DNA of 64,000 nucleotides from Minisyncoccota bacterium (GTDB taxonomy: Bacteria > Patescibacteriota > Minisyncoccia > 2-02-FULL-40-12 > GWA2-44-9), in NCBI GenBank assembly GCA_030583765.1, contig CP129474.1, positions 201,709 through 265,708 on the forward strand. Direction: 5' to 3'. Positions 1-64,000 of the stretch are shown here, piece after piece. Positions within the stretch are counted from its first letter, which is position 1. Each line of letters starts with the position of its first letter. Made by a program: the position numbers and the translations under genes. A model generated the notes under the pieces. The model was given only the letters and a program-made list of their open reading frames with translations, did no database searches and was not told where the DNA came from.

Positions 1-1058
1 CGGCAGCGTCGATTGCGCTGTTCTACCTCTCTCCATTTTTTGAGATTACTCCAAAGACAAACCTGTTTCTCTTTATTACCATCGCGACGTGTCTTTTGAT
101 CACAGCGCGCATGATCGTCATCCGTGCCTCGGCTCGTATTGCACTTCGTACGCTGTTTATTGGCACAGACGCAGCAACCGAAGAAGTTATGGGAGCACTC
201 GTCGCAAACCCATATCTCGGATACATACCTCTGCGCATGCCCGAAGGCTTTGATATTCTCTCCGCCATCACGCACGGCGCATATGACATTATTGTCGTCG
301 GCCCACAAGCGCACACAACTCATCGCGTGCGCGATCTCTTTGCTGCATGCATGGAGCACAATGTGCGCTTTATGCGCTTGTCTGATTTTGCAGAAATGGC
401 ACTTGGAAAGGTGGTGCTCGGAGCCGTAGATAATGAGTGGGTTACCAGTAATATTCCTACGGCATCCCAACGTGGCTATGCGATTGCTAAGCGCGCCGTA
501 GATATTACATGCGCCGTAGTCCTTGGAATTCCGACGCTCCTTGCGCTTCCGCTCGTCGCAGGAGCGATTCGCCTCTCTTCTCCTGGTCCACTCTTATATC
601 GTCAAATGCGCATCGGAAAAGGACTCAAACCTTTCACACTGCTCAAATTCCGCTCTATGGTTGCAAATGCGGAGGCACACACAGGCGCCGTCTGGGCTCA
701 AAAAGAAGACCCTCGCGTTACGCGCTTTGGACGATTCATGCGCAAGACACGCATTGATGAGCTGCCTCAACTGTGGAATGTTTTGAAAGGCGAGCTTTCA
801 TTTGTTGGTCCGCGCGCCGAGCGTCCAGAATTCCATGGCATGCTCCGAGACGCAATCCCGTTCTACAATGAGCGCTACCTCGTAACGCCTGGGCTTACAG
901 GGCTTGCACAAATCTTGTACGACTATGGCGCCTCAGTGCGCGACGCCGCAGAAAAACTCCAGTACGATCTCTATTATATTAAACACCGCTCTCTCGTGCT
1001 CGATGTGAGTATTTTACTTCGTACCATTGCACTTGTTCTCTTTGGAAAAGGCCGCTAG
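1..1058 (+). CDS. Polyprenyl-phosphate sugar phosphotransferase (bacterial sugar transferase, WbaP/WcaJ-like), 5' partial
   Basis: The reading frame is open back to window base 3, so the gene starts upstream of the window. The C-terminal half carries the Bac_transf signature (KPFTLLKFRSM, DELPQLWNVLKGELSFVGPRAERP, TPGLTGLAQI). The N-terminus is hydrophobic. Confidence 0.85.
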   Translation, partial: AASIALFYLSPFFEITPKTNLFLFITIATCLLITARMIVIRASARIALRTLFIGTDAATEEVMGALVANPYLGYIPLRMPEGFDILSAITHGAYDIIVVGPQAHTTHRVRDLFAACMEHNVRFMRLSDFAEMALGKVVLGAVDNEWVTSNIPTASQRGYAIAKRAVDITCAVVLGIPTLLALPLVAGAIRLSSPGPLLYRQMRIGKGLKPFTLLKFRSMVANAEAHTGAVWAQKEDPRVTRFGRFMRKTRIDELPQLWNVLKGELSFVGPRAERPEFHGMLRDAIPFYNERYLVTPGLTGLAQILYDYGASVRDAAEKLQYDLYYIKHRSLVLDVSILLRTIALVLFGKGR

Positions 1059-3328
1059 AGTTCCCGCCCAAGACTCCGCGCGAACATGCGCGCTTCATCA
1101 ATAAGCTCCGGATTGATCTTCACTGCCTCACGTGCCGCTTGGAGCGCATCGTCGATTCGTCCAGCGCTCGCATACGCCGCAGAAAGTGAAACGCGATACT
1201 GAGCATCGGCTGGCTGAATTTTTACGAGCTCTTCAAAAATCTGCACAAGTCGCGTGTAGTTGTTAAATTCGTTATAGAGCGGCACCACCCGATTGTAGTC
1301 CACTTCTGTGCCGACATAGCCACGATCAAATGCTTCTTCGAAATAATCCATCGCAACTGCTTTGTTATTGCGCTCCAATTCAACGGCGCCAACATACCAG
1401 TAAGAAACTGCTACTTCTGGGTTGAGCTTCGCTGCCTTTTTAAACCAGGCAACGCCCGTTTCGTAATCGTTCTTATTGAGATACGCCTGACCGATCTCAT
1501 AGTATGTACGCACAAATGTTTCTGAAAGCTTGAGAGCGGCGGTTGCGTTTTCAAGCGCCTTATCGTTCCACGCAGATGTAGGATCATCTTTCCCAAGCGT
1601 CACATAGAGACGGGAGAGGTAGAGAAGTGGTAGATAGTCGTGCGGATTTTTAATTTTATTTTTTTCCACCTCTGCAATTGCATATTGCATCGCATCAGTA
1701 AACTGCACTCCCAGTGGCGCGAAGCGGCTCACGTCATCAAGGAGGAACTGCGCAAAGCGATGGCGATATTCATATAGCCCAATAGTGTTCTTTTCAATGC
1801 CTTCTTTAAACGAGCTCACCGCGCGAGGAAAATCATTATTCCATCCATACACGATGCCCCACGTAATGGCGCGGTTTGCCCTCGCCGGGATTACCGCAGT
1901 TGTCCAAATGAAGATGCACGCGATAATACTCAACGCAACGCCGATAGCTGGGGCAACCCAGCGGGCCGCGATCAGCCTCTGTGGAGCGGTGGCGCCTTGA
2001 CCAAAGCGCTCCCACGCAATGAAGGAAAAGATGGCAAAGAAAAGGAGCCAATTAGCCGTAGTATCAAAGATAAATGCATTGTGGATCATGTACGCCACTG
2101 TGCCACTCCCTAGTGCCCACGCCATGCGCCACGAAGCATCGTCGCGCTGAGAGATGCGGTAGAGAGCCCAAAATAGCGTAGCAAACAAGGCTACATAGCT
2201 CCCTAAGCCTAAAAGGCCCATGGTAACGAGCACCTCAACAAACATATTGTGCGCTCGATCAAAGAATGTTTCCGATCCATAACCACGGAAAAATTGTGGG
2301 TTGAAATGTTGTGCAAAAGGAATGTTGAAGTTTTCAGGTCCCCAACCAAGGAGCATCGTTTTTGGCGACTCCTGCCATCCACGCAAGCCAGCATCCCATG
2401 CCCAAAAACGCGTTTTCGCTGTGTAGGAATCAAATGATGTATCGGTGAGACGACGCATGAAGCGTGAGCCCTGAGCGATTGAGGAATCCTTTAACGCAGG
2501 GACCGAGATAAGAAGACCGAGAATCGCGGCAATCCCGAGCACACCAACAAGCGCATTGCGCGACCACGTTTCACGAAACTTCCACCACATGCCTGCCGTG
2601 AAGAGCAGCGCGCCAAGGCCCACACCAAGGAGCGAACCACGAACAACGGTCATAGTAACCGCCAAAAGACCAAGCCCGATCATAGCCTGATAGAGACGGC
2701 GCTCCCACGTAGAACCCTGTCCCCTCACCCATAGCGCAAGAGCTAAAAACACTACAGAGATCTGATACCCCGCAAACAGAGCCGCATTACCTATAGTACC
2801 AAAAATACGTTCACGGCCTCCGCCTCCGATAAACCACGATGACAGCGCACAAATACCCGAAGAGCCAGGTGTACACACGGGGAGCTTTTGGCCAAAACCA
2901 TACAGCGCCGAAAGCACTCCGCCAGCGACAAGAAGATTCAAAAAGAATATCCAGTGCGCTCGTTCACGAAGGACTGATGGCACAATGAGCGCAAACGCAG
3001 TGAAATGGAGGAAGCTAAAGAACCCACCCATTCGTTCAAGTGAGCCCCAAAAACTCGCCCATGGCACAATGCTTGTCGCCGTTGCGATACCGAATGCCGC
3101 AGTGAAGGTGAGCATGGCCACGGTGAGGCCGTGCATACGAGGCGCATAGGAGCGATCAACGATCACGAGCATACCATACACCACCACTAGAAGCTCTATG
3201 ATCGAACGAAAGATAATCGCCTTCCCAAAATGAAATGGGGAAATATACTGCGCAAAAATAATCAGCGGCACCACTGCCGTTGCATACACGAGAACGCGCG
3301 CGATCCGAGCCAGGGTCTGGGATTGCAT
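1055..3328 (-). CDS. O-antigen ligase / Wzy_C-family polytopic membrane protein fused to C-terminal TPR repeats (WaaL- or PglL-like)
   Basis: The N-terminal two-thirds is multi-TM. It carries the Wzy_C loop hallmark RAHNMFVEVLVTMGLLGLGSY (HN...E..G.hG). The C-terminal ~330 aa is TPR-like (AYLNKNDYETGVAWFKKAAKLNPE...). It overlaps the upstream convergent gene by 4 bp. Confidence 0.6.
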   Translation of the reverse strand: MQSQTLARIARVLVYATAVVPLIIFAQYISPFHFGKAIIFRSIIELLVVVYGMLVIVDRSYAPRMHGLTVAMLTFTAAFGIATATSIVPWASFWGSLERMGGFFSFLHFTAFALIVPSVLRERAHWIFFLNLLVAGGVLSALYGFGQKLPVCTPGSSGICALSSWFIGGGGRERIFGTIGNAALFAGYQISVVFLALALWVRGQGSTWERRLYQAMIGLGLLAVTMTVVRGSLLGVGLGALLFTAGMWWKFRETWSRNALVGVLGIAAILGLLISVPALKDSSIAQGSRFMRRLTDTSFDSYTAKTRFWAWDAGLRGWQESPKTMLLGWGPENFNIPFAQHFNPQFFRGYGSETFFDRAHNMFVEVLVTMGLLGLGSYVALFATLFWALYRISQRDDASWRMAWALGSGTVAYMIHNAFIFDTTANWLLFFAIFSFIAWERFGQGATAPQRLIAARWVAPAIGVALSIIACIFIWTTAVIPARANRAITWGIVYGWNNDFPRAVSSFKEGIEKNTIGLYEYRHRFAQFLLDDVSRFAPLGVQFTDAMQYAIAEVEKNKIKNPHDYLPLLYLSRLYVTLGKDDPTSAWNDKALENATAALKLSETFVRTYYEIGQAYLNKNDYETGVAWFKKAAKLNPEVAVSYWYVGAVELERNNKAVAMDYFEEAFDRGYVGTEVDYNRVVPLYNEFNNYTRLVQIFEELVKIQPADAQYRVSLSAAYASAGRIDDALQAAREAVKINPELIDEARMFARSLGREL

Positions 3329-3341
3329 AGCTTGTAGCAGT

Positions 3342-4721
3342 TTACGGAATTATCGGTGCTGTGGCAACGGCTATCCTTCGCGACATAATACGCCAGAGCA
3401 TAAGCCACGAGACTATGTGCGAGGCGCCATACCATACTGTCACCATCCCAATCGCGCCCAAAACTCCGAAATGCCCCATAGCCCACAAGCCTGTTGGGAT
3501 GCCGAGAGCGAGCACGCCGATATTGATGCCTATGGAATAGTGTACCGCATGGAGCGCGCGCCATAGGGGCCCCAACGCAACGCCAATGCCGTATACCACG
3601 CCATACCCAAACAAGAGCGCAACAAGGTGCGAGGCATCTGCGAACAGTTCGCCGTAGAGTATGGGAAATACCGTTGGAGCGATGAGCGCCAGTACGCCAG
3701 CGATAGCGGCTGTTATAACAACACCAACGGACGTAGCGCGCACAAAGGTGCGCCGTACGGCTGCAAGCCCAACAAGTTCAAGACGTGGGAATTCCCCATT
3801 CAATAGCGTGGAGAGCGGCCCAATCATGCCGACGCCAATATTGATAAAACCAAATGCGACCTTAAACGCTCCCACCTCTCCCGCAGTGACAAATGTACCC
3901 AAGAGGACCACGGGGAGCACCGCAAAAAGCGTACCGATGTTTCTATCAAATGCCACCAGGGCACTTGCGCGCATGTAGCGCGCAAGTGATACGCGAGCAA
4001 CGTGCGAAAGAATTTCTTCCCAGCTCGGCATGAGCGAATCTCTCACGTGAGTGCGCTGGAGAAGCCAAGCGCTCACAAGAGCAATGACACACGCACCTAC
4101 AAAGTGTCCCGCCATTGCACCGGCAACTCCAAATCCTAACAGAATAGCGCCGAGAGCAAGACCGTTGCGTACAAAGATATCGAGAAATACAAATGCAGAA
4201 AGCGAACGCACGCCGCCAGAAATCTGTAATGCAACACTCGCAAGCGCGAAGAAGAGAGTCGAGATCACCGACGCGCACACCACAACAAGCGCATACCATC
4301 CGATTGCGGAAGCACCGTACCACGCATGGGCGATCCACGGCGCCAGAGCCCCAATCGCAATACCACACATTCCAAGCATCAGCGAAGCCTTGAGCGCATA
4401 TGCAAAAAGAGAAACTACCTCCGCCCGATCACTGCTATGATACGCACGACCAACCATCGACGTTACTGACTCTTGTATACCGACGCCAAACACAATACTC
4501 ATCATGCCAGCCAGCCCCATCGCAAGTGCATAGATACCAAACGCTTCTGGTGCCAAAAGCCGCGCAATAAGAACGCCGGCAACTGCCTGGGTCAGAGTCG
4601 CCGCAACAGTACCAATTTGCAAAATTGCAACCCGCCGCACAAACCAGTGTTGCAGGACACGCCCTATGCGACCGCGAAGATGTGCGTACATTTTGCGTAT
4701 CATAACAACCCCGAAAAACAT
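3342..4721 (-). CDS. Wzx-like polysaccharide flippase (MOP/MATE superfamily polysaccharide biosynthesis protein)
   Basis: A roughly 12-TM protein with a polysaccharide-biosynthesis-protein-like N-terminus (LQIGTVAATLTQAVAGVLIARLLAPEAFGIYAL). I placed the start at the Met at 4721 (alternatives at 4703 or 4691) to avoid overlapping the divergent ABC gene at 4763. Confidence 0.65.
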   Translation of the reverse strand: MFFGVVMIRKMYAHLRGRIGRVLQHWFVRRVAILQIGTVAATLTQAVAGVLIARLLAPEAFGIYALAMGLAGMMSIVFGVGIQESVTSMVGRAYHSSDRAEVVSLFAYALKASLMLGMCGIAIGALAPWIAHAWYGASAIGWYALVVVCASVISTLFFALASVALQISGGVRSLSAFVFLDIFVRNGLALGAILLGFGVAGAMAGHFVGACVIALVSAWLLQRTHVRDSLMPSWEEILSHVARVSLARYMRASALVAFDRNIGTLFAVLPVVLLGTFVTAGEVGAFKVAFGFINIGVGMIGPLSTLLNGEFPRLELVGLAAVRRTFVRATSVGVVITAAIAGVLALIAPTVFPILYGELFADASHLVALLFGYGVVYGIGVALGPLWRALHAVHYSIGINIGVLALGIPTGLWAMGHFGVLGAIGMVTVWYGASHIVSWLMLWRIMSRRIAVATAPIIP

Positions 4722-4762
4722 TGTAAAATCAATAAAAATATGGTATGGTATAAGTCGCAAAT

Positions 4763-6553
4763 ATGGCACTCGTCCCAACAAAAAAACTAATCTCTATAGC
4801 GCAGCTCGTGCTCTTTGCGTTTCGAAAATATAAGCTGCAATTTGCCGGTCTCATCGGCCTTGGGTTCTTAGGCGGTCTTTCCGAAGCGGTTGGCATTAGC
4901 GCTGCGATCCCGCTTTTTTATCTGATGACGGGGCAGGATCTTCCATCCGCGAACATTATCACGGACTTTATTACTACAGCATTCAATGTTTTACACATAC
5001 CCGTCACACCACCGTTCCTACTTGGCTTTATCATTACCCTTTTCATTTTTAAAGCCGTAGTGCAATTTGCCGTGCGCTATATGAATGCCCTTACTGTAGC
5101 ACGCTTTGAGGAGCAGACACGAAACGACCTGCTTTCCAAGACGCTTCAGGCAACGTGGCCATATCTTCTCAATAAAAAAGCTGGGCATTTAGAAGCGGTC
5201 ATGATTATGGATGTGGAACGCGGCGCAATGGTATTTAACCAAGTAAGCGCTGTTGCTATTTTTCTCACCGGATTCATAACCTATGCCCTTGCCGCGCTCA
5301 GCATCTCAACGCCAATTACTCTTTTATCGATCGGTATTGGTGGAGCGATGTTTTTTCTCTTAAAGCCAGTTTTCTATCGCAGCCGCAAATTGATCGAAGA
5401 AGCTGCCACAAGCACACGAGATATACACCATTATCTCAGTGAGAGCTTTTTTGGCATTAAAGCTATTAAGGCCGCTGCGCGCGAACATCCTGTGCTCGAC
5501 ACGGGCAGACAATATTTCCGGAACCTGCGCAACGCGCGTGTCAAAACTTCTTTTTACAGACAGTCCGCGCTCGCGCTCATTGAGCCGGTGAGTTTCATTT
5601 TTATCAGTATACTTTTTGCCCTCTCATACACTGCACCAACATTTTCTATCGCATCATTTGTGGTGATCATGTATCTCATTCAAAAAATGTTTTCCTTTTT
5701 ACAATCAACACAGAGCAACCTCCATGCAATCAATGAATTTACTCCGCACCTAAAGAGCATACTCCGATATCGCAAAGAAATCGTAACACAACGGGAACAG
5801 AATACTGGCACTACGCCCTTCTCTTTCCAAAAAGAGCTCACGTTTGACAATGTAGACTTTGCTTACAATGAAACAAAGAAAATTCTTGTGAATGCGTCTT
5901 TCTCGGTGCCACGCGGATCATTTACCGCAATCGTTGGTCCTTCGGGCATTGGGAAAACAACCATCGGAGACATACTTCTACGACTTCTGACGCCTCAGGC
6001 TGGGCGTGTCACCATAGACGGACATGACATTTCTACTATTGATATGCATGAATGGCGCAAGCACATAGGATACGTGCCACAAGACCCGTTTCTACTCAAC
6101 GATACTATTGAAAACAATATCCGTTTTTTTGATAACGAGGTGACGCAGGAGCAGATCATACAAGCCGCAAAACGAGCGCATATATATGATACCGTTATGG
6201 AGCTCCCTGAGCAGTTCGCGACAAGAGTTGGCGATCGTGGATTAAAACTTTCTGGCGGGCAACGCCAACGCATAGTGCTTGCGCGCGCACTCGCACGCGA
6301 GCCAAGCATTCTTATCTTAGACGAGGCGACAAGCGCCGTAGATCATGAGTCAGAAGAGCTCATCCAAAAAGCACTGCAGAATCTTCGTGGAAAGACGACT
6401 GTCATCGCCATCACACATCGCATTGCGTCAATCCTTTCTTTTGACCAAATTATTGCCCTCGATCACGGAAAAGTTGTAGAAGCAGGCAACCCTCAAGACC
6501 TCCTTGGGCAAAAAGATTCTTATGTTGCCCGACTTTCATCGATACAATTATGA
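4763..6553 (+). CDS. ABC exporter, fused permease/ATP-binding (MsbA-like lipid/glycan exporter)
   Basis: An N-terminal 6-TM domain is followed by Walker A GPSGIGKTT, ABC signature LSGGQRQR, Walker B ILILDEATSAVD and an H-loop. Confidence 0.9.
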   Translation: MALVPTKKLISIAQLVLFAFRKYKLQFAGLIGLGFLGGLSEAVGISAAIPLFYLMTGQDLPSANIITDFITTAFNVLHIPVTPPFLLGFIITLFIFKAVVQFAVRYMNALTVARFEEQTRNDLLSKTLQATWPYLLNKKAGHLEAVMIMDVERGAMVFNQVSAVAIFLTGFITYALAALSISTPITLLSIGIGGAMFFLLKPVFYRSRKLIEEAATSTRDIHHYLSESFFGIKAIKAAAREHPVLDTGRQYFRNLRNARVKTSFYRQSALALIEPVSFIFISILFALSYTAPTFSIASFVVIMYLIQKMFSFLQSTQSNLHAINEFTPHLKSILRYRKEIVTQREQNTGTTPFSFQKELTFDNVDFAYNETKKILVNASFSVPRGSFTAIVGPSGIGKTTIGDILLRLLTPQAGRVTIDGHDISTIDMHEWRKHIGYVPQDPFLLNDTIENNIRFFDNEVTQEQIIQAAKRAHIYDTVMELPEQFATRVGDRGLKLSGGQRQRIVLARALAREPSILILDEATSAVDHESEELIQKALQNLRGKTTVIAITHRIASILSFDQIIALDHGKVVEAGNPQDLLGQKDSYVARLSSIQL

Positions 6554-7740
6554 AAAAAGCACGCTATCTCCTTGCGCACGGGCTTCGCAAACTCGCTTCG
6601 CGTATCATGCCGCGCGGGCACGCGCAGGGAATCACGTATCCAGACCTTGGTAGCGAGCGTCTTCCGAACGACGCGCCACGAGCACTGATTATTTATAGCG
6701 CAACCGGTATCGATCGCTACGTGCGCGGCGTGCCTCTCTCTGACCCTATTTTTAATAAGCACACCATTTACTGGGAATCAGTCAGGATGGTTCAAATCCT
6801 CAACGATGCCGGATATATCGTTGACTATTGCGATGTTTGGAAGCCATTCTCGGTCGATTGGAAGCGGTATGCCATTGTCATAGATAACCTCAACAATCTC
6901 AAAGATATACCCGAGGAACTCCCCATTAAGAAAGTATACTGGGCAACGAATAACCACTGGCTCACCTGGAATGCTGCCGAGCTACGGCGTCTTACGTGGT
7001 TCCGCGAGCGCACGGGCATAACAGTACCCATGGCGCGACAACTACCCAGCACACTCTCAGATGAGTATGCCGATCACCTCACCTATTTTGGCACCGCACT
7101 CCAACGAGATTCATTCAGCCAGCGCCCACGTGGTCATTGTATTCCTATAAGTAGCTGTGTACTCCCTCCATATAAGAAAAAAGATCTTTCAGTAGCTCGT
7201 AATAAATTTATATGGATGGGAGGTGGTGGTCTTGTACATAAAGGCTTAGACATTGTACTTGAAGCATTTTCGAGAATGCCACATGCAGAGCTGTACGTCG
7301 TGGGCAACATGCAAGAAGAGCCGCGGTTTTGGCAATGGGTACAACCGCTTATTGCAACTCATGCAAACATCCACCCACTAGGATGGATGGACCTTACATC
7401 AAAAGAGTTTTGTGATATCGCAGACCAATGCATCGCTACCGTATACGCAAGTGCGGCAGAGGGCGGTCCTGGCACTATTGCACGATTATTACATCACGGT
7501 ACGATACCTATCGTTACTCCAGAAAGCTTCGTGCGCGCAGAAGTGCACGGATTTCAAATCAACGGGTCAACAGATCAGGAGATGATCGCCTCCACCATGC
7601 ACCTCGTAGAGATGGTCATGCGCATGCCCGATGGCGAACTCCACAACGCCTCGGAGAAAGCCCGCGCATTTGCTAAAGACAACCATACCCGTCATGCGTT
7701 CGAAAAAAGCTTCGCATCATTCATTAAAGAAATAATGTAA
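6550..7740 (+). CDS. Glycosyltransferase, GT-B fold (GT4-like)
   Basis: C-terminal GT-B motifs are present (FIWMGGGGLVHKGLDIVLEAF, YASAAEGGPGTIARLLHHGTIPIV). There is a 4-bp overlap with the upstream ABC gene. Confidence 0.55.
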   Translation: MKKARYLLAHGLRKLASRIMPRGHAQGITYPDLGSERLPNDAPRALIIYSATGIDRYVRGVPLSDPIFNKHTIYWESVRMVQILNDAGYIVDYCDVWKPFSVDWKRYAIVIDNLNNLKDIPEELPIKKVYWATNNHWLTWNAAELRRLTWFRERTGITVPMARQLPSTLSDEYADHLTYFGTALQRDSFSQRPRGHCIPISSCVLPPYKKKDLSVARNKFIWMGGGGLVHKGLDIVLEAFSRMPHAELYVVGNMQEEPRFWQWVQPLIATHANIHPLGWMDLTSKEFCDIADQCIATVYASAAEGGPGTIARLLHHGTIPIVTPESFVRAEVHGFQINGSTDQEMIASTMHLVEMVMRMPDGELHNASEKARAFAKDNHTRHAFEKSFASFIKEIM

Positions 7741-8573
7741 TGTCTCATATCTACGTCACGGGGGCGCGCGGAAACATTGGCTCAATGCTCCTCCAATATA
7801 TGCCGCATGCAACCCCCGTATATGGCAACATACTCACCGAGCCATTGTTGGAAGACGCTTTTGAGCCCCATAGCATCCTTGTACACCTTGCGGGGAAATC
7901 TAATATTCAGGAAAGCTACACGAAGGAACTGGAATACCACAAAGTAAATGTCGCCGGTCTAGAGCGCATTGCACGCATGTGTTTGCAAAAAAATATAAAG
8001 ATGATATTCCCATCATCCATTCACATATACGGATCAAGCCCTCCCCCGCTTACAGAACGCGCCCTCCTACATGCGTATAGCCCCTATGGCGAAACAAAGA
8101 TACGCGGCGAGCACATACTGCACCAATGGGGGCGCGAAGGATTAAAATATGTCATCTTGCGGCCAGGTGGTATTTTTGGCTATTCTCCAGGCATGCATTT
8201 TGATACCACAGTTAATAAATTTACTTTTCAAGCATTTCAAAATGTGCCGCTCTCTATTTGGAAGGAGGCCCTTCATAAACGGCGAGGGCATCTATATGTT
8301 GGCGACGCAGTGCGAGCAATCGCGTTTTTTATAGAGCATGATATATTTACCAACGACGCCTATAACGTTATTACGGGCAATTTCACCACCAACGAGATAA
8401 TGCAAGCCATCCGAGAATACATACCCCATGTACAGACTACCTACAGGACAAGTATAGCCGCCAACACTCACCTCGAAATCAGCGATGAGAAGATAAGGAA
8501 TCTCGGGTTTGTCCCCACAGGCACCTTGAAGCAAGGAATCGGTGAAGTCATGCGCCACCTCCAAGCACTATGA
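7740..8573 (+). CDS. NAD-dependent epimerase/dehydratase family (SDR) sugar-nucleotide enzyme
   Basis: N-terminal Rossmann motif YVTGARGNIGSML. There is a YxxxK-like region (YSPYGETK). Length and context fit a nucleotide-sugar epimerase/reductase. Confidence 0.55.
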   Translation: MSHIYVTGARGNIGSMLLQYMPHATPVYGNILTEPLLEDAFEPHSILVHLAGKSNIQESYTKELEYHKVNVAGLERIARMCLQKNIKMIFPSSIHIYGSSPPPLTERALLHAYSPYGETKIRGEHILHQWGREGLKYVILRPGGIFGYSPGMHFDTTVNKFTFQAFQNVPLSIWKEALHKRRGHLYVGDAVRAIAFFIEHDIFTNDAYNVITGNFTTNEIMQAIREYIPHVQTTYRTSIAANTHLEISDEKIRNLGFVPTGTLKQGIGEVMRHLQAL

Positions 8574-9277
8574 AATATCTCGTAACAGGAAGCCATGGAA
8601 AGCTGGGCGCTGAATTGTGCCCCCTTATACCCTGCGTGACGCCAACTCATGCAGAAATGGATATTCTGAATCCCGATGCCGTGGAACGCTTCGTGTCTCG
8701 AGAGGATATAAACGCGGTCGTGCATCTTGCCGCAATCACAAGCCGCGCTGCAGCAGAAAAAGATAAGCTGCAATCATATAGAGTGAATGTACAGGGTACG
8801 CGCACGATCGCAACAGTCGCCGCGCGCCACCAAAAAAAGGTCATATATATTTCCACCGAGATCGTATTTCCAGGGTCTGAAGGAAATTATCGAGAAGACG
8901 ACACCCCATCACCTAAAGACTGGTACGGGTTCACAAAACTTGCAGGAGAGTTTGAAGTGCAAACTGCAACAGATGATCACCTCATCATCAGAACTACATT
9001 CCGCCCAAAGACATGGGAATTCCCAACAGCCTTTACGAATGTAGTGACCGTAGGAGACTATGTAGATATCATTGCGAAAGAGATCGCCCTCTGTCTCACT
9101 ATAAATCCCGTTGGGATCATTCACATTGGAACTCCAAAGAAAACTTTTTTTGAGCTCGCCAAACGAAGGAAGCCCGACATACAAGAGGAACTATTTCCAG
9201 ATAACACGTTCTTAAGGAGAGACCTTAATATTGAAAAGTGGGAGATGCTCAAAAAAGAGAGCGGTTCTCATATGTAG
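8570..9277 (+). CDS. RmlD-like (dTDP-4-dehydrorhamnose reductase family) short SDR reductase
   Basis: MKYLVTGSHGKLG Rossmann motif. DILNPDAV...VVHLAAITS and the YGFTKLAGE catalytic YxxxK resemble the RmlD substrate-binding-domain family. Confidence 0.5.
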   Translation: MKYLVTGSHGKLGAELCPLIPCVTPTHAEMDILNPDAVERFVSREDINAVVHLAAITSRAAAEKDKLQSYRVNVQGTRTIATVAARHQKKVIYISTEIVFPGSEGNYREDDTPSPKDWYGFTKLAGEFEVQTATDDHLIIRTTFRPKTWEFPTAFTNVVTVGDYVDIIAKEIALCLTINPVGIIHIGTPKKTFFELAKRRKPDIQEELFPDNTFLRRDLNIEKWEMLKKESGSHM

Positions 9278-9283
9278 ACCAAC

Positions 9284-9991
9284 ATGAACGAATATCAAAA
9301 GAACCATCTTGCCACGATCACTGAAACCACCATCCGTGGCATCGGAGATTCTGACCGACATGCGCTCACACTCTTTGGTATTGCCGCTGGCAGCAAGGGC
9401 AAGCTCTTCTTAGAGCTAGGCGTACGCAATGGTGATAGCACGTTGCCGCTTCTCCTGGCCGCTCATCTGGTTGGCGCCAAACTCATCTCCGTAGACATCC
9501 AGCAGACAACATTCACTCCGCCACCCGACCTTGCTCCACATTGGCAATTTATTCAGAGCGACGCGCTCGCCTATTTGAGTAACGTCCCGAATGATACCGT
9601 TTTTGATATTGTGTTTGTTGATGATTGGCATACATACCCGCATGTCAAAAAAGAACTAGAGCTACTCACGCGCCACGTTACACCACAGAGCATCGTCTGT
9701 CTCCATGATCTGATGTATGGGGGTACAGAGCCTCGCTATCATACAAATCCTGGCATGCATAAGGGTGAGTGGGCATACGGTGGGCCATATAGGGCCGTTG
9801 CGAACCTCAACGACTCGTGGGAGTGGGCAACGCTCCCTTGGCACAGCGGGTTGACCATCTTACGCAAGAAAGATAGCGTCTTTGCAGAAAGCCGCATTAA
9901 AATGTGGGCTAAGCGCACTATACGCCACTTAGTACCAAATCTATGGCAGAGGCTTCTCGCAATATACCGACACTTTAAAACATTATCATGA
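9284..9991 (+). CDS. Class I SAM-dependent methyltransferase (TylF/MycF / cephalosporin-hydroxylase-like O-methyltransferase fold)
   Basis: LELGVRNGDSTLPL (motif I-like) and DIVFVDDWHTYPHVKKELE (acidic motif) are typical of sugar O-methyltransferases. Confidence 0.5.
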   Translation: MNEYQKNHLATITETTIRGIGDSDRHALTLFGIAAGSKGKLFLELGVRNGDSTLPLLLAAHLVGAKLISVDIQQTTFTPPPDLAPHWQFIQSDALAYLSNVPNDTVFDIVFVDDWHTYPHVKKELELLTRHVTPQSIVCLHDLMYGGTEPRYHTNPGMHKGEWAYGGPYRAVANLNDSWEWATLPWHSGLTILRKKDSVFAESRIKMWAKRTIRHLVPNLWQRLLAIYRHFKTLS

Positions 9992-10965
9992 GTCCAAAGA
10001 TTTCATTCATCATGGCGGGGAGAAACGACGACTACGGCGGCAATTTCCTCAACCGCATGCATACATCGTTGCGCACACTACTCTATCTTGCAGAAAAGCA
10101 CGCCGCCCCTATTGAAGTGGTAGTTATAGATTATAATCCACCTATTGAAGTGCCCACACTTCGCGAGGCGCTAGGTCTTTCTGGCAACGCTTGGTGCACG
10201 CTCCGATTTATCTCTATCCCCGCAGAATTTCATGCGCGCGTCAGTAATGGCGGAAAGAACCCATTTCCTGAATACATCGCCAAAAACATCGGCATCCGCC
10301 GAGCGCGAGGCGAATACGTTGCTTCTGTAAATCCAGATATTATTTTTTCGGAAGCGTTCTTTTTGAGCATTGTAAAAGGAGATCTTCACCCCACATCGTT
10401 CTACCGCGCCAATCGCCACGACCTTGGCATTCGTGCCATCGACCCAACCATCTCCGTCCCCGATGTACTCCGCCTGTGCGCACAAAATACCGTGCGTATA
10501 TGGACGAATAACGGCTCACCTTACGTATCATGGAAACGATGGTTTAAGCGATTCCGTAAAAGTCCAAAACCCTATAACCTTTTCTTTGCGCCGATATTTA
10601 ACTTCCTCCATGACTGGAAGGTTGCGAAGAACCCAAATCGCCTCCACGATGCAGCATCTGGCGATTTTATGATGATGCATGCAACAGGATGGGCAACAAC
10701 GCGCGGATTTGATCAAGTCCCATTTCTTTCGTATGTGGACGGATACCATCTCCACCTTGCGCATTGTCTCGGCCTCTCACAGGTTATTCTTAAAGACCCG
10801 ATCTATCACGTTGACCACCGCACCAGTAACGGCACCCGCCCGAGCCTTGATCTACAAACATACCTTGATACCACGCAAAAAATGCTCACGACTGGTATCC
10901 CGTACAAAGAGTACGATGCCAACTGGGGATTCCCTGACACAACATTCAGCGAAACTACTGCGTAG
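9988..10965 (+). CDS. Putative GT-A fold glycosyltransferase (GT2-like)
   Basis: The N-terminus ISFIMAGRNDDYGGNF ... IEVVVIDYNPP resembles the GT2 NDP-sugar binding region. There are no TM segments. Confidence 0.4.
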   Translation: MSPKISFIMAGRNDDYGGNFLNRMHTSLRTLLYLAEKHAAPIEVVVIDYNPPIEVPTLREALGLSGNAWCTLRFISIPAEFHARVSNGGKNPFPEYIAKNIGIRRARGEYVASVNPDIIFSEAFFLSIVKGDLHPTSFYRANRHDLGIRAIDPTISVPDVLRLCAQNTVRIWTNNGSPYVSWKRWFKRFRKSPKPYNLFFAPIFNFLHDWKVAKNPNRLHDAASGDFMMMHATGWATTRGFDQVPFLSYVDGYHLHLAHCLGLSQVILKDPIYHVDHRTSNGTRPSLDLQTYLDTTQKMLTTGIPYKEYDANWGFPDTTFSETTA

Positions 10966-11302
10966 AAGGCCCATCAACTGCAACGCCCCAATATAAAAAA
11001 CGGTGAGGGGCTTCAAGCACATCCTGAAAGTGCCTTGTTTTCGGTGGCACCGCCACCACATCACCGGGTCGCACTTCGTGTATCGCATCTCCCACAACAT
11101 AGCGAGCCACGCCCGCAAGGATATAGTAGACCTCCCACATGGTTTCGTGTGCATGAGCGTACTGTTCCGTTGACCCAACGTTGACGATCTCTCCGTGCGC
11201 AACTTGGGTGAGGTGTGGCACGTCTCCGTTTTTGAGAAAAACCTTCTTCAAGCCCCCATGTGCGGTCTCAATGACCGGTGATGCATCTCCTTTAATAAGC
11301 AT
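10955..11302 (-). CDS. Cupin-domain protein (cupin_2; possible sugar isomerase/epimerase accessory)
   Basis: Two-His cupin motifs HAHETMWEVYYILAGVARY and GDVVAVPPKTRH. I chose the start at MLIKGD (11302) because the longer ORF would overlap the upstream methyltransferase. Confidence 0.55.
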   Translation of the reverse strand: MLIKGDASPVIETAHGGLKKVFLKNGDVPHLTQVAHGEIVNVGSTEQYAHAHETMWEVYYILAGVARYVVGDAIHEVRPGDVVAVPPKTRHFQDVLEAPHRFLYWGVAVDGPSTQ

Positions 11303-12035
11303 GGTCCGTATTTTTAGGCACCACCACCATGAGTCCCGCCGCAAAAAGGGAGGGCCATAGCTTATATAGTACCGGGACTCCGACATAGCCGATAACTTGT
11401 GCGTGCTGATACCCAATCGCATCGAGCCACCATCGCATATCTCTCAGCGTCCAAAAACGAACGTGCTCTGATGGATGCGCGCGCCATTGGAGCGGAAAGC
11501 GTCCCAATAGAAGCCGTAGTCGATGTGCAAAAAATCCTGTGTTGGGGACTGAAAAGACAACTGCTTTGCGGGCGTGCGCCATGCCCCACTCAAGGAGCTT
11601 CTCGGCGTGGGGCATATGCTCTAAAACTTCGAAGAAGGTTACATAGTCGTGCATATCGATCGCAGGTAGCGCATCTGGATCGGCAATATTTCCTTTAATG
11701 ACATCAATTCCATTACGCCGCGCAGCCTCTAGTGCGCTTTCTGCGATATCAACGCCTCGTAGCTCTCCAGTCTTCCCGTGCTCTTTCAAAAAAGCAAGCA
11801 TTGCCCCAGTGCCACATCCAACATCAAGCACCGAGCTTGATTGGCCTATGACACCACATAAAAACAGTGCACGCGCTCTTTGAAATGCGTTCAAGCGCAC
11901 TACGCCACGGGACTGCCAATAAGCTGCATAGTCAACGCTATGCTCGTTGTAGCGTGGATACTTAAATAAGTCACGGATATAGTGTTTTGTTGTGTTAAGA
12001 AAACTCATAGCGTTATACGTAATTGCTTTGCCCAC
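11292..12035 (-). CDS. Class I SAM-dependent methyltransferase
   Basis: Motif I VLDVGCGTGAMLAFL. A Methyltransf_11/23-like core follows (GVDIAESALEAARRNG, FEVLEHM). Confidence 0.75.
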   Translation of the reverse strand: MGKAITYNAMSFLNTTKHYIRDLFKYPRYNEHSVDYAAYWQSRGVVRLNAFQRARALFLCGVIGQSSSVLDVGCGTGAMLAFLKEHGKTGELRGVDIAESALEAARRNGIDVIKGNIADPDALPAIDMHDYVTFFEVLEHMPHAEKLLEWGMAHARKAVVFSVPNTGFFAHRLRLLLGRFPLQWRAHPSEHVRFWTLRDMRWWLDAIGYQHAQVIGYVGVPVLYKLWPSLFAAGLMVVVPKNTDHAY

Positions 12036-13861
12036 ATTTGAAATGTGAAAATAGGGAAGAATGCTTTGATGCTATTTTGAGAATGCGCCGATCCTGATGC
12101 GGTGTATGTTCGCAAAAGCTCGAAGTTAAAGAGCGGGGCTGTTTCATTGTAGAAGTTTGGCTCGAGCACCTCGCGTACCATATCACCAAATTGCGAACGC
12201 ATCCAGAGCGCTACTGGCGCAGTCCAGCCTGATTTATGCTTCTCCGTGACATAGGTAGGGAGCATGTCGTGATACGCCTTACGAATAAGACCCTTGGTCC
12301 CCGGCGCTTGTAATTTCTCCTCGGAAGAGATACGAGACGCGTAGTTAGTGACACGTGCATCAAGAAATGGAAAGCGTGCCTCCATACCAAAATGCATACC
12401 GATTTTATCTGTCATTGTAAGAGAGTCTTCGGGAAGCCAGAAAAGTCGGTCAAAATCTGCAACCGCATTACCAAAATCATATGATGGGCTTTGCACACAT
12501 GGCATGCTGATATGTTCCAGATGGGAGAGCGCACTGCTCACTTTGAATGGAAATGTGAAAAGGTTAGCGTGCCGCTGTGTGAGGAGCCGACTCACATACC
12601 ACCAGCGCGTTAAAGGCTCATTGAGGCGCAATGGCAATCCAAACGGCGCCTTACCCTGATACGCTTCTCGTAGGGAAAGTGCCGCATTAAGCACCCATGT
12701 GGGATAGCGCTGATAGAGCTTCGACAGCGCTGCGGAGCGGTAATACTTGGGGTAGCCCATGTATTGCTCGTCTCCGCCATCGCCCGTCAAAATAACAGTG
12801 CATGTCTTACTCGCCTCTTGCGCGAGAAGATAGTACGCGGGACGAGAAGAGTGGTAGCGAGGCTCTTCGATCACATCGATGGCTTTCAATGTTGCGTCAG
12901 TGAATGCCCTTTCGGTAATTAAAAGCTCGTCATGTTCTGCGCCATACTCTCTGCTTAGTCGCTGAGCGATATCAGCATCTTCATTAAACCGCGGATCGTT
13001 CGTATCAAATCGCGTGGTGAACGTGCGCGGTTTTTGTATGCCATGAGCAACAAGCTCGTGGAGTACGATCGATGAATCAAGACCGCCGCTGAGATACATC
13101 CCGAAAGGACGCAACCCCATCGTGTGATCAATAATCGCCCCTCCTAGTGTTTCACGGAACTGCTCCACGTCAAACGCCGTACGTTCATGATCATTACTGA
13201 GATCTTCTTGCCATCCAGTCTCTAAAAACTTCCGGTCTCGCAGAGAGAACACTTTATATTCTCCCGGCATCACCTTATGAACATCTTTGAGTAATGTCGC
13301 CGATCCGGGGAGATATCCGATGCTAAAAAATGCCGAAAGCACTTCATGCCGTAACGCCCGAGGCATTCCAGGATCTTCTAGCAGTCCTCGCAGCTCTGAA
13401 GCAAACGTAAGCACCCCGTCGCGCTCAACATAATAGAGCGGCTTCATGCCGGCTCGATCACGGGCAATCATGAGCATTTCTGCATCTCTGTCATACCAGG
13501 CAAGCGCAAACATGCCATTGAGGCGATGGAGAAAACGATACCCCTCGCGCCGCAAACCCGCAAAAAGTACTTCTGTATCACCGCGCGTATGGAATACCTC
13601 TCCGAGACGTTCGAGCTCGCGCTTGAGATCAAGATAGTTGTAGATTTCGCCGTTATATACGAGCGCGTAGCGTTTATCATCTGAAATCCATGGCTGAGAA
13701 CCGACGCTAGGAGTTTCTGTGATGGCAAGGAGGTTGTGCCCGAGACTCACTGAACGATCCATAAAAACGTGTGCCCCGTCAGGGCCACGGTGACGCAGCG
13801 CGTGTGTCATGCGATCAATGCGCTCTCTATCGGGAAATGTAAAGCCGCTAATGCCACACAT
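12005..13861 (-). CDS. Asparagine synthase (glutamine-hydrolysing) family amidotransferase (AsnB/WbpS-like)
   Basis: Starts MCGISG (Cys2 nucleophile of Ntn amidotransferases). The central PP-loop motif is YLSGGLDSS. Confidence 0.85.
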   Translation of the reverse strand: MCGISGFTFPDRERIDRMTHALRHRGPDGAHVFMDRSVSLGHNLLAITETPSVGSQPWISDDKRYALVYNGEIYNYLDLKRELERLGEVFHTRGDTEVLFAGLRREGYRFLHRLNGMFALAWYDRDAEMLMIARDRAGMKPLYYVERDGVLTFASELRGLLEDPGMPRALRHEVLSAFFSIGYLPGSATLLKDVHKVMPGEYKVFSLRDRKFLETGWQEDLSNDHERTAFDVEQFRETLGGAIIDHTMGLRPFGMYLSGGLDSSIVLHELVAHGIQKPRTFTTRFDTNDPRFNEDADIAQRLSREYGAEHDELLITERAFTDATLKAIDVIEEPRYHSSRPAYYLLAQEASKTCTVILTGDGGDEQYMGYPKYYRSAALSKLYQRYPTWVLNAALSLREAYQGKAPFGLPLRLNEPLTRWWYVSRLLTQRHANLFTFPFKVSSALSHLEHISMPCVQSPSYDFGNAVADFDRLFWLPEDSLTMTDKIGMHFGMEARFPFLDARVTNYASRISSEEKLQAPGTKGLIRKAYHDMLPTYVTEKHKSGWTAPVALWMRSQFGDMVREVLEPNFYNETAPLFNFELLRTYTASGSAHSQNSIKAFFPIFTFQMWAKQLRITL

Positions 13862-14660
13862 GTCGTATAATTTTATCCAAAAAACTCTCACGATATGCTC
13901 GAATATCAAACAATGGGTCCCTCACTTCTCCTATCACGTTAAAAAGTAGGCGTGGGAATCGCGTTACTGACCGAGGCGAGACGCCATGAATCGCATGAGG
14001 GGTATTGAGAAAAAAGACAAACGTATTATGAGTATATGGGATTGAAGTAATTTTCTCTACGAATCGATTCGCGATTAGACGTGGGCCGTGGAATCGAGGC
14101 TGGCGTTTGGCGCGATATATCTCTAAATCACCTCCCTGTGAGTCGTCGCGAGGGTCGCGCAGATATAAAAGTCCTGCAAAAAGCTCGCGCTCGTTATCAA
14201 TGTGGGAAATTTTTACAGACGAAGCCCGGTCAACAACGGGAGTATTAATGGAAATTTGGGCATCCAGTAAAATATCGCGATCTGTAAACGTATCCTTGTT
14301 GCGCATGCCCACGCGCCATGAGTCAACGCCCCCTATGTGCCCTGAGATGTTTGGATACTGTGCTTGCATATGCTCCTTAAAGCGAGAAAGCACCTCCCCA
14401 AAAAATGATTGGGACACATGATAGCTCACCATGTCACGCCATTCGCGCGAAAGGGATGCATTATCTAATGCCTCTGCTGCCGTATAGCTAAATCTCTGAT
14501 TTGATACATAGGGCTCGCCACCCGTGATAGCACTAAGAGGTGGAAAGGAACGCAAGAGCGCATCACACAAATCCGGGTCCAACGCATTGGGAATAACAAC
14601 ATAAGGGAAGGGGGCCTTATGAATCTGCGCTGACGTAATGCGTCCAAGAAGAGAGTGCAT
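13848..14660 (-). CDS. Hypothetical protein, possible 2OG-Fe(II) oxygenase superfamily
   Basis: An HxD...H arrangement (SHIDNE ... PHAIHGV) and the PFPYVVIPNALDPDLC N-terminus are reminiscent of PhyH/2OG oxygenases. The support is weak. Confidence 0.3.
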   Translation of the reverse strand: MHSLLGRITSAQIHKAPFPYVVIPNALDPDLCDALLRSFPPLSAITGGEPYVSNQRFSYTAAEALDNASLSREWRDMVSYHVSQSFFGEVLSRFKEHMQAQYPNISGHIGGVDSWRVGMRNKDTFTDRDILLDAQISINTPVVDRASSVKISHIDNERELFAGLLYLRDPRDDSQGGDLEIYRAKRQPRFHGPRLIANRFVEKITSIPYTHNTFVFFLNTPHAIHGVSPRSVTRFPRLLFNVIGEVRDPLFDIRAYRESFLDKIIRHVWH

Positions 14661-14664
14661 GTGC

Positions 14665-16128
14665 CTATGTTACTGTTTCTAAAATCTGAGGCAAGGTACT
14701 ATGAAGGTCGTCCACTGAGCGCAGCACGGAGCTGCGGCGCGCCAATACATCCTGAGGTAATTCCGCCAAGGCTCGTACTGTCGGTACAATATCTGACACG
14801 CTCACCAGCTGTGCTAATTCTGCTTCGACCAGATCCTGTGCTTGAGTGCTTTGCATTTGCAGAACGCCAACAGGCTTTTGGGCCTCAACCATTTCATATA
14901 AGAAGGTGGAGTAACTGCCCAATACAACATTAATCGTGGCGAGCGTTGCAGGCGTAAGTTGTTGTACACATGCAAAACGGGGATGCTGTGTTATGGCATC
15001 CGAAAGGCCACGTAACTGATCTTCTGCCGACGCATCAGGCCTCACTTTGAAATAAATGTGCGCCGCTGGGTCTTGGAGTAGCGCCAGTATGTATGAAGAA
15101 ACTTCTTTTCTATCAGCTTGTGGCTCAAACGGGATGAGAATATGCAACTCAGCGCCGTTCGTAGTGCCTGGCATTGGTACATAGTGCGTTTTGTGCGGGC
15201 TCCCTCCAATAAGAATGCGCTCAGCGTGCAATGCGAATAATGGACTCAGGGACATTAGTTGCTCCCGCCAAAACTGATTCCATACTACATAGCGATCCGG
15301 CATTACGCACAGGCGCGCATCAATGCCTACATAGCGCCACCCCACGAGGTGTCGATTAAAACGGCCGTGCTGAAATACTAGAGATGGAATGTGCGCACCG
15401 CGCGCGGCAGCAATAACTTCGTGAAAGTTTCGAATATCATCAATACTTAATACACGAACCGTCCCCACCATACGGAATACACGCTCTAAGAATAGTATGC
15501 GATAAACAGAAAGTTGCGCTTTCTGTTTATACGTCTGAATAAGATATGCAACGAGTGGGGTTTCTGACGCATTGAAACGCTCCGCATCAATAGGAATGTG
15601 AGGGAATTGTACTAGATTTAGAAGTCTAAAACTTTTTAACAAACCGAAGAGTATATCGATTCCTTCGAGATATATCACTGGACGCCGCCGAGAAAAAAAT
15701 CTCCGAATAAGCCCGCCGTTCATGCGGCCATGGATAATTTCGAAAAAAGACTCACGCTGCTTATACAAAACCTCATACACCTTGTGTAAGCGTGGGTCAT
15801 TCTTAAAATCGCCTACAGCAATATCAACCGTATAGAGGGCGTTGCGAGGACGTCTCAGAACAAGCCATGCACATGAGAACAAAGAAATGCATAGGGCAGC
15901 ATATCTCAAAAGCCAATCTTTTAAGCCCATGGACGGTGGCGTGCACTGCTTCTGCGGAGACCACGAACGGATTTCAGACCAAAGATGCTGCTGAAAAAAC
16001 GACCAGAGTGAGTATGTGCGGAATACAAAAACGTCGGTTAACGAGCCGGAGCCGACGCGCATCGTATTAAGCCGCTCAAGTAAATTCAGATGTTCTGCAA
16101 AGGAAAGCATACCGAGTATAGAGAGCAT
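14665..16128 (-). CDS. Hypothetical protein, possible GT-B fold transferase (TagF/KpsS-like)
   Basis: 487 aa with no TM segments. The C-terminal half has a GT-B-like architecture (HILIPFEP..., VLGSYSTFLYEMVEAQKPVGVLQ). The family could not be resolved. Confidence 0.3.
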   Translation of the reverse strand: MLSILGMLSFAEHLNLLERLNTMRVGSGSLTDVFVFRTYSLWSFFQQHLWSEIRSWSPQKQCTPPSMGLKDWLLRYAALCISLFSCAWLVLRRPRNALYTVDIAVGDFKNDPRLHKVYEVLYKQRESFFEIIHGRMNGGLIRRFFSRRRPVIYLEGIDILFGLLKSFRLLNLVQFPHIPIDAERFNASETPLVAYLIQTYKQKAQLSVYRILFLERVFRMVGTVRVLSIDDIRNFHEVIAAARGAHIPSLVFQHGRFNRHLVGWRYVGIDARLCVMPDRYVVWNQFWREQLMSLSPLFALHAERILIGGSPHKTHYVPMPGTTNGAELHILIPFEPQADRKEVSSYILALLQDPAAHIYFKVRPDASAEDQLRGLSDAITQHPRFACVQQLTPATLATINVVLGSYSTFLYEMVEAQKPVGVLQMQSTQAQDLVEAELAQLVSVSDIVPTVRALAELPQDVLARRSSVLRSVDDLHSTLPQILETVT

Positions 16129-16137
16129 AGCATCCTA

Positions 16138-16166
16138 TTGACATCGATACAACTAGACATTCTAAT
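16138..16166 (+). promoter_or_regulatory. Candidate sigma70 promoter for the radical SAM gene, within the divergent intergenic region
   Basis: TTGACA (16138-16143), a 17-nt spacer, then TCTAAT (16161-16166), about 50 nt upstream of the AAAGGAAATG start at 16216. Confidence 0.4.
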
Positions 16167-16215
16167 AACGTTTGCTATAGTGCTAAAAGTTCTTCTCACA
16201 ACGAAACGAAAGGAA

Positions 16216-17187
16216 ATGTACGTGGAAAGGATCACCGATCGGATCGATGCCATAACCAAGATCCCTGAAGCATATCGGACCACGACCCCACCGCCCCCCA
16301 AGAGCGTCAAGATCGAGCTGACGGGGCGATGCAATTACCGGTGCGGTTTTTGCGCTCTTCGCACGCGCGAAGCGCAACCAACGCAAGACATGTCCTGGGA
16401 CTTCTACGCATGCATCGTCAGCGAGATGCGCAATGCTGGCGTTCAGGAGCTTGGCGTTTTCTTCCTGGGGGAACCCTTCATGAATCCCGATCTCCTCGTG
16501 CGCGCCATCAGGTACGCCAAAAAGGAGGTTGGGTTCCCCTACGTCTTTCTCACCACGAACGGTTCGCTTGCGCAACCTGAGTACGTTCAGGCGTGCATCG
16601 AAGCGGGACTCAACTCTCTCAAATGGAGCCTGAACAACGCCGATCCAGAGCAGTTTGCTCGGGTGACCGGTGCACGCCCCTCCCTGTGGAACCGCGCCCT
16701 CCACAACATGGAGCACGCGAAGGCCATTCGTGATCGTATTCACGCCAAAACGGGCCACCGTTGCATCTTGTCGGCATCCAGCATTCAGTACGACGGGGAC
16801 CAGCAAAAAAAGATGCAGGCGCTCGTCGACGACATTCTGCCCTTCATTGACCAGCACTACTGGCTCCCCCTCTACTCGATGGGAAGCCTCGCCGCACAGA
16901 GGGAGAAGGAGCTTGGATATCGCCCGATTGCTGGCAACCAGGGGCGCATCGGCGCACTCCGAGATCCGCTGCCTTGCTGGTCGGCTTTCACCGAAGGACA
17001 CATTACCTCCAGTGGCAATTTGTCGGCATGCTGCTTTGATGCCGATGAACGCTGGGCGATGGCAGACCTCAATACGGTTGGGTTCATGGAGGGTTGGCAC
17101 AGTGCAGCCTTCCAAAAACTCCGCGCCGCACACCTGCAAAAAGACGTGCGCGGCACGGTGTGCCAGTTGTGCGTTGCATACACGTAA
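16216..17187 (+). CDS. Radical SAM enzyme with C-terminal SPASM/twitch-like Cys cluster
   Basis: CxxxCxxC motif in IELTGRCNYRCGFCALR. C-terminal Cys set SACCFD...GTVCQLCVAY. Start chosen at the Met with SD AAAGGAA (the longer ORF would overlap the divergent upstream gene). Confidence 0.8.
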   Translation: MYVERITDRIDAITKIPEAYRTTTPPPPKSVKIELTGRCNYRCGFCALRTREAQPTQDMSWDFYACIVSEMRNAGVQELGVFFLGEPFMNPDLLVRAIRYAKKEVGFPYVFLTTNGSLAQPEYVQACIEAGLNSLKWSLNNADPEQFARVTGARPSLWNRALHNMEHAKAIRDRIHAKTGHRCILSASSIQYDGDQQKKMQALVDDILPFIDQHYWLPLYSMGSLAAQREKELGYRPIAGNQGRIGALRDPLPCWSAFTEGHITSSGNLSACCFDADERWAMADLNTVGFMEGWHSAAFQKLRAAHLQKDVRGTVCQLCVAYT

Positions 17188-17234
17188 AGCACTTCCGTTC
17201 TCGCGTGCCCCCAAGTCTCATTGGGGGCACATTT

Positions 17235-18221
17235 TTATATAAACCCTCGCGACACAATATGATGCATGTGAATAATCCCTACCGGTAGACCGTCTGTGGT
17301 GACGAAGAGGGAGGTAATTTTAAATTTCTCCATATCATAGAGAGCCTCTTTGAGCGTACTTTCCTTACTCGTTGTTTTTGGATTCAAGGTCATGATATCT
17401 TTCGCCTGTAAATCTTTTGAAAACGTTTTTTGAGCAAGGGCGCGGCGCAAATCACCGTCAGTAATAACGCCACGCAGTAGACCATCGCGGGAAATAACAC
17501 CTGTCACGCCAAGCCCCCTTTTCGTGATCTCCTTCACAACCTTTGGAACTGCTTCATCAAGGTACACTAGTGGTAGGCGCGTTTTTCCATGCATGCGAGC
17601 GCTCACACGTGTAAGCTCTAATCCTAATGAGCCGCCAGGATGTGTCCGCGCAAAATCGTTTTTCGTTGTGCACGCATATGTGCTCAGACCAACCGCAAGC
17701 ATGTGACCAATACCGAGCGAAGCAACCGCACTAGCCATCGGAGCTAGGTTGAAAGGAGACCCCTCGGTAGGCGCAGAAAAGCAAAGAGCCACCTGGCTCA
17801 TCTTTACAAGTGGCGACTCTGCGCGCCCAGTGATTGCAATAACCGGCACCTTTATCCGACGCACATACGCCAGCGCATGTATTAATTCCTTTGTTGCTCC
17901 ACTCTGAGAAAGAGCTATCAGAACATCCCCTTTTTGTACCATTCCAAAATCACCATGCATTGCCTCTCCGGGGTGGAGCGGGGTCGCTGGAAATCCCAGA
18001 CTCGTCAAAGATGCAGCAATTTTTTGGCTGATATGCCACGACTTCCCAATGCCGCACACAATAATTTTGCCCCTTCTTTGCCTCAGGAGATCGAGGGCGC
18101 GCGAAAGAAGGCGTGGCGAAATGAGGGAAAGGCTTGCGATTGCTTCTTGCTCAGAAGCAATGAGGTACCTTACAGCTCGCATGATCTCATGTATTCCTTT
18201 CATATATAACGAGAAATGCAC
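17235..18221 (-). CDS. kpsF: Arabinose-5-phosphate isomerase KpsF/GutQ family (SIS domain + tandem CBS)
   Basis: SIS motif KIIVCGIGKSWHISQKIAASL...ALSQSGATKEL. Two C-terminal CBS domains (VYLDEAVPKVVKEI..., IMTLNPKTTSKESTLKEALYDM). Confidence 0.85.
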   Translation of the reverse strand: MHFSLYMKGIHEIMRAVRYLIASEQEAIASLSLISPRLLSRALDLLRQRRGKIIVCGIGKSWHISQKIAASLTSLGFPATPLHPGEAMHGDFGMVQKGDVLIALSQSGATKELIHALAYVRRIKVPVIAITGRAESPLVKMSQVALCFSAPTEGSPFNLAPMASAVASLGIGHMLAVGLSTYACTTKNDFARTHPGGSLGLELTRVSARMHGKTRLPLVYLDEAVPKVVKEITKRGLGVTGVISRDGLLRGVITDGDLRRALAQKTFSKDLQAKDIMTLNPKTTSKESTLKEALYDMEKFKITSLFVTTDGLPVGIIHMHHIVSRGFI

Positions 18222-19051
18222 TCCCAGAGGTCTTGCCGCACATGGCCTCGTTCTATTTCATGCTGGATCTCTGTTCTCGAAATAGTATTGGCTTGCAACG
18301 CCCGCGCAACAAGCTTGAAAAAGTATGCCTCAATCTCCGGGTCAGGATGGCGTTGATATGTCATATGGTATTTCCCTAATACACGCAACAGCGGCTCACG
18401 AGGAATGATTCCAAAAATCTTCGGCAATGGACGCCGTTTAAAATCTACAGGTAAGCCAGTTTTCCATGGTTGCGTAATACGATTCGTCGTGTGGAGCATG
18501 CGAGCACCTGGTGATAACACATCAAGGCTATTCCAATCTCGGGAGAGCTCCAAAACAGACCCCTCGCGCGCCAACGTCATAATTTCATCATAATCACGCT
18601 CGTGACTATAGAGATCATGGAGGAGATCTTTTATGCGCCAGTGCGACAATTGAGCACAGTCGAGCAGCATAACACTAGAATCCCAAGCGCCCTTCTTAGC
18701 ACATGCTGCAATTGCTCGCCCCTGCATATCTAAAGAAAAAAGTTCTCCAATATCGCTCAGGGCAAATATGTCAGGGTCAATCACAATCGCCCGCCCCTGA
18801 AATCCCATGAGCTCTGGAGGCATAAATCGGCTTAACGTAAACGACTGTAAGTCCGCCTCCGATGCGTCAATCAATTGCCCCCACCGCTTAAATGTCTTCC
18901 CGTGTACATGGGCAAAAGGTGATAAAGAGTCAACGTTTAATATTTCAATATGAAATGCACGCGCATCCTTTGCGGTCATTGTTAATGCGAATGCCGCGAG
19001 ACGCGCTCCAAACAGTTGTTTATTATTTGCCTGAATAAAAACTGTGTTCAT
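18200..19051 (-). CDS. Hypothetical protein, possible GT-A-like nucleotide-sugar transferase
   Basis: A DPD (DxD-like) motif in AIVIDPDIFAL. No TM segments and no confident family. Confidence 0.3.
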   Translation of the reverse strand: MNTVFIQANNKQLFGARLAAFALTMTAKDARAFHIEILNVDSLSPFAHVHGKTFKRWGQLIDASEADLQSFTLSRFMPPELMGFQGRAIVIDPDIFALSDIGELFSLDMQGRAIAACAKKGAWDSSVMLLDCAQLSHWRIKDLLHDLYSHERDYDEIMTLAREGSVLELSRDWNSLDVLSPGARMLHTTNRITQPWKTGLPVDFKRRPLPKIFGIIPREPLLRVLGKYHMTYQRHPDPEIEAYFFKLVARALQANTISRTEIQHEIERGHVRQDLWECISRYI

Positions 19052-21237
19052 GAAAGAATGCTCCTATAGAGGCCGCCGTATGCCGCCCGCGACCGTGCAG
19101 AATCGTGCGCGCGAGCATGCTGAACGCTAGCCACACCCATACTACGACGCCTCGCCTCATCCACCAAGAGTAACTGCATGGCATCGGCTAGCGCCTCAAT
19201 ATCGTTCTGAGGCACGAGAATCGCATTTTCTTCAGAGACCGCATCTTCCGCCCCAGTGCCTTGTGTTGCGATAATAGGCAATCCAGATGCGGCAGCTTCT
19301 ACACACACAATACCAAAGCCCTCAACATGGGCCCCACTATTCACTGAAGGGAATACAAATAGCGCCGCTCCTTTATACAGTTTTTTTAAGCGCTCAGAAG
19401 AAGCTAGGTTCTCAAAGAAGACGTGTGCATCTAATCCAAGTTCACGCACCAATGCTCGCACACGATGCATATATGCTACGTCTCTCTGATCGCCAACAAT
19501 AATATAGCGCGCATCCGGAGCAGCGGATCTCGCTTGAGCAAACGCGGGGATACTTATGTGATATCCCTTTCGCTCTTTGAGAGCACCGACACTTAATATG
19601 TACAGTGGATGCTCTTCTTCGTGGCGTTGCGTAAACTCTTCTATATGAACTGCTGGATGAATAACATCGATGACTCCGGAAGAATAGATGCCTCGGATAC
19701 GTCGCTGCATGAATGAGCTAATCGCGATTCGCGCGCGCGCACCCTTAAGCGCAAGACGTGCAATATACATTATTGGCCAATGCTGTAACGGACCGAGAGA
19801 ATACGTCCCTACAAGAGTTATGACATATTTTCGCCGCACCATACGTGCAAGCACCCATGCCACAATGCCTAAGGGGTTTATATCAATCGCATGTATAGAA
19901 ATACTTGCTCGAACTAGGGGCAGCGCCCTCCACATCCCCCAGAGCATCTCCTGACGTCGCCCAAAGAGTGGTAGCGCACCACCCTCTTGAAAGCCGGCCA
20001 TAGTGACAACCCCGACTCTATATTGAGCATCGCGAAGCCCTTGCACAATGTCGGCAGAAAGTCTCCCCCAACCTGATACCAATCGCGCATCCGGAGTCAG
20101 AAATGTGATGATGTGCTGTGAGTAAAAAAGGGCAATATTCTTCGCCCGTTGATCCCACGTCATTTTTTGCACTTCTGTATATGCTCGCTCAATCATTTCA
20201 GAAGCGCCTTCGCCAACTAACGCGCGCTGTAGGCAACGCATTAATGAGTTTGGATCATCGGGGACAAACCATAACGCGCTCTCGTCGCTCAAAACTTCGC
20301 GAAGCGCGGGCACATCTGACGCTACAATGACACGCCGAGAAGCCATATATTCGAAAACTTTCAGTGGTGAGGTAAGCGTCCTCGAGCTTTCATAGCGACC
20401 CGAATTGGGAATCACGAGCACGTCCGCCGCGCATAAGAACATGGGCATCTCGTGGTGTGGCCGATGACCTATTATGTGAATGTTGGGAAAGTTCTGATAC
20501 CGCTCCTGAGCACGCTGCACGTCTTGAGGCATGCCCCCTACAAAGACAAAGTGTGTGTGGGGCATCTGTGTCGCCGTCTCAAGAAGTGTGTCAGCTCCTT
20601 TGTGCGGAAAGAGTTGGCCAGTGTACATGATAAGACGTCCATCAATCGGGAGATCGAGCATAGATCGAGCATCGTGGCGAGATAGAGATGTCTGAAAAAG
20701 AGATACATCAACGCCGTCAGGCGCCGAAAGTATGAGAGCATCAAAAAAGCCATGATCCACAAAGGCTTTACGAATTGACTCATTAATAACTACAAGGCGA
20801 ACACCAGAACGACGAAGGTACCAATAGATAAAAGAGCGACGCTTTGAAAATGTGTGCGCTTCAAACACGATCCGCCGAGGAGAAATGATGGCAACACACA
20901 GTGCAACGAGCTCGTCGCGCGTATATACCAAATCAGCATCAGATCTCCACGCGTGCCACGCAAGAATGAGTCCTGAAAAAACCTGCTTACCCCAAAAGAG
21001 TAGTTTTTCTGGAAAAAATGGGTGTACCCATTCGGGTGCCCATACTCGCCTCACCGAAAAGACACGAGGCACATTATAGTAGGCGAAAATGTCCTCTCCA
21101 ACCCTTGGGTGCCGCGTTGGGATGAGCAGTTCAGTGGAGATGCCGCTCTGCCCAAACGCTTTACACATATGGGCAATCTGTACGCCGTACGCCTTTTCAG
21201 TGGGGAGACGCTGACTACTGATGTAGAGAAGCTTCAT
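19048..21237 (-). CDS. Tandem two-module GT4 glycosyltransferase (fused double GT-B)
   Basis: 729 aa with two GT4-like halves, each carrying an EGFGIV/E-x7-E-like C-terminal motif (first half ...FPSVNSGAHVEGFGIVCVEAAASGLPIIAT). Confidence 0.7.
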   Translation of the reverse strand: MKLLYISSQRLPTEKAYGVQIAHMCKAFGQSGISTELLIPTRHPRVGEDIFAYYNVPRVFSVRRVWAPEWVHPFFPEKLLFWGKQVFSGLILAWHAWRSDADLVYTRDELVALCVAIISPRRIVFEAHTFSKRRSFIYWYLRRSGVRLVVINESIRKAFVDHGFFDALILSAPDGVDVSLFQTSLSRHDARSMLDLPIDGRLIMYTGQLFPHKGADTLLETATQMPHTHFVFVGGMPQDVQRAQERYQNFPNIHIIGHRPHHEMPMFLCAADVLVIPNSGRYESSRTLTSPLKVFEYMASRRVIVASDVPALREVLSDESALWFVPDDPNSLMRCLQRALVGEGASEMIERAYTEVQKMTWDQRAKNIALFYSQHIITFLTPDARLVSGWGRLSADIVQGLRDAQYRVGVVTMAGFQEGGALPLFGRRQEMLWGMWRALPLVRASISIHAIDINPLGIVAWVLARMVRRKYVITLVGTYSLGPLQHWPIMYIARLALKGARARIAISSFMQRRIRGIYSSGVIDVIHPAVHIEEFTQRHEEEHPLYILSVGALKERKGYHISIPAFAQARSAAPDARYIIVGDQRDVAYMHRVRALVRELGLDAHVFFENLASSERLKKLYKGAALFVFPSVNSGAHVEGFGIVCVEAAASGLPIIATQGTGAEDAVSEENAILVPQNDIEALADAMQLLLVDEARRRSMGVASVQHARAHDSARSRAAYGGLYRSILS

Positions 21238-21302
21238 AGGAGTTCACGATACTCTACGAATAAATAGACGCGCGGTCAATTGCTTTTTAGCTGCAAAAAT
21301 AT

Positions 21303-22148
21303 ATGATGGTGCCAGATTTCTCCTTTATGATCACATTCCGCTCTCTTGGGCAACTAGGGCGATTCGGCAACCAGCTTTTTCAATATGCAGGGACGCGCCT
21401 CTATGCAGAAACCCACGGCTTCGCGCATGCATTCCCCACGTGGATAGGCGCTCAAGTATTCAATAATATTGCCACCTACACTCTCACAGAACAGCTTCTC
21501 GCAAGCATCCTGCCGACAATCCAACTCGATGATATCCAGTCGTATGGCGTCAAACAAAAGATTGCTTTCGCTCTTGGCCTCTCACCCTCACTGCCATACA
21601 CCGTCTCCCTATCAAGTCTCTACGCTCATCCGCGTGATCACAAAAATCTTTTTGGATATCTCCAAGATCACAAAAGTCTCTCCCTCTTAGCGCAGCACAA
21701 AGAAAAGGTGCGCACGTGGTTCTCGTTTCATGACAAGATAAGCTCCGCGTACACGAAAGCAACGCGCAATCTAAGCCCATGGATCGGCGTCCATGTGCGC
21801 AGAGGAGATCTCGTAAAGCGCGGCGTTACTGTGCCGCTGCACTCATTCTTAGAAAAGCTCGATAGCGTGCGAAACGGTCGGCCGGTTTTCGTTGCATCCG
21901 ACGACCCTAATATGCATTCCGAATTTGCACACTGTGATCCGATCCGCATACGCAACCCATTACCTGAAGTACCGCGAGAAATTTTCGATTTTTGGATGCT
22001 CACGCAGAGCCGTGCGATCATTGGTTGTGGATCAACATTCTCATGGTGGGCAGCATATATAAGTGGAACGCAAGAATACTACGCCCCGCTTCTTACGCAT
22101 CTCTGGCCCGCTGGATACATCCCCGTGCTTGAGCAACAATCAATATGA
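21303..22148 (+). CDS. GT11-family alpha-1,2-fucosyltransferase-like glycosyltransferase
   Basis: GT11 signature motifs GRFGNQLFQYA (motif I), HVRRGDLV and STFSWWAAY. Confidence 0.75.
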   Translation: MMVPDFSFMITFRSLGQLGRFGNQLFQYAGTRLYAETHGFAHAFPTWIGAQVFNNIATYTLTEQLLASILPTIQLDDIQSYGVKQKIAFALGLSPSLPYTVSLSSLYAHPRDHKNLFGYLQDHKSLSLLAQHKEKVRTWFSFHDKISSAYTKATRNLSPWIGVHVRRGDLVKRGVTVPLHSFLEKLDSVRNGRPVFVASDDPNMHSEFAHCDPIRIRNPLPEVPREIFDFWMLTQSRAIIGCGSTFSWWAAYISGTQEYYAPLLTHLWPAGYIPVLEQQSI

Positions 22149-23917
22149 TACGCCGCCTATTTAAACGCCTCTATCGAGCAGTATTCAAAAATCGATTCAT
22201 CACTCCACTGATAGAAGTGAGGCCGTTCAACGTATTCAATTATATCGCCTACGCTCTTGATTATGCGGTATACCGTCGCATGCTTGGAGCTCAACGCGAC
22301 AGCGTTTCACTGTGGCCACAACTTGGAGAAAAAACACCGCGCACATCAATTGATCCACACTATTTTCATCAGGGAGTATGGACTGCTCAAAAAATTGCAC
22401 ACGCGAAGCCGGGGCGACACGTAGATGTCGGGTCGCAGGCGGATCTGATCGGCTTTCTCACCACGCTTACGCATGTCACCTTCGTTGACCTTCGCCCATT
22501 GCCAGTGCGTATTGCTAATCTGGAAAATATAAAGGGAGATATTCTCCATCTTCCATTCTCGAATAATTCGGTTGACTCTCTTTCATGCCTCCATGTAGCT
22601 GAGCACGTGGGGCTTGGACGATATGGCGATCGCCTTGATCCCGATGGGACTATAAAAGCCTGCGCTGAGCTTTCTCGAGTACTTGCGCCAAATGGCAACC
22701 TCTATTTTTCGATACCGATCGGTTCACCGCGAACATTTTTTAATGCTCACCGCATACATGCACCCGAAACAATCCGGAGATATTTTAGTGAACTATCTCT
22801 GGTTGAATTTTCAGCAATCGATGATCGTGGCAACGTCATACGCAACGCAAACATGGAACAACTGCGCCACGCTAAATATGCCTGCGGACTCTTCCATTTT
22901 ACAAAGAAAGATCCGGCCCAAGTGCAAAATATCCTTATTATCAAAATGGGCGCTGCAGGAGATGTCGTCCGCACTACAGCACTACTGCCCGGCTTACAAG
23001 AGAAATATCGGGGAGCAACGATCGATTGGCTTACCCAGCCACGTATGGAACCCCTCCTGCGCGACAACCCGCACATCGATCGCATTCTTATAGCGCCGAC
23101 CGATGCGTGGCGCGAACGTGAATACCAACTGGTTATTAATCTCGATGAAGAAGAGGAGGCATGCCGCATTGCGTCGGCAGCAAGAACGCAACGTATTTTT
23201 GGCGCGTATATAGATGGTGACAAAATATCATACACTAATGATGCCGCGCCGTGGTTCGATATGGGCCTGATATCGAGATATGGAAAAACAAGGGCGGATG
23301 AATTGAAAAAACTAAACCGGAAAACATACCAGGAGCTTTGTTATGAAATGCTCGATATCCCCTATAGAAAGCAAGAGCCGCATTTCCCTCTCTCGGGCGT
23401 CGACACAGCATTTGCACAGCAATTTGCAGAAAGATACGGCATAAAAAAGAATACGCGCGTCATTGGCATAAATCCTGGCTCTAGTAAGCGATGGGTCGAC
23501 AAGCGCCTTCAGGTGCACGAGGCGCGGGCCCTTATAGCTGGACTCCGCGGGAAATATCCAGATGCGAAAATCATACTTTTTGGAGGACCAGAAGAGCGTG
23601 AATACATTAGCGCAATCATTGAAGCGACGCGAGATCTCAGTATTATCGACGCGGGAATTGAAAACTCCCTTGGGCAATTTGCGGGCCTTATTAATCTTTG
23701 CTCCGACGTCATCACTAGTGATAGCATGGCCCTCCACATTTCCACTGCGCTAAAGAAAAAAGTGGTCGCCTTCTTTGGCCCGACGTCACCATGGGAAATA
23801 GAGCTCTATAATCTCGGAACAAAAATACTCCCCGTACGTGGATGTCTAAGTTGCTATAATAAAAACTGTAACACACCTCCCGAATACGACATTGACGCTC
23901 TTATAAAAGAAGCCTAG
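22145..23917 (+). CDS. Bifunctional fusion: N-terminal SAM-dependent methyltransferase domain + C-terminal GT9 heptosyltransferase-like domain
   Basis: N-terminus HVDVGSQADLIGFL...DSLSCLHVAEHVG (Methyltransf_11/DUF268-like). C-terminus ILIIKMGAAGDVVRTTALLPGL...IDWLTQP (GT9 ADP-heptose transferase hallmark). Confidence 0.65.
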   Translation: MIRRLFKRLYRAVFKNRFITPLIEVRPFNVFNYIAYALDYAVYRRMLGAQRDSVSLWPQLGEKTPRTSIDPHYFHQGVWTAQKIAHAKPGRHVDVGSQADLIGFLTTLTHVTFVDLRPLPVRIANLENIKGDILHLPFSNNSVDSLSCLHVAEHVGLGRYGDRLDPDGTIKACAELSRVLAPNGNLYFSIPIGSPRTFFNAHRIHAPETIRRYFSELSLVEFSAIDDRGNVIRNANMEQLRHAKYACGLFHFTKKDPAQVQNILIIKMGAAGDVVRTTALLPGLQEKYRGATIDWLTQPRMEPLLRDNPHIDRILIAPTDAWREREYQLVINLDEEEEACRIASAARTQRIFGAYIDGDKISYTNDAAPWFDMGLISRYGKTRADELKKLNRKTYQELCYEMLDIPYRKQEPHFPLSGVDTAFAQQFAERYGIKKNTRVIGINPGSSKRWVDKRLQVHEARALIAGLRGKYPDAKIILFGGPEEREYISAIIEATRDLSIIDAGIENSLGQFAGLINLCSDVITSDSMALHISTALKKKVVAFFGPTSPWEIELYNLGTKILPVRGCLSCYNKNCNTPPEYDIDALIKEA

Positions 23918-23939
23918 TATTCTCTTTATCTAAAATACC

Positions 23940-24866
23940 ATGAATAAAGTACTTGTACTCGGTGGAACTGGATTCCTTGGCACTCAAGTTATGCGATTGG
24001 CTCGTGAGCAGGGGTATGATCCCGTATCTCTCTCTCGAGGCGAAGGGACGGATATTCGTAATTTCGACCAGCTCTCCGCACGACTAGCGGAAATCAAGCC
24101 GGACGTTATCCTTAACTGCGCTGGACACGTAGGGAATGTGCACTACGTAACAAAAATGGCCGGAGACGTTATTCATGATAACGTACAGATGGCCATTAAT
24201 CTTTACCGAGCAGTAAAAGATGTTGTGCCACATGCGAAGATTGTGAACCCCTTTGGCAACTGCTCCTACCCTGGAAGCGCTGACGTGCAGCGAGAAACGC
24301 AATGGCAAGATGGGCCCGTCCATGACTCCGTTCTTGCTTTCGGCTTTGTAAAGCGTGTCCAGCATACACTTGCCGAGTCATATCGAAAACAATACGGCAT
24401 TAAGACTGTAAACTGGCTCGTGTGCAATCCATATGGACCAGAAAACCATATCAATCTTGATAAAATGCACGCCCTGAACGGCATCATTATTCGCATGATG
24501 CGCGCTCAGCAAAATGGAGATAAGACTTTTGAGATTTGGGGAACGGGAACACCTATACGTGAATGGCTCTACATTACCGATGCAGCACGCATAATGGTTC
24601 ACTCCATTGAACACGTAGCCGAGCAAACGCACCCGGTCAACGTCGCCAAAAAACAGGGTTACTCGATTAAAGAAATTGCCGAACTCGTCTCGAAAATACT
24701 TGAATATCCAGTTGAATTCGTATACAAAACCGACATGCCTGACGGAGCTCCCGTAAAAATCATGGATGATGCACTGTTCCGATCAAAATACCCAGATTTT
24801 ACATTCACGAAATTAGAAGATGGCATTCGAGAGACAATAGCGCACTTTAAGCCAATGCTTGTATAA
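23940..24866 (+). CDS. fcl: GDP-L-fucose synthase (GDP-4-keto-6-deoxymannose 3,5-epimerase/4-reductase)
   Basis: VLVLGGTGFLG Rossmann motif. NPFGNCSYPG...YRKQYGIKTVNWLVCNPYGPENH and WGTGTPIREWLYITDAA align with Fcl motifs. Confidence 0.7.
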   Translation: MNKVLVLGGTGFLGTQVMRLAREQGYDPVSLSRGEGTDIRNFDQLSARLAEIKPDVILNCAGHVGNVHYVTKMAGDVIHDNVQMAINLYRAVKDVVPHAKIVNPFGNCSYPGSADVQRETQWQDGPVHDSVLAFGFVKRVQHTLAESYRKQYGIKTVNWLVCNPYGPENHINLDKMHALNGIIIRMMRAQQNGDKTFEIWGTGTPIREWLYITDAARIMVHSIEHVAEQTHPVNVAKKQGYSIKEIAELVSKILEYPVEFVYKTDMPDGAPVKIMDDALFRSKYPDFTFTKLEDGIRETIAHFKPMLV

Positions 24867-24872
24867 ATATTT

Positions 24873-25832
24873 ATGGATAATACACATATGAAAGTTCTTG
24901 TTACAGGTGGCGCAGGATATGTCGGCACAACGCTGGTGCCACAACTTCTAGAAAAAGGCTACGAGGTGACTGTTCTCGATCGCCTCATGTGGGGCGGTGC
25001 CGTTTTGATCCCATTCTTTAAACATCCCAATTTCCACTTCATTAAAGGAGATGTAAGGAATGAAGAGCTCATGAAAAAAGTGGTTGCTGATAAGGACGTT
25101 ATTATTCATTTAGCAGCAATAGTTGGATTTCCAGCATGTGACGCAAACCCTATCATGGCAGATACAACAAATGTTGAATCCTGCCGCATTCTCAGTAAAT
25201 TAGTGAGCAAAGGCCAGCATGTTATTTTTGCCTCCTCTGGATCTAACTACGGGCGCGTTGTCGGCCAAGTTTGCACAGAAGAAACACCAGTTAACCCTAT
25301 TAGCCGCTACAGCAGAAATAAGCTAGAAGGGGAGAAAATATTAATGGAGGGCACCACGTGCACCGCCCTACGACCTGGGACGGCATTTGGAGTTTCTCCT
25401 CGATTGCGCCTCGATCTCCTTCCTCACGAACTTACACTCCAAGCACTCAAAACAAAAAGCATTGTACTCTATGAAGCATGGGCGATTCGTCCCTTCATTC
25501 ATGTACACGACTTTGGGCGCGCATTCGTGTTCGCGGTTGAGCATAAAGATGCTATGAAAAATCAAATCTATAACCTCGGGGCGGACCCGCTCAACTACAC
25601 CAAGCGACAGATCGCGGATCTTGTTGCAACGCACACTGGCGCGACCGTTGAAGAATCAAATGCGTGGCAGGATCCAGATCAGCGCCACTATCAGGTCTCT
25701 TATAAGAAGCTGCATGACGTTGGGTATCGACACACGATTAGCATGGAAGACGGCATCAAAGAACTACTTCGCGTGCTCCCCGTAGCAACACTCTTCAACC
25801 CGTACTCAAACCAAAACGAAATGCTCGGTTAG
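24873..25832 (+). CDS. NAD-dependent epimerase/dehydratase family protein (GalE-like SDR)
   Basis: VLVTGGAGYVGTTLV, SSGSNYG and YSRNK (S/Y/K catalytic triad). It is not Gmd-like (the GxTGQDGSYLAE motif is absent). Confidence 0.65.
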   Translation: MDNTHMKVLVTGGAGYVGTTLVPQLLEKGYEVTVLDRLMWGGAVLIPFFKHPNFHFIKGDVRNEELMKKVVADKDVIIHLAAIVGFPACDANPIMADTTNVESCRILSKLVSKGQHVIFASSGSNYGRVVGQVCTEETPVNPISRYSRNKLEGEKILMEGTTCTALRPGTAFGVSPRLRLDLLPHELTLQALKTKSIVLYEAWAIRPFIHVHDFGRAFVFAVEHKDAMKNQIYNLGADPLNYTKRQIADLVATHTGATVEESNAWQDPDQRHYQVSYKKLHDVGYRHTISMEDGIKELLRVLPVATLFNPYSNQNEMLG

Positions 25833-26980
25833 GGCAGAAGAGATACGAAAAACTGAAAAAACCGCCGACGAACCTCTGTATACGCATAGTGGGCTTTAAT
25901 AAATGCCCGGCCCGCTACTCCGAAACGCTTTCGCTGAGCAGCATCTTGCGCCATTCTCACCATAGCATCCATAAGCGCATCACTATCCTGAGGCGGCACA
26001 AGCAATCCTGTCTCGCCATCACGAACTACTTCGCTCATAGAGCCGGAATGCGTTGCAATAACCGGCAGCTCCATAAGCGAAGCCTCGGCCATAGAATAAC
26101 CGAATTGTTCCTCCCACCCACCATACGGGATGCTCGGATAGACAAATACATCGGATCTATTCAGAATATCGCGCACGCTCTCGCGCGAAGTCCATGGAAT
26201 GCGCTCCACATATGCCTCTAGCCCACGTTCCACGATCGCGTTTTGTATGACAGATTCCTCTTCACCAGAACCAGCAAGAATAAATCTGACGTTTGTATGT
26301 CTACGGAGAACCTCAGATAATGCATCGAGTAGGTAGAGAAGCCCCTTGCGAACACCGATCGCCCCAATGAAGGTAAATGTACAGACATCGGCATGCCCCT
26401 CGTCCCGTGATGGCGCAAAGAAGGCATCGTCTACGCCGCTCATTGGAATGATGGCGGTGTGTTTAAAAAATGGAGCATGAATCCGCTCACTTTTCTCGTT
26501 GCCGCATACTATTCCGTGTGCGAGTAGTCCATGCACCCTAAGTAGGAGTTGCTTGATCGCAAGATGCACGCCCTTTAACTTTTGTTCATACGGAACATTC
26601 TCCCACGAAAAAAGCACGAGCCTTTTGCGCATGAGACGCGACCAGAGAGCAACATACAGCGTCGATAATAACGTGGGTTCGCCGCACCAATAGACAAGAT
26701 CGACTTTTCTCCGATGTCGGAACAGGAACAACGGAAAAAACGGCATCCATCCTTTCAGAAGGCCTCCAATAACTGGGTAGTGCGAGTGGTGAAAAAAGGT
26801 TGATGTTATATGCACGCCCTTCCACTGCGGAGGGGTATAGATGAATGCCCCTTGTTTGATGGGCCAGCGGGCGGGCAAGAGAAAGAGCATTCCATCATCC
26901 GCGGGATGCTCATTATCTAAGAAGAAAGTTTTTAGGTAGTTCTCCCGCACATAAGGAAAACCCGCAATGAGAATCTTCAT
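25829..26980 (-). CDS. GT4 glycosyltransferase
   Basis: C-terminal GT-B motif EEQFGYSMAEASLMELPVIATHSGSMSEVVRDGETGLL. Last gene of the minus-strand GT operon. Confidence 0.75.
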   Translation of the reverse strand: MKILIAGFPYVRENYLKTFFLDNEHPADDGMLFLLPARWPIKQGAFIYTPPQWKGVHITSTFFHHSHYPVIGGLLKGWMPFFPLFLFRHRRKVDLVYWCGEPTLLSTLYVALWSRLMRKRLVLFSWENVPYEQKLKGVHLAIKQLLLRVHGLLAHGIVCGNEKSERIHAPFFKHTAIIPMSGVDDAFFAPSRDEGHADVCTFTFIGAIGVRKGLLYLLDALSEVLRRHTNVRFILAGSGEEESVIQNAIVERGLEAYVERIPWTSRESVRDILNRSDVFVYPSIPYGGWEEQFGYSMAEASLMELPVIATHSGSMSEVVRDGETGLLVPPQDSDALMDAMVRMAQDAAQRKRFGVAGRAFIKAHYAYTEVRRRFFQFFVSLLP

Positions 26981-27642
26981 GGTGATATTTTGCGCGCACG
27001 GACAATAAATTGGAATGCGAAAAAGCTCGGGAAAAAACGCGCTACGAAAGCAAGCTTGCCGGGGAAAAGGATGTGTCTCTCCTTTTCTATGGTAAATCCA
27101 ACATCACGGAGCGCACGCTGAAGCGAAGCGTATGTAAACCATCGAATGTGGCCAAAATCAAACATTCCTTGATCTTGGTATTCGAAGAAGCCGAACATAA
27201 ATCGAATACGGTTTGTCCAAGTAAGGAAGTTAGGGGTGGTAAGAATAATAAACCCATCGTTTCGAAGAGCGCTATGGCACTGACGAAGGAACGGCTTTGG
27301 GTCAAAAAGATGTTCGATCACCTCTGACGCTATGATGCCGTCGAACGGCTGGCCTATCACTTCTCTGGGCCACTCTTTTTCGATATCGCACACCCATGCG
27401 CCATCAAGCACGTTGCGCGCCGCCTCAACCGCACGAGGAGAAATGTCGACACCGAAGACCGCATGCCCACGCTCTTTGGCGTGTGCGCCAAGACGACCTT
27501 GAGCGCACCCGATGTCCAGAATACGAGAGGGGTGCGATGGCAGGAGAGATAGTATGCGATCGCGCCGCGTATGGCTCATACCGTATTGAGGGGCTTTGTG
27601 AAGATAATAATCAGTAGGCATAAGAGGAGAGGATGTCGTCAA
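26977..27642 (-). CDS. Class I SAM-dependent methyltransferase
   Basis: Motif I ILDIGCAQGRLGAHAKERGHAVFGVDISPRAVEAARN. The start may be an internal Met (27621 or 27579) given the 32-bp overlap with the upstream gene. Confidence 0.7.
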   Translation of the reverse strand: MTTSSPLMPTDYYLHKAPQYGMSHTRRDRILSLLPSHPSRILDIGCAQGRLGAHAKERGHAVFGVDISPRAVEAARNVLDGAWVCDIEKEWPREVIGQPFDGIIASEVIEHLFDPKPFLRQCHSALRNDGFIILTTPNFLTWTNRIRFMFGFFEYQDQGMFDFGHIRWFTYASLQRALRDVGFTIEKERHILFPGKLAFVARFFPSFFAFQFIVRARKISP

Positions 27643-28660
27643 TCTCTATGGCAAGTTGGCGCGTAGATGCCTGACGTACATACTGCAAACGCGCACCTTC
27701 TCCGAGCATTGTACGCAGTCCATGGTTATCCGCAAGCGTTTGGATGGCATGAGCTAGCGCGCGGGCATCGCCAGCGGGGACATAATAAATCGCTTTATCA
27801 TCAAAGAGCTCTCTCATCGCAGGAGTATCGGCACTAATGATCGCCCTACCAGATGCCGCAGCCTCGAAAATTTTATTTGGTATTACAAGATCTGTCTTCT
27901 GACTTGTACCAAAAATACCCAAGCATATGTCAGAATTCGCTATGTATTCTGCTAAATTCTTATATGAAACGGAATCAATGAAAGTTATTGAGGGCACTTC
28001 ATGAGCCATTTCACGAACTCGCACATACGTCTGCCCTTTTCCTATGAGGATCGCGCGTACATGCGTCTGGGGGCGCAGCATACGCATGGCCTCAACGATA
28101 ACTTCCACTCCGTGAAGCGGAATAAAAGTACCGTGAAAATGTACCACGATCTCCGAATGGGGAGCGCTCGACGCGCGTGGAAAGAATACTGATTCGTCAG
28201 TACCAACAAATATACGGTGAAAAAGTTCCCGTGGCAGCTTAAACTCGCGCATGAAAAAATCGATATGCGCCTGGGTGTCCAAAAGTACTTTATGTGCGAG
28301 CTTGCACGACCACGTATCAAGAAATCTATACCACCATGCGCGAATACTTTTTGTCCCTGCTTTTTTGCGATCTAAAATATATCCACCGTAGTGGGATGTA
28401 AACGCATCGAAAATAATAGATCCCCTAAACAGTAGGCGGGCTAAGAACATAACTTTTTGGCCAGGGAAAAGCACAAGCATTATAGAGAACGCCTCCTTGC
28501 GGCGCATATATTGCACGCATAAATCGATGTAGCCGCGAAGCCCCTCGTGCTCTGTGCGCATATGCGTAATGCTATACCCCGCCATTAAGCACGCCTGCGC
28601 AAGCACCCTATTGCGCGCATAGAGAGGATCATATGTTCCAAAGAAGAGAATGTTCTTCAT
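27611..28660 (-). CDS. GT4 glycosyltransferase
   Basis: GT-B architecture with a C-terminal E-x7-E-like region (IPNKIFEAAASGRAIISADTPAMRELF). 4-bp overlap with the upstream gene. Confidence 0.7.
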   Translation of the reverse strand: MKNILFFGTYDPLYARNRVLAQACLMAGYSITHMRTEHEGLRGYIDLCVQYMRRKEAFSIMLVLFPGQKVMFLARLLFRGSIIFDAFTSHYGGYILDRKKAGTKSIRAWWYRFLDTWSCKLAHKVLLDTQAHIDFFMREFKLPRELFHRIFVGTDESVFFPRASSAPHSEIVVHFHGTFIPLHGVEVIVEAMRMLRPQTHVRAILIGKGQTYVRVREMAHEVPSITFIDSVSYKNLAEYIANSDICLGIFGTSQKTDLVIPNKIFEAAASGRAIISADTPAMRELFDDKAIYYVPAGDARALAHAIQTLADNHGLRTMLGEGARLQYVRQASTRQLAIEIDDILSSYAY

Positions 28661-29688
28661 GGTGTGCGGAATATGATAGAAAGGGCCTGTTGTATACGCA
28701 CACGCATGGTGTGATCGCGCAACACTCGGTTGCGCCCACGAGCGGCGATGGATTGACGCTCTACAGGATGAGCGAGCCAGTACATAACCTTAGGCTGCAG
28801 ATCGGATATGTGTGTAAATGTAGCAACTTCCTGCTCAATAGCAAAAACGTCTTTAAGACCAGCGCGCTCATCGGTAAGCTCAAACCCCCCTGCGGCAGGT
28901 ATCTCAAATGTCTTCACATTCACCCCGTGCGTTTCAGGGAGCAAATTCATATTGATACAAATCGCTGATCGCCGATATATCTCTGCGGCTTCCTCCGGAG
29001 TCACCGAGCCGCGATAAAACCTAGCAAGTGGCGTTGCGCGCCACCCTGACCACCCGAAAAGTCCAAGACGTATGTGCGGCAACGTAGTAAGAGTCATGAG
29101 AGCCTCCTGACGCTCGGGATATGGGGCGCCAATAAAACACACGTCGAATTCGGGCGCCGCGGGCATGGATCCATGGAATCTTTCAGGCACAAGCGCAAAG
29201 GGCAATACAAAGAAGCGATCTCGCCGTTCTTCCGGCATATACGTCACCGCGCTTGCATCAAATGAAAAAAATGTATCATACAATCCGGCAACCGAACGCA
29301 TCCATGATGCATAGGGTTCGTGGGCGACATTTTCCGGGCACCAGTGAGCTACGCGTACTCCGCGATCTTGTGCATAGCGTATAGTGTCTGGCTTTACTAA
29401 CAAACTCTTGTGCACAAAGAGAGCATCCGGCCGCCAAACGTCTATATGCTGCCGTATCATTGCGGCAAGGCGCTGGTTACTTATGCGGCGCAGCATGTGT
29501 ATGCGCCGAGTAGCGCGCCACACCCACCCACTCTGCAATAAGCTCCATGCAGGGAAAAGCCAGTTGAAGCGGTCATCGACCCAGCGCACATCGCAATCAT
29601 TCTCACGGAAGCCCTGCATCATCTGTTCCGTGAATGAGCCTCGTGGCGCGATAAGAAGAATGCGTTTTTTCGTCATAAGCCGACACAA
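28657..29688 (-). CDS. Putative glycosyltransferase, CgeB/DUF3880-like GT-B
   Basis: The C-terminal region (GLFGWSGW...INMNLLPETHGVNVKTFEIPAAGGFELTDE) resembles the CgeB-family glycosyltransferase C-terminus. Confidence 0.45.
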   Translation of the reverse strand: MCRLMTKKRILLIAPRGSFTEQMMQGFRENDCDVRWVDDRFNWLFPAWSLLQSGWVWRATRRIHMLRRISNQRLAAMIRQHIDVWRPDALFVHKSLLVKPDTIRYAQDRGVRVAHWCPENVAHEPYASWMRSVAGLYDTFFSFDASAVTYMPEERRDRFFVLPFALVPERFHGSMPAAPEFDVCFIGAPYPERQEALMTLTTLPHIRLGLFGWSGWRATPLARFYRGSVTPEEAAEIYRRSAICINMNLLPETHGVNVKTFEIPAAGGFELTDERAGLKDVFAIEQEVATFTHISDLQPKVMYWLAHPVERQSIAARGRNRVLRDHTMRVRIQQALSIIFRTP

Positions 29689-30716
29689 GTAAGAATGCGG
29701 GCGGTAACACCAAGTACCGAATGCCGCTCTCGCACACGACGCATCAAATAATCACGCATTTCTTCTCGCTCTGATGCACTGAGCACGAGTATCTGTTTGA
29801 TACGCTCCGCTACAGCGTGCTGTGGCAGAGATTCATCAAGTAAAAGAAGGTGTGCGTATGGCCCAAAATCATCGTGAAATATGTGGTTGGTTGTAATCGG
29901 AAGAACGCCATACGCCATCGCTTCCAGAACGGCCTTATCAAGCCCTCCCCGTGGCGCTAAATTCACCGCGATATCAGCCCATGCATAGTGTGCTGCGATC
30001 TCATTATGTGGCACCGAGCCTGCCCACTCGATATGAGCGGCGTGTTGTGCACGAGCATGAATGCTTCTAGCGTATTGCTCATCGCTCGGCATCATTGGAG
30101 AACCGACAACACGCAAGGTATGCGAAATACCTTCACGCATAAGCTGCAAGGACGCCTCAATAATTCGGTTAATGCGTTTTAAGGGCGTAATGCGAGCTAC
30201 GCTGATGATGTGAAGCCCCTCGTGCTCGTCTCGCGCCCGAGGGACATCGGGGATAGAAATACCGTGCCCAACGCTCACAATCTTTGAAGATGTGATGCGG
30301 AGACTGCGCGCATCGGCAGTAATTAAAGCATCGCTCAAGAAAAGAGCGAGGCGGAGACGAGTAGTAACCGACCGGTGTAAGTACCAAAGGAGTAGTTTTG
30401 TTTTCGAAAAAAGTGTCCACGGCCATGCGGTGATAGCGAAAATGGGCGACATGTGAGCCAGCACAGCGCGTGAACCGGGGATCAGCCGCGCAGTGAGTAT
30501 GAGATAGCGAAAAATCTGAACCAATTTAGACACACCCCGCTCTTTTCCAAGTGAATAGACGGATACATTGGATGGTAGTGAATAAGCGCCCTTTGCAAGC
30601 GTTATCACATCAACATGATCAACGCGATGCGCCAAAGCGCGGATCCACGCCACAAAAAATCCAAGCACATCACTACGCTCATCAACGCTCTGGGTTATGA
30701 TGACGATGCGCTTCAT
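29673..30716 (-). CDS. GT4 glycosyltransferase
   Basis: GT-B protein. C-terminus ...NLAPRGGLDKAVLEAMAYGVLPITTN is typical of GT1/GT4. Confidence 0.7.
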   Translation of the reverse strand: MKRIVIITQSVDERSDVLGFFVAWIRALAHRVDHVDVITLAKGAYSLPSNVSVYSLGKERGVSKLVQIFRYLILTARLIPGSRAVLAHMSPIFAITAWPWTLFSKTKLLLWYLHRSVTTRLRLALFLSDALITADARSLRITSSKIVSVGHGISIPDVPRARDEHEGLHIISVARITPLKRINRIIEASLQLMREGISHTLRVVGSPMMPSDEQYARSIHARAQHAAHIEWAGSVPHNEIAAHYAWADIAVNLAPRGGLDKAVLEAMAYGVLPITTNHIFHDDFGPYAHLLLLDESLPQHAVAERIKQILVLSASEREEMRDYLMRRVRERHSVLGVTARILTCVGL

Positions 30717-31825
30717 AGCTGAAAAATATTCTGGATGGCACGGGCAGAGGCGCTTATAACCTGTTCACGAGCATACCTTTCACGAATGTCGTGAGATCCT
30801 TTCTCTGCCCGAATCTGCCACGAAGGATCTTCGAGCACATCTCGCATCCCCTGCACAATATCGTCTAGCGACCAATGCACGATACGTACTGCTGCGCCCT
30901 CTTGTCCAAGGTCTTGGATAACCCCCACGGGAGTTGCGATCACTGGAATACCGCACGCGAGCGCCTCTACGGCAACGCGCGGACCCCCTTCACTGTCTGA
31001 CAACATCACCAAAGCCCGAGCTTCTCTTATTGCTTGTAATACCTCGGCCGCTGAATCGACCCACCCACTCCACGTTATACGGCTGCTCACTCCCTGTTGG
31101 CGTGCGTATTGCTGCGCCCAGTCCAAGAGAGATCCTGTACCAATAACACGCATCGTTGCGTGCTCAAGACGCGCAAGCGCCTCTATGGCACGCTGAATGC
31201 CTTTATTACGCTCTATACGCCCTACAAAAATAAAGTCGTGTGTCACGGGCATTTGAGGGGGCTCCTGCATCGTGGGGAGAAAGAGAGCGGGAATGAGATG
31301 GAGCTTCTCGCGAGCTACACCCCACGCTAAAAGACGCTTCCCCGTTTCACTCATATTCATCACACGAACGCCCGAAGCAATGCGCGCTTCGACGGGCACT
31401 ATAATCCGCGAGAGATACCGGTAGACCACCTCACGGAATGAGCCGGCCCGAGGGACTCCTGGAATATGAAAAATCTCGAGAAGCGCGGGAATACCCAAAC
31501 GTCTTGCAAGGAAAAGCCCCCCTATTCCATTGTAAAATGGTGGGTATTCATGGATGGTCATACCTCCGTATGTGCGCTCGCGCCCAAGGCGCATCCCCGT
31601 GCGAAAGATATGTAGCCACTGCATCAGGAGAGGAAGGCGGGATGCATGCACATATACATTAGGGAATGGATTCTGTCGTACCATACACCCTCGCGCTACT
31701 CGAGGCACAATAATATCAATACGGTCCCAGTGCTTATGGAACTCTGTGAGCATGTGAAAAAATGCTCCGTCCATACCCGCAGCAAGCATACGATCACCGC
31801 TCACCATGAGAAGTGTTTTATTCAT
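30713..31825 (-). CDS. GT4 glycosyltransferase
   Basis: MLSDSEGGPRVAVEALACGIPVIATPVG motif. Start chosen at MNKTLL (31825), which gives an ATGA 4-bp overlap with the upstream gene. Confidence 0.7.
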   Translation of the reverse strand: MNKTLLMVSGDRMLAAGMDGAFFHMLTEFHKHWDRIDIIVPRVARGCMVRQNPFPNVYVHASRLPLLMQWLHIFRTGMRLGRERTYGGMTIHEYPPFYNGIGGLFLARRLGIPALLEIFHIPGVPRAGSFREVVYRYLSRIIVPVEARIASGVRVMNMSETGKRLLAWGVAREKLHLIPALFLPTMQEPPQMPVTHDFIFVGRIERNKGIQRAIEALARLEHATMRVIGTGSLLDWAQQYARQQGVSSRITWSGWVDSAAEVLQAIREARALVMLSDSEGGPRVAVEALACGIPVIATPVGVIQDLGQEGAAVRIVHWSLDDIVQGMRDVLEDPSWQIRAEKGSHDIRERYAREQVISASARAIQNIFQL

Positions 31826-32979
31826 AGGTGTAGCGCCTTTATCCATGCCTCACGCATACGCGCCTCATCATACAAGCGAGCCGTTGCCTTTCCCGCCTCA
31901 CTCATGTGTGCGCGAAGCTCTGGCATATCCCATAGCGCACGAATGGCTTCGCGGAGATTGAATTCATCATTGTACTTTACCATCAAACCATTCTCTCCCT
32001 GCGAGATAATTTCGCGATTGCCGCCGGCCGTGGTCGTAATCACAGGAACGCCCGCAGCCATCGCCTCAATGATCTGATGCGAGAATCCTTCATATCCTGT
32101 GTTAAGCACGAAGAGATCTGCCGCAGCGAGATACGTCGGGAGCTCTTCATGGGACTTCGCTCCGACAATAAACACCTTCTTCTCCAAACCAAGATTTCTA
32201 GCCATGGTACGAAGTACATCGCGCTCAGGACCATCACCCACGATCACTAATCTGAAAAACTGATTAAGCTCGAGAAGTTGCGGCATGATTTTGATGAGCA
32301 TGCGAAATCCCTTCCAAGGAACTAACCGGCCGACCGAAACAATAAGTGTCCCCGGGATACCGATTCGCGTACGTGCATCTTGCTGCGAGATCTCTGATGG
32401 TGAAAATGTTACAGCGTTGGGCACAATCACGATACGCTCGGAATCGTACCCCCATCCCTGCACAATAGATTGTAGGTATTGAGATGGCACAACCACCTGA
32501 GCACTACGACGCACAACCCACCGCTGTATGCGGCGAAGCATACCCGCCCAACCACCTATCTGCACACCCTGAAAATCATCAATGAGAAGATGCGTGTGGC
32601 GCTTTTGTATTGCATATTCCCATGCATAGTCTCCAGCAATACGCACCGTTACTGGAATGCGCCGCAACATGCCCGCTATATGTGCGGCAATTCCAGGCGT
32701 TTTTCCCGAAAGCGCCAAGAGGTGGGTCGCTCCTGCACTTACCCACCACACCCGAAGCGCGTAGAGGATATGGCGCACCATCCAAGGCCACCAGCGCGAT
32801 ACACGATACACCTCAATACCCTGCTCCTGCTGACCCCGCCCAAATGCCACCACGCGCACGCGTACCCCACGCTCATGAAACGCACGCGCTACCGCATGCG
32901 CAACGGTTGCTGGGCCACCTATATCAGGGGGATAAATGCCAGTTGCGATAACAAGAAGTGGTTTCTGTTCGTTACTCAT
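31822..32979 (-). CDS. GT4 glycosyltransferase
   Basis: N-terminus LLVIATGIYPPDIGGPATVAH. C-terminus YEGFSHQIIEAMAAGVPVITTTAGGNREII. Start at MSNEQ (32979). Confidence 0.75.
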   Translation of the reverse strand: MSNEQKPLLVIATGIYPPDIGGPATVAHAVARAFHERGVRVRVVAFGRGQQEQGIEVYRVSRWWPWMVRHILYALRVWWVSAGATHLLALSGKTPGIAAHIAGMLRRIPVTVRIAGDYAWEYAIQKRHTHLLIDDFQGVQIGGWAGMLRRIQRWVVRRSAQVVVPSQYLQSIVQGWGYDSERIVIVPNAVTFSPSEISQQDARTRIGIPGTLIVSVGRLVPWKGFRMLIKIMPQLLELNQFFRLVIVGDGPERDVLRTMARNLGLEKKVFIVGAKSHEELPTYLAAADLFVLNTGYEGFSHQIIEAMAAGVPVITTTAGGNREIISQGENGLMVKYNDEFNLREAIRALWDMPELRAHMSEAGKATARLYDEARMREAWIKALHL

Positions 32980-33677
32980 GAAAAAAATGACGCACGAATG
33001 ATGTGCCATATTGCCGCGACACCGTCGGCCCATTGAATTTTCTTTCCTTCTGCATACGTGCGACCTCGATACGAAATCCCCACCTCATATATACGGAGTT
33101 TTTGCTGAGCTACCCGTGCTGTAATCTCCGGCTCAATGCCAAAACGAGCCGCGCTGAGATGTGGCAGAATGCGCATGAGTGCATCGCGCGTAAAGACTTT
33201 GTATCCCGTTTCCATATCAGAAAGATTGAGCCCCGTGCACATATTTGAGAGAAATGTGAGGAAGACGTTTGCAACATAGTGAGAGAAGTAGAGCGCACGA
33301 CGCGGGAATGCAGAAATAAATCTCGAGCCGTAGACCACATCTGCATCGCCAGCAAGAATGGGCTCAAGAAGGAGCGGGTACTCTTTGGGACTATATTCTA
33401 AATCTGCATCCTGAATGAGAATGACGTCTCCAGAAGCTTTTGCAAAACCAGTGCGGACCGCGGAGCCCTTCCCCAGATTCTGCGCGTGGCGCACCGTAAC
33501 CCATCCCGGACGCACATGATGTGCAATGACCCGAGCGGTGTCATCAGTTGACGCATCGTCAACAATCACAAGCTCCTTCTCCCATTCCGGCAGGACAACT
33601 GCATCAATGGCCGCAAAAAGCTTCGGCAATGTGGCGGCCTCATTAAATACGGGAATAATAATGGAGAGCTTTTTCAT
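32976..33677 (-). CDS. GT2 polyprenol-monophosphate hexose synthase (Dpm1/GtrB-like dolichol-/undecaprenyl-phosphate mannosyl- or glucosyltransferase)
   Basis: MKKLSIIIPVFNEAATLP...VIVDDASTDDTARV...ILIQDADLEYSP is the canonical Dpm1-like GT2 catalytic core. It is short and soluble, as Dpm1-type synthases are. Confidence 0.75.
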   Translation of the reverse strand: MKKLSIIIPVFNEAATLPKLFAAIDAVVLPEWEKELVIVDDASTDDTARVIAHHVRPGWVTVRHAQNLGKGSAVRTGFAKASGDVILIQDADLEYSPKEYPLLLEPILAGDADVVYGSRFISAFPRRALYFSHYVANVFLTFLSNMCTGLNLSDMETGYKVFTRDALMRILPHLSAARFGIEPEITARVAQQKLRIYEVGISYRGRTYAEGKKIQWADGVAAIWHIIRASFFS

Positions 33678-34795
33678 GCCAAAGTATCGTACACTGCAGC
33701 CATGCGCGGGGCAATAAGGCTCCAAAGATACTCTTGAGAGACCATGCGTTGTGCTGCAGACACAACAGCATCTCGCTCAGCGCCCGATTGCGCCGCACGC
33801 ACCAGAGCGCGCGCCACAGAGGGGATATCATCGGGATCACATACGAAGCCTGTCACGCCATCGTGCACAAAGTCGCGTAGCCCCCCACGTCGCGAGGCAA
33901 CGACAGGCACGCCCGCAGCCATCGCTTCAAGAAACGCGATGCCCTGTCCTTCAGATCGAGAAGGCCGCGCGTAAACATCTGCGGCCCCTAGTTCCTGGAG
34001 CACGTCACGGTGGCTCACGGGCCCGCGCCAGACGATGCGATCATGAAGGCCGAGACTTTTTGCCAACGTTTTCAGCGCGTGGGCATCCTCTCCAGTCCCG
34101 GCCAAAACAAGACGCCACGGAAAGGAAAGTGTTGCACACGCACGAATGAGAGCATCGATGCCATTCTTTGCGACAAGACGACTTGCGGAATATATGCACA
34201 CTTCATCAGCACGCACTCCCCACGACTCACGCAATTGAGCTCGCTCTTGAGCAGAGCACGTGGGCGCTGCGTCGACTCCATTAGGAATCAACACGACCTT
34301 TGCATCATGGCGCACGTGGCGTGCATAGGTCGCAAGAGGAGAGCTAATTGCCGTCACCACATCTGCATATCGTACCGCAAGCCATCGGCCAGCCCGGACA
34401 AGAAAAGATTGCCGGCGAAAATCGGCGCCCTCTTGGAGCGTGAGGACAAGTGGCGTGCCGGAAAAGAGCCGTACCACCAACGCCGCGAGAGCTGCATATG
34501 ACGCCTGGTACGCATGGAGTACCGAAGCGTGGCGCGCCTCCCAGAGACCCACAATCGCACCGAGCACCAAAAAGAGATACTTATCAAGCCACGCGATACC
34601 AAGACCGATGCGATAGATCCGCACATTGTCGTACGTTTCTCTAGCGGGAAATGTCAGCGAATGGCGCGGCGTGAGCACCACAAAAGAACGCTCAGACATA
34701 TGGCGCATAAATGCCTCGAGGGCCAATTCCGACCCGCCAATAAGGGGTCGGAAAGCAGGGGAAAAAACGAGAATATTGCTTGCTGAATGGGTCAC
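33674..34795 (-). CDS. GT4 glycosyltransferase
   Basis: SRSEGQGIAFLEAMAAGVPVVASRRGGLRDFV motif. First gene of the translationally coupled minus-strand GT operon. Confidence 0.75.
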   Translation of the reverse strand: MTHSASNILVFSPAFRPLIGGSELALEAFMRHMSERSFVVLTPRHSLTFPARETYDNVRIYRIGLGIAWLDKYLFLVLGAIVGLWEARHASVLHAYQASYAALAALVVRLFSGTPLVLTLQEGADFRRQSFLVRAGRWLAVRYADVVTAISSPLATYARHVRHDAKVVLIPNGVDAAPTCSAQERAQLRESWGVRADEVCIYSASRLVAKNGIDALIRACATLSFPWRLVLAGTGEDAHALKTLAKSLGLHDRIVWRGPVSHRDVLQELGAADVYARPSRSEGQGIAFLEAMAAGVPVVASRRGGLRDFVHDGVTGFVCDPDDIPSVARALVRAAQSGAERDAVVSAAQRMVSQEYLWSLIAPRMAAVYDTLA

Positions 34796-34842
34796 GGGTT
34801 GGTACTATCATAGCGCGCATAGCAACGTAAAACAACGCCCTT

Positions 34843-36039
34843 ATGCCCCACGAATCCTCGGCTTTAATCCGTATTCTGTGCATCATAACCCAGTCTGATA
34901 TGGGCGGAGCACAGCGTTTCATCAGCGAACTTGTGACGCATAGCGATGCACAGCGTTTCACATTCTCTGTTGCCGCAGGTCCTGATGGCAATCACGCATT
35001 GCGCAATGCGCTCCCAGAGCGCGTTGCGTATCGCCCCATTTCGTCTCTACGTCGCGCAATTGCGCCATGGCACGATCTACGTTGCATCCGAGATATCCGT
35101 GAACACATCCTCGCGGAGAAGCCTGACATCCTGTTCCTCAACAGCTCTAAGGCGGGTATTCTTGGTGCCATAGCGGCGCGCTCATGCAGAAAAGCCCTCC
35201 CTCACATGCGCATTGTGTATCGTATTGGTGGTTGGCAATTCCGAGATCCCATCCACCCGCTTCTCCAAACGACATACCGAACGCTTGAGCGTTGGTCTGC
35301 GCGCTGGAAAGACGTCATAGTCGTTAATAGTGAATCAGATCGCGACGCTGGCATCACTCACCACATCGCGCCACGAAGGGAGCTCATAGCCATTCACAAT
35401 GGCATTGATCCCTATCCAACAACGTATACGAGAGCAGAAGCCCGTGCGCACATTGCTGAAGCAATACAAATACCGATCTCGGATACCACAACTCTCATTG
35501 GCACGATTGCGAATGCGTATCCAGCAAAGGATCTGCCAACATATATTCGTGCCGCCCTCCACTTTAATCCTCAAGCGCACTGGATCATTGTCGGAGACGG
35601 ACCGGAACGCCCCGCGCTTGAACAACTCATACGCCGCTTAGATCTACAATCCCGCGTTCACATCATAGGCCAACGGCAAGATGCTAAAATGCTCATTCCC
35701 GCATTTGACGTTTTCGTGCTTGCCTCAGTGAAAGAAGGGTTTCCGTGGGCGCTCCTTGAAGCAATGGCTGCTAAAGTCCCCAGCGTTGCAACGCGTGTTG
35801 GTGGCATTCCGGAAATTATTACCGACGGCGAAGACGGCTTACTCGTTGAGCCACAAAATCCAGCAGCACTAGCGCAGCGCATACACACGCTCGTTGCAGA
35901 AGAGCGACTCGCCCACGATATTGTCATTGCCGCCCATCAGCGGATCGTCACGCGCTTTTCGCTCCAGAGCATGATCGCCGCGTACGAGCGCCTTTTTATA
36001 ACCCTTTTGCGCGAGCAATCTCCTGCGGGATCAAAATAA
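34843..36039 (+). CDS. GT4 glycosyltransferase
   Basis: N-terminus IRILCIITQSDMGGAQRF. C-terminus SVKEGFPWALLEAMAAKVPSVATRVGGIPEII. Confidence 0.75.
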   Translation: MPHESSALIRILCIITQSDMGGAQRFISELVTHSDAQRFTFSVAAGPDGNHALRNALPERVAYRPISSLRRAIAPWHDLRCIRDIREHILAEKPDILFLNSSKAGILGAIAARSCRKALPHMRIVYRIGGWQFRDPIHPLLQTTYRTLERWSARWKDVIVVNSESDRDAGITHHIAPRRELIAIHNGIDPYPTTYTRAEARAHIAEAIQIPISDTTTLIGTIANAYPAKDLPTYIRAALHFNPQAHWIIVGDGPERPALEQLIRRLDLQSRVHIIGQRQDAKMLIPAFDVFVLASVKEGFPWALLEAMAAKVPSVATRVGGIPEIITDGEDGLLVEPQNPAALAQRIHTLVAEERLAHDIVIAAHQRIVTRFSLQSMIAAYERLFITLLREQSPAGSK

Positions 36040-37462
36040 GCGTAGAGCTGTCACGAAATACTTCCTTCCAGCGCGTGTCGCTCGCCATGCGCTCTAAAAA
36101 TGTACGAGACCAAGGAGTGAGATCCCTGTGCGACCACACAATCATTTGGATATTCCAGCGAGCACGCTCCTCCTCCCACACCGCAGCATTTTCTTGCATG
36201 GGGATATACACTGACGACGCAAAGTCGGAAGGATATGCCTCTGGCCGCCCATCTACAAATACTTTTTCTTCAGGAAGCTTCCAAATTAAAAAGCTACCAA
36301 TATCAAAATTATTAAACAGAGGGCCCTTTAATTCATGAGCCCGAATAAAATCAACTGCCGCCTGCGCACCAACGGGCACATGCACACCGAATTGTTGCGG
36401 TAGACGGGCAAGCGGGAAGAACTGCCCACTGATAACGCTGATGCCTATAAGTATAATGAGCACTCCGGAAATCCAAAAGCCTTGGCGCAGCCGCACGGGA
36501 TGCTGTTGGGCAAGTGCTCCAAGCGCCGCAATCCCCGCGAGCCCAAAAATGGCATAGTTTCGGATCATGATCTGCGCGAATATAAACGTTATCACCGCTA
36601 AGGCTACTGGCCCCACAACATGGCGCACCCGACTGCCGGCAATAAGACTATAGATACATACGCAACTGGCAAGCACAAACAGCATCACCGTAGTAATCAT
36701 CGGATACCCCCACGCTAAAAGAAAGAACGGGCCCTTATTCTCAAGCACTGAGTAGCCATATCCGGACATGATCTGTAGCGGATAGAGAGCGCCAGAAAGC
36801 CCCCACGGATTTACCAGCAGAGCAAGCGCCAGCGCGATACCAAGAGGCAACCACTGGCGAACAGACTCACGCCACAAAGGAAAAGCACGCACCACATCAC
36901 CCATCACGATACAGAGATATATAAGGGGACCCATAAAGAATGTGATGTGTGTATTCACCCATACCGCCTGCACCAAGGGGAGCGTCCAGCGCAATGAACT
37001 CCGCGGATAACGCAGGAGCACAAACAAGAACCACCCCATAAAGAGGTAGCTAAATATCTCAGGCCGAACATCGGTTCGCTCTAACATAACCCCCCATGCC
37101 ACAAGGCCTGCGAAGCCCATGAGATACGCTCCGTCTCGTCGCCAGGCACTTGCTAATGCCAGCATAAAAGCAGTGGCCAGAATCAGGGCTTTTATGGGAA
37201 TGAGCCCCGGAACGCCGTTAATGCCCGAAAGCCAATATAAAAACACCTCACCCAGCCAGTGGTGATTAAGGAATGGCTGGTCGGGATGCGTGAAGGAAAA
37301 AAGGTTCGTCGCGGGAACCGAGCGAGTTGAAGTAATAATCTCTCCAAGACGAAGATGTCGCCCGATATCTTGATTGATCGAGGTGAGTGTATGAATGCTC
37401 GAGAGCGCCATGAGCGCCCCAAGTAAAAGAATCAATATGCTATAGCGAAGCTTTGACATCAT
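35996..37462 (-). CDS. Polytopic integral membrane protein, uncharacterized family (paralog A1 of 41602..43371); candidate membrane glycosyltransferase
   Basis: About 12 predicted TM helices plus a C-terminal soluble segment. It shares motifs with the gene at 41602..43371 (GRHLRLGE/FHLRIGE, NHHWL/NHEWL, VWVNTH/FWANTH). Confidence 0.45.
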   Translation of the reverse strand: MMSKLRYSILILLLGALMALSSIHTLTSINQDIGRHLRLGEIITSTRSVPATNLFSFTHPDQPFLNHHWLGEVFLYWLSGINGVPGLIPIKALILATAFMLALASAWRRDGAYLMGFAGLVAWGVMLERTDVRPEIFSYLFMGWFLFVLLRYPRSSLRWTLPLVQAVWVNTHITFFMGPLIYLCIVMGDVVRAFPLWRESVRQWLPLGIALALALLVNPWGLSGALYPLQIMSGYGYSVLENKGPFFLLAWGYPMITTVMLFVLASCVCIYSLIAGSRVRHVVGPVALAVITFIFAQIMIRNYAIFGLAGIAALGALAQQHPVRLRQGFWISGVLIILIGISVISGQFFPLARLPQQFGVHVPVGAQAAVDFIRAHELKGPLFNNFDIGSFLIWKLPEEKVFVDGRPEAYPSDFASSVYIPMQENAAVWEEERARWNIQMIVWSHRDLTPWSRTFLERMASDTRWKEVFRDSSTLILIPQEIARAKGL

Positions 37463-39216
37463 GGTTGCGGCAATACGTCCTCGAGCGCACGCTGCAATCG
37501 CGGCGTAGTGATGCCCGCCCCTAGCGCTCGCGCATCTTCAGTGCGACCTTCTGCGTGCGCGAGCAGCGCCCGTGCAAATGTAAGCTCGTCAGGGACCGCT
37601 CGCGCCGCGTGTGTATCTAATAATACACGCGCTGCATCAGTATCCCCAAGCGCAATGTGTACAAGGGAGAGGTACCACACTTCACTCCAACGTGGGTATA
37701 CGGCTAACGCATCGGAAAGCACCGCACGCGCGTCTACAAAATAACCCGCATCATAGTACAGCGCTCCAAGGCCACGATACGCATTGAGATAATCAGGACG
37801 AGCCTGTATCGCTCGCTTCCAGAACCCCTCAGCAGCCGTGTAGTCACCTTGGCGTTGCGCGATAGCGCCCGCAAGATTCAACGCTGGAGCATGCTCCGGA
37901 GCTTTAAGTAGTACCGCGTCAATACGCGAGCGTGCATTTGCAAGGCGCTCGTTTTTGAGATCGAGATACGCCATATTCGTTTGATTCACCACGCTCTCTG
38001 GCTGTGCAGCAAATGCGCTCTGGAATAATGCTTCTTCTGAAACCCATACACCCGAACGCTGGAAAGACACAATCGCATACACCGCTATCGCCGCGATTCC
38101 CCCAACCCGCACTATACGAGGCCATTGCTCATACATGCGCATACAGACGCCAGCGGCAAGAAGTGAAAGCCCAGCAGAGGGAATATACCACAGTCGCTCT
38201 GCGAAGATCGTACCAATAGGCACAATGATATTCGCCACAACGAGAAGAGGAAAAAGAAAGAGCGCGCCCGCATATCCATACAGCGTGTTTCGATAGCGCA
38301 CGACGGCAAGGATCGCACTCAATATAATAAGGGCACCTAGCAGGCTACCAAACCACGACAGCGATGAAAAGACGCTGTATGAATAGTCGGACGAAAGCGA
38401 GAAAGGCGCCCATACCCGCGCGAAACCCTCCCACACGACGCGCAGCGCCATAGCAACCCCAGTGAGCCATGAGGGCGCATGCGCAATTGCGTTATAAACC
38501 ATAGACGCATCAGTAGAAAAAGCATACTCACCTAACACCATAATGCGAATCCCCAGAAAGAGGGCGAGCGCGGCAACGTGCCAACGCATTGCCATCGCGA
38601 TATCCCTCATACCGACCCCCCGATACCACAGCATCACCCCAAGCACCGGGAGGACTGCAACAGCAGTTTCTTTGGATAAGAGCCCTGCAAGGAACAAGAG
38701 AGCAGAAAGAAAAGATTTTCTGGAAAGTCCCGCTATGATGGCGCCTAGAAAGCCAAGTGCCATCATGAGCTCCGCGCGCCCGACGATAGAAGCGACCGCT
38801 TCTACATGTATTGGCAATAGAGCGAAAAGGAGTGCCGTCGCCCCAGCAATGCGAGGTGTAGACAGCATACGAACAAGCACAAATACTGCGGTGATCACTC
38901 CTGCATGCAGTACAAGGTTCACTACGTGAAACGAAACAGGCCCATCCCCAAAGAGCCACGCATTCAACGCGTACGAAAGAATAGTCAGGGGCCTATAGAG
39001 TCCCGTGCGCGGTTGGTATGCATGGTATGAGGTACTAAAAATGCTTCCCACGTCAGGAACGCCTCCGATCAGAGGGTTGCCGACGATGACAATGCCGTCA
39101 TCAAATACAAATGCGCCGCCGATACTCGGCGCAAAGAGCACCACGGAAAGCGCAAGGGCTGTCAGAAAGACAGCCCAGGGGGTTCGTGCTACCAATGCGC
39201 GCTCAAAAAATGCCAT
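37459..39216 (-). CDS. PMT/TMTC-like GT-C-fold membrane protein with C-terminal TPR repeats (paralog B1)
   Basis: N-terminal multi-TM region with first-loop acidic motif AFVFDDGIVIVGNPL (compare the PMT VFDEVHF DE motif). The C-terminal ~200 aa is TPR (YRGLGALYYDAGYFVDARAVLSDALAVYP...). Confidence 0.55.
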   Translation of the reverse strand: MAFFERALVARTPWAVFLTALALSVVLFAPSIGGAFVFDDGIVIVGNPLIGGVPDVGSIFSTSYHAYQPRTGLYRPLTILSYALNAWLFGDGPVSFHVVNLVLHAGVITAVFVLVRMLSTPRIAGATALLFALLPIHVEAVASIVGRAELMMALGFLGAIIAGLSRKSFLSALLFLAGLLSKETAVAVLPVLGVMLWYRGVGMRDIAMAMRWHVAALALFLGIRIMVLGEYAFSTDASMVYNAIAHAPSWLTGVAMALRVVWEGFARVWAPFSLSSDYSYSVFSSLSWFGSLLGALIILSAILAVVRYRNTLYGYAGALFLFPLLVVANIIVPIGTIFAERLWYIPSAGLSLLAAGVCMRMYEQWPRIVRVGGIAAIAVYAIVSFQRSGVWVSEEALFQSAFAAQPESVVNQTNMAYLDLKNERLANARSRIDAVLLKAPEHAPALNLAGAIAQRQGDYTAAEGFWKRAIQARPDYLNAYRGLGALYYDAGYFVDARAVLSDALAVYPRWSEVWYLSLVHIALGDTDAARVLLDTHAARAVPDELTFARALLAHAEGRTEDARALGAGITTPRLQRALEDVLPQP

Positions 39217-39219
39217 AGG

Positions 39220-39786
39220 CTAAAACGCCACGTCGACAACAATCGAACCACTACACTTTGCCTGCTTCACCACCACGTTGCCATCAATAACCTGCCCGTA
39301 ACCAACCTCCGCTCCAAGTGTATAGCGCTTCGCAGGGTTTGCCGGAAGGGCCACAGTAATGTCAGATGACCCGCTCGGAAGATTAAGTGACTCAAAAATA
39401 TTAGGGCCAATGTTGAGCCCACCCGATGGAGTTGTCTTCCACACGATGTTGCGCCCTCGACTATCAATATTCTCCCAAGAGATGCGGGCATCTCTTAACT
39501 CGTACGTATCTTTGCTCAAAAACCGGACAGACCCCTCAAGTTTGCATGATGCTGGCGCCTTGAGTCCTGTTGGTCCAAAAAATGGAGTTGTCGTTGGACG
39601 CGGTTTTTCTGAGGGAGAGGGCGAGCTACTCGGCGACGGAAGAACGCTCGGACTTCCTGAAATGCTCGGCGATGGAGACGCTTCTATGCGAGCGTCATTC
39701 CAGCGTACAACCCCCCACGCGAGAGCAAGCACAGCCCCCGCAATAACCGAACCTACAATAAGTGATTTCTGCATATAAGGCATCAT
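39220..39786 (-). CDS. Small membrane-anchored secreted protein with a Ser/Pro-rich linker (candidate glycosylation substrate)
   Basis: An N-terminal TM anchor, then SPSPSISGSPSVLPSPSSSPSPSEKPRPTTTP, then a beta-rich ~120-aa domain. Confidence 0.45.
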   Translation of the reverse strand: MMPYMQKSLIVGSVIAGAVLALAWGVVRWNDARIEASPSPSISGSPSVLPSPSSSPSPSEKPRPTTTPFFGPTGLKAPASCKLEGSVRFLSKDTYELRDARISWENIDSRGRNIVWKTTPSGGLNIGPNIFESLNLPSGSSDITVALPANPAKRYTLGAEVGYGQVIDGNVVVKQAKCSGSIVVDVAF

Positions 39787-39795
39787 AGCAAGCTC

Positions 39796-41580
39796 CTAGA
39801 GAGAGCTCAACTCCTTCTCAATGAGGGCTCGAATCTCGCTCCCCGGCGCCGCTAGGGAGAGCCCCTTTTCTAATGCCGCGAGCGCCTCCGCCCTATTCCC
39901 GATCCTTGCCTCAATGCGCCCTAAATTCAGATATCCGATAGGATGGGAGGGAAGGAGTTCAACCCACTTTTGTATCATCGTGCGGGCAAGCGCCAAATCA
40001 CCCTCTTTTGCAGCAATGCTGGCGAGTCCCTCATATGCATAGGGAAAGGCGGGGTCAATGGCAACGGCCTTTTCAAATGCAGCTCGCGCGCCATAGATAT
40101 CGTTACGGGCCAAAAGAATACTCCCGATATTATAGTGTGGCTGTGGGAAGGTATCTTCGGCAGCAACCGCTTTCCAGTAGTACTCTTCAGCGCGCGCGTA
40201 TTCACCTCGATCGTAGTAGATGTTGCCGACATTGTTGTTAATGCGCGCACTCTGTGGCTCATAGCGAAGAATGTCTAGATAGAATGCGAGCGGATCTCCC
40301 CACAGACGATTGCGCTGGATCGAAAGTATGCTGAACACGATGACAGCCACCACAAACCCTGTAGCCATGAGTGGGCGCACCCACGTAAACATATTCCGTT
40401 CCCATATACGCCATGCGGCCCACGCGCCTGCGGTAAGTGGCCCCACCATCGCAAGGTAGAGCCAATGTTCATAGATCAGCGCGTTCACGGGCGTAATGCC
40501 CGAGGTCAACGCCATGCAGGAGAAGAACCACCCCAGCGCAAAAAACAAAAGGTGCGCGCTGTTCGGGCGGCCCTCCTCAACGGTTCGCAAGCGTCGCACC
40601 AATATGACACAGAGGCCAATAAGCGCACTCACAAAAAGTACCGGGATCAGGACGGGTAGCTGCAAAATGTGCGTGTAGACCACCGCGGAACGCTCCATGT
40701 GCAATCCAAGAGGCCACAAGAACATCGATGCATATTCGGTCAGCAGCGACGCAAAGGTCATGAGTCGGACAAACACACTCTCCGTATATGGATTGCTCTG
40801 CGCAAAGAAATTAAGTGTATTTTCAAAATTTAAAACCGTAAGGCGCAATATGCCGTACACCAACGAAATGCCGAAAAACGGCCAGAGGTAGCGCGCCACC
40901 CCCACAATCGCCTGTCGCACCGATCCCACCGCAACAAACGAAAGAAAATACACTGAAGCAAGGAGGGGGAAGATAACTGCGGTCTCCCTACTTAAGAGCG
41001 CAAGCACGCTTGCCACCATGGCGCCGATATACCAGCGTCGCGCATGTGTTTCACGGGCTTTCAGAAGCATCCAGAGCGCCGCAAGCATGCCGAAAACATG
41101 GAGAGGATCTCCGCGACCGGCAACGTATGTCACCGCCTCAGTTTGGAGCGGATGCAACCCAAATATCGCCGCAACAACAAAGGGGATAAAGCGCTTCTGA
41201 AAGGCGCGCTCTAGAAGCAAGAACACAAGCACTACATTCGCAATGTGGAGTACGTTGTTCACAAGGTGATACCCAAAAGGAGCCGCACCGTGGAGCACAT
41301 AATTTATGGCGAACGTAAAGAATAAGAAGGGGCGATAATAGTTGCTCTGCAGACCAATACCGGCAAGCGTATTGTGCGAAAACCAAAACGTAATAGTGTC
41401 CCACGAGATAGAGTGCACCGCGGGATTGTTGACGATCCAATCAGTATCATCCCAAAACAAGGGATTTTGTAAGTTTGTTGCGTATACAAAAAATACCGAA
41501 ATGCAAAGACCGAGAATCATGAGCATGCGGGTGCGTTGTTGTGCGGATGATCCCAACATAGGCAAAGATAAGTATGCCAA
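39796..41580 (-). CDS. PMT/TMTC-like GT-C-fold membrane protein with C-terminal TPR repeats (paralog B2)
   Basis: First-loop motif LQNPLFWDDTDWIVNNPAV parallels B1. Multi-TM core. C-terminal TPRs (NNNVGNIYYDRGEYARAEEYYWKAVAAEDTFPQPHYNIG...). Confidence 0.55.
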   Translation of the reverse strand: MAYLSLPMLGSSAQQRTRMLMILGLCISVFFVYATNLQNPLFWDDTDWIVNNPAVHSISWDTITFWFSHNTLAGIGLQSNYYRPFLFFTFAINYVLHGAAPFGYHLVNNVLHIANVVLVFLLLERAFQKRFIPFVVAAIFGLHPLQTEAVTYVAGRGDPLHVFGMLAALWMLLKARETHARRWYIGAMVASVLALLSRETAVIFPLLASVYFLSFVAVGSVRQAIVGVARYLWPFFGISLVYGILRLTVLNFENTLNFFAQSNPYTESVFVRLMTFASLLTEYASMFLWPLGLHMERSAVVYTHILQLPVLIPVLFVSALIGLCVILVRRLRTVEEGRPNSAHLLFFALGWFFSCMALTSGITPVNALIYEHWLYLAMVGPLTAGAWAAWRIWERNMFTWVRPLMATGFVVAVIVFSILSIQRNRLWGDPLAFYLDILRYEPQSARINNNVGNIYYDRGEYARAEEYYWKAVAAEDTFPQPHYNIGSILLARNDIYGARAAFEKAVAIDPAFPYAYEGLASIAAKEGDLALARTMIQKWVELLPSHPIGYLNLGRIEARIGNRAEALAALEKGLSLAAPGSEIRALIEKELSSL

Positions 41581-41601
41581 GCAACAAGCGTCAGCGCAAT
41601 C

Positions 41602-43371
41602 CTACGGACGACCGAGCCACAGTGCGCTCTGTCCAGCGTGTGTGTGGGCCATACGACGAGCATAATCGCGCGCAGCTGTATCCCCAAGCACGTCGTAACA
41701 TTCAGCAAGCTTCCGATACGCAACTCCTCGCGCAATGCTTGAACCCGTCAGCGGCAACCATGTGTCTCGCGCAAGGTCGCATCGCCCAAGTGCTTGGAAG
41801 AACATACCCAGACGCATACGCGGCAATACCGCATCCGGTGCTCGCTCGAGCACGCGTGTATATTCGCGTAAAAGCTCTGGAATACGTGCCTCGGGAATTT
41901 TACGAAGCGTTGCTTCAATGGTGTCATTGATGTGCGTAATGGAAAGCGCATAGCGTTCTATCAGCGTGGCATGCTCTGGAATGCGTTTTACAAAAATCAT
42001 GCCGAAATTATCCCAGTAGACAAGCGCCCAGTCTGCACGCGTCGAAAGCATATATGCGAGCGATTCCCACGGGCGCACGAGCGCGCTTGTGAACTGGTAG
42101 CGTTCCAATATTTCATCTACGCGCTCTCCTTGTGCGAACGCCACAGAGTCTTGAAGTGGGCCGTCGTAGAAACATTCGCACCCGCCCCATAAGAAGACGT
42201 TACGCTCGGGGTAGTGGGCGAGCATATAATTCCCCCATGTCATCGTGTGATACATGCGAGCATCTCCGGGCACATGAGTATCTGCGAAATGTATGAGATC
42301 TCGTGGCCACACGGCATAGGGATCTCGCAACCCCGCCCCTGCACGCCATCCGAAAAAGAGAACAACGCAGATCGCGCACGCAGCACACACCCACTCCCAT
42401 CGCACGAGCACGCGCAGGTGGGTCATCGCGCGAAGAGCCATAGGCAGCAGTACGAGCCACGCAAAAGGAATGTACTTCATGGACACCCACGGCATAAGCC
42501 AAAAACCAACTGACAGACCAAGCGTTCGGAATGCACGATTCTCAGAGCGAAAAGCATACCAGAGCGCAAGCGCCCCCAACACTATATGCATCACAAAAAT
42601 AAATACGCCCTGGCTCGTGCCCATATGGGCGGTAAGTGGCATTGTCTCAAGCAGTGCCGCAAATACACCGGTTTGTCGTAATGGTTGGAGGGCATACGTA
42701 TAGATCGAAGCGCCGAGAGGATTTGCAAGCGTCGCTAAAAATCCGACGCCCAAAGAAGAAAAGAGGATAGTCTTTGTCCGAGAAGATACATGGGACAAAT
42801 TCCCCCACACCGTATCAAGGATGAACGCTAGGCCAACTCCAAGCGCGAGAATGATCGAAGCATGCGTATTCGCCCAAAAGAAAAGCGTGCCCACAAGGAG
42901 CGCGCCCCATCGCCATGATGCATGCGCAAAGAGGCGCTCCAGCACAAAGAGCATCCCCGCCAATCCTAGGTATGCAAAAAGTTGCGGGCGGGGAGTGATA
43001 AAAGGCGTCAGCGCTCCGGCAACCAAAACAAAAAGAAGCGCCGTGTGTCCCGATAGTCGCCCGCCGCGCCATGAAAGCGCAAGAACCGCCGCGCCACAAA
43101 ATGCAGAAAACCACGCCACAAGAGGCCACTCGCCTATGCGCCACACCAACGCGGCAACGGCTTGGAATAACCACTCGTGGTTCTCCCATGCCGCACCAAA
43201 GCGCGAAAAAGAAAATGATTCAGTGCGTATAAAAGATCCTTGCTGAAGTAATTCTTCGCCAATACGGAGATGGAACCACGTATCAGCATCGGGGGCCACA
43301 GGAACAAGCATGGCTATAACCAGCAATGCGCCAACAACAGAGATCACGATGCGCTGACGTAACGAGATCAT
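41602..43371 (-). CDS. Polytopic integral membrane protein, uncharacterized family (paralog A2 of 35996..37462)
   Basis: Multi-TM with the same motif set as A1, plus a C-terminal soluble region with TPR-like helices. Confidence 0.45.
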   Translation of the reverse strand: MISLRQRIVISVVGALLVIAMLVPVAPDADTWFHLRIGEELLQQGSFIRTESFSFSRFGAAWENHEWLFQAVAALVWRIGEWPLVAWFSAFCGAAVLALSWRGGRLSGHTALLFVLVAGALTPFITPRPQLFAYLGLAGMLFVLERLFAHASWRWGALLVGTLFFWANTHASIILALGVGLAFILDTVWGNLSHVSSRTKTILFSSLGVGFLATLANPLGASIYTYALQPLRQTGVFAALLETMPLTAHMGTSQGVFIFVMHIVLGALALWYAFRSENRAFRTLGLSVGFWLMPWVSMKYIPFAWLVLLPMALRAMTHLRVLVRWEWVCAACAICVVLFFGWRAGAGLRDPYAVWPRDLIHFADTHVPGDARMYHTMTWGNYMLAHYPERNVFLWGGCECFYDGPLQDSVAFAQGERVDEILERYQFTSALVRPWESLAYMLSTRADWALVYWDNFGMIFVKRIPEHATLIERYALSITHINDTIEATLRKIPEARIPELLREYTRVLERAPDAVLPRMRLGMFFQALGRCDLARDTWLPLTGSSIARGVAYRKLAECYDVLGDTAARDYARRMAHTHAGQSALWLGRP

Positions 43372-44639
43372 GATTGCGGAGCAACGCGCCAGATAGCACC
43401 AGCGGCATCGTCAGAAATATACAGCGCACCATCGGGACCAAACTTGAGATCAACGGGCCTCCCAAAGAGCTTGCCGTCACGCAACCACCCGGTAATAAAG
43501 TCACCGGAATCACTCACGTTACCTTTCGCATCCACGGCGAAGCGCACCACCTTATACCCTGTGGGCGTACTCCGATTCCATGAGCCGTGATATGCCACCA
43601 GTAATTGCCCGCCGAGTGAGCCCCAGCCCTTCGCCGGAACAAATGCAATACCCAAAGGCGCTGAATGCGCAGGAAGCTCAATCGCCGCGGGAATAGTTTT
43701 TGCACAATCAGTTTGAATATCCGTTCGCGAGAATCTCCCTGGGTTAAACTTCGTATCACGCACCCGATCACCATAACAAAACGGCCATCCATAGCTCTGC
43801 TCTGAACGAATAATGTTTACTTCGTCAGGCGGAAGATCGTCTCCCAAGTTGTCGCGACCCATATCGGTGCCCCATATTTCTTTCGTTATGGGGTGAAATG
43901 TAAAAAAGACCGTATTCCGCAAACCGCCCGCAAACTCTGCAGTATACGTGCCCTCAGGGTCCGCTTCGAGTAATGACCCGTATTTCCACGTCGCCTCTTC
44001 AACGCACACATCACACGAAGAGCCGACCGTTGCATAGAGCTTTGTCTCACTCAAAAATCCTGAAAGTTTTGGCGCTCCAGGGCCACTCACGATCTCATTT
44101 TTACGTAGCTTTGGCCCAAAGGCGATTGTGCGCGTCACGTGCCTCCCGCCAACAGGAAATGACATGATCTGCTCTCGCTTCGCAGTGTTGGTAATACTGC
44201 CCGTTGCGAGATCATAGGGATACCGCCACACACCACGCTCCTCCGCAATGTAGATAAAAGTCTTTTTTGCGTCGTTCGTATAAAACGCAATCCCGTGGGG
44301 ATTCGTAAGGCCAGCCATAAGCACCGTGCGGGCCTCAGCGCTCCCATCGCGATTTGTATCATCAAGGCGCGTGATGCGTCCTGCTTTCATCTCACTTACC
44401 ACCATGCGGCCGCGCGGATCAAACGCAATGGCGCGTGGTCCTTCAAGACCCTGCGCAAATGCGCGTGCGCCAACAGTTGGAGGAAGCGTGAGGAAATCAG
44501 CAGAGCCGTCGGCAGGAATTGGTGTCGGTTCTGGCACCCGATACCCGACCCAATAAGCGATACGCATTGGTCCAACGATAAAAATAGCGGCAATGAGCAC
44601 CGCAACAATGCCGACACCTATAAGAAGCTTTTTATGCAT
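43368..44639 (-). CDS. PQQ-dependent sugar dehydrogenase (GSDH/YliI/sorbosone dehydrogenase family beta-propeller), N-terminally membrane anchored
   Basis: N-terminal TM segment. GSDH hallmarks HSAPLGIAF, VAYHGSWNRSTPTGYKVVRF, GRPVDLKFGPDGALYISDDAAGAIWRV. Confidence 0.75.
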   Translation of the reverse strand: MHKKLLIGVGIVAVLIAAIFIVGPMRIAYWVGYRVPEPTPIPADGSADFLTLPPTVGARAFAQGLEGPRAIAFDPRGRMVVSEMKAGRITRLDDTNRDGSAEARTVLMAGLTNPHGIAFYTNDAKKTFIYIAEERGVWRYPYDLATGSITNTAKREQIMSFPVGGRHVTRTIAFGPKLRKNEIVSGPGAPKLSGFLSETKLYATVGSSCDVCVEEATWKYGSLLEADPEGTYTAEFAGGLRNTVFFTFHPITKEIWGTDMGRDNLGDDLPPDEVNIIRSEQSYGWPFCYGDRVRDTKFNPGRFSRTDIQTDCAKTIPAAIELPAHSAPLGIAFVPAKGWGSLGGQLLVAYHGSWNRSTPTGYKVVRFAVDAKGNVSDSGDFITGWLRDGKLFGRPVDLKFGPDGALYISDDAAGAIWRVAPQS

Positions 44640-44667
44640 ATCGCCATTCTATGCAAAGACTAGGACC

Positions 44668-44705
44668 GATGCAACAAAAACCAAACCCCGCCCTTTCAGG
44701 CGGGG
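44668..44705 (-). terminator. Rho-independent terminator downstream of the giant surface-protein gene
   Basis: On the minus strand: CCCCGCC-TGAAAGG-GCGGGG stem-loop followed by TTTGGTTTTTGTT, 40 nt after the stop at 44746. Confidence 0.6.
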
Positions 44706-44745
44706 TTGGCTCTTGATGAGTGCTCGTGAGAGCGCTCATTTCAGA

Positions 44746-47700
44746 TTACTGCGCGGTGAACTGGTAGCCACTCATCGGCAGGTTGCGCAAGAAGCCTTGC
44801 GTCGACGCAACGTCAGCATCCGAAGATGAGTTCGTTGAGTTATCAACCCACTGAATCAAGCTGTCCTCGTTGTCACGCAATACGAGCTGGAAGTAGTCCG
44901 ATGCAACGCCAGAGCTGGTGTTGGTCGGCGTGTTGAAGCCCGTGATGGTGTCCAAGTAGACCCTGAGGGTCTTCGAGGTACCGCCCGTGATTTCAACGTC
45001 CTGGCTCGAGAAGTCGATCGTCATGCTTGCACCCACGGATGGGTTCGAAGCATTCGTGATCGTACCGGTATCAACAATCGTTCCAACTTCATCGCGAACG
45101 GTGAAGGTGGGACTTGCGGTACCAGTGGCACCAGATGCAACGGTATCGAATTTAATCGAACCGGATGCAGTTGCGGTGTTGTCGAAGAACAAGCGGGAGT
45201 CCGAGAGACCCTTTGCCGTGATGGTAAAGGTCAAGACTGGATCAACCGTTGAGAGCTTCGTTGCGGTTGGAGCAACAAGTGCAAATTCTGGGAATACGCG
45301 GTAGATACGCGTACTGCGGCCGGCGTCTGCCAAGTCGCGATTTACAATGTTGGAATCCGAAGCATCAATCGTGACACCGGATTCGCCGGTTGCCTTGAAG
45401 ATGCTTGTCGCGCTTACACCCGCCCCATGGTCACCAATGAAGGCGAGATCCCAAACTTTGCCGGAGGTTGCACCCTCAGCCTTAGTCATGTAATCCACCT
45501 TAAGGATGATATCGAGCGAGCTGTCTTTCGCAACATACGGACGATCATTGTCAGCGAAGCCGCTGAATGACGCTGTTGCGAGAGCACCATTGGATGATTT
45601 CGTGATCTCAGAGCCAGCCTTGTTCTTGTACGTGATGTACATATTCTTTGCGTTTTGGGCAAAGTCGGTCTTCTGAGTTCCGTGGTCATCTTCACCAAAT
45701 GTGATGGTGTCGATGTAGTAGCCTTCGTTTGCCGCTGTAAAGCGCCATACGCCTGCTACATCACCATTTTGACCCCAGTACACAGAGTGCTTCTGTGGAG
45801 AGTCGGCTGTGTTTGTAGCAACTGTTAGAGAACCTGAGTTCTTGACAGTCACTATTGTGGTCGGTGACGTACCACCATTTGGATCAGCATTGCCTGCGTT
45901 TACCTGGCGAGATGAATCATCAAGCGCGGTAACATCAGTCGTTGCATCGATGTCGAACGAGAAGTAGTCACTGCCTGATGCGCTCGTTGCATTCGCGCCA
46001 AGGTTGACACGAACTAAGAGCGTCTTTGTTGCACCAGCTGGGATATTCCAGTTCATGTTATTGAACGAGACCTTACCAGTGGTCGCTGAGAGCGAGGATG
46101 CCACACCCGAAGCGATCGGGTTCGTCATGTTTTCGCTATCGTAGAGAGCAACCGAGCTAACGAGGTTAGCAATAGTGATCCCCGTATCAGGCGCTGGAGC
46201 AGTGCCTGCCCCGAAGGTACCAGCAACGCCAGAGTCAGAAACATAGCCCGTGAGGGAGATGTCCGTCACCTTAAGCGCTGAAGCCTGGGAGGCCTTGAAT
46301 GTGATGCCGACGGCGTCAACATTACTGGTTCTGCGTACAAACGTCTGACTATTTACTGAGCCGAGACCAAGCGTCAGTGAAGAAGCCTGGATCGTCAGCG
46401 CTGGACCCGCCATATCAGATTGCGGAACGATGTCTGCATCTGCTACCGCGGTGTTGGTGCCCGCATACTTCATGACAGTGATGTCAGGAGTATCGTCGGT
46501 GAAGTTGTCCAAGAATACCTGGATTGCATCACCAGCTGCGAGCGCAGTACCGGAGCGGCTGTTTGCCGTCTTGATGTCTGCAGTGACCTTGAAGTTGTAG
46601 GTTTTGCCTGCAACGAGATCGTAGGTGTCAGTAAAGGTCTTCTGTGCACCCGTTGCGCTATCTTCACACGTGCCCGAATCGGACGTGGTGAAGGCCGAGC
46701 CATCCTGAGGACCCATAACCGTTACGCCGGTGTCCTTGTTGACGACCTTGAAGTCATCGAGGTCTGCCCAACCGTTGGTGGTGTCTGCCGCGTTTGCGTA
46801 AGAACCATCAGCACCAGGATCATGACAGAGCGTGAACTCCGTCTTGCGAACTTCGATGTTGCTTGCGGCAGTCATCGAGTACTCAAGCAAGGTGGTGTCG
46901 GCTGTATCCGTACCAATGTTTGCTGAGCTCAACGAAGACGAAACAATCGTAAGAACGCCACCCTGGAGGGTTACGTCGAACGCTTCCGCTGCGGAGTCCA
47001 TGTCGGAGATCGTTGCGGCCATACCAAAGCCGTACTGATCACCGATCGCAAGGATATCGGTCGAATTTTCGAAGTAGAGGTTTACGTCCTCATCTTTGCG
47101 CCCGCCAAGATCTGCATAGACCTTGAAGACCTGCTCACCACCCTTCACGATAGAGAAGCCAGAACCAAGATCAAACACGAGATAGCTGTCGCTCGTCATT
47201 GAGCCAGACCATTCGTTCGTGCCTGCCTTGAGCTTGATGTTCGTGATGTCAGACGGCTTGACCGTGCCACCCTGGAACATCGTGATGCGCTTCACGGAAG
47301 CTGCTTCGGTGTTTGCCGTAAGCTTGAATTCCGAGATCTGTGCGCCCTTCTGACCAACCGTCGGGTTCGGGATCGAACCAACCTTGTTCATCGTGATGCC
47401 ACCGCTGTCTGAACCAGAGATGGACATTGTGTTGCCCGTGACTGGCAAACCGCCGACAGAACCCGATGCGAGCATTGCGCCCTTGAGCTCAAAGTAGTTG
47501 ACGTTACCGCCCGTTGCCGAGAGGTCACCAACCAATGAGAGTTCGCGAGTACCGCTCACCGAAAGGTTGAGGTTCGCAAACGTCACTTCACCCGTGGAAG
47601 ATGAGAGCGACTTGCCTGAGGTCAAACGGCGTGCACCTTCGTACACGTACAGGTTGTCGAAATCGTCGGTGGAACCTGCACCCAAGCGCTTGAACGTTAC

Positions 47701-48405
47701 TTCGCTCAATGTGCCCGTGCCCATAACCTTAAAGCGGAGGAACTCAACACCCTGTGCGTTCTTGGTGAGAGTTGCTGATGCTGGGTTGTTCGAAGACAAG
47801 CTGAAGTTTACCGATCCAGAAACTGGAGAGGATGACGGGCTTGCTACGCCACCGCGGGTGTATGCAGGAACCTGCAACACAGAGGAAAATTCTGCACCCT
47901 TGTTGTAAGAGTTGAATTCAGCTGTGTTGATGCAGAAGACCTTCGCAAAGAAGTTCGGGTCATCTGCGACTGCCTGCGCACCGGAGGTGTTTACCCAACG
48001 GAGAACTGCGGTGTCTTCACCAGTAACATCGATACCGTACACCTTCTGATCGCCTGCTTCACAGTTGCGGAAGAGGCCAGAGGTGCCGAATGCATCGCGG
48101 GTTGCTGGCGTGACTGACTTCACATTGGCGAAACCGCCAAGGTGACCGTACATGTTGAAGATTGCTGGGTTCAAGAACAAACGCTTGTACCCGTGCTCAT
48201 TCACAATGTACACGTCCGGATCCGAAGATCCAGCAGCGCTGATAGTGTCGCCTTCCTTAAGACCATAGTCTGACGGCTTTGCAGCCGCGAGTGCTACGCC
48301 AGAGGAAAGGACCAGCGCCATGCCCGTGAACGACAATACTGTCGCTACGGTTGTGAGACCTGCGACAACTCGCTTGAGTGTCACAAGGTTTTTTGAAGTT
48401 AACAT
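44746..48405 (-). CDS. Giant (1219 aa) secreted cell-surface protein, Thr/Ser/Gly-rich with Ig-like/beta-sandwich repeats (S-layer-like/adhesin-like)
   Basis: An N-terminal signal/TM segment (VVAGLTTVATVLSFTGMALVLSSGVALAAA) is followed by ~1150 aa of low-complexity beta-rich sequence rich in T/S/G/V/N. No enzymatic motifs and no obvious sortase or lipobox anchor. Confidence 0.7.
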   Translation of the reverse strand: MLTSKNLVTLKRVVAGLTTVATVLSFTGMALVLSSGVALAAAKPSDYGLKEGDTISAAGSSDPDVYIVNEHGYKRLFLNPAIFNMYGHLGGFANVKSVTPATRDAFGTSGLFRNCEAGDQKVYGIDVTGEDTAVLRWVNTSGAQAVADDPNFFAKVFCINTAEFNSYNKGAEFSSVLQVPAYTRGGVASPSSSPVSGSVNFSLSSNNPASATLTKNAQGVEFLRFKVMGTGTLSEVTFKRLGAGSTDDFDNLYVYEGARRLTSGKSLSSSTGEVTFANLNLSVSGTRELSLVGDLSATGGNVNYFELKGAMLASGSVGGLPVTGNTMSISGSDSGGITMNKVGSIPNPTVGQKGAQISEFKLTANTEAASVKRITMFQGGTVKPSDITNIKLKAGTNEWSGSMTSDSYLVFDLGSGFSIVKGGEQVFKVYADLGGRKDEDVNLYFENSTDILAIGDQYGFGMAATISDMDSAAEAFDVTLQGGVLTIVSSSLSSANIGTDTADTTLLEYSMTAASNIEVRKTEFTLCHDPGADGSYANAADTTNGWADLDDFKVVNKDTGVTVMGPQDGSAFTTSDSGTCEDSATGAQKTFTDTYDLVAGKTYNFKVTADIKTANSRSGTALAAGDAIQVFLDNFTDDTPDITVMKYAGTNTAVADADIVPQSDMAGPALTIQASSLTLGLGSVNSQTFVRRTSNVDAVGITFKASQASALKVTDISLTGYVSDSGVAGTFGAGTAPAPDTGITIANLVSSVALYDSENMTNPIASGVASSLSATTGKVSFNNMNWNIPAGATKTLLVRVNLGANATSASGSDYFSFDIDATTDVTALDDSSRQVNAGNADPNGGTSPTTIVTVKNSGSLTVATNTADSPQKHSVYWGQNGDVAGVWRFTAANEGYYIDTITFGEDDHGTQKTDFAQNAKNMYITYKNKAGSEITKSSNGALATASFSGFADNDRPYVAKDSSLDIILKVDYMTKAEGATSGKVWDLAFIGDHGAGVSATSIFKATGESGVTIDASDSNIVNRDLADAGRSTRIYRVFPEFALVAPTATKLSTVDPVLTFTITAKGLSDSRLFFDNTATASGSIKFDTVASGATGTASPTFTVRDEVGTIVDTGTITNASNPSVGASMTIDFSSQDVEITGGTSKTLRVYLDTITGFNTPTNTSSGVASDYFQLVLRDNEDSLIQWVDNSTNSSSDADVASTQGFLRNLPMSGYQFTAQ

Positions 48406-48802
48406 GGCTTAAACCTTTCAGAACCACACTTCACGTCATACGCCGCCAAACGGTGGAGTATATACGCGAGCAGTGGTAGTAATACGAACACTAACAATTG
48501 CCCTGTATAGGGCGAGGCCTTGATTGATTCTGCTCCTCCTCCAGCGGGAGGGAATTTCCGCTAGGTGCGTTGTGCTCGTTCTTTCGACCGAACACGCAGC
48601 TGGAGCGAATCTTCGACGCCAAGACCTTTTATGAATGCGAACTGACCGTTGCAATGGAAAATGGGGAATGCACCGTTCGTCTCTATCATCTCTTTAGCCA
48701 TTGCTTTCGTTCGTGGTTGTCAACGATCTTTTCTGCACTCCCTCCCGCTACGTGTCACCAGGGGGGTGGCATCGTAAGGGGAGAGGGTTCAGACGGCAAA
48801 AC

Positions 48803-48834
48803 GCAACCATGGGCATGGTTGCTCGTTTTTTCCT
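48803..48834 (+). terminator. Orphan intrinsic terminator-like hairpin within a 640-bp noncoding region
   Basis: GCAACCATG-GGC-CATGGTTGC perfect 9-bp stem followed by TCGTTTTTTCC on the plus strand. An A-tract lies upstream, so it could act bidirectionally. Confidence 0.5.
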
Positions 48835-49048
48835 GCTATGTGTAGATAGTTCCCATTGCGTGAGGTTGCGCATTCCACGGGTGCGCTTCCCTATGCTTCG
48901 GGCCGACTTACCGCCTTATATGATAGCAAAAAGGCTGGAAAAGTCAACATTTTCCCGACATTCGTCCCCGACGGTTTTCAGGAGCGAATACCTACAGTAT
49001 AGAGCTTGCAGAGAGGGAAGCAACAGAAAAGATGTGGATATGCCCATA

Positions 49049-50017
49049 TTACCTCATTTTTGGGCTTCCCAGCACTGGATTTCCACCCCCATCCAGCCCC
49101 TGCCCCGGGCCAGAATACGTGCGCCATGAAGACCCCTGCGAGCCGTCTAAAGCGCCCGAAATACGCTCCATAGAAGCATACGTGGCCGCATTGCCCGCAA
49201 ACCACCCAGAAGAGCAATCTACGGCGTCTTTTTCGCTTCCGTCGGGCCCAATAAGTACGATACGCTCCCCGTTATTCTTAATACCGCCACGGCCAAAGCT
49301 CGTTGCGAGATCAGCCACAACGTCTGGTAGGGCGTTGTCATCAACGGTCCGCTCTATGAGAAACGTTCCACGGGCAGGAATGGTGCCAGAAAGTGCAATA
49401 TCTGGGCTTCCGTCATCAGATCTCAGGCGCCAGCCCTCAAGCGACACGGGGGAGTCGCCATCATTCCCTAGCTCGATCCATTCATCAGAAGCAGAGTGTC
49501 GCGTCCCCGCCCAAGCAATTTCAGAGATAAACACGCGTTCACGAGATGGCGTCGGTTCAGGTGTTACGGATAGCGTAGGTGTCACCGAAGGTGTACTGAT
49601 TGGTGTCACGGTAGGTGTCACGGATGTCTTTGGTGTCACCAATGGTGGCGTAGGTGTCACGAGTCTTGGAGTTAGTGTCACGGTAGGTGACACGCGTGGC
49701 GATGACGTTATAGTTGGCGTAATATATTGTGTTTTTTGCGTAGGTGTCACCGAAGGTGTACTGATTGGTGTCACGGTAGGTGTCACGGTTGTCTTTGGTG
49801 ACACCAATGGTGTCACCAAAGGTGGCGTAGGTGTCACGAGTCTTGGAGTTGGTGTCACGGTAGGTGACACGCGTGGCGATGACGTGTCACCTACCGCCTC
49901 CTGAAACAAAAACGCGGTACCGTCAGTAGGTACCGCGTTTTGGCGCGACGACCACATGCCACCAAGTACAATGGCAATGCCAGATACACCAACCATGAGA
50001 ACGGGGTAGCGGCCCAT
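49049..50017 (-). CDS. Lamin-tail-domain (LTD) protein with N-terminal TM anchor and Thr/Pro-rich repeat linker
   Basis: LTD hallmark ISEIAWAGT...DEWIELGNDGDSPVSLEGWRL...GTIPARGTFLIER. The linker is TPTPRLVTPTPPLVTP...TPTVTPISTPSVTPT, present twice. Confidence 0.8.
   Translation of the reverse strand: MGRYPVLMVGVSGIAIVLGGMWSSRQNAVPTDGTAFLFQEAVGDTSSPRVSPTVTPTPRLVTPTPPLVTPLVSPKTTVTPTVTPISTPSVTPTQKTQYITPTITSSPRVSPTVTLTPRLVTPTPPLVTPKTSVTPTVTPISTPSVTPTLSVTPEPTPSRERVFISEIAWAGTRHSASDEWIELGNDGDSPVSLEGWRLRSDDGSPDIALSGTIPARGTFLIERTVDDNALPDVVADLATSFGRGGIKNNGERIVLIGPDGSEKDAVDCSSGWFAGNAATYASMERISGALDGSQGSSWRTYSGPGQGLDGGGNPVLGSPKMR
49576..49905. repeat. Two-copy ~165-177 bp tandem direct repeat inside the LTD gene, encoding the TP-rich linker
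   Basis: Unit 1 (49576-49740) and unit 2 (49741-49905) are ~90% identical: TAGGTGTCACCGAAGGTGTACTGATTGGTGTCACGGTAGGTGTCACGG.... Unit 2 has a 12-nt insertion. GGTGTCAC sub-repeats are present. Confidence 0.8.
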
Positions 50018-50148
50018 ACTTCAGACAGGAGCTTTCGCCTACCACCTAGACCGTGCATTCAGGAGGGATGCGAATTCACGAGGTGATAGGAAAAAGCCCC
50101 CGTACGTACCTAGAGAGCATACCGTATCAGACCAACCACATGCAAGAA

Positions 50149-50739
50149 CTATCGCGCGGCGTACGTGACGCTCCTTCCATCGACGATGCGCTTGACGACG
50201 CGCCCCCTTACCAAAAACTGTACGGCTCGCTGAACGGTTCGCCGAGAGTGCTCTGGAAATGCTTGGATCACCTCGTTCAGCGCCACATTGGGATGCGTAC
50301 GAATAAAACCGAGCACATCTCCGTATCTTTGCTCCCCGTTACTTTCGTGCGATGCGGGTACGGCGTGGGTTGGCGCGCTCTGCGTCCGCTCAACTCGCGC
50401 ACGCTTCGGTGCCACCCGTTTTGTTGGCTGCGCATCACGTGAAATCAACTCAAGCGCTCGTACACGAAGCAAGAGAACCGTACGAGCCTGACGAGTCGCA
50501 TCGATAGACGTGCAAAACCCCGATGCTTCACAGAGCGCTATGCGTTCAAGCATCTCCTGCACCGCACGGGCGCAGAAGGAGTATGAATCTTGAGTAGGAT
50601 GATGGGCATGAGCAGTAACGCTTTGAGCAAGTCTCTGGCTTGGCTCTTGGAGTAGTCGCGCAGCTCGCGCATCGCGCGTGAGCGCTCCAAGAGCGATAAG
50701 CGCATCGGTAAGCTCACAAATAAGCGGAGAAGAGGCCAT
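50149..50739 (-). CDS. Hypothetical protein with C-terminal winged-helix-like segment (weak)
   Basis: The C-terminus LNEVIQAFPEHSRRTVQRAVQFLVRGRVVKRI resembles an HTH. The start was moved to MASSPL (50739) because the full ORF would include the upstream terminator hairpin. No SD. The ORF could be spurious. Confidence 0.3.
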   Translation of the reverse strand: MASSPLICELTDALIALGALTRDARAARLLQEPSQRLAQSVTAHAHHPTQDSYSFCARAVQEMLERIALCEASGFCTSIDATRQARTVLLLRVRALELISRDAQPTKRVAPKRARVERTQSAPTHAVPASHESNGEQRYGDVLGFIRTHPNVALNEVIQAFPEHSRRTVQRAVQFLVRGRVVKRIVDGRSVTYAAR

Positions 50740-50854
50740 GGGTAATACGGAAACAAAGAAACACTCTGTAATGGGCCGGAACGTATCACGTTTGCAAAAA
50801 AACAGCAACGCAAGCACAAGAGCGAGCGAAAGAATGCGCAGCGTACAAAAACGC

Positions 50855-50899
50855 ACACACGCCACACGATAGTGCTCGTGTGGCGTGTGTTTTTGTGTG
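50855..50899 (-). terminator. Bidirectional rho-independent terminator downstream of the FKBP gene
   Basis: 14-bp perfect stem ACACACGCCACACG / CGTGTGGCGTGTGT with an 8-nt loop. T-runs are on both sides (TTTTTGTGTG on plus; GCGTTTTTGTACGC on minus). Confidence 0.6.
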
Positions 50900-51001
50900 A
50901 TGAGTGGCTATGAAACTGTCTTTTCGACTCTAATATTGTGCGACGTTAGAGGATGGGGAAACAAAAGTTATCCACAGGTTATATACATCTATCAAGGTTG
51001 C

Positions 51002-51517
51002 CTATTTTGCTTGCGGAGCAACGCCTACAAGCTCAACCTCAAAGCGGAGATCGGCATTCGGTGGAATTACATCCCCCGCTCCCCGCGCACCATACCCCAA
51101 CGCTGAAGGAATAACGAGTACACGCTTCCCTCCTACGCGCATGCCAGCGATACCGAGATCCCAGCCACGAATCACCTGACCAGCGCCGAGCGTGAACGAG
51201 AACGGCTGTCCACGATTATACGAGCTATCGAATTCTGTTCCGTTCATGAGTGTCCCGCGGTAATGCGCAGTCACTACCATACCAGGCTGTGCTTCCGCGC
51301 CCTTTCCGACAACATAATCCTGTACCTGCAAACCGCCTTCGAGCGTACGGATTTCTGGTGTGACGAGCGGCGCATCCGCTCCCGGTGCAACGCTTACCGT
51401 TGGTGTATCAGTGGACATAGGCTCCAGTGGCGCATCATTTTTGAGCGAGAACAGCCACGCGGCAGTACCGACAGCAAGAATGACGACAAGAAAAATAAAG
51501 AATGTTTTAGTGTGCAT
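51002..51517 (-). CDS. FKBP-type peptidyl-prolyl cis-trans isomerase, membrane-anchored/secreted
   Basis: FKBP_C motifs FDSSYNRGQPFSFTLGAGQVIRGWDLGIAGMRVGGKRVLVIPSALGYG and LRFEVELVGV. N-terminal TM/signal. Confidence 0.85.
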   Translation of the reverse strand: MHTKTFFIFLVVILAVGTAAWLFSLKNDAPLEPMSTDTPTVSVAPGADAPLVTPEIRTLEGGLQVQDYVVGKGAEAQPGMVVTAHYRGTLMNGTEFDSSYNRGQPFSFTLGAGQVIRGWDLGIAGMRVGGKRVLVIPSALGYGARGAGDVIPPNADLRFEVELVGVAPQAK

Positions 51518-51523
51518 GATTCG

Positions 51524-52441
51524 TTAGCGGTTCTTTAGGGGTGGATAGAGGTCGGGATCAATAGTGCGCTCAAAGCATGTCCGCTCTGCACCATGTTCCC
51601 ATGATTCGTTTTTCTCCATCGGATACGCAAGTGACTGCTGGCTACCAATTGTGTCGGTTGCAAACGTAGCGCAAAGCTCAAAAGAACGAGCGCCGGTGAC
51701 ACGATATTCATATGCCATTTTGGTCACTGGGTCAGTGGGCACCAAAAAGCCAGAAAGCTCATTGTTGAGCACTTCAAGATTTGCAGGGAGTGCATTTTTT
51801 GCCTGCCAATATTGAATAATCTGCCACTGAATCGCGCTCAGATCGCCTATGCGGCGGTCGTCGAGGCGGACGAGACGTTGTGACTGTGGTGTACCGGCGA
51901 TAACAAGACCGGCAACAAGCGCCGCCACTACAAAACCCATTGCACCAGCCTCAACTGCGCGGTGAACGCTCGTGCGCACGCCATTCAACTCGGAGCGATA
52001 CACGGACATAATAACCCCTGCGATGAGAAGCACCGAGAGCGCCTTTAAGAGAAAGCGCAACGACAGATCACCCTGCAAATATGCATGGAGTACGGTAACA
52101 AGATCGCCAATAGCTACCAGTCCTGCGACAAAAAGCGTGAAATACAAGAGCCAGCGACGTACACGCATGTCGCGCTTTTCTGGGAATGCGGCGACGTCTC
52201 TGCGCAAGAAGCGAAGCGTCCAGAGCAGCGCAGGGAATGTGATCACGAGCACCGCGATCGCCCAGCGCATCAGGCTACGAGTCACTTCTCCACTCCATGC
52301 CCCGTCCAGAAATGGATCAGGAATACCAATATTCACCAGCTGGAATGCGAGCATGCCAACGTGGATCGAAACGAACGCAAGCAAAATGGTTGACAAGATG
52401 TATAAAAATACATCCCGTGGAAGATTTTTTGAATCAGACAT
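51524..52441 (-). CDS. Hypothetical integral membrane protein
   Basis: Four or more predicted TM helices and a C-terminal soluble ~120 aa. No recognizable family. Confidence 0.45.
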   Translation of the reverse strand: MSDSKNLPRDVFLYILSTILLAFVSIHVGMLAFQLVNIGIPDPFLDGAWSGEVTRSLMRWAIAVLVITFPALLWTLRFLRRDVAAFPEKRDMRVRRWLLYFTLFVAGLVAIGDLVTVLHAYLQGDLSLRFLLKALSVLLIAGVIMSVYRSELNGVRTSVHRAVEAGAMGFVVAALVAGLVIAGTPQSQRLVRLDDRRIGDLSAIQWQIIQYWQAKNALPANLEVLNNELSGFLVPTDPVTKMAYEYRVTGARSFELCATFATDTIGSQQSLAYPMEKNESWEHGAERTCFERTIDPDLYPPLKNR

Positions 52442-52523
52442 GTTGCTATACTAGCACACTCTAGATCGCAAACAACGTTAGGACAATCACATAGCAAGAA
52501 GACCGGTATGTCTATATTCCGGA

Positions 52524-53039
52524 TCACTCAGAGAGCTTATCATTACGAGATTTCTTCATTATTGGGATAAGTATAGCAAGCAATGTCCAAACCCCAAAAG
52601 TTGGCACAAGTACTCTCATTAAAATATTGCCGTGCTGAGCAAGATTGATAGCTTCCCAAGTGAATACAATATAAAGACTCGCAAAGATATAAAACATGTA
52701 TTCTTCAATGGGAAGTCCTAAAAATTTAATACCTAACGTTTCGTTGAAGTTGAATTGCCACAGCCAGCCTGAATCTTTTCTACCGTGACGGGTTGCCCAA
52801 ATATCCCAGATACTTCCCAATAACAAGATTCCGAATACAAAACTTACTAGATTTACAACATTGATCCTATCAATTAAGAGATACCCCTCAATGAAGGCAG
52901 GGATACCGAAAGCAAATAATAATGTGAGTAAGTAATAAAACTTTTTTGAGATAATCCCCATGAGATAGTAAGTACGGTAAAATATACCAAAATTCGAAGT
53001 AGTACGCAAAAAGCGATGGGGTGTCCTTCTGAAGACCAT
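52524..53039 (-). CDS. Hypothetical small integral membrane protein in an AT-rich segment
   Basis: Multi-TM (LLTLLFAFGIPAFIEGYLLI..., VSFVFGILLLGSIWDIW...). Local GC is about 38%, against 55-60% in the flanks. Confidence 0.4.
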   Translation of the reverse strand: MVFRRTPHRFLRTTSNFGIFYRTYYLMGIISKKFYYLLTLLFAFGIPAFIEGYLLIDRINVVNLVSFVFGILLLGSIWDIWATRHGRKDSGWLWQFNFNETLGIKFLGLPIEEYMFYIFASLYIVFTWEAINLAQHGNILMRVLVPTFGVWTLLAILIPIMKKSRNDKLSE

Positions 53040-53061
53040 TCGGAGCCCGAGCGGGCAGGGT

Positions 53062-53148
53062 GTGCAAATAAAAAGAGTGGGGTTAGGCCACTCTTTTTAT
53101 TTGCACGAGCGAGGGCGAGTGAGACCGCGCAGTCCCGCTGGGACTGCG
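53062..53148 (-). terminator. Stacked hairpins downstream of the peroxiredoxin gene (a 19-bp perfect inverted repeat plus a 9-bp GC hairpin)
   Basis: GTGCAAATAAAAAGAGTGG-GGTTAGG-CCACTCTTTTTATTTGCAC (53062-53106) and CGCAGTCCC-GCT-GGGACTGCG (53128-53148). On the minus strand they lie 3' of the gene ending at 53182. Confidence 0.5.
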
Positions 53149-53181
53149 ACGGGAGTCGGAAGAAGGATACCCAGAGCGCGC

Positions 53182-53700
53182 CTACTTCCCCAGCGTCTTT
53201 TCGCCCGGATTCCATTCAACAGGGCAAAGCTCCCCTGTTTGCAGCGCCTGTAGTGCGCGGTGTACCTCTTTTACCGAACGGCCAACCGAGTTGTCGGAGA
53301 CCATCATCCATCGAAGCGTACCCTCTGGATCAATGATGAAAGTGCCGCGCTGGCTCGCGCCATCAGAGCCGAGCACATTGTATTCCTGTGAGATGATCTG
53401 CGTCGTATCTGCGAGAATAGGATACTTCACTTCGGGTAGATCGCGCTCAAACCATGCCTTGTGAGAATGTTCACTGTCCGTTGATGCGCCGAGAATAACC
53501 GCGTTGCATTCTTCAAATTCTTTCTCAAGGCGCGAAAATTCTTTAATTTCCGTGGGACATACGAATGTAAAGTCACGTGGATAGAAAAAGAGCACTACCC
53601 AACGGCCGCGATAATCTTCGAGCCCAACCTTCACGAACTGCCCCGCATGATACGCCTGTACGTGTGAAAACGACGGCGCTCGTTCTCCAATTTTTACCAT
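53182..53700 (-). CDS. Peroxiredoxin (AhpC/TSA family, 2-Cys-like)
   Basis: WVVLFFYPRDFTFVCPTEI peroxidatic Cys motif. Start at MVKIGERAPSF (53700). Confidence 0.9.
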   Translation of the reverse strand: MVKIGERAPSFSHVQAYHAGQFVKVGLEDYRGRWVVLFFYPRDFTFVCPTEIKEFSRLEKEFEECNAVILGASTDSEHSHKAWFERDLPEVKYPILADTTQIISQEYNVLGSDGASQRGTFIIDPEGTLRWMMVSDNSVGRSVKEVHRALQALQTGELCPVEWNPGEKTLGK

Positions 53701-53888
53701 AGATATGACTCGCCTATCGGCCACCAGCGCGCAGCGTGCGCGCATGGAGAACATGAGACGAGGTATTGCCGAGTTAGTATACCCAACAAAAGCAAAGAGC
53801 GCGATATTGACTTAGCGTCAAAAAATCAGCAAAATGCGAAAAGCGGTATGGCACATTAACAATTTCATACCCTGTTAAGGAGGTTCTT

Positions 53889-54359
53889 GTGAGTATCGAC
53901 CGCTTGATTGACCTCGCACGTCGCTTTTTCGAAGATGTGCAAAAGCGCGCTCCAGGAAGCGCGGCGCGCACCGTCGGCATGGGCATCAACGCCTTTTCGG
54001 AGCCCTTCTACGATCACCTCGTTGGGAGTACGAAGCTCGGTGAGCGCCTGCGAGCTCTGGGGCCCGAAAAAACGTTTGCACTTCTTGGGATGCTGTACTT
54101 CGCGTATTCGAGCATCCCCAAGACGTCGCCGTTCGCACAGCTCCTCGATGAGCTGTTCAGTAACGCACCGTCGGAGATCTTGGCGAGACTCATGCGCCAC
54201 CACGATGCACGGTCGCTTCTCGAGGCACTCTTCGCACGCATCCGCCAGGAAAAGGGGTTCGAGCACGTGACACAGCAAGACATCGCCGATCTCATGGCGG
54301 CCCTCTGGCGCAAACAGCGCAACGAAAACTCGGCGGCTTTCAAGCCACTTCTTCCCTAA
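53889..54359 (+). CDS. Hypothetical soluble alpha-helical protein (GTG start, strong SD), in a GC3-rich island
   Basis: AAGGAGG is 5 nt upstream of GTG at 53889. GC3 is very high relative to the rest of the window. The opposite-strand ORF 53865..54602 is Arg-rich antisense noise. Confidence 0.55.
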   Translation: MSIDRLIDLARRFFEDVQKRAPGSAARTVGMGINAFSEPFYDHLVGSTKLGERLRALGPEKTFALLGMLYFAYSSIPKTSPFAQLLDELFSNAPSEILARLMRHHDARSLLEALFARIRQEKGFEHVTQQDIADLMAALWRKQRNENSAAFKPLLP

Positions 54360-54369
54360 AGGAGAACCC

Positions 54370-55965
54370 ATGATGACGCCCATTCGCCTCGTGCCAGCGC
54401 ACGAAGTTCCGTGGCGTAACGCGTTTCTGGCGCTCTTCGGAGCGCTTCTTGCCGGAACGATCGCGTGGCCGATCTTGTTCATGATCGGAATTGCGATGGA
54501 TAGCGGCGGCCTGCTCCTGTTCACGCTTGCTCTCGGAGCCGCCTTGACCATCGCATGGTCCGTCGCGATCTCTCCGGCACTTCTGTTCGCATGGGTCCTC
54601 ACCTACATTCCGGGTGCGGGACGCATCGTCACCGGCATCGGAACAGCTGGAGTATTTCTCGTGACATCGACGACCCTCGCGTGGGTCTTCGGTTTCGCAC
54701 AAAAGCCCAGCGTGCTCGCTACGTACACCGTGGTCACCATCGTCGTCGCGTGCCTCTTGGTGCTCTTCGGCGAGGAGTCGACGTTCACATGGATTCGCGA
54801 GTTCTTCTTCAAAAGACTTGCGGTTCTATGGTGTCTCCTTACCCTACTCGGCCCCGCCTACATGATCGTCGGCGACATTCCTCTAGCCGTGCGCGATCGA
54901 GCAAGAGCGAACGCCGCGCGCACCGCGGCGAACATCCGCAAGGGTGAGATGCAACGAATCACATACGCAACGCGAGCCGACCTCGGAAAGATCCAGTTCT
55001 TCGATTCTGAACTCCTGGATGGTCAGACCGTGCCGCGGCCTCTCGTTTGGAAAGGGTGCGCAGATCCCACAACAGGGCTCGTGCGCCTTTTCTACAACGG
55101 AGAAGGACGCGTGGACGGCAACTGCGGCAAGCCGCTCTCCAGCACCGGCCCAGATGATCCCGAGCTGCTCGCTGGCATCACGGCACACCAGGAAAAACTG
55201 GCTGAAGCAGCCGCCCAACAAGCAGCTGCTCGACCAACGCCAACCGTGGAAGCCACACCAGAGCCAACGGCTACCCCGAGTCCGCCTTCCACACCAACAC
55301 CTGAACCGACCGCGGAACCGATGACCACCGCGCAAGTGCTCGCACAGGCGCACGAGCTTCGCGAACGCGAGCGTAAGAGACAGGAGGAGGCCTATGGTGC
55401 GCCGACCACAACATTACCGACGTGGTATCGCGCGACACCCACACCAACTCCCGCCCCTACGCGAGAGCCAGACTTCATCCGAGAAGGTACGGAGCTGGAC
55501 ATCACCATCAGCGAAGACTTCAACCTCTCTCTGCGCGAGCGCGCAATTTCCTTCTCGTGCGTCGTACGAACTGAAGTGCGCACGACGCACGGAACAGTCG
55601 CCATCCCCAAAAACTCCCCGTGCCGCGGACGCGTATCGCGCCTCTGGGAGGAGGACGGCACCATGCAGGCCGTGCTCTCCATCGTACAGGCTGGCACCAT
55701 CAGCGTTGCCGAAGAGCAGATCGCCACGCGCGCGAGCTCCAAAGGCCAAAACACCAAAAAGCGCAGCATCGTCGGAGCCATCATCGGCGGAGCTGTCGGC
55801 GGCGCAGCCGGCGCCGTCGCTGACGGCGAGCGTGGCGCAAAACGCGGCGCCGCCGGAGGTGCCGGCGCTGGCCTTGCCGTAGGCATCGCCACCAGTAAAG
55901 GCCCTCACATCAAGAAGGGCACGGCGATCACGTTTTCGTTCTGGAGCAGCGTCTCTCTCTACTAG
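54370..55965 (+). CDS. Membrane protein with Pro/Thr-rich linker and C-terminal glycine-zipper segment, in the GC3-rich island
   Basis: SD AAGGAG before the ATG. N-terminal ~5 TM helices. Linker AARPTPTVEATPEPTATPSPPSTPTPEPTAEP. C-terminus GAIIGGAVGGAAGAVADGERGAKRGAAGGAGAGLAVGIA (glycine zipper). Confidence 0.6.
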   Translation: MMTPIRLVPAHEVPWRNAFLALFGALLAGTIAWPILFMIGIAMDSGGLLLFTLALGAALTIAWSVAISPALLFAWVLTYIPGAGRIVTGIGTAGVFLVTSTTLAWVFGFAQKPSVLATYTVVTIVVACLLVLFGEESTFTWIREFFFKRLAVLWCLLTLLGPAYMIVGDIPLAVRDRARANAARTAANIRKGEMQRITYATRADLGKIQFFDSELLDGQTVPRPLVWKGCADPTTGLVRLFYNGEGRVDGNCGKPLSSTGPDDPELLAGITAHQEKLAEAAAQQAAARPTPTVEATPEPTATPSPPSTPTPEPTAEPMTTAQVLAQAHELRERERKRQEEAYGAPTTTLPTWYRATPTPTPAPTREPDFIREGTELDITISEDFNLSLRERAISFSCVVRTEVRTTHGTVAIPKNSPCRGRVSRLWEEDGTMQAVLSIVQAGTISVAEEQIATRASSKGQNTKKRSIVGAIIGGAVGGAAGAVADGERGAKRGAAGGAGAGLAVGIATSKGPHIKKGTAITFSFWSSVSLY

Positions 55966-56045
55966 GGACGGGCGCGCTCACCACTCCCCACGTTGTCATA
56001 AACAGCGTGGGGAGATTTTTTATGCAATGTGCTACACTAGCGCGC

Positions 56046-56823
56046 ATGGATATATTGCACGCGCTCATTCTTGGCGCCATACAAGGGCTCACCGAATTTC
56101 TCCCTATTTCATCATCAGGCCATCTCATCCTCGTCCCCCGCTTCCTTGGCTGGGAGGATCAGGGTCTTGCATTTGATACCGCCGTACACCTTGGCACTCT
56201 TGTTGCGGGTCGTGTGGGCATTCCGCACACGCATTCTTTCATTCATCAAAACGGTGGGCGGTCTTCTCGTGAAGAACAAAAGCTCGCTCAATATATTGTA
56301 CTCGCCACTATCCCCGCCGGCGTAGCCGGCCTCGCATTCGGAGACGTGATAGAAAACACGCTCCGCTCCCCGCTCATTGTGGGCGCTTCGCTGATCTTTT
56401 GGGGCGTCATACTGTGGTGGGTTGATCGCGGCAGTAGCAATACACCGTCACACGCGCCCGACAATGCGCACGTGGCTCTTTGTGGGCTTTGCACAAGCAC
56501 TTGCGCTGATCCCTGGAACATCTCGTTCGGGAATTACCGTTACTGCTGGTCTTGCCAAAAACATGTCCCCGAGCCCAAGCAGTAGAGCTCTCATTCCTTC
56601 TTTCTATCCCTATCATTGCCGCGGCGGGCATTTCACAGATTATAGACGTGGGCATCGCCTCCCTCCTTACCGCACCCATGATGCTCGGCATTCTCTCAGC
56701 GGCGGGTTTCAGGTTTTTCTCGCTATTCGCATCCTCGAGCACATCGCACGCACACGATCTCTGGCACCATTCGCCTACTATCGCATTATCCTTGGCGCAG
56801 TCGTACTCGTCCTGTTTTGGTAA
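56046..56823 (+). pseudogene. uppP: Undecaprenyl-diphosphatase (UppP/BacA) pseudogene disrupted by multiple frameshifts
   Basis: UppP-like segments are spread over three frames. Frame 0: MDILHALILGAIQGLTEFLPISSSGHLIL...HLGTLVA. Frame +1: VVWAFRTRILSFIK. Frame 0: QKLAQYIVLATIPAGVAGLAF. Frame +1: FAQALALIPGTSRSGITVTAGLA. Frame +2: ELSFLLSIPIIAAAG...MMLGILSAAGF. Frame +1: FQVFLAIRILEHIARTRSLAPFAYYRIILGAVVLVLFW. That implies at least 5 frame changes. Confidence 0.7.
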
Positions 56824-57078
56824 TTGCTCCTTCTTTGCGTAAAAAGTGCTTCTTTCGCACGCGCACCCTTATTATAGCCTCCAAGCGAGCCGTCGGAACG
56901 AATCACCCGATGGCACGGGATTTCTTTATTCGTATTCTTGTTGAGCGCGCTCCCTACGGCGCGTACCGCTTGTGGATTGCCAATCTTCTGCGCAACTGGC
57001 CGCATACGTCATCACTGATCCTCGCGGAATTTTTTGTACCACTGCATATACCTTTTCTGTGAACGAAAGAGATTTCTT
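56778..57078 (-). pseudogene. MGMT/Ogt-family (methylated-DNA-protein-cysteine methyltransferase DNA-binding domain) gene with a frameshift
   Basis: The annotated 75-aa ORF carries IGNPQAVRAVG...IPCHRVIRSDGSLGGY (PCHR active site). The upstream helix motif FTEKVYAVVQKIPRGSVMTYAA is encoded in a different minus-strand frame just 5' of it, so there is an indel near 57000-57010. Confidence 0.5.
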
Positions 57079-57957
57079 TCATGTGAGAACAATAGAATTT
57101 TTTATTCGTTTTATGAAGCCCTCTTGTTGGAGAGCAGAAAGCGCACGAGTAAAGTGCATATGCATATGATCGTTGAGTTCATGGTGCAAAGCTTGTATCG
57201 ATAACGACCGCCGCTCGGTCATGAGTCTCAATATTTTCCCGCGCATTTCACGCAAAGAACCGCGAAATGGTTTTTGTATCACATAGCCTGCGCTCCGCTT
57301 ATTCGGATTGTCGATACTACGCGCCAAAAAAGCTCCATAATCCATGAGCGCAGCAAACCACTCGTGGGGACGGCGCGTGCTCATGGTCTGCTCAATCACC
57401 GGCAACAGCTCACGGTCAGGAACCCCCATGCGCCCAGAGAAAAAATGGTGCATATACACGCGACGAATATTCGTCTCGATCATTGGATGCGCCTGCTGAA
57501 ACGCAAAAACACACACCGCCCGTGCCGTATAAGGACCAACGCCTGATAACTGCGTGAGAATTTCTGGGTCTTCGGGAACAACACCAGCGTGACGCTCCAC
57601 AAGCTCTCTCGCACACGCATGCAGCATGCGCGCACGACGATTATATCCAAGCCCTTGCCACGCCTTTAGCACGTCTCCGAGAGATGCCCGCGCAAGAGCG
57701 CGTACCGTTGGAAATGTTTTTAAAAATGCCCCGAACTTTGGGACAACGCGATCAGTTTGCGTTTGCTGCAGCATCACTTCGGAAACCAAGATAGCATATG
57801 GGTCTCGCGTAGTGCGCCACGGAAAATCTCGACGATTCTTGCGCCAAAATGACCATATAGTACGGCGAAATGCGCGCGTTTTGCTATCCGAGATCCGCAA
57901 GAGGGCACGCACTGTGCTTGTGCTTTTTCGCTTGGCAATACGCTCTTCCATAATCAA
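57079..57957 (-). CDS. MutY-like HhH-GPD DNA glycosylase lacking the 4Fe-4S cluster loop (cluster-less adenine glycosylase-like)
   Basis: MutY catalytic-domain signature FPWRTTRDPYAILVSEVMLQQTQ...W.GLGYNRRARML...LSGVGPYTARAV. No Cys-x6-Cys-x2-Cys-x5-Cys motif. The C-terminus looks wHTH-like rather than NUDIX-like. Confidence 0.7.
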   Translation of the reverse strand: MIMEERIAKRKSTSTVRALLRISDSKTRAFRRTIWSFWRKNRRDFPWRTTRDPYAILVSEVMLQQTQTDRVVPKFGAFLKTFPTVRALARASLGDVLKAWQGLGYNRRARMLHACARELVERHAGVVPEDPEILTQLSGVGPYTARAVCVFAFQQAHPMIETNIRRVYMHHFFSGRMGVPDRELLPVIEQTMSTRRPHEWFAALMDYGAFLARSIDNPNKRSAGYVIQKPFRGSLREMRGKILRLMTERRSLSIQALHHELNDHMHMHFTRALSALQQEGFIKRIKNSIVLT

Positions 57958-58525
57958 TAATTTTATATGTCAGATCGAACCATCTGGCGCGAGGGAAGAG
58001 TTCCATGAGATCGCGCTCAATGCGCACGGGGTCGCTCTGCTGTGTAAGTCCCCACCGACGCGCAAGGCGCTTTACGTGCGTGTCAACGGCGATGCCCTCA
58101 ACAACGCCATATGCATTCCCGAGCACGACATTGGCGGTCTTCCGCGCAACACCGGGCAGCTTCAGGATGTCTTCCATGGTGTTTGGCACAACACCTCCGA
58201 ACACATCGCGCACCATGCGTGCCGCTGCGAGGATATTTTTCGCCTTCTGTTTATAGAACCCCGTAGAGAAGATGGCTTTTTCAAACGCACGCGGCGATGC
58301 ATTACAGTAATCGTCGAGCGTCCGGTACTCGCGAAAGAGTTTCTCCGTCACCTCGTTTACCTTTTTGTCCGTGCACTGCGCAGAAAGTTGCACCGCAACG
58401 ACCAGTTCCCACGGGTTGCTGTAGCGCAATATCATGCCCGCCTTTGGAAAAAGCTTGGAAAGCACGCGCCACACACGACGAGCGCGCTCTTTTTGAGAAA
58501 GCGTTTTGCGAAGCGCGGTCTTCAT
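57884..58525 (-). CDS. nth: Endonuclease III (Nth) family HhH-GPD DNA glycosylase/AP lyase, with degenerate C-terminal Fe-S motif
   Basis: LVVAVQLSAQCTDKKVN, LPGVARKTANVVLG and IAVDTHVKRLARR. The C-terminus is YCQAKKHKHSACPLADLG-stop, with only 2 of the 4 expected Cys. It overlaps the downstream mutY-like ORF by 74 bp. Confidence 0.8.
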   Translation of the reverse strand: MKTALRKTLSQKERARRVWRVLSKLFPKAGMILRYSNPWELVVAVQLSAQCTDKKVNEVTEKLFREYRTLDDYCNASPRAFEKAIFSTGFYKQKAKNILAAARMVRDVFGGVVPNTMEDILKLPGVARKTANVVLGNAYGVVEGIAVDTHVKRLARRWGLTQQSDPVRIERDLMELFPRARWFDLTYKIIDYGRAYCQAKKHKHSACPLADLG

Positions 58526-58531
58526 AGCGTG

Positions 58532-58873
58532 CTATTTAACACCACTCCCTGCGGGCACGGGCGTAAGTGGGGTGAGAATAACAGGACCTTCTGCATCGCT
58601 CGCGGCAAGAAGCATGCCCTGGCTTTCTATGCCCATGAGAGCACGCGGCTCAAGGTTCGCGACGACCACAATTTGCACGCCAACAAGCGTCTCGGGTGCG
58701 TAACGCTTTCCGATCCCCGCAAGGATTTGACGATACACCACCTCCCCCGCCTCAGATCGCTCTCCTAAGTCAACAGAGAGTTTTACAAGCTTCTCTGAAC
58801 CCTCGACGCGCTCCGCACTTTTCACCGTCCCTACCTTTAATTCTGTCTGTGCAAAAATATCATACGAAATCAT
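58532..58873 (-). CDS. csaA: tRNA-binding protein (CsaA/Trbp111-like EMAP/OB-fold domain)
   Basis: ELKVGTVKSAERVEGSEKLVKLSVDLGE...VGVQIVVVANLEPRALMGIESQGMLLAA. Start at MISYD (58873). Confidence 0.75.
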   Translation of the reverse strand: MISYDIFAQTELKVGTVKSAERVEGSEKLVKLSVDLGERSEAGEVVYRQILAGIGKRYAPETLVGVQIVVVANLEPRALMGIESQGMLLAASDAEGPVILTPLTPVPAGSGVK

Positions 58874-58907
58874 GCCCCTAGAGTAGCACGGCCACATGAC
58901 ACAGCAA

Positions 58908-58935
58908 TTGACTTGTTGATAAAATAGTGTATAAT
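58908..58935 (+). promoter_or_regulatory. Near-consensus sigma70 promoter (TTGACT-N16-TATAAT)
   Basis: TTGACT at 58908-58913, a 16-nt spacer, then TATAAT at 58930-58935. It sits 24 nt upstream of SD AAAGGAG and the GTG at 58965. Confidence 0.5.
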
Positions 58936-58964
58936 TATATTTCGTTCTTTTGAAAGGAGTGTGC

Positions 58965-59459
58965 GTGGAACAGGTGATTAAGTTAGGGTCGGGACTCCAA
59001 AAGATCGGGGTCACTCCTCATCTGCGGCGTCGTGTCGCAGTGCTTCGTCTCTGCGACGGCATCCGCCCAGAAACTGTAGAGGTGCCGTACGGACACTTTC
59101 TTGATGACTTCATCCACATCCTGGAGATTGTGCTGCTAGAGGTTACGTCGCGCAGCAGGCTGCGAGCCATCGTTGCTGAAATCGCATCACGACTCACTGC
59201 GCCAGACCCCCAGGCGCACCTCTTGTACCACAGACAGGACGCCAAGCGTATCTGCAAGGAGTTGCGTCGCGGCAACGCCGTCCGAGCGATCGTTGCAGAT
59301 GAGCTCATCTGCGAGATCACTCTCGTGGGGAGGAAGACTGTCCTGGACTTCCACCACAAATCACGCCTGTCGGTGCGCAGCCTCGTGCGCCTTTCAGCTT
59401 CGGTAGAGGGGTTGCGGGGACTCCTCCGCGCCCTCAAGGCACTCCGCGTCTCTCCCTAA
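58965..59459 (+). CDS. Hypothetical protein (GTG start), GC3-rich, no recognizable domain
   Basis: SD AAAGGAG is 5 nt before the GTG. High GC3 favours this strand over the antisense ORF 59018..59437. Followed by a strong terminator. Confidence 0.45.
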   Translation: MEQVIKLGSGLQKIGVTPHLRRRVAVLRLCDGIRPETVEVPYGHFLDDFIHILEIVLLEVTSRSRLRAIVAEIASRLTAPDPQAHLLYHRQDAKRICKELRRGNAVRAIVADELICEITLVGRKTVLDFHHKSRLSVRSLVRLSASVEGLRGLLRALKALRVSP

Positions 59460-59468
59460 AAACCCAAC

Positions 59469-59505
59469 GGCCCCGTGCACAGTGTGCGCGGGGCCATTCT
59501 TTTTA
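59469..59505. terminator. Bidirectional rho-independent terminator between convergent genes
   Basis: GGCCCCGTGCA-CAGTG-TGCGCGGGGCC (11-bp stem with one G-U pair) followed by ATTCTTTTTA on the plus strand and GTTGGGTTTTTAG on the minus strand. Confidence 0.6.
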
Positions 59506-59517
59506 TACAGATCACAC

Positions 59518-59805
59518 CTACTTTGAAAGCTCGCAGACGGGGGCGCAAACTGCAGCGCACACTTCAGCGCCGGGAGCGCAGAGTGAGCCGCACGGATTAA
59601 ACTTCCCGCCACGGTTTAGGCAGTGACGCGCGTACATTTCTTCATTCGATCCATCCATCATTTCATACACGATCCTGTTGCGATCCTCACGCTGGATAGA
59701 AACACCACGAGGCACCTGCATGTACCAGTACATGCCAGCAAGACTCACTACAAACAGCAAGACCAGCAGAACCTGCGGTGATGAGAAAAGATGTTTCAGC
59801 TTCAT
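59518..59805 (-). CDS. Small membrane-anchored Cys-rich protein (hypothetical)
   Basis: N-terminal TM helix VLLVLLFVVSLAGMYWYM. C-terminus CLNRGGKFNPCGSLCAPGAEVCAAVCAPVCE with 7 Cys. Confidence 0.4.
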   Translation of the reverse strand: MKLKHLFSSPQVLLVLLFVVSLAGMYWYMQVPRGVSIQREDRNRIVYEMMDGSNEEMYARHCLNRGGKFNPCGSLCAPGAEVCAAVCAPVCELSK

Positions 59806-59810
59806 AACGC

Positions 59811-60104
59811 TTACTGCAATTCTTTTTCAGCAGACTCTAGGCTACTCATCTCAGCATCGAGATCACCGAGATCAAGATTTTGTAACTCTGCTTCACGTGC
59901 GCGGGAAAGTGCCTTAGCGCGAACCATGGCCATGACGTTTGCTGTATATGCTTCGTCATAGTCCGTGGCGAGCTCTTGTCCTTCAAGCCAAACCGCGTTC
60001 ACGGCAAAGGCCGCGACGAGTACCGACAAGGAAAGATAAAAAGCGCCCTTATCGCTTGCTGAAAACTCTGAAAACAATGTTTGTAGTGAATTCTGTTCTT
60101 GCAT
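59811..60104 (-). CDS. Small membrane protein (hypothetical)
   Basis: Start at MQEQ (60104). One TM helix (AFYLSLSVLVAAFAVNAVWL) and an acidic C-terminal helix. The stop is 6 nt from the next gene's start. Confidence 0.35.
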   Translation of the reverse strand: MQEQNSLQTLFSEFSASDKGAFYLSLSVLVAAFAVNAVWLEGQELATDYDEAYTANVMAMVRAKALSRAREAELQNLDLGDLDAEMSSLESAEKELQ

Positions 60105-60211
60105 ATAGAGCAAGTATACCAGCGAATTGCCTATAAGACATAGGGGCTTCTGTTGATAGAAAAAGGCCGCGTGCTTCATGCACACGGCCTCGGAAAGAAC
60201 GTCTTTGCGCC

Positions 60212-60457
60212 TTACGGCGCCGCAACCGCCTCTGACTCGGCGATCTCGATCTGGAGCAGTGCCATCTCAACGGAGATGCACTGCCCGTCGTACATCTGGA
60301 AACCGAGTTCGACGAACCCGTTTTCTTCCAGCGCCTTACGCAGATGGTACCGAGCTTCCTCGGTCATCACACAGGCGCACGCGAGCGGGCCCAGTCTGAA
60401 CCGCTGCGCCACCTTCTCGATTGCGGCCCGAGCCCCGCTGTAGTTTTTCTCGGCCAC
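60212..60457 (-). CDS. Hypothetical 81-aa soluble protein
   Basis: An intact ORF 2 nt downstream of the preceding small gene. No recognizable motif. Confidence 0.35.
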   Translation of the reverse strand: MAEKNYSGARAAIEKVAQRFRLGPLACACVMTEEARYHLRKALEENGFVELGFQMYDGQCISVEMALLQIEIAESEAVAAP

Positions 60458-60459
60458 GG

Positions 60460-60627
60460 CTAGCTCCTCCTCTCCTCTGCCTGATGGCGACGGCCACCAC
60501 GATAGCGGTTCACGAGCTGACGCGCTTCGCCAGAGACCACCAGCAGAGCCAAAGGCACGCCGATGAGTGGCAACAGGAACAAAGCGCCCGCCACCGCATA
60601 GCGAGCACCGCGCACAACCTTCTCCAT
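60460..60627 (-). CDS. Small (55 aa) single-TM protein with a basic tail
   Basis: Strong SD AGGAGGTGGGGGC before the ATG at 60627. Sequence MEKVVRGARYAVAGALFLLPLIGVPLALLVVSGEARQLVNRYRGGRRHQAEERRS. Confidence 0.4.
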   Translation of the reverse strand: MEKVVRGARYAVAGALFLLPLIGVPLALLVVSGEARQLVNRYRGGRRHQAEERRS

Positions 60628-60725
60628 GCCCCCACCTCCTGAAATCCTATTATACCACAAAAATAGAATAGACTCAATATACTTATCCCTAGGGGCTTCT
60701 GGGGAGTGTTGCGTATACTCGAGAG

Positions 60726-62045
60726 ATGATTCGCCCCACACTCATAAGCCTCGTGCGCTCCCCCGTTCGCATTACCCTCATCGCAGTCGCCGCCTTGAGT
60801 ATTGCTGGTGGCGTCTATCTATCACAGCGGGCGGAAATAAACGATTCAGCTGCCGCCACTCTGCAAGAGCCGCGAACCGCGTTCATTCTTGAGGTGTTCG
60901 ACACCATCCTCTCCTCACATTGGGAAAAACTCGAGCCCCAAGCCCTCGCAGAGCTCATGGAGAAAGGCATCGAAAAACTCACTGAAAAAGACTGGGCGCT
61001 TGCGACCCCCGACCGCGCAGGTGCAGAAAAGCTGTTTACCGAAGCACTCGCCTCGATCCCCGCCGAAAAACAGAACGAATTCACTGCGACGCTCGGCGAC
61101 ATTATGCTCGCCAATCTGAAACCGTTCGGACGAAGTCGCCTGTATAGCAAAAAAGAAGAGCAGAAACTGCGTGATACCGTCCTCAATAAAGATACGGGAG
61201 CAAACCTGTACACCTCACTCGGCGTAGACAAATCTGCATCTACAGCAGAGGTCGCAAAGGCATATGAAGCCAAGCAAGCGCAGCTTGCCGCGCAACCCGC
61301 GACACCAGAGACACAAGAGGCAAAAGTAGAGCTCGAGCGGGCCTTCACGGCTCTTCAAGACGAAAATCGCCGCGCACGCTATGATGAACATGGCGTTGAG
61401 CCAACGGTAACCGCCAAGGCAGTAGCAGATACTGTAGGCCTCGTCCGCATAACGCAAGTGTCTCCGCTTTCGTTTGAAGAATTTAAAACAGAAATGGCAG
61501 CGCTCTCAAAAAATAAAAGGCTCAGCTCGCTCATTATTGACCTGCGCGGCAACATTGGCGGTGCCGTCGACACTCTCCAATACTTCCTCGGCCCATTTAT
61601 CGGCGCGGGACAATATGCATACGATTTCTTCCACCAAGGAGAACCTATGCCATTTCGCACGCGTACCGGGTGGCTTGAAAGCCTTGTACAGTACAAACGC
61701 GTCGTTGTACTCATCGATAGCAACACGCAATCTTCAGGAGAAGTGATGGCCGCAACGCTAAAAAAATATAATGTTGGCGTCTTGGTGGGAGTCCCCACAA
61801 AGGGCTGGGGCACCATTGAACAGGTGATGCCACTAAAAAATCAGTTCTCTGAGACGGAGACATATTCACTCTTCCTCGTACACAGCCTCACGCTGCGCGA
61901 AGACAATGAGCCTATTGAGGGTCGTGGCGTGGATCCAATGATAGACATCCGCACAAAGGGATGGGAGAAAGAGCTGGCACTCCACTGGAATGACTCTCAG
62001 CTCGTCCGCGCAGTACAGAATCTCATCGCAGGCAAAGATCGCTAG
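60726..62045 (+). CDS. S41-family C-terminal processing peptidase, membrane-anchored
   Basis: LIIDLRGNIGG motif, TQSSGEVMA (Ser nucleophile region) and VGVPTKGWG. N-terminal TM helix. Confidence 0.8.
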   Translation: MIRPTLISLVRSPVRITLIAVAALSIAGGVYLSQRAEINDSAAATLQEPRTAFILEVFDTILSSHWEKLEPQALAELMEKGIEKLTEKDWALATPDRAGAEKLFTEALASIPAEKQNEFTATLGDIMLANLKPFGRSRLYSKKEEQKLRDTVLNKDTGANLYTSLGVDKSASTAEVAKAYEAKQAQLAAQPATPETQEAKVELERAFTALQDENRRARYDEHGVEPTVTAKAVADTVGLVRITQVSPLSFEEFKTEMAALSKNKRLSSLIIDLRGNIGGAVDTLQYFLGPFIGAGQYAYDFFHQGEPMPFRTRTGWLESLVQYKRVVVLIDSNTQSSGEVMAATLKKYNVGVLVGVPTKGWGTIEQVMPLKNQFSETETYSLFLVHSLTLREDNEPIEGRGVDPMIDIRTKGWEKELALHWNDSQLVRAVQNLIAGKDR

Positions 62046-62308
62046 AGTGGCCTTTGCATCTCCTTTTCAAGATCTCGAAATTCGTTCTCGATATCAGTAA
62101 TGCGCCCGCGGATGCTCGAGATAAGCTCCGCGCCTTGGCGCGTTTTTTTCAGAGCCTCCTCCAAGTCCACTGTGTCTTGGGCGCTAAACCACTGGACAAT
62201 CTCTTCCAGTGTCGCAAGCGACGTTGCGAGAGAGTCTTTGTCTGCAGATTGCTTCTTTTTTGATGATGGCGACATAGGTAGTGCGTAGTGTACCGTGACC
62301 GTGCTCAA
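62042..62308 (-). CDS. xseB: Exodeoxyribonuclease VII small subunit
   Basis: LATLEEIVQWFSAQDTVDLEEALKKTRQGAELISSIRGRI matches the XseB coiled-coil. 4-bp overlap with xseA. Confidence 0.75.
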   Translation of the reverse strand: MSTVTVHYALPMSPSSKKKQSADKDSLATSLATLEEIVQWFSAQDTVDLEEALKKTRQGAELISSIRGRITDIENEFRDLEKEMQRPL

Positions 62309-63438
62309 GATTCAATCTTGGCATCGCGCGAACCATCGCGCATGCGAATGCGTACCTTGTCGCCAGGCGCAACATCACGCGTCGTGCGGACAACACCATG
62401 AGGCACCCGCGTCACGACACTATAGCCACGCTCCAGCACGCGCTGAGGATCAGCGCTCTCAAGCAACAGCGCAAGTGAAGCAACGCGATCATGTGAGCGA
62501 GCCAGTGCAGTTCTCACGTGCGCCAAGAGCGGGGCCGCGTCGACCAGCGCTCGAGCACGATGTAAGGCGGTATCAGTTGCCCGTATCAACTGCTCCCGCA
62601 GACGTTCTACAGAAACAACAAACGGCTCCCACGATTGCGCAACCGCCATTGCAGCTGCGGTAGGAGTTGAGGTGGCAACATCAGCGGCTAGACACGCCAG
62701 CGGAACGTCGCGGTCATGCCCAATCGCACAAATAACAGGTATGGAGAGGCTGTGAATAGCGCGCACGACGCCTTCGGTATTAAACGCTTGGAGATCTTCG
62801 AGGCTACCACCGCCACGCATCACGGCGATAACATCAAAGTCATCGGCATGGTCCTGCATCCATGCACATGCATGAATAATCTCTTCCGGAGCGCGAGCTC
62901 CCTCAACGCGGACGCTGTAGAGAGATAGCGACATACCGCGCTGTGGAAGATTCTTCCGAAAATCATCAATAACTGCCCCCGTACGAGACGTGATGATGCC
63001 GATCCGCGAAATACGCTGTGGAAGTGGTCGCTTGCGAGCAAATAAGCCCTCGCGCTCCAATTGCTCCTTCAGCAATAGGTACGCGCGCTGGAGCGACCCT
63101 TCCCCAAGCGGCTCAAGATATTCAACGCGCAATGAGAAGCGTCCTTTTGGCTTATAGATGCTTGCGTTGCCTGCAACCTTTACCCGCATGCCGTCTTCTA
63201 GCGTTGACGCCATCATGCGCGCGGCATAGGGATTCATGTAGCAGTCTAAGAGGCTCCCGTCTTCGGGGTCCTTGAGTGAAAAGTAAAGTCCGCTGGGATG
63301 GTGGTGGACACCCGTTGTTTCGCCAAACACAAGAGCTGGCGCCTCTGCCAATACTGCATTGACGCCATCAAGAAATGCACTCACAGAGACCATGAGCGCC
63401 TCCTCGGCGGCTTTCGTCACCCGATTCGATGCAGTCAT
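62305..63438 (-). CDS. xseA: Exodeoxyribonuclease VII large subunit
   Basis: N-terminal OB-fold (VFGETTGVHHHPSGLYFSLKD) and the central catalytic region IITSRTGAVIDDF...VMRGGGSLEDLQAFN. Confidence 0.85.
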   Translation of the reverse strand: MTASNRVTKAAEEALMVSVSAFLDGVNAVLAEAPALVFGETTGVHHHPSGLYFSLKDPEDGSLLDCYMNPYAARMMASTLEDGMRVKVAGNASIYKPKGRFSLRVEYLEPLGEGSLQRAYLLLKEQLEREGLFARKRPLPQRISRIGIITSRTGAVIDDFRKNLPQRGMSLSLYSVRVEGARAPEEIIHACAWMQDHADDFDVIAVMRGGGSLEDLQAFNTEGVVRAIHSLSIPVICAIGHDRDVPLACLAADVATSTPTAAAMAVAQSWEPFVVSVERLREQLIRATDTALHRARALVDAAPLLAHVRTALARSHDRVASLALLLESADPQRVLERGYSVVTRVPHGVVRTTRDVAPGDKVRIRMRDGSRDAKIES

Positions 63439-63450
63439 GACCCTATGGTA

Positions 63451-64000
63451 TTAGAGTGTTTGCACAAGAACAAGGTTTGTTGTGCCCGTTGTGCCAAATT
63501 GGTCGCGGCCGGCAACCACAATATACCGCTCTCCTTTTTTCGCATATGCCTTCGCATGAGCTCGCGCCTCAGGGATTGCGGCGTCAAATGAGGCAATCTT
63601 CCCCGCCGCTACACCGGCAACGCCCCACGAGAAGTTCAGACGTCGCGCAATGGTCGCGGATGGCGTCAATGCAACGATGTGCTGATCATGACGGTATCGA
63701 GCAATGCGCTGTGCAGTGCGCCCCGTTTCAGTAAACGAAATGATCGCGCGCGCATCGAGCTGGTCAGCCATGTGTACCGCAGACGCTGCGACCGCATCGG
63801 CAATAAATGTATTCTCTGGGAATGTCTGCGGCATCACGTCTACTTGGGCACGCGTGATAATCCGCACCATGGTGCGGATGACCTCTTCTGGATATGCGCC
63901 ACGAGCCGTTTCTCCTGAAAGCATAACCGCGTCGGTACCATCTAAAATAGCGTTGGCGACATCAGTTACTTCTGCACGCGTCGGCAAGTGATTTGCGGTC
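63451..64000 (-). CDS. pyk: Pyruvate kinase, 3' portion (the gene continues beyond the window end)
   Basis: [40 protein letters not shown] is the canonical pyruvate kinase motif. The ORF is open to the window edge. Confidence 0.85.

Follow-up and report, generated by a model that had tools for sequence, protein, structure and literature searches.

A 64,000-nt stretch of DNA (the window) from an uncultivated Patescibacteria bacterium encodes two adjacent membrane proteins, A and B, raising the question of which reaction they catalyze and on which acceptor. A sequence-only reading had proposed a pathway of surface-protein O-glycosylation, all of the features that it described were found where it had placed them, and the computational checks that it suggested all favoured it. 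We consider it reasonably probable that A and B, as bacterial GT-C glycosyltransferases of the TMTC type (CAZy GT105-like), function in lipid-donor-dependent extracytoplasmic protein O-glycosylation.

Protein A (37459..39216, minus strand, 585 aa) is composed of a membrane domain (residues 1-392, 38041-39216) and a tetratricopeptide repeat (TPR) domain (residues 394-585, 37462-38037). Protein B (39796..41580, minus strand) is likewise composed of a membrane domain (residues 1-427, 40300-41580) and a TPR domain (residues 430-594, 39799-40293); it contains 594 aa when read from a TTG start, and the 587-aa length of its public annotation (P0001) places the annotated start probably at 41559. The two proteins can be aligned from end to end (24% identity, E=7e-25), both have 11 transmembrane helices with a cytoplasmic N-terminus, and Pfam finds TPR repeats in the C-terminal third of each, in agreement with their earlier description as ~590-aa paralogues that join an N-terminal polytopic domain to a C-terminal TPR array. 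The density of Lys and Arg is 0.27 in the inner versus 0.036 in the outer loops of A, and 0.23 versus 0.034 in B. By the positive-inside rule, the TPR domains are therefore predicted to lie outside the cell, as are the loops that carry the acidic DD motif.

This motif corresponds to the catalytic-loop motif M1 of the TMTCs. In A, FVFDDG occupies residues 36-41 in the first extracytoplasmic loop, with D39-D40 encoded at 39097..39102 (minus strand), and in B, LFWDDTDW occupies residues 41-48 in an outer-face loop, with D44-D45 encoded at 41446..41451 (minus strand). D39 and D40 are invariant across 28 A-type sequences and D44, D45 and D47 across 25 B-type sequences, which argues that the first-loop acidic pair noticed in the sequence-only reading is not a chance occurrence.

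The similarity to the TMTCs is strong and specific. A is 34% identical to human TMTC3 over 137 aa (E=2e-19), with a second segment spanning the ERxxY region, and B matches the same protein with E=2e-15. The combined A and B profile matches human TMTC4 with 99.9% probability (E=7.5e-32, 349 columns), aligning D39-D40 of A with the DD of TMTC4, while the negative controls ArnT (E=0.26) and Pmt1 (E=0.24) show no detectable similarity to this profile. Homology to the TMTCs is direct, in line with the proposed parallel in architecture. With the TMTC motif set of PMC7801869 (Table 4) as the reference, the family-invariant motifs DD, YRP, RxE, KET, DY and ERxxY of A and DD, YRP, RxD, RET, ER and EHxxY of B fall in TMTC register. 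Motif M2 (SHKSYRP) is kept only in part, which counts against the preferred reading: it lacks the His-Lys for which contacts with mannose and phosphate have been proposed. A retains a nearly complete set of the TMTC ligand-binding motifs. In B, Lys is replaced by Arg in M4, Arg by His in M7 and D-W by E-R in M5, each change being family-invariant, and since these are phosphate/metal positions, B would probably use a different donor or acceptor from A or serve as the partner subunit of a heterodimer.

In a variant of the preferred reading, compatible with it, A and B form an obligate heterodimer in the manner of Pmt1-Pmt2 or POMT1-POMT2 and only one of them is catalytic; B would be a regulatory or substrate-presenting subunit, and protein S, encoded between them, would be a third subunit and not a substrate. 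The substitutions in B are consistent with such a complex, as are the pairing of the genes (an A-type adjoins a B-type gene in 14 of 16 Patescibacteria loci, and both types occur on shared contigs in many metagenomes) and the presence of S, whose conserved folded domain has a disulfide pair, always within the same gene cassette. However, the DD(xD) loop of B is invariant, its RxD motif is kept along with many further invariant polar residues, and its family is more conserved than that of A (mean column identity of 52% versus 41%), which argues for an active enzyme; the three to four A-type copies per locus in several relatives are also better explained by several specificities than by a complex of fixed 1:1 composition. 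We regard a single active subunit in an obligate heterodimer as unlikely.

The structural models of A and B both have the GT-C fold. With Pfam, PMT_2 matches B marginally (26.5 bits, curated cutoff of 26.1), A has no GT-C match, and PMT_2 and TMTC_DUF1736 are found in 7/16 and 5/16 family members, respectively, supporting the PMT/TMTC relationship suggested beforehand. The lack of a direct match for A, and a public annotation that reads just 'tetratricopeptide repeat protein', would fit non-enzymatic TPR-bearing membrane scaffolds or transporters in which a GT-C-like fold is merely retained. This is highly improbable, given that equivalents of the TMTC catalytic and ligand-binding motifs are invariant in both families and that the TMTC similarity is concentrated exactly at these motifs; no non-glycosyltransferase family was assigned to either protein.

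TMTC1-4 (CAZy GT105) are eukaryotic ER O-mannosyltransferases of cadherins and protocadherins, for which direct enzymatic activity was still undemonstrated as of PMC7801869. They share with A and B the 11-TM GT-C domain, the non-cytoplasmic C-terminal TPR array, 34% identity across the catalytic core and, in register, DD, YRP, HP(I/L)H(T/V)EAV, GR(A)(D/E)L, KE(T/Q) and ERxxY. Besides the M2 and B-specific differences described above, A and B are bacterial, half as long and carry about 5 TPR pairs, their predicted carrier is a bacterial polyprenol (probably undecaprenol) instead of dolichol, and their candidate acceptors are not cadherin domains. TMTCs have roughly 8-10 or more TPR repeats. The PMT/POMT enzymes (GT39, including actinobacterial Pmt with Ppm1) likewise carry two adjacent acidic residues in the first outer loop, act from polyprenol-P-mannose on Ser/Thr-rich regions outside the membrane and work as pairs; the lipid donor, protein acceptor and pairing would be shared by A and B. 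They differ from A and B in their DE in place of DD, in the MIR domain of the TM7-TM8 loop, for which the TPR domain substitutes as accessory module, and in sequence, as seen with Pmt1 and with the PMT_2 model.

The operon of A and B has the order GSDH-D-B-S-A-C, with junctions of -4, 21, 9, 3 and -4 nt, and lies on the minus strand. Its first gene encodes an anchored GSDH/TrAA12-like beta-propeller (43368..44639, 423 aa; Pfam GSDH, TrAA12 and DUF7133), which is found in 10 related loci and is translationally coupled to D through a 4-nt overlap. D (41602..43371, 589 aa), directly upstream of B, and C (35996..37462, 488 aa), the last gene, with an ATGA overlap with A, are paralogous polytopic membrane proteins (E=2e-17). 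D has no Pfam match and no similarity to the A/B profile; P0389 and P0391 each combine a D-like module with a GT87 GT-C domain in one protein, and the C orthologue of locus L003 has C-terminal TPR repeats. A terminator-like hairpin and T-run (44684..44707, minus strand; 10-bp stem, 7 GC pairs) separates the operon from the gene for a 1219-aa surface protein; it is the top site of a scan whose total site count was no higher than chance, so that only its position is suggestive.

Protein S (39220..39786, minus strand, 188 aa) may be an acceptor or an accessory subunit. It is composed of an N-terminal hydrophobic membrane anchor, a Ser/Thr/Pro-rich linker (residues 37-69, 39580-39678; SPSPSISGSPSVLPSPSSSPSPSEKPRPTTTPF) that is conserved among orthologues in composition and not in sequence, and a domain of ~110 aa that contains a GPN(I/L)F motif and two Cys that are invariant; S has no match in Pfam, NCBIfam or the PDB. 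All 12 orthologues lie inside the cassette. The B-S-A sandwich emphasized by the sequence-only reading is present here but represents just one of two conserved arrangements, S following a large surface protein in 7/16 related loci. The 1219-aa protein (44746..48405, minus strand), also a candidate acceptor, has a signal/anchor sequence and a conserved N-terminal module of ~150 aa that recurs in cassette proteins with poly-Thr/TP linkers; it is 69% identical to its orthologue in locus L001 and belongs to no family in Pfam, NCBIfam or the PDB. A further candidate is the anchored LTD-domain protein (49049..50017, minus strand, 322 aa, Pfam LTD); L001 likewise has an LTD protein upstream of the big surface protein. 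Both had been described as Thr/Pro-linker proteins. This holds for the LTD protein, whose Thr/Pro repeats extend over about 100 residues within 51-158 (S/T/P-rich segments at 51-66, 73-94 and 121-158; filter, 75% S/T/P), but in the 1219-aa protein there is no more than a short Ser/Pro stretch, ASPSSSPVSGS, which falls below the filter.

Sixteen Patescibacteria loci share the cassette at 30-50% identity; it includes the A/B pair, S, the ~1200-aa surface protein, the GSDH-like propeller, N-module proteins with poly-Thr/TP (mucin-like) linkers, a Wzy_C-TPR fusion and a GT4-GT2-GT4 sub-block that adjoins it in 7 loci. The GT2 (32976..33677, minus strand, 233 aa) is a candidate polyprenol-phosphate-sugar synthase. 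Its full open reading frame is 32976-33725, but translation almost certainly begins at an ATG at 33677 that overlaps, as ATGA, the stop codon of the GT4 gene before it. It has no TM helix, matches PF00535 (E=3e-30) and, in the PDB, Pyrococcus furiosus Dol-P-Man synthase best (5mlz, 4.8e-17) and then ArnC; its NCBIfam matches to AglJ, ArnC, PpgS and PgfS (the last 1.3e-16) are each under the curated cutoff. These matches support the proposed Dpm1-like nature at family level and place the protein in the Dpm1/AglJ/ArnC/PgfS group. The gene, which had been described as lying 4 kb upstream, is downstream of A in the direction of transcription, in a separate unit, with a convergent plus-strand GT4 gene between it and the A/B operon. 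Outside Patescibacteria, a similar GT2 is present within 10 kb in about 7/64 TMTC-like loci, and this loose linkage, together with the lack of co-transcription, weakens the picture. In relatives, the first TMTC-like gene is joined in register to an additional, second GT2, and this second GT2 is absent from the window.

The locus lies within a ~48-kb glycan island with a Bac_transf phosphoglycosyltransferase, a Wzx-like flippase, the Wzy_C-TPR protein, an ABC exporter and about a dozen GTs, among them many GT4, GT8, GT9 and GT11 genes. In these surroundings, A and B might instead modify a glycan or lipid-linked oligosaccharide of the island, a cell-wall polymer or a lipoglycan, on the model of Gtr-type three-component systems, YfhO/CsbB teichoic-acid glycosylation, ArnT or mycobacterial GT-C enzymes, with the TPR domain as a scaffold docking to other envelope proteins. 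Bacterial TPR domains also act as scaffolds in polysaccharide export. A glycan-decorating GT-C fits the island just as well, GT4 genes surround the GT2, and extracytoplasmic glycan decoration by GT2 and GT-C enzymes is widespread in bacteria (PMC11127046). ArnT, AftA and ALG12 score like Pmt4 in the fold search, which therefore cannot separate protein-acting from glycan- or lipid-acting GT-Cs. The sequence similarity, however, is specific to the TMTC protein O-mannosyltransferases, with none to ArnT, and TPR repeats form the accessory domain, as in TMTC and TMEM260 (PMC10214176, PMC7801869), and not the carbohydrate-binding module typical of glycan-acting GT-Cs (PMC11127046). Ser/Thr/Pro-linker proteins are also conserved in the cassette. 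Gtr-type systems (GtrA/GtrB/GtrC; GT136, PMC11127046) resemble the locus in combining a GT2 polyprenol-P-sugar synthase with an extracytoplasmic GT-C in a glycan biosynthesis locus, but A and B are of the TMTC-type sequence family, and the island has neither a flippase gene of the GtrA, MATE or SMR type nor a gap big enough for GtrA. A glycan or lipid-linked acceptor is a serious alternative, though less likely than protein, to which homology and gene neighbourhood point.

The Wzy_C-TPR protein (1055..3328, minus strand, 757 aa; Pfam Wzy_C and TPR), an O-antigen-ligase/PglL-type fusion, is distant from A and B here but directly adjoins the cassette in 7 loci (orthologues 42-49% identical). PglL/PilO/WaaL-type enzymes differ from A and B in fold and in donor (Und-PP-oligosaccharide), and this protein possibly belongs to the same system, where it could move the Und-PP-linked glycan of the island en bloc to protein or another acceptor.

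For the preferred reading of A and B as protein O-glycosyltransferases, we infer the donor, sugar, acceptor, TPR role and A-B relation as follows. The soluble Dpm1/GtrB-like GT2 would charge polyprenol phosphate with a monosaccharide from a nucleotide sugar at the inner membrane face, and a flippase would move the lipid-linked sugar to the outer face. A and B, perhaps acting sequentially, would then attach it to surface proteins, either anchored or secreted, at the Ser/Thr hydroxyls of their Ser/Thr/Pro-rich linkers; the TPR domain may select or hold these proteins, as proposed for the eukaryotic TMTCs. Candidate acceptors would be S, the LTD protein with its TP repeats and surface proteins sharing the N-terminal module of the 1219-aa protein.

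Two-step O-glycosylation of Ser/Thr-rich regions by GT-A and GT-C enzymes is established in actinobacteria. It is already established as well in streptococci (GtrB/PgtC2, PgfS/PgfM1), where the GT-A makes Und-P-sugar and the GT-C, with an outward acidic motif, transfers the sugar to Ser/Thr-rich disordered extracytoplasmic regions of membrane-anchored proteins (PMC11092751). The pathway proposed here shares this bacterial two-step scheme, with a GT2 resembling PgfS, but the streptococcal systems belong to another phylum and their GT-Cs, of the YfhO type, lack a TPR domain, whereas the Patescibacteria cassette adds conserved S, C/D, GSDH-like and Wzy_C-TPR proteins. In bacteria, the TMTC-like family is very large and broadly distributed (38,890 clusters), and no functional study of its bacterial members is known. 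As TMTC relatives encoded in a conserved cassette with Ser/Thr/Pro-rich surface proteins, A and B are predicted to be enzymes that probably attach sugars to these proteins outside the cell.

We examined the gene context of A and B, the two TMTC-like membrane proteins with C-terminal TPR repeats that had been proposed, together with a GT2 glycosyltransferase, to form a protein O-glycosylation module. They lie within a run of six minus-strand genes, which encode, in order, a membrane-anchored GSDH/TrAA12-like β-propeller (43368-44639), the polytopic protein D (41602-43371), protein B (39796-41580), the small anchored protein S (39220-39786), protein A (37459-39216), and the polytopic protein C (35996-37462). 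Successive junctions measure -4, 21, 9, 3, and -4 nt, tight packing that most likely reflects a single operon. All of the features described in the sequence-only reading are present in the window, and A and B are paralogous across their full length (24% identity, E = 7e-25). Upstream of the operon, also on the minus strand, are genes for the 1219-aa surface protein (44746-48405) and an LTD-domain protein with ~100 residues of Thr/Pro repeats (49049-50017). Of the terminator-like hairpins in the region, the best sits 3′ of the 1219-aa gene; site counts in the promoter and terminator scan were no higher than chance. Downstream is a convergent plus-strand GT4 gene, followed by a second minus-strand unit composed of GT4 (33674-34795), GT2 (32976-33677), GT4, and further genes. 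GT2 almost certainly starts with the ATG at 33677, which overlaps the stop codon of the preceding GT4 gene as ATGA. The β-propeller is of the PQQ-sugar-dehydrogenase type, is translationally coupled to D through an ATGA, and is kept in 10 of 16 related loci; it could oxidise or bind sugars. Elsewhere in the window, the longest stretches free of ORFs of at least 150 aa are 48406-49048 (643 nt) and 58769-60725 (1957 nt), and a plus-strand 531-aa ORF (54370-55965) occupies a high-GC stretch (0.61) in which several ORFs overlap one another on both strands; residues 294-320 of this ORF form a Thr/Pro/Glu-rich linker, EATPEPTATPSPPSTPTPEPTAEPMTT.

Eisenhaber et al. 2021 (PMC7801869) provide a supplementary alignment that includes the membrane domains of human TMTCs, and these sequences served for sequence and profile comparison with the membrane domains of A and B. 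Protein A matches human TMTC3 with 34% identity over 137 residues (E = 2e-19) and in a second segment covering the ERxxY region; B matches the same protein at E = 2e-15. A combined A and B membrane-domain profile aligns with human TMTC4 over 349 columns (hhalign probability 99.9%, E = 7.5e-32), versus E values of 0.26 for ArnT and 0.24 for the Pmt1 N-terminal region, which served as controls. The TMTC matches and the negative controls place A and B specifically in the TMTC type, and not in GT39 or GT83; they are TMTC-type (GT105-like) GT-C proteins, with transferase activity predicted from sequence. Pfam searches found TPR repeats in the C-terminal thirds of both proteins. In HMM searches for PMT and TMTC families, suggested in the sequence-only reading, PMT_2 on B was the only GT-C Pfam match, and a marginal one (26.5-27.5 bits against a curated cutoff of 26.1); PMT and PMT_2 were absent from A even at E ≤ 10. 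Neither protein directly matches the Pfam family TMTC_DUF1736, which corresponds to the TM7-TM8 loop. Across the family, TMTC_DUF1736 matches 5 of 16 members (best 4e-8) and PMT_2 matches 7 of 16, and many A-type homologues carry a precomputed PF08409. The models of both membrane domains exhibit the GT-C fold, and the fold comparison for B gave 17.6 for ALG12, 17.4 for Pmt4, 17.3 for Pmt2, and 17.2 for STT3B. Searches of the PDB with the membrane domains, both single-sequence and profile HMM, returned no match, and full-length protein retrieved TPR proteins only. Unlike PMT/POMT enzymes (GT39), A and B show no match to a MIR (β-trefoil) domain between TM7 and TM8, where the loop spans only 56-59 residues, and no profile similarity to Pmt1. 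Membership in GT39 or ArnT was rejected on these grounds and on the lack of profile similarity to ArnT. Public databases annotate the family as 'tetratricopeptide repeat protein', with a single JGI label reading 'protein O-mannosyl-transferase'.

The seven TMTC motifs (M1-M7), as defined in PMC7801869, align in register with A and B and are invariant or nearly so within each bacterial family. The M1 DD pair, in the first extracytoplasmic loop (EL1), corresponds to D39-D40 in A, invariant in 28 A-type sequences, and to D44-D45 in B (with an additional D47), invariant in 25 B-type sequences. M2, also in EL1 and SHKSYRP in the TMTCs, is represented only by Y74-R75-P76 in A (TGLYRP) and Y82-R83-P84 in B (SNYYRP); the Y-R-P portion is invariant, and the Ser-His-Lys portion, whose His and Lys have been proposed to contact mannose and phosphate in TMTCs (PMC7801869), is missing from both families. 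The TMTC-conserved HPIHTEAV of the TM3-EL2 segment, which bears no motif number, reads LPIHVEAV in A and HPLQTEAV in B. M3 (RxD) is R147xE149 in A and R156xD158 in B; M4 (KE(T/Q)xxT) is K182-E183-T184 and R198-E199-T200; M5 (DW) is D277-Y278 and E296-R297; M7 (ERxxY) is E340-R341xxY344 and E371-H372xxY375, respectively; and M6 (PxxP) is kept only in part. B is thus the variant at M4, M5, and M7, and these family-invariant substitutions at putative phosphate and metal positions show only that A and B would differ functionally. [quoted passage not shown] The density of Lys plus Arg in inner versus outer loops is 0.27 versus 0.036 for A and 0.23 versus 0.034 for B, from which the positive-inside rule predicts an extracytoplasmic position for the TPR domain and for all motif loops, including the one with DD. 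The outward-facing DD loop of the original proposal is therefore upheld at the level of predicted topology.

The GT2 protein (233 aa) contains a complete GT2 domain (PF00535, E = 3e-30) with DAD and YGSRF motifs, and no TM helix is predicted in it. The absence of a helix fits soluble members of the class, among them human DPM1 and the catalytic domain of Ppm1, and it also fits an ordinary glycan-elongating GT2. The best PDB relative is the dolichol-phosphate-mannose synthase of Pyrococcus furiosus (4.8e-17), followed by ArnC, GpgS, and the GtrB-like sll0501, and the best NCBIfam models are AglJ (108 bits), ArnC, PpgS, PgfS, and Dol-P-hexose transferase, all scoring far under their equivalog cutoffs. 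The earlier description of GT2 as Dpm1-like thus stands at the family level, where polyprenol-phosphate-sugar synthases are its closest relatives, but these matches do not extend to naming the sugar. The gene belongs to a conserved GT4(-)/GT4-GT2-GT4 sub-block that adjoins the cassette, as we term the A/B pair with its conserved neighbours, in 7 related loci. Some relatives encode a second AglJ/Dpm1-like GT2 of 260 or 247 aa (locus L001, 9238-10020; locus L003, 7566-8309) that is 27-28% identical to the window GT2 and whose 3′ end, including the stop, extends into the start of the first TMTC-like gene, which is B-type; the window has no such second GT2.

The best-supported reading of the locus, and in our judgment the probable one, is a two-step extracytoplasmic protein O-glycosylation by GT2 and A/B. 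GT2 would make a polyprenol-phosphate-monosaccharide, which would be flipped across the membrane, and A and B would then move the sugar onto Ser/Thr residues of linker regions, with their TPR domains predicted to recruit the protein substrate. A and B may act one after the other, in parallel on distinct acceptors or donors, or as a heterodimer. Established bacterial examples of this mechanism class employ GT-C enzymes of other families. GT39 Pmt with Ppm1 is the actinobacterial one. The streptococcal ones are the YfhO-type PgtC2 and PgfM1, with GtrB and PgfS (PMC11092751).

The genes lie in a ~48-kb surface-glycan island (96-48405) in which all intergenic gaps are ≤150 nt. The main rival reading, that this island produces the acceptor, either a glycan or a lipid, which A and B would then decorate, strikes us as possible but less likely. 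It draws on the coding content of the island, which includes a Bac_transf phosphoglycosyltransferase (96-1058), a Wzx-like flippase (3342-4781), an ABC exporter (4763-6553), a Wzy_C-TPR protein, sugar-modifying enzymes, and about a dozen glycosyltransferases, and on the fact that glycan modification by a GT2 plus a GT-C enzyme is common (PMC11127046). The TMTC-specific homology of A and B, an accessory domain composed of TPR repeats and not a carbohydrate-binding module, and the absence of a Gtr-type flippase gene all weigh against this rival, though none is decisive. With respect to the flippase, the window system differs from the three-component Gtr-type system in that no dedicated small flippase is encoded with GT2 and the GT-C enzymes: no GtrA-like, SMR, or MATE flippase was found among the scanned window proteins, 96-48405 being without a gap >150 nt, and the only flippase or exporter candidates are the Wzx-like protein and the ABC exporter, far upstream. 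The island also encodes epimerases/RmlD, methyltransferases, an asparagine-synthase-type amidotransferase, a 2OG oxygenase, and a SIS-CBS isomerase. Its glycosyltransferases comprise GT8, GT11, a GT9-methyltransferase fusion, a double GT4, and about ten further GT4 genes. Relaxing the Pfam threshold to E ≤ 0.1 still leaves three of its proteins unmatched (14665-16128, minus, 487 aa; 9988-10965, plus, 325 aa; 16183-17214, minus, 343 aa).

Candidate acceptors for the proposed protein O-glycosylation are encoded alongside the transferases. All 12 S orthologues have a membrane anchor, a Ser/Thr/Pro-rich linker of 30-45 residues, conserved in composition and not in sequence, and a ~110-residue domain with two invariant cysteines. 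Pfam, NCBIfam, and PDB searches gave no informative family or structure match for S or the 1219-aa protein. The latter carries an N-terminal module of ~150 aa (47842-48351, minus) with the consensus LKEGD.ISAAGSSDPDVYIVN.HGYKRLFLNPAIF..YGHLGGF...FRNCE...VFCIN and two conserved cysteines, for which no known family was matched. This N-module occurs in 2-3 proteins per related locus (among them L011, 14955-16247; L028, 13728-14975; L003, 13361-14563) at 57-71% identity, above every cassette enzyme, and is the most conserved element of the loci. The smaller N-module proteins bear poly-Gly, poly-Thr, or TP mucin-like linkers before or after the module. The S family and the N-module linkers together indicate that the TMTC-type transferases are consistently co-encoded with envelope proteins bearing classic O-glycosylation-type linkers.

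Additional membrane proteins accompany A and B. The gene at 1055-3328 (minus) encodes an O-antigen-ligase/PglL-type Wzy_C membrane domain (~11 TM) with C-terminal TPR repeats. Orthologues of it (42-49% identity) directly adjoin the TMTC-like cassette in 7 Patescibacteria loci, so the cassette neighbourhood includes a further TPR-guided transferase, one that has another fold. The polytopic proteins C and D are paralogues (23% identity, E = 2e-17) that share a conserved motif after TM1, PDAD..W.HL..GE...SF...W.NHEWL, and for which no Pfam family was found. In two metagenomic proteins of 915 aa (P0389 and P0391) a GT87 GT-C domain (94-331) is followed by a fused D-like module (436-659), and in L003 the orthologue of C has TPR repeats at its C-terminus. 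C and D may be an unclassified glycosyltransferase-associated membrane family. They were rejected as further TMTC-like paralogues (hhalign E = 0.2 and 0.8) and as GT87 members, the GT87 domain and D-like module being separate regions of the fusion proteins.

The TMTC-like family is very large: a threshold of E ≤ 1e-3 gathers 38,890 representative clusters, and one of E ≤ 1e-10 still gathers 13,470. At least 536 relatives were confirmed in species-representative genomes, plus one archaeal MAG, and the groups with relatives include Patescibacteria, Acidobacteriota, Planctomycetota, Binatia, Myxococcota, Gemmatimonadota, Nitrospirota, Verrucomicrobiota, Methylomirabilota, and others. Outside Patescibacteria the TMTC-like gene mostly occurs without the other genes of the window nearby; linkage to GT2, which is found mainly in Patescibacteria, was rejected as a general trait of bacterial TMTC-like genes. 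Within Patescibacteria, 16 loci with protein identities mostly of 30-50% have co-directional cassette genes in a recurring order: big surface protein, S, (C), B, A, 1-2 N-module proteins, the GSDH-like protein, Wzy_C-TPR, and GT4/GT4-GT2-GT4. The sandwiching of S between B and A, noted originally for the window, occurs in 5 loci, but in 7 others S lies behind the big surface protein. The Yanofskybacteria locus L003 (1646-21290) contains four TMTC-like genes, three A-type and one B-type, and also encodes a 530-aa PMT_2 protein distinct from these, a TPR-bearing C-like protein, and the Wzy_C-TPR protein, a marked expansion of TPR-bearing membrane transferases.

Eukaryotic TMTCs O-mannosylate cadherins, and TMTC defects lead to brain malformations. 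The TMTCs have been treated as eukaryotic (GT105), with prokaryotic homologues mentioned merely in passing (PMC7801869, PMC8724618). In the searchable literature, no paper was found that characterises either a bacterial TMTC-type enzyme or protein O-glycosylation in Patescibacteria. From this literature and the state of annotation, A and B add a new, uncharacterised member to a known kind of enzyme, one that would work by a mechanism class already known in bacteria, and what the locus contributes beyond this is a conserved cassette from which acceptors and partners can be nominated. A more speculative reading, which we consider doubtful, is that the Patescibacteria cassette is a dedicated surface-glycoprotein assembly line lacking a characterised counterpart, in which the transferases cooperate, S is an adaptor, and the bacterial TMTC-type enzymes represent ancestral stock. 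Its parts may comprise the big surface protein, S, C/D, B, A, the linker-bearing N-module proteins, the GSDH-like protein, Wzy_C-TPR, and GT4-GT2-GT4. If this were true, TPR-guided transferases of three membrane folds (TMTC-type GT-C, Wzy_C, and the unclassified C/D) would glycosylate the main envelope proteins, and the eukaryotic cadherin O-mannosylation enzymes would have arisen from prokaryotic TMTC-type stock.

Bacteria thus encode unmistakable TMTC-type enzymes, with about one-third of catalytic-core residues identical, and the Patescibacteria cassette puts them beside proteins that could plausibly serve as acceptors and a GT2 that could plausibly be the lipid-sugar synthase. For a family of nondescript 'TPR repeat proteins' numbering tens of thousands of sequence clusters, this offers the hypothesis of TPR-guided, lipid-donor-dependent O-glycosylation of envelope proteins. 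The bacterial proteins, at ~590 aa, provide compact models for TMTC structure and mechanism, and the proposed pathway would bear on how ultrasmall, host-dependent bacteria construct their host-contact surface.

Follow-up and report, generated by a model that had tools for sequence, protein, structure and literature searches.

Five open reading frames, every one on the minus strand, were found in the window (64,000 nucleotides of contig CP129474.1) where the preliminary description had placed them. These are A2 (41602..43371, 589 aa), B2 (39796..41580, 594 aa, TTG start), X (39220..39786, 188 aa), B1 (37459..39216, 585 aa), and A1 (35996..37462, 488 aa). The order A2-B2-X-B1-A1 was thereby confirmed and the palindromic arrangement described on one strand is real. 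The junctions, described as tight and 4 bp long throughout, are tight, but within the block only A1 and B1 overlap by 4 bp, and the remaining gaps measure 3, 9, and 21 nt. Another 4-bp overlap joins A2 to the gene upstream of it (43368..44639, minus strand), which encodes a membrane-anchored GSDH/TrAA12-like beta-propeller with matches to Pfam GSDH, TrAA12, and DUF7133 and a transmembrane segment at 5-23. In relatives, this beta-propeller gene often adjoins an A gene.

The head of the cluster is occupied by BIG (44746..48405, minus strand), a conserved gene for a secreted, acidic, Ser/Thr-rich protein of 1,219 aa with a pI of 4.5, 22% S+T, and 0.3% Cys, whose only hydrophobic segment is the N-terminal signal. 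No Pfam match was obtained for BIG, which resembles an abundant surface protein and is putatively a major surface or S-layer-like protein. N-x-S/T sequons are not enriched in it, with 11 observed against 15.5 expected. A promoter-like site for BIG lies at 48947-48920, and BIG has its own terminator, an intrinsic-terminator-like hairpin with a 10-bp stem, 7 GC pairs, and a T-run (44684..44707, minus strand). The hairpin separates BIG from the downstream six-gene run, of which the beta-propeller gene is the first. Orthologues of BIG occur beside X, B, or A genes in approximately 25 loci.

On the other side of the block, the GT4 glycosyltransferase gene GT4c (34843..36039, plus strand; Pfam GT4) is convergent with A1 and is its most constant neighbor, being adjacent in approximately 26 loci. 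It is followed by a second conserved GT4 gene, GT4d (33674..34795, minus strand), and by the small GT2 gene (32976..33725, minus strand), which belongs to the polyprenyl-monophosphate-sugar synthase class (DPMS, ArnC, GtrB, AglJ-like). The best PDB sequence matches of GT2 were the Pyrococcus Dol-P-Man synthase 5mlz (E 1.8e-18), ArnC, and GtrB, while the best NCBIfam matches were AglJ (4e-31), ArnC, PpgS, and Dol-P-hexose transferase, all of them under their cutoffs. GT2 is conserved in the cluster across related loci and likely supplies the GT-C enzymes with their lipid-linked donor. These GT4 and GT2 genes are the most constant neighbors of A1, ahead of BIG and B. The surrounding 48 kb form an island of glycan-synthesis genes, among them those for a phosphoglycosyl transferase, a Wzx flippase, and a Wzy_C-TPR protein, besides numerous GT4 genes.

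A1 and A2 had been described as paralogs of an unrecognized family, and both parts of this description held. Pairwise alignment with BLASTP gave 23% identity over approximately 480 residues (E 2e-17), and profile searches returned no Pfam (including YfhO), NCBIfam, or PDB sequence match for either protein. Two of the three motifs reported as shared, NH(H/E)WL and (V/F)W(V/A)NTH, are common to both, whereas GxHLRxGE is exact in A1 only (GRHLRLGE). Its counterpart in A2 reads WFHLRIGE, which reduces the common core to HLRxGE. Across A1, 36 A1 homologues, and A2, the invariant residues include D32, H36, G40, R133, P134, W168, N170, H172, and G389. In divergent members of the family D32, H36, R133-P134, W168xN170xH172, E241, and G389 are invariant or nearly so, and the invariant Asp (D32 in A1) is located where the predicted first external loop begins.

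A1 is polytopic with approximately 11 TM helices, and its C-terminal alpha/beta domain is predicted to be extracytoplasmic. A2, of a rare subfamily, combines the same GT-C core with a C-terminal TPR-like tail (residues ~485-577). The AF2 models of A1 and A2 reached pLDDT values of 92.6 and 89.5, respectively. With Foldseek, the A1 model matched DPY19 (E 4e-6), AftA, AglB (4e-5), STT3, ArnT, and PglB, and its C-terminal domain matched the C-terminal globular domain of AglB-S2 (3vu0) with a probability of 1.0 and a TM of 0.52-0.55 normalized to the target. The ten best matches of the A2 model were all OST catalytic subunits (STT3A, AglB, STT3, and STT3B; E 2.6e-7 to 8e-6), and its tail matched MamA and designed TPR proteins. 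The predicted fold of both proteins is thus that of a GT-C glycosyltransferase, nearest to STT3/AglB/PglB and DPY19. With two confident, independently built models and best PDB matches that were all GT-C enzymes, the earlier guess of a second GT-C-like glycosyltransferase was supported; the translocase offered beside it was not, as no transporter fold exceeded a probability of 0.1 in the fold searches.

The A family is centered on Patescibacteria and comprises 40,793 clusters (50% identity) at E<=1e-3 and 16,836 at E<=1e-30, while only 9 close homologues of A2 were found among 5.8 billion proteins searched. Judging by the models, A1 and A2 appear to be two anciently diverged members of a single GT-C glycosyltransferase family that is very large and as yet without annotation. 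Many members besides A2 bear a TPR tail. The A-family tail matched the TPR region of the B proteins in hhalign (E 2e-9), and the tail of A2 is homologous to that region. Natural fusions of the A module with a GT87 GT-C domain also occur (P0130, P0132). Distant homologues in Microgenomates and similar lineages have housekeeping neighbors (RuvB, DnaG, EF-G, a P-type ATPase, and a PBP-like gene), and BIG, X, and B are all missing there; the ancestral acceptor may therefore have been a general envelope component and not BIG.

B1 and B2 are 24% identical over approximately 560 residues including the membrane part (BLASTP, E 7e-25), in agreement with the paralogy proposed for them, and their orthologous groups are clearly separate. 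About half of the related clusters contain a B1 orthologue, while B2 is the more widely conserved paralog with orthologues in approximately 25 related loci. The DD, YRP, and (K/R)ET motifs that define TMTC enzymes (PMC7801869) are present in both proteins, as VFDDG, LYRP, and SKETAV in B1 and as WDD, YYRP, and SRETAV in B2. B2 matched Pfam PMT_2 with 26.5 bits (cutoff 26.1) along with many TPR models. B1 matched TPR models but not PMT_2 in Pfam, although its orthologue in locus L001 has a PMT_2 match and a weak TMTC_DUF1736 match. The reading of the B genes as TPR-bearing GT-C enzymes was thus upheld, and both are probably anciently diverged TMTC-type TPR O-glycosyltransferases. Like the TMTC1-4/PMT_2 TPR O-mannosyltransferases, they carry an N-terminal GT-C core with loop-1 DD, YRP, and (K/R)ET followed by C-terminal TPR repeats; they differ in being bacterial and in the missing PMT_2 match of B1.

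X consists of an N-terminal anchor (a single TM at 9-27), a Ser/Thr/Pro-rich stalk that varies in sequence, and a domain of approximately 115 aa that is conserved and includes two conserved Cys. Its Ser/Pro-rich stretch reads SPSPSISGSPSVLPSPSSSPSPS. In the alignment of 17 X orthologues the S/T/P linker was variable, while a GPN(I/L)F motif and the two Cys were conserved. X directly adjoins B2 in most related clusters.

In all, 83 related loci were fetched, 79 of them with the A-family profile, and 81 loci were compared. A gene set of BIG, X, B2 (with or without B1), an optional GSDH beta-propeller, one A gene, GT4c, GT4d, and GT2 is conserved in approximately 30 loci in varying order. On the question whether the block is conserved as a unit, conservation was seen for the gene set but not for the mirror order, which besides the window recurred in only two of the 83 fetched loci, those of the close relatives L003 and L005, where A1 is 81-83% identical. 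Other relatives showed X-B2-B1-A1, B2-X-B1-GSDH-A1, A1 divergent from a BIG-X-B2 block, or BIG-A2-GSDH-GT2-B2-X-B1 without A1, the absence of A1 in A2-only genomes having been checked within 10 kb either side of A2. A2 was missing from 77 of the 79 profile-retrieved loci. Because the paralogs are 23-24% identical and each has its own orthologous group in many genomes, the A and B duplications are ancient and separate. All genes are co-directional, and therefore an inverted duplication cannot have made the mirror order. It is a lineage-specific local arrangement and not a functional design or a duplicated unit, and it combines an "A1 beside GT4 genes" and an "A2 beside BIG" layout that are found separately in other genomes. 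The duplicated functional unit or two-specificity machine suggested earlier was not supported by this comparison.

Profile searches against Pfam, NCBIfam, and PDB gave no sequence-level tie between the A family and any characterized GT-C family. The STT3/AglB/PglB class (CAZy GT66, Pfam PF02516) shares with it the GT-C membrane core, an acidic residue where external loop 1 begins, and a C-terminal external alpha/beta domain. In the best profile alignment with PglB, which was not significant (hhalign, E 0.075-0.11), the A-family stretch FNNFDxG...VFxDGR falls on WWDYG...LVDGG of PglB, and the GT87-fused A homologues read WFDYG. However, the A family has no Pfam STT3 match even at E 10, WWDYG is missing in A1 (NNFDIG) and A2 (TMTWG), approximately 11 TM helices stand against 13, A1 is much smaller, and an Asn sequon acceptor is unsupported by the sequon count of BIG. 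The C-mannosyltransferase DPY19 (GT98) was the top Foldseek match of A1 (7zli, TM 0.60 normalized to query) and a significant match of A2. DPY19 uses a polyprenyl-monophosphate monosaccharide as donor, which would fit the neighboring DPMS-like GT2. Identity in the structural alignment was only approximately 11%, though, with no Pfam match for A, and DPY19 is not known to have an OST-like C-terminal domain and is known from eukaryotes only. Component 27, a dark YfhO-annotated GT-C family, is a large bacterial family of uncharacterized membrane proteins whose models match STT3/PglB with a TM of ~0.6 (Durairaj et al. 2023, PMC10584680); its proteins are annotated as YfhO in InterPro, and their median length is 665 aa. 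The A family, without a YfhO or other Pfam match, may be distinct from it. Three-component extracytoplasmic glycosylation systems (e.g., CsbB/YfhO and ArnC/ArnT) consist of a GtrB-like GT2, a flippase, and a GT-C enzyme. The block likewise encodes a polyprenyl-P-sugar synthase GT2 beside GT-C enzymes, but it differs in that no dedicated GtrA-like polyprenyl-P-sugar flippase was identified in it and in that a single locus brings together several GT-C enzymes, from two unrelated families, and a putative protein acceptor.

The best overall explanation, which we consider reasonably probable, is an extracytoplasmic surface-protein glycosylation operon with an STT3-like GT-C (A), a TMTC-type enzyme (B), and X, in which the mirror order is specific to the lineage. 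We infer its catalytic activity, donor, acceptor, and topology as follows. GT2 and the neighboring GT4 enzymes would build one or more polyprenyl-phosphate-linked sugars at the cytoplasmic face. After these are flipped, the B enzymes would O-glycosylate Ser/Thr-rich segments such as the X stalk, and the A enzyme would transfer one sugar or a short glycan onto a surface protein, for which the adjacent BIG is the likeliest candidate. X, labeled the substrate in the preliminary description, could equally be an accessory subunit, since its C-terminal domain is well conserved. A less probable alternative, still to be taken seriously, is that A1 and A2 are GT-C enzymes whose acceptor is not protein but a glycan or lipid-linked polymer, decorating or extending a cell-wall glycopolymer or lipoglycan from a polyprenyl-phosphate sugar as in YfhO, ArnT, AftA/Emb, and GtrB/GtrA/GT-C systems, with BIG and X as mere neighbors. 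AftA, ArnT, and Emb are also among the significant fold matches, A1 is linked most tightly to GT4c, GT4d, and GT2, and the GT87 domain of the fusions is a mannosyltransferase; the frequent housekeeping contexts of this widespread family and the lack of sequon enrichment in BIG point the same way. Against it stand the exclusively protein-modifying OSTs among the ten best matches of A2, the AglB-like C-terminal domain, the TPR tail, a protein-binding module, on A2 and many other members, and the A genes directly beside BIG in several genomes (L008, L022, L082, and L083).

The two-module machine of the earlier suggestion, in which A1+B1 and A2+B2 would form two heteromeric complexes that differ in specificity and share X as the central substrate, seems improbable, even though B-to-A1 stop/start overlaps like that of the window recur in L003, L005, and L011 and three related genomes retain both A and both B paralogs. 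Most related clusters combine a single A gene with one or two B genes in some other order, A2 is rare among them, A2-only clusters retain both B genes, X shifts its position relative to the B genes, and no A2/B2 co-variation was seen. Slightly less probable again are non-enzymatic scaffolds or transporters, e.g., flippases, that have retained a GT-C-like architecture. The missing GtrA-like flippase would suit such a role, but the first-loop Asp and polar or charged residues at the predicted membrane boundaries hardly vary among thousands of diverged sequences, and all significant fold matches are glycosyltransferases. Most likely, then, this Paceibacteria (CPR/Patescibacteria) genome carries a conserved operon for the extracytoplasmic glycosylation of cell-surface proteins, with the five genes at its core, which would place a cluster for surface-protein glycosylation in an ultra-small (CPR) bacterium.

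The five-gene block is situated at an end of a ~48-kb glycan-synthesis island. It comprises, all on the minus strand, two polytopic membrane proteins, A1 (35996-37462, 488 aa) and A2 (41602-43371, 589 aa), two TPR-bearing GT-C proteins, B1 (37459-39216, 585 aa) and B2 (39796-41580, 594 aa), and X (39220-39786, 188 aa), a Ser/Thr/Pro-stalk protein located between B1 and B2. The paralogy within both pairs was confirmed by BLASTP, with 23% identity over ~480 residues for A1 and A2 (E 2e-17) and 24% over ~560 residues, including the membrane domain, for B1 and B2 (E 7e-25). The motifs named for the A proteins in the preliminary description were found in A1 and A2, although GxHLRxGE is exact in A1 only, the common core being HLRxGE. 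Its tight 4-bp junctions apply to the overlap of A1 and B1, whereas the remaining gaps within the block are 3, 9, and 21 nt. A 4-bp overlap also joins A2 to the upstream gene of a membrane-anchored GSDH/TrAA12-like beta-propeller (GSDH, 43368-44639).

The island further encodes a polyprenyl glycosylphosphotransferase (96-1058), a Wzy_C-TPR protein, a Wzx-type flippase, and an ABC exporter, as well as about ten GT4 genes, GT2, GT8, GT9, and GT11 genes, sugar epimerases, and methyltransferases. Rfam and tRNA scans over the window returned no matches. Two further genes of the island (12005-14660, minus strand), for a glutamine-hydrolysing asparagine synthase homologue and a 2OG-Fe(II) oxygenase, hint at amidated or hydroxylated sugar modifications. 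The Wzy_C-TPR protein (1055-3328, minus strand; 757 aa), whose gene adjoins those of the flippase and the glycosylphosphotransferase, combines a Wzy_C domain of the O-antigen ligase/PglL type with C-terminal TPR repeats. In a monoderm CPR cell, it could be an O-oligosaccharyltransferase or glycan ligase, and it would then be the third TPR-tailed glycan-transfer enzyme within the window.

A1 and A2 had no match in Pfam, NCBIfam, or PDB sequences, the latter also being searched with a 38-member profile. The same was true of the 38 A-family members when each was scanned against Pfam at E<=10, with neither STT3 (PF02516) nor YfhO (PF09586) detected. The family remained unrecognized in this search, which had been proposed earlier for DUF-type families such as YfhO. 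AlphaFold2 models based on the family alignment reached a pLDDT of 92.6 and a pTM of 0.91 for A1, and 89.5 and 0.87 for A2, respectively. When both models were compared to the PDB with Foldseek, every match at E<=1e-3 was a GT-C enzyme (query-normalised TM 0.47-0.60), with the tail of A2 (residues ~485-577) matching TPR proteins. Matches of A1 were DPY19 (4e-6), AftA, AglB (4e-5), yeast and mammalian STT3, ArnT, and PglB, and its soluble C-terminal domain resembled the C-terminal globular domain of AglB-S2 (3vu0 chains A-C) with a probability of 1.0 and a target-normalised TM of 0.52-0.55. The top ten matches of A2 were exclusively OST catalytic subunits, namely human STT3A and STT3B, AglB, and yeast STT3 (2.6e-7 to 8e-6), followed by DPY19, ArnT, PglB, Emb, AftA, and PMT. 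Judged by these models, the STT3 family appears to be the nearest structural kin of A, and the earlier guess of a second GT-C-like glycosyltransferase is supported by the GT-C fold predicted for both proteins.

Hydropathy and the model suggest ~11 TM helices and an outside C-terminal domain for A1. Invariant or nearly invariant among divergent A members are, in A1 numbering, D32, H36, G40, S56, H67/W69, R133-P134, W168/N170/H172, N218-P219, E241, and G389. The acidic residue D32 (D30 in A2) is kept in at least 90% of these members. It closely follows TM1, where the first loop helix starts, which is the position of the catalytic acid in GT-C_A enzymes. D32 and D30 may be catalytic.

A 271-sequence A-family alignment was compared by hhalign with PglB of C. 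jejuni and C. lari, the PglB sequences having been validated, and the resulting E values of 0.075-0.11 were not significant. The best single segment aligned FNNFDxG...VFxDGR of the A family to WWDYG...LVDGG of PglB. Assignment of A to GT66 by the WWDYG motif was rejected, as A1 reads FNNFDIG and A2 HTMTWG at the aligned position; among A-family members, only homologues fused to GT87 carry WFDYG there. At the sequence level, the alignment in this region together with WFDYG in the fusions is suggestive of OST kinship but not proof of it. A mini-profile of the C-terminal regions of validated STT3A, STT3B, Chaetomium STT3, and PglB gave a meaningless hhalign alignment. Compared with STT3, AglB, and PglB of GT66, A1 is predicted to have the OST core fold in its C-terminal external domain, whereas both the HMM match and WWDYG are absent in A1 and A2. 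Because the sequence tests failed (PF02516, hhalign, and WWDYG alike), the A family was classed outside GT66. On the basis of the models it would represent a new GT-C family working like OST and DPY19 enzymes, to which it may be distantly related.

A divergent TMTC was also considered for A and rejected, since hhalign of the A against the B family aligned the TPR tails only (E 2e-9), the membrane cores not being detectably related. In the literature on Patescibacteria OSTs and STT3-like bacterial families, the A family was not described, and the sole find was the analogous “component 27”, a “dark” GT-C family tied to STT3/PglB (PMC10584680). Compared by its published description, component 27 is probably a different family, as it is YfhO-annotated and longer than A.

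The word-indexed search with A1 returned 821 homologues, all unnamed or “hypothetical” and from Patescibacteria MAGs. Exhaustive profile searching of 1.84 billion cluster representatives yielded 40,793 matches at E<=1e-3 and 16,836 at E<=1e-30. Since TPR tails occur in some members, the weak end of the matches may hold some that cover the TPR part only; the family is put at 16,800 or more clusters at 50% identity. The A2 subfamily is rare, with 9 close homologues. Some distant members were found outside CPR-like contexts, and distant homologues from Microgenomates and similar lineages occurred among housekeeping genes, without B, X, or the secreted acidic protein BIG as partners. Among the distant members, two metagenomic proteins of 915 aa (P0130 and P0132) are natural fusions with two GT-C modules per polypeptide, GT87 (PF09594) at residues 94-331 and an A module with the WFDYG motif at ~435-891. 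As the GT87 HMM match and the A module are separate parts, identity of the A module with GT87 was rejected. Two A-family genes are placed close together on one strand (252-2000 and 3242-5026) in L065, a MAG with a record labelled “uncultured Gammaproteobacteria”. A homologues are present in many such TPA binchicken records, whose taxonomic assignment looks unreliable.

The loci compared were 79 from GTDB species representatives, obtained with the A profile, and five from exact-protein look-ups, with ORFs labelled by phmmer using the window's proteins. About 30 Paceibacteria loci, with A1 identities of 38-83%, have in common BIG, X, B2, A1, and the neighbouring glycosyltransferase genes GT4c, GT4d, and GT2, while B1 and GSDH are variable. 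The order is BIG-X-B2-B1-A1 in L001 and L009 and BIG-B2-X-B1-GSDH-A1 in L007, BIG and A1 are directly adjacent in L008 and L022, and a GT4...A1 block faces an inverted GSDH/B/X/BIG block in L014, L015, L017, L019, L021, L023, L029, and L037. Among the loci found with the A profile, A2 occurred only in L003 and L005, where A1 is 81-83% identical, and no other locus compared has the mirror order. A2 orthologues of 42-44% identity were present in L082 and L083 in the order BIG-A2-GSDH-GT2-B2-X-B1-GT4c, with A1 absent from the locus. The block is hence conserved as a gene set but not in its order, and the palindromic duplicated unit of the preliminary description was not supported. Inverted duplication was rejected as the source of the mirror order, as all genes are co-directional and the paralogs only 23-24% identical. 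The clean separation of B1 and B2 orthologues by score indicates that both duplications are old. A single A, of one type or the other, seems sufficient alongside one or two B genes, and the order in the window looks like the union of two layouts, “A1 beside GT4 genes” and “A2 beside BIG”. Two A1-type paralogs were observed in a single MAG (L017 and L018; JBBUDS01 contigs 24 and 43), one next to the GT4 cluster, the other separated by a few kb from a GSDH-X-B2-BIG block, a placement paralleling the GT4-proximal A1 and BIG-proximal A2 in the window.

B2 matched Pfam PMT_2 with 26.5 bits (cutoff 26.1), and B1 and B2 each had multiple TPR matches. The tie of B1 itself to the PMT_2/TMTC family is its paralogy to B2 only; its orthologue in L001 has a PMT_2 match and a weak TMTC_DUF1736 match. 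The signature motifs of TMTC enzymes are DD in loop 1, YRP, and (K/R)ET (PMC7801869). B1 reads VFDDG, LYRP, and SKETAV, and B2 FWDDT, YYRP, and SRETAV, so that both share all three motifs as well as C-terminal TPR repeats with TMTC/PMT_2 O-mannosyltransferases. X has one TM helix, a Ser/Thr/Pro stalk of conserved composition and variable sequence, and a well conserved ~115-aa domain with two Cys and a GPN(I/L)F motif. It adjoins B2 directly in most related clusters and may be a dedicated acceptor or accessory subunit. In the GC-rich stretch at 54-56 kb (GC 0.61), a 531-aa ORF without a Pfam match (54370-55965, plus strand) contains several TM helices in its N-terminal part and long linkers rich in Thr and Pro (TPTVEATPEPTATPSPPSTPTPEPTAEP; TPTPTPAPT) and is overlapped by several ORFs on the opposite strand; it is a candidate for a further O-glycosylation substrate.

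BIG (44746-48405), likewise upstream of A2, is a secreted protein of 1,219 aa with a pI of 4.5, 22% Ser+Thr, and nearly no Cys. It has its own promoter-like site and a strong terminator-like hairpin (44707-44684), and is presumably an abundant surface or S-layer-like protein. N-x-S/T sequons were not enriched in BIG or 12 orthologues, although such sites may still be used. GT2 (249 aa), conserved in the cluster, shows its greatest similarity to Dol-P-Man synthase, ArnC, GtrB, AglJ, and PpgS, all of which are polyprenyl-monophosphate-sugar synthases. A short way upstream of BIG, a Lamin Tail Domain (LTD) protein (49049-50017, minus strand) is conserved across several genomes (L001 546-1469, L082 5072-5566, L083 2596-3090), and the system may have in it a further surface component.

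GT-C enzymes need a lipid-linked donor, and GT2 would supply it. O-glycosylation of Ser/Thr-rich segments would be the task of the B enzymes, for instance on the X stalk and perhaps also on proteins with Thr/Pro linkers like that at 54370-55965. The A enzyme would move a sugar or a short glycan onto a surface protein, for which BIG is the most plausible choice, and the TPR tail of A2 suggests that its partner or acceptor is a protein. In the main rival to such protein glycosylation, A would act like YfhO, ArnT, or AftA and decorate a glycopolymer of the wall or a lipoglycan, which fits both the housekeeping contexts of the family elsewhere and the tight linkage of A to GT4 and GT2 genes. The lack of sequon enrichment in BIG makes a classic N-OST role for A somewhat less likely. 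It is rather unlikely that A is a true minimal Patescibacteria oligosaccharyltransferase, distantly related as a bacterial sister to archaeal AglB and transferring glycan from polyprenyl-phosphate to an S-layer-like BIG. If it were, the AglJ-like GT2 would start the glycan and the adjacent GT4 enzymes extend it, the bare A1 and the TPR-tailed A2 would be alternative OST isoforms, and the locus would represent an archaeal-style surface-protein glycosylation pathway widespread in the CPR radiation.

A large part of bacterial diversity falls within the CPR/Patescibacteria, and little is known of how they build their envelope. The mechanism of envelope formation in these bacteria “remains unclear” (PMC5220378). 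The mirror gene order is of no importance as such; the substance of the locus is an unannotated GT-C family, STT3/AglB-like in its predicted fold, and a conserved CPR cluster that probably serves surface glycosylation. This family is very large, has clear invariant residues, and is captured by neither Pfam nor NCBIfam. In Paceibacteria, its genes are tied to a conserved cluster that also encodes TMTC-like O-glycosyltransferases, a polyprenyl-phosphate-sugar synthase, and a candidate for a major surface protein. For protein glycosylation in ultra-small, uncultivated bacteria, the A/B/X/BIG cluster thereby offers candidates that can be tested, and the A family offers a new branch for tracing the evolution of oligosaccharyltransferase-like enzymes.

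Follow-up and report, generated by a model that had tools for sequence, protein, structure and literature searches.

The locus and its neighbouring elements

The genes considered here lie in a 64-kb window, the whole stretch of DNA that was analysed, from the 615-kb genome of a Candidatus Paceibacterota bacterium (Patescibacteria/CPR). Two forward-strand genes, for a small partner and a 531-residue protein, stand between a peroxiredoxin gene and uppP, and an AT-rich membrane protein gene lies further upstream (Table 1). The GC-rich intergenic element contains a perfect 19-bp inverted repeat (53062..53106) that is terminator-like on both strands, and it has no match in Rfam. Promoter-like sites such as the one upstream of the pair were no more numerous than in shuffled sequence. 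In L092 and L090, two distant syntenic loci, no peroxiredoxin gene occupies this position.

Table 1. Coordinates of the genes, predicted domains and other features at the locus (positions in the window).
Feature	Position	Strand	Remarks
DNA absent in L004	about 52463..52994		three-way alignment and junction sequences
AT-rich gene, lycopene cyclase domain-containing membrane protein, 145 aa, WKZ27371.1	52524..52961	-	NCBI name and start
GC-rich intergenic element	53010..53185		in the window, L004 and partly L005; missing in L001
2-Cys peroxiredoxin (AhpC/TSA), 172 aa with the start of the relatives	53182..53700	-	PF00578 at 1e-35
Promoter-like site TTGACT-17-CAAAAT upstream of the operon	53807..53835	+	consensus match only
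Shine-Dalgarno TAAGGAGGT, first gene	53876..53884	+	best match of the window
Partner gene, 156 aa, WKZ27373.1	53889..54359	+	conserved motif SPFAQLLDELFSNAPSEILARL
Tract for which L005 has a strongly divergent allele	54066..55482	+	core 54321..55238 not alignable by blastn
Shine-Dalgarno AAGGAG, second gene	54359..54364	+	overlaps final base of partner stop codon
Gene 2, 531-aa protein	54370..55965	+	anchor, middle domain, linker, barrel with zipper
Predicted polytopic membrane anchor, residues 1-187	54370..54930	+	hydropathy and AlphaFold model, pLDDT about 50-65
Middle domain, small beta-plus-helix, residues 190-285	54937..55224	+	pLDDT about 80
Linker, residues 286-365	55225..55464	+	two Pro/Thr-rich disordered stretches flanking charged helix 320-341
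VirB10/TrbI-like beta-barrel (model), main part, residues 366-461	55465..55752	+	pLDDT above 90
Predicted glycine-zipper hairpin, residues 462-511	55753..55902	+	IVGAIIGGAVGGAAGAVA - DGERGAKRG - AAGGAGAGLAVGIATS; late insertion in barrel
Closing barrel strands, residues 512-531, and stop	55903..55965	+	IKKGTAITFSFW; pLDDT about 90
Intrinsic terminator, 13-bp stem then ATTTTTT	55984..56014	+	ends the two-gene operon just before uppP

The initial annotation had described 52524..53039 as AT-rich (about 38% GC), which is borne out: the reverse-strand ORF has 36.8% GC against a window mean of 51.7%, and when it is read from the annotated start at 52961 instead of 53039 the value is 36.3% (z = -4.9 against 47 other ORFs). 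Its product scores 40.8 bits against TIGR03462 (cut-off 39.4) and 25.5 against Pfam PF18916, below the cut-off of 27. It resembles the lycopene cyclase domain proteins (CrtYc/CrtYd-type) in being small, polytopic and above the NCBIfam cut-off, and differs from them in its Pfam score and in its strongly AT-rich, variably present gene; neither carotenoid genes nor a second half-cyclase gene were found among the 47 window ORFs scanned with Pfam. The gene is 89% identical in nucleotides to the L001 copy and cleanly missing from L004, where about 25 bp of unrelated filler occupy the site; a repeat search detected no direct repeats flanking the absent segment. It is a genuine presence/absence indel and, compared with the neighbouring cassette, the sole true insertion. 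We envisage that it would have been inserted later between DUF5671 and the operon, as probably was the peroxiredoxin gene.

Ancestry, composition and probable module exchange

In three of three close relatives (L001, L004 and L005) the pair sits between the peroxiredoxin gene and uppP, the genes running peroxiredoxin(-), partner(+), big gene(+), BacA(+), MGMT(-), HhH-GPD. Diverged homologues (~20-30% identity) follow a divergent DUF5671 gene in two distant Patescibacteria contigs, L092 (LTD, FKBP, DUF5671(-), 240 aa(+), 508 aa(+), BacA(+), MGMT(-)) and L090 (DUF5671(-), 133 aa, 419 aa), the full gene order being common to the former. A small upstream partner is likewise found in L087 and L089, with a 4-nt overlap with the big gene, and the 156-residue partner aligns with the partners of distant cassettes at an hhalign probability of 84% (E 7.6e-6). 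Searching 1.84 billion proteins with a profile yielded homologues over the full length (P0143, P0146, P0147, P0154, P0135, P0148), and the C-terminal domain belongs to a family of more than 5,800 members; the initial statement that no homologue is recognizable is therefore wrong. Neither direct repeats nor tRNA genes were found at the cassette flanks, the cassette had no phage, plasmid, PADLOC, PHROG or defence-system matches, and Pfam scans revealed no mobility genes. The segment 53889..55965 is almost certainly an ancestral two-gene operon that has kept its position in the lineage, and not an island.

The pair deviates from its surroundings in composition: GC3 is 0.707 in the partner gene (z = +3.8) and 0.688 in the 531-residue gene (z = +3.4), relative to a background of 0.513 +/- 0.052 across the window ORFs. 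The initial annotation had correctly seen the elevation and the strong Shine-Dalgarno sequences; that codons end "overwhelmingly" in G or C is too strong for 69-71%, and that they are unlike the rest of the window holds against the background, but two further ORFs, 16090..17187 (0.672) and 58950..59459 (0.682), are equally GC3-rich. The two cassette Shine-Dalgarno sequences are the longest anti-SD matches among 50 ORFs, every other ORF reaching 5 nt at most with starts assigned mechanically. A strong Shine-Dalgarno sequence is present in every relative examined, that of the first gene being kept as AAGGAGG, GGAGG or AAGGAG in L001, L004, L005, L092 and L090. GC3 is 0.67-0.71 for the pair in L001, L004 and L005, and both modules are GC3-high in six of six loci compared; the L087 and L089 homologues show no such elevation and L090 only a slight one, rpsT having the highest value in L090. 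The shift towards G or C at the codon end affects all 18 degenerate amino acids in the cassette and is greatest for F (0.39 to 0.81), I (0.36 to 0.82), N (0.47 to 1.0), H (0.51 to 1.0) and Y; it is much larger at two-fold pyrimidine-ending codons than at A, G, E, K and Q codons.

Because the strong Shine-Dalgarno sequences are conserved and C is preferred over T at Phe, Ile, Asn, His and Tyr, we tentatively consider high expression as the source of the GC3 signature, at slightly less than an even chance. For this compositional step alone, GC-biased gene conversion at a recombination hot spot could take the place of translational selection: the GC3-rich genes of the neighbourhood are the hypervariable or recombining ones, namely the pair and ORF 58950..59459, which has 40-43% identity even to L005, the 96-100% relative. 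We regard this as the less likely source, as the concentration of the shift at two-fold pyrimidine-ending codons resembles translational selection, the exceptionally strong Shine-Dalgarno sequences are conserved and the radical-SAM gene 16090..17187 is GC3-rich too. Gene conversion is compatible with the explanation of the operon given below.

Variation within the cassette follows modules. In L005, whose allele is a single Logan contig and possibly a chimeric assembly, the flanks are 95-96% identical to the window and the N-terminal module just 33%; conversely, a relative with ~78% identical flanks has a window-like N-terminal module at 86-95% nucleotide identity, and the comparison with L001 draws on several independent assemblies. 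Codons 1-59 of the partner gene and codons 60 onward have different histories in this mosaic pattern, and a recombination breakpoint falls within the linker of the big gene. From these alignments the locus appears quite probably to be a recombination mosaic in which cassette modules have been exchanged between related lineages. The segment had been called mosaic from the start, which is right for the AT-rich indel and, on a finer scale than was meant, for exchange inside the cassette; the cassette itself is not a recent import.

Architecture and fold of the 531-residue protein

The 5-TM N-terminus, PT-rich linker and C-terminal glycine zipper proposed from the sequence were recovered. Five TM helices are predicted (residues 15-42, 46-77, 83-106, 113-133 and 136-191), and anchor residues W63, IPG 80-82, P113, FG 133-134 and P171 are conserved in distant homologues. 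The middle domain carries an FFD motif and two cysteines, Cys230 and Cys252, that are clade-invariant in the alignments; no fold match was obtained for residues 190-285. In the linker, 35 of the 80 residues are Thr or Pro, and Gly and Ala make up 28 of the 48 residues at 465-512; the helical hairpin of the zipper is a prediction with pLDDT below 50 in both models. The barrel contains the motifs IREGTEL and IPKNSPCRGRV and the cysteines Cys397 and Cys418, and its closing strand is conserved in the wider family as IPAET.L.F.L. No hydrophobic or TM segment and no signal peptide were found in the 156-residue partner.

Concerning topology, the stretch right after TM5 is Arg-rich (six R and one K in 28 residues), which by the positive-inside rule would argue for a cytoplasmic location. 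An extracytoplasmic one is supported by homologues with lipoprotein or secretory signals, by the conserved Cys pairs, by a VKOR gene in the neighbourhood of the locus in L001, L004 and L005, and by the odd number of predicted TM helices. On balance we lean towards a C-terminal part outside the cell.

When the barrel domain model was compared with the PDB by Foldseek, the best 20 matches were all VirB10 homologues (TrwE, TraF, ComB10, CagY, X. citri VirB10 and F TraB; probability 0.91-1.00, E-values 2e-3 to 1e-1), beyond which the probability was below 0.4. The full-length model, with the zipper built as a helix hairpin, improved the E-values to 7e-6 to 1e-3, and its alignments cover the entire VirB10 C-terminal domain. 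A sequence-level PDB search placed TrwE second best, aligning the motif "vipaGtel...iPrGs.v.G"; Pfam TrbI gave no match to the protein even at E <= 10. The C-terminal domain very probably adopts a VirB10-like fold as modelled, in which the zipper apparently sits at about the position of the VirB10 antenna. The C-terminal domains of VirB10, TrbI, TraF, TrwE, ComB10 and CagY (PF03743), which belong to the T4SS outer-membrane core complex, thus offer the same beta-barrel and the only significant PDB matches: common to both sides are the strand motifs GT-x-[ILV] and [IL]P-x-G-[ST], the late hairpin insertion and the succession of membrane anchor, Pro-rich spacer and C-terminal barrel. VirB10 differs in having a single TM helix, where the 531-residue protein has five and an extra middle domain, and in having amphipathic antenna helices instead of a glycine-zipper hairpin. 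Unlike VirB10 systems, moreover, the locus has no nearby VirB4, VirB6, VirB8 or VirB9, its host lacks an outer membrane, and it is chromosomal, syntenic and hypervariable with a dedicated small partner.

The closest relatives of residues about 355-531 are proteins of ~200-300 aa (P0005, P0016, P0044, P0084 and others) in a family of more than 5,895 uncharacterised proteins; the 15 members that were read are mostly lipoproteins, and Terriglobales, Acidobacteriales and Ca. Angelobacter are among the source names. Taken alone, the beta part reaches at least 15 bits on 52 family members and on none of about 4,960 shuffled decoys, and its signal is independent of glycine composition. Strand order, zipper place and closing strand are as in the 531-residue protein; the relatives differ in being short, single-domain, secreted or lipid-anchored, diderm by source names and 20-30% identical, and they have no polytopic anchor, middle domain or partner gene. 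SlyB, Pcp and YfgH, the glycine-zipper 2TM lipoproteins (PF05433, PF13441, PF13488), are likewise envelope proteins with a GxxxG/AxxxG two-helix segment and a short charged turn, but here there is no lipobox, and whereas in those lipoproteins a separate domain comes after an N-terminal membrane hairpin, the zipper of the 531-residue protein is an insertion in a VirB10-type barrel. VirB10 is often described as TonB-like; in TonB a rigid Pro-rich spacer spans the envelope between the membrane anchor and a distal C-terminal domain. The 531-residue protein shares this order of N-terminal anchor, Pro-rich spacer and C-terminal domain at a distal layer as an architectural analogy only: no sequence or fold relationship to TonB and no ExbB/ExbD-like genes were detected.

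Competing explanations and a possible role

Initially the locus had been proposed as a candidate horizontally acquired module whose architecture recalls membrane-targeting toxins, holin-like proteins and YMGG-family stress proteins; on such a reading it would be of recent foreign origin, and the small gene would be an accessory or immunity factor. The departure of GC3 and Shine-Dalgarno strength from the window background, the zipper next to TM helices, alleles as variable as those of polymorphic toxin loci and the precedent of glycine-zipper toxins (PMC5380434, PMC12955049) would suit such a module. We nevertheless find it hardly credible and rejected it on synteny: all three close relatives, and L092 as well, carry the pair at this site and with this compositional signature, instead of lacking it, and the flanking short direct repeats expected of an import were not found, nor were tRNA genes, mobility genes or matches to phages, plasmids, PADLOC or PHROG. 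Neither size nor context fits a holin, the searches revealed no toxin domain, the glycine-zipper Pfam models give 12-13 bits against cut-offs of 24-29, and what varies is the N-terminal anchor together with the partner upstream of it, unlike a C-terminal toxin whose immunity gene lies downstream. A true VirB10 orthologue, that is, a T4SS or conjugation subunit with the remaining machine genes elsewhere in the genome, is very improbable as well, even though no fold other than the VirB10 C-terminal domain was matched significantly, the succession of anchor, Pro-rich spacer and barrel is that of VirB10, and T4SS genes are common in Patescibacteria (PMC12102498). The T4SS of these bacteria are of the monoderm type without VirB7, VirB9 and VirB10, with only three VirB10 matches in the data set of that study; none of the 47 window ORFs scanned with Pfam matched a T4SS family, in five contigs the locus stays in its place amid housekeeping genes, the proteins closest to it in sequence are lipoproteins that stand alone rather than T4SS subunits, and five TM helices instead of one and the missing Pfam TrbI match also speak against orthology.

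Somewhat less remote, if still improbable, is an envelope-stress protein acting on the producer's own cytoplasmic membrane, into which the zipper would insert as the SlyB/YfgH 2TM zippers do in the outer membrane; equally improbable is its corollary that the barrel would rest on the surface of this membrane, stabilising lipids or proteins, with no projecting device. Sub-threshold zipper matches to Rick_17kDa_Anti, YMGG, OmpA-type models, TagQ and YiaD, the prevalence of small zipper lipoproteins in the family and the envelope-related neighbours (uppP, a large polysaccharide cluster and the peroxiredoxin) are consistent with this, and two sources describe glycine-zipper lipoproteins as stabilisers under envelope stress (10.64898/2025.12.22.696046, 10.64898/2026.06.08.730324). 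However, a Pro/Thr-rich spacer of ~80 residues would be needless if the domain folded back to its own membrane, a zipper inside a barrel is unlike the domain order of SlyB-type proteins, hypervariability and module swapping are unusual in a housekeeping stabiliser, and no glycine-zipper model reaches its cut-off.

Overall, we slightly favour an ancestral, hypervariable operon for a VirB10-like envelope protein as the best explanation. The product of gene 1 would be a soluble cytoplasmic partner; since the anchor and the C-terminal two-thirds of this partner are exchanged together, the partner may bind the anchor on its cytoplasmic side. The product of gene 2 would be an envelope protein organised like VirB10 and TonB, with five helices that anchor it in the cytoplasmic membrane, N-terminus inside, a small disulfide-bearing extracytoplasmic domain next to them, and a Pro/Thr-rich spacer that would take the barrel across the wall, where the VirB10-CTD-like barrels could associate with one another and the amphipathic Gly-zipper hairpins could bundle or insert into a lipid layer. 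That the protein is an oligomeric membrane-inserting device is a doubtful extension of this model, and since Patescibacteria lack an outer membrane, it is not obvious which lipid layer the hairpin could enter. Under the VirB10-like envelope protein explanation, the outcome would be a surface-exposed tether or channel operating without a type IV secretion system, and exposure at the cell surface may account for the rapid evolution of its modules and for their exchange between lineages by homologous recombination.

Gene setting and age of the operon

The 156-aa partner and the 531-aa protein encoded by the GC3-rich gene pair are 100% identical to the NCBI entries WKZ27373.1 (QY311_01265) and WKZ27374.1, respectively, and the window belongs, judged by its sequence, to a small genome of the Patescibacteria (CPR). 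A single surface-polysaccharide/glycan region takes up a big share of the 615 kb of this genome; it is followed by the gene of a 1219-aa protein and by genes for a lamin-tail-domain protein, an FKBP isomerase and a DUF5671 membrane protein, while uppP, an MGMT-like gene, two HhH-GPD glycosylase genes, an S41 peptidase gene, xseA and a pyruvate kinase gene lie downstream of the studied region. The pair has the layout of a two-gene operon with a promoter-like site (a consensus match only), two Shine–Dalgarno sequences (SDs), an 11-nt intergenic gap and a terminator. The database names of both genes and of the nearby AT-rich gene are uninformative or generic.

Coordinates of the features discussed, as window positions or, where indicated, as residues of the 531-aa protein
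Feature	Position	Strand	Remarks
Surface-polysaccharide/glycan region	96..44639		~44 kb; sugar transferase, Wzy_C/TPR (Wzy-like) protein, flippase-like protein, epimerases, asparagine synthase; many GT1, GT4, GT8, GT9 and GT11 glycosyltransferases; several large TPR/PMT_2 membrane proteins
Radical-SAM/SPASM gene	16090..17187	+	inside the polysaccharide cluster; GC3 0.672 (z = +3.1); overlaps the start of the opposite-strand neighbour ORF
Gene of the 1219-aa protein	44746..48405	-	no Pfam match
5' end of the 1219-aa gene and adjoining intergenic DNA	48001..48900
AT-rich gene	52524..52961	-	145 aa
Intergenic element	53010..53185		~175 bp, GC-rich
Inverted repeat in the element	53062..53106		perfect, 19 bp
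Peroxiredoxin gene (AhpC)	53182..53700	-
Partner gene	53889..54359	+	156 aa; GC3 0.707 (z = +3.8)
Gene of the 531-aa protein	54370..55965	+	GC3 0.688 (z = +3.4)
Operon terminator	55984..56014		13-bp stem
uppP region	56207..57077		uppP, MGMT-like gene, HhH-GPD start
uppP reading frames	56007..56585, 56422..56823, 56552..56842
Hypervariable ORF	58950..59459	+	169 aa; GC3 0.68 (0.682); no family match
Five helices	residues 15-191		hydropathy and full-length AlphaFold model
Middle domain	residues ~195-286		small, beta-plus-helix; pLDDT ~80
Charged helix	residues 320-341		between two disordered PT-rich stretches (AlphaFold model)
Beta domain	residues 375-456		full-length AlphaFold model
Two Gly/Ala-rich helices	residues 462-507		low-confidence model; last strand after them

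The initial annotation regarded the pair as a candidate for horizontal acquisition and named conserved synteny across relatives as what would refute this; the gene order in relatives contradicts its view. Close homologues of each of the two proteins amount to a handful, all of them from Patescibacteria, and the close-relative loci L001 (Hain_H51), L004 (Hain_H41) and L005 (SRR31091725), whose flanks are ~78%, ~77% and 95-96% identical to the window in nucleotides, share the order peroxiredoxin(-), partner(+), big gene(+), BacA/UppP(+), MGMT(-), HhH-GPD. A profile built from five close sequences and run against 1.84 billion representative proteins also recovered full-length homologues of the same architecture at ~20% identity (P0143, P0146, P0147, P0154, P0135 and P0148). 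In the distant homologous locus L092 (GCA_040961665.1), LTD, FKBP, DUF5671(-), a 240-aa gene(+) and the gene of a 508-aa homologue(+) are followed by BacA(+), MGMT(-), a tRNA-binding protein and HhH-GPD, which is the gene order of the window; in L090, DUF5671(-) precedes a 133-aa gene(+) and that of a 419-aa homologue(+), and in L087 and L089 a small upstream gene overlaps the big gene by 4 nt. The small partner genes have a motif in common, SPFAQLLDELFSNAPSEILARL in its window form, and their comparison by hhalign gave a probability of 84% (E = 7.6e-6). The pair is syntenic in all relatives including L092 and L090, and on this comparative evidence it is almost certainly an ancestral operon that has held its chromosomal position. 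A repeat search returned no direct repeats bracketing the pair or the AT-rich gene, and there are no tRNA genes in the 64-kb window.

Neither the peroxiredoxin nor the AT-rich gene is present between DUF5671 and the pair in L092 and L090, so both appear to be later arrivals at this site, probably so for the peroxiredoxin. The peroxiredoxin occupies this place only in the window's clade; at the two distant syntenic loci DUF5671 directly adjoins the partner gene in divergent orientation, and this conserved pairing with the operon may reflect a functional link. The low GC reported for the AT-rich gene is borne out (36%, z = -4.9; window, 51.7%); its start, earlier placed at 53039, belongs at 52961 according to NCBI and to relatives. 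Its product reaches the cut-off of the lycopene cyclase domain model NCBIfam TIGR03462 (40.8 bits; cut-off 39.4) and scores just below that of Pfam PF18916 (25.5; cut-off 27). By these matches we assign it to the lycopene cyclase domain family and to nothing narrower: its gene context lends no support to cyclase activity or a carotenoid pathway. Between the window and L001 the gene is 89% identical in nucleotides, above the flank average, and in L004 it is cleanly missing, ~25 bp of unrelated sequence standing in place of roughly 52463..52994. This absence upholds the earlier description of a mosaic segment as far as the AT-rich gene is concerned; target-site duplications, tRNA genes and mobility genes are all lacking. 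A metagenome scan with the AT-rich protein returned the L001 lineage only and no donor.

The neighbouring intergenic element with its inverted repeat is 85% conserved in L004, partially present in L005 and deleted in L001; it has no second copy within the window, and an Rfam scan of 52300..54000 gave no match. Further upstream, the 5' end of the 1219-aa gene and the adjoining intergenic DNA are 87-97% identical to L001 and L004 in a region that is mostly 70-80% identical to them, which suggests a locally conserved or recently exchanged segment. Downstream, the uppP region has eight +1/+2 insertions relative to the 95-96% identical L005, most of which lengthen short homopolymers (GGG vs GG, CCC vs CC, AAAAA vs AAAA); they split uppP across three reading frames and truncate the MGMT-like ORF, while the 4.6 kb beyond show only ~4 gap columns. 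These frame breaks may represent either a local assembly error or real gene decay. A scan of 185,579 species genomes with UppP found no outgroup Patescibacteria: the best matches were the two known sister genomes and the next best (see L004:11652-12446 and loci L008-L085) came from Gammaproteobacteria and other Pseudomonadota at 41-49% identity, a pattern that could stem either from poor sampling of related Patescibacteria or from a foreign history of uppP itself.

Codon composition and its cause

Measured against a background GC3 of 0.513 +/- 0.052 (n = 47, from 50 mechanically chosen ORFs), both genes of the pair deviate strongly, as had been claimed; they are not unique in the window, since the radical-SAM/SPASM gene and the hypervariable ORF are as GC3-rich. 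The strong SDs were confirmed: no other ORF in the window matches the anti-SD over as long a stretch as do TAAGGAGGT and AAGGAG, the rest, with mechanically assigned start codons, having at most 5 nt. Strong SDs are kept in every relative examined, distant ones included. In L001, L004 and L005 the GC3 of the pair amounts to 0.67-0.71 and that of neighbouring genes to 0.43-0.55. Both modules have values of 0.62-0.82 at each of the six loci in the comparison, the unrelated allele of L005 and distant L092 among them; consequently, high GC3 is a property of the locus and not the frozen trace of a donor.

The shift toward codons ending in G or C extends over all 18 degenerate amino acids of the pair. 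It is by far most pronounced at Phe, Ile, Asn, His and Tyr codons (for example, from 0.39 to 0.81 for F and from 0.47 to 1.0 for N), and Ala, Gly, Glu, Lys and Gln show much less of it. A preference for C over T at codons of the Phe/Ile/Asn/His/Tyr type is typical of translational selection, and in L090 the gene of ribosomal protein S20 tops the GC3 ranking of the locus; ribosomal-protein genes do not occur in the window. Because of the pattern of the codon shift, the conserved strong SDs and this rank of the S20 gene, we favor high expression as the cause of the high GC3, albeit tentatively and with somewhat less than even confidence. The main alternative is GC-biased gene conversion at a recombining locus, which gains some plausibility from the likewise hypervariable nature of the other nearby GC3-rich gene and which we consider possible, if rather unlikely. 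This second ORF shares 40-43% identity with the ORFs at the same position in L001, L004 and even L005, which are also GC3-rich (0.66-0.74), and cannot be aligned by blastn in any relative; the genes flanking the counterpart in L005 are 96-100% identical to the window. For genome scanning, the operon illustrates that an unusual GC3 combined with strong SDs can point to a gene that is ancestral, evolves fast and is probably highly expressed, and not to foreign DNA, and that synteny in relatives is the decisive check on composition-based calls.

Architecture of the 531-aa protein and its VirB10-like domain

The initial annotation described the protein broadly correctly, with five N-terminal helices, a PT-rich linker and a Gly/Ala-rich C-terminal zipper. 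The full-length AlphaFold model was built from 10 sequences (mean pLDDT 60.6); an alignment mixing full-length and single-domain homologues (MAFFT) had misaligned the N-terminal half, and the models come from separate alignments (A6 and A7). Four cysteines, C230, C252, C397 and C418, are invariant in the clade, and in P0135 and P0148, two of the distant homologues, the middle domain likewise contains two cysteines. These conserved cysteines, the VKOR and DoxX genes in the neighborhood of relatives, the lipoprotein or secretory signal peptides on family members and the odd number of TM helices argue for an extracytoplasmic position of residues ~190-531, which we hold to be the more likely topology; an Arg-rich helix after TM5 points against it.

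Scans of both proteins against Pfam, NCBIfam, PADLOC and PHROGs gave nothing above threshold, and PDB sequence searches with clade profiles nothing usable for the partner or the whole 531-aa protein. Almost all of the 120 profile matches align to residues ~340-530, and a second search with a domain alignment recovered more than 5,895 proteins. The 15 family sequences that we read have ~200-340 aa, several being fragments that lack their N-termini, and start with a lipoprotein-type signal in ten cases; Terriglobales, Acidobacteriales and Ca. Angelobacter are named as source organisms. A profile without the zipper (residues 364-462) still scores at least 15 bits on 52 members from outside the clade, a value that 0 of ~4,960 shuffled decoys reach (best 10.4 bits), and the family similarity is therefore more than shared glycine composition.

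A model of residues 355-531 from 126 sequences has a pLDDT of >90 across the beta part and <50 in the zipper. In a Foldseek comparison with the PDB, its best 20 matches were all VirB10 homologues (TrwE, pKM101 TraF, ComB10, CagY, Xanthomonas VirB10 and F-plasmid TraB; probability 0.91-1.00, then <0.4), with a TM-score of ~0.47 normalized on a query that is one third disordered. The full-length model, whose zipper forms a helix hairpin, again had only VirB10 homologues as its top 17 matches (E = 7e-6 to 1e-3); here the alignments reached the length of a complete VirB10 C-terminal domain, and E-values were better with the helical zipper. At the sequence level the family profile meets TrwE with E = 0.022 via the strands 'GT-x-L ... 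P-x-G-S-x-V-x-G'. PF03743 (TrbI) matches neither the 531-aa protein nor its C-terminal domain even at E <= 10; a precomputed PF03743 match exists for the relative P0047. On the predicted models, the C-terminal barrel is very probably VirB10-like.

The zipper is a 50-residue insert located 20 residues before the C-terminus, modeled as a helix hairpin with a pLDDT of <50. By position, it may correspond to the antenna projection of VirB10, which likewise comes late in the domain (in CagY, residues 1763-1863 of 1927; PMC10706595). The two-helix antenna of VirB10 forms the outer-membrane pore; the placement of the zipper relative to it is that of a predicted model. VirB10 combines a bitopic inner-membrane anchor with a Pro-rich region, to which the Pro/Thr-rich spacer of the 531-aa protein may be compared, but the anchor of the latter consists of five helices, not of a single TM segment, and is followed by an additional middle domain. 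Neither the flanks of related loci nor the 47 window ORFs that were scanned against Pfam include any T4SS genes (virB4, virB6, virB8, virB9 etc.). Since the protein lacks a match to the sequence model, a single-TM anchor and a T4SS gene context, we describe it as VirB10-like in plan and fold and do not file it as a member of the VirB10 family. According to a survey (PMC12102498), in which only three VirB10 matches appeared, Patescibacteria T4SSs are of a monoderm type without VirB7, VirB9 and VirB10. Full-text literature searches returned no paper on a VirB10-like or TrbI-like domain with a glycine zipper; what would be new, going by the models, is the glycine-zipper insert in a VirB10-type barrel, together with the architecture and context in which this barrel occurs.

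Probable module exchange and possible function

L005 is very closely related to the window, with protein identities of 100% for AhpC and XseA, 99% for the HhH-GPD proteins and 96% for S41. Its big protein is only 33% identical to that of the window in residues 1-290 and 97% in residues 355-531, and its partner gene is 96-100% identical in nucleotides in codons 1-59 and 62-73% beyond; this allele is represented by one Logan contig, for which a chimeric assembly is possible. L001 shows the reversed pattern, in a comparison that rests on several independent assemblies: 54301..55200 is 86-95% identical between flanks of ~75-80%, and the C-terminal domain only 61-74% in nucleotides and 63% in amino acids. 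These opposite patterns indicate that the N-terminal module together with the C-terminal part of the partner, on the one hand, and the barrel, on the other hand, have separate histories, with apparent breakpoints in the partner gene and in the PT-rich linker; exchange of the modules between lineages by recombination is likely. Because anchor and C-terminal part of the partner were replaced together, we infer that the two interact. Diversification of the DGR type was also considered and set aside: there is no reverse transcriptase among the ORFs scanned, and the replacement concerns whole modules and not targeted A-mutagenesis. Of these results, both the fold assignment and the mosaicism are well supported and somewhat unexpected; the function we infer.

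Several functions proposed for proteins of this appearance fit poorly. Holins have less than ~150 aa and 1-4 TM helices and are encoded in a phage lysis cassette beside an endolysin, whereas this protein has 531 aa, housekeeping neighbors, no phage context and no PHROG match; tblastn found no match to it in collections of phages and plasmids, and a fold search against viral structures gave nothing meaningful. Polymorphic toxins combine a variable C-terminal toxin domain with a downstream immunity gene; here the small gene lies upstream, the variable unit in the closest comparison is the N-terminal anchor with the C-terminal part of the partner, and Pfam, NCBIfam and PADLOC detect no toxin domain. 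The earlier proposal of a membrane-targeting toxin or holin-like protein is thus extremely improbable. A stabilizer of the cell's own membrane under stress, of the SlyB/YfgH type, is unlikely: GxxxG-rich composition is present, but none of the glycine-zipper models (PF13441 YMGG, PF05433 Rick_17kDa_Anti, PF13436, PF13488) reaches its gathering threshold (11.9 vs 28.9, 12.9 vs 24.2 and 10.3 vs 27 bits), so that the assignment to YMGG-family stress proteins falls away. SlyB/Pcp outer-membrane lipoproteins have a signal peptide with lipobox, which the relatives P0005 and P0044 do carry, whereas the 531-aa protein has no lipobox and begins with MMTPIRLVPAHEVPWRN followed by five TM helices. That it is a genuine T4SS subunit, as its fold might suggest, is very improbable in the given gene context.

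An oligomeric membrane-inserting device is a possibility, though a doubtful one, and its role might be in attachment, as a channel or in wall organization. In such a device the N-terminus would lie inside and the C-terminus outside, the PT-rich spacer would carry the barrel away from the membrane as do the Pro-rich regions of VirB10 and TonB, the barrels would oligomerize, and the Gly-zipper hairpins would bundle or enter a lipid layer; the partner would dock on the cytoplasmic face of the anchor, and surface exposure would drive diversification. A more specific version, which we consider quite improbable, is a VirB10-derived cell-surface device without a T4SS: polytopic anchor and cytoplasmic adaptor would hold a Pro/Thr-rich stalk with a ring of barrels at its tip, whose zipper 'antenna' hairpins insert into the membrane of the host bacterium that carries this Paceibacterota cell, as attachment point or pore.

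By the fold result, a 531-aa 'hypothetical protein' gains a concrete, testable structural hypothesis and a link to a family with more than 5,800 members, most of them lipoproteins, which as far as the searchable literature shows is without description. If the assignment is right, a VirB10-type barrel would be in use independently of a type IV secretion system, and in a bacterium without an outer membrane. If the surface-device reading were true, module swapping would stem from an arms race against hosts or phages, and the relatives of the protein, thousands in number, mostly lipoproteins and with Acidobacteriota source names, would apply the same ring-and-hairpin principle at the outer membrane. 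As a probably highly expressed, envelope-spanning and recombining protein, the 531-aa protein is a reasonable candidate for the interface between Patescibacteria cells and their hosts or phages.
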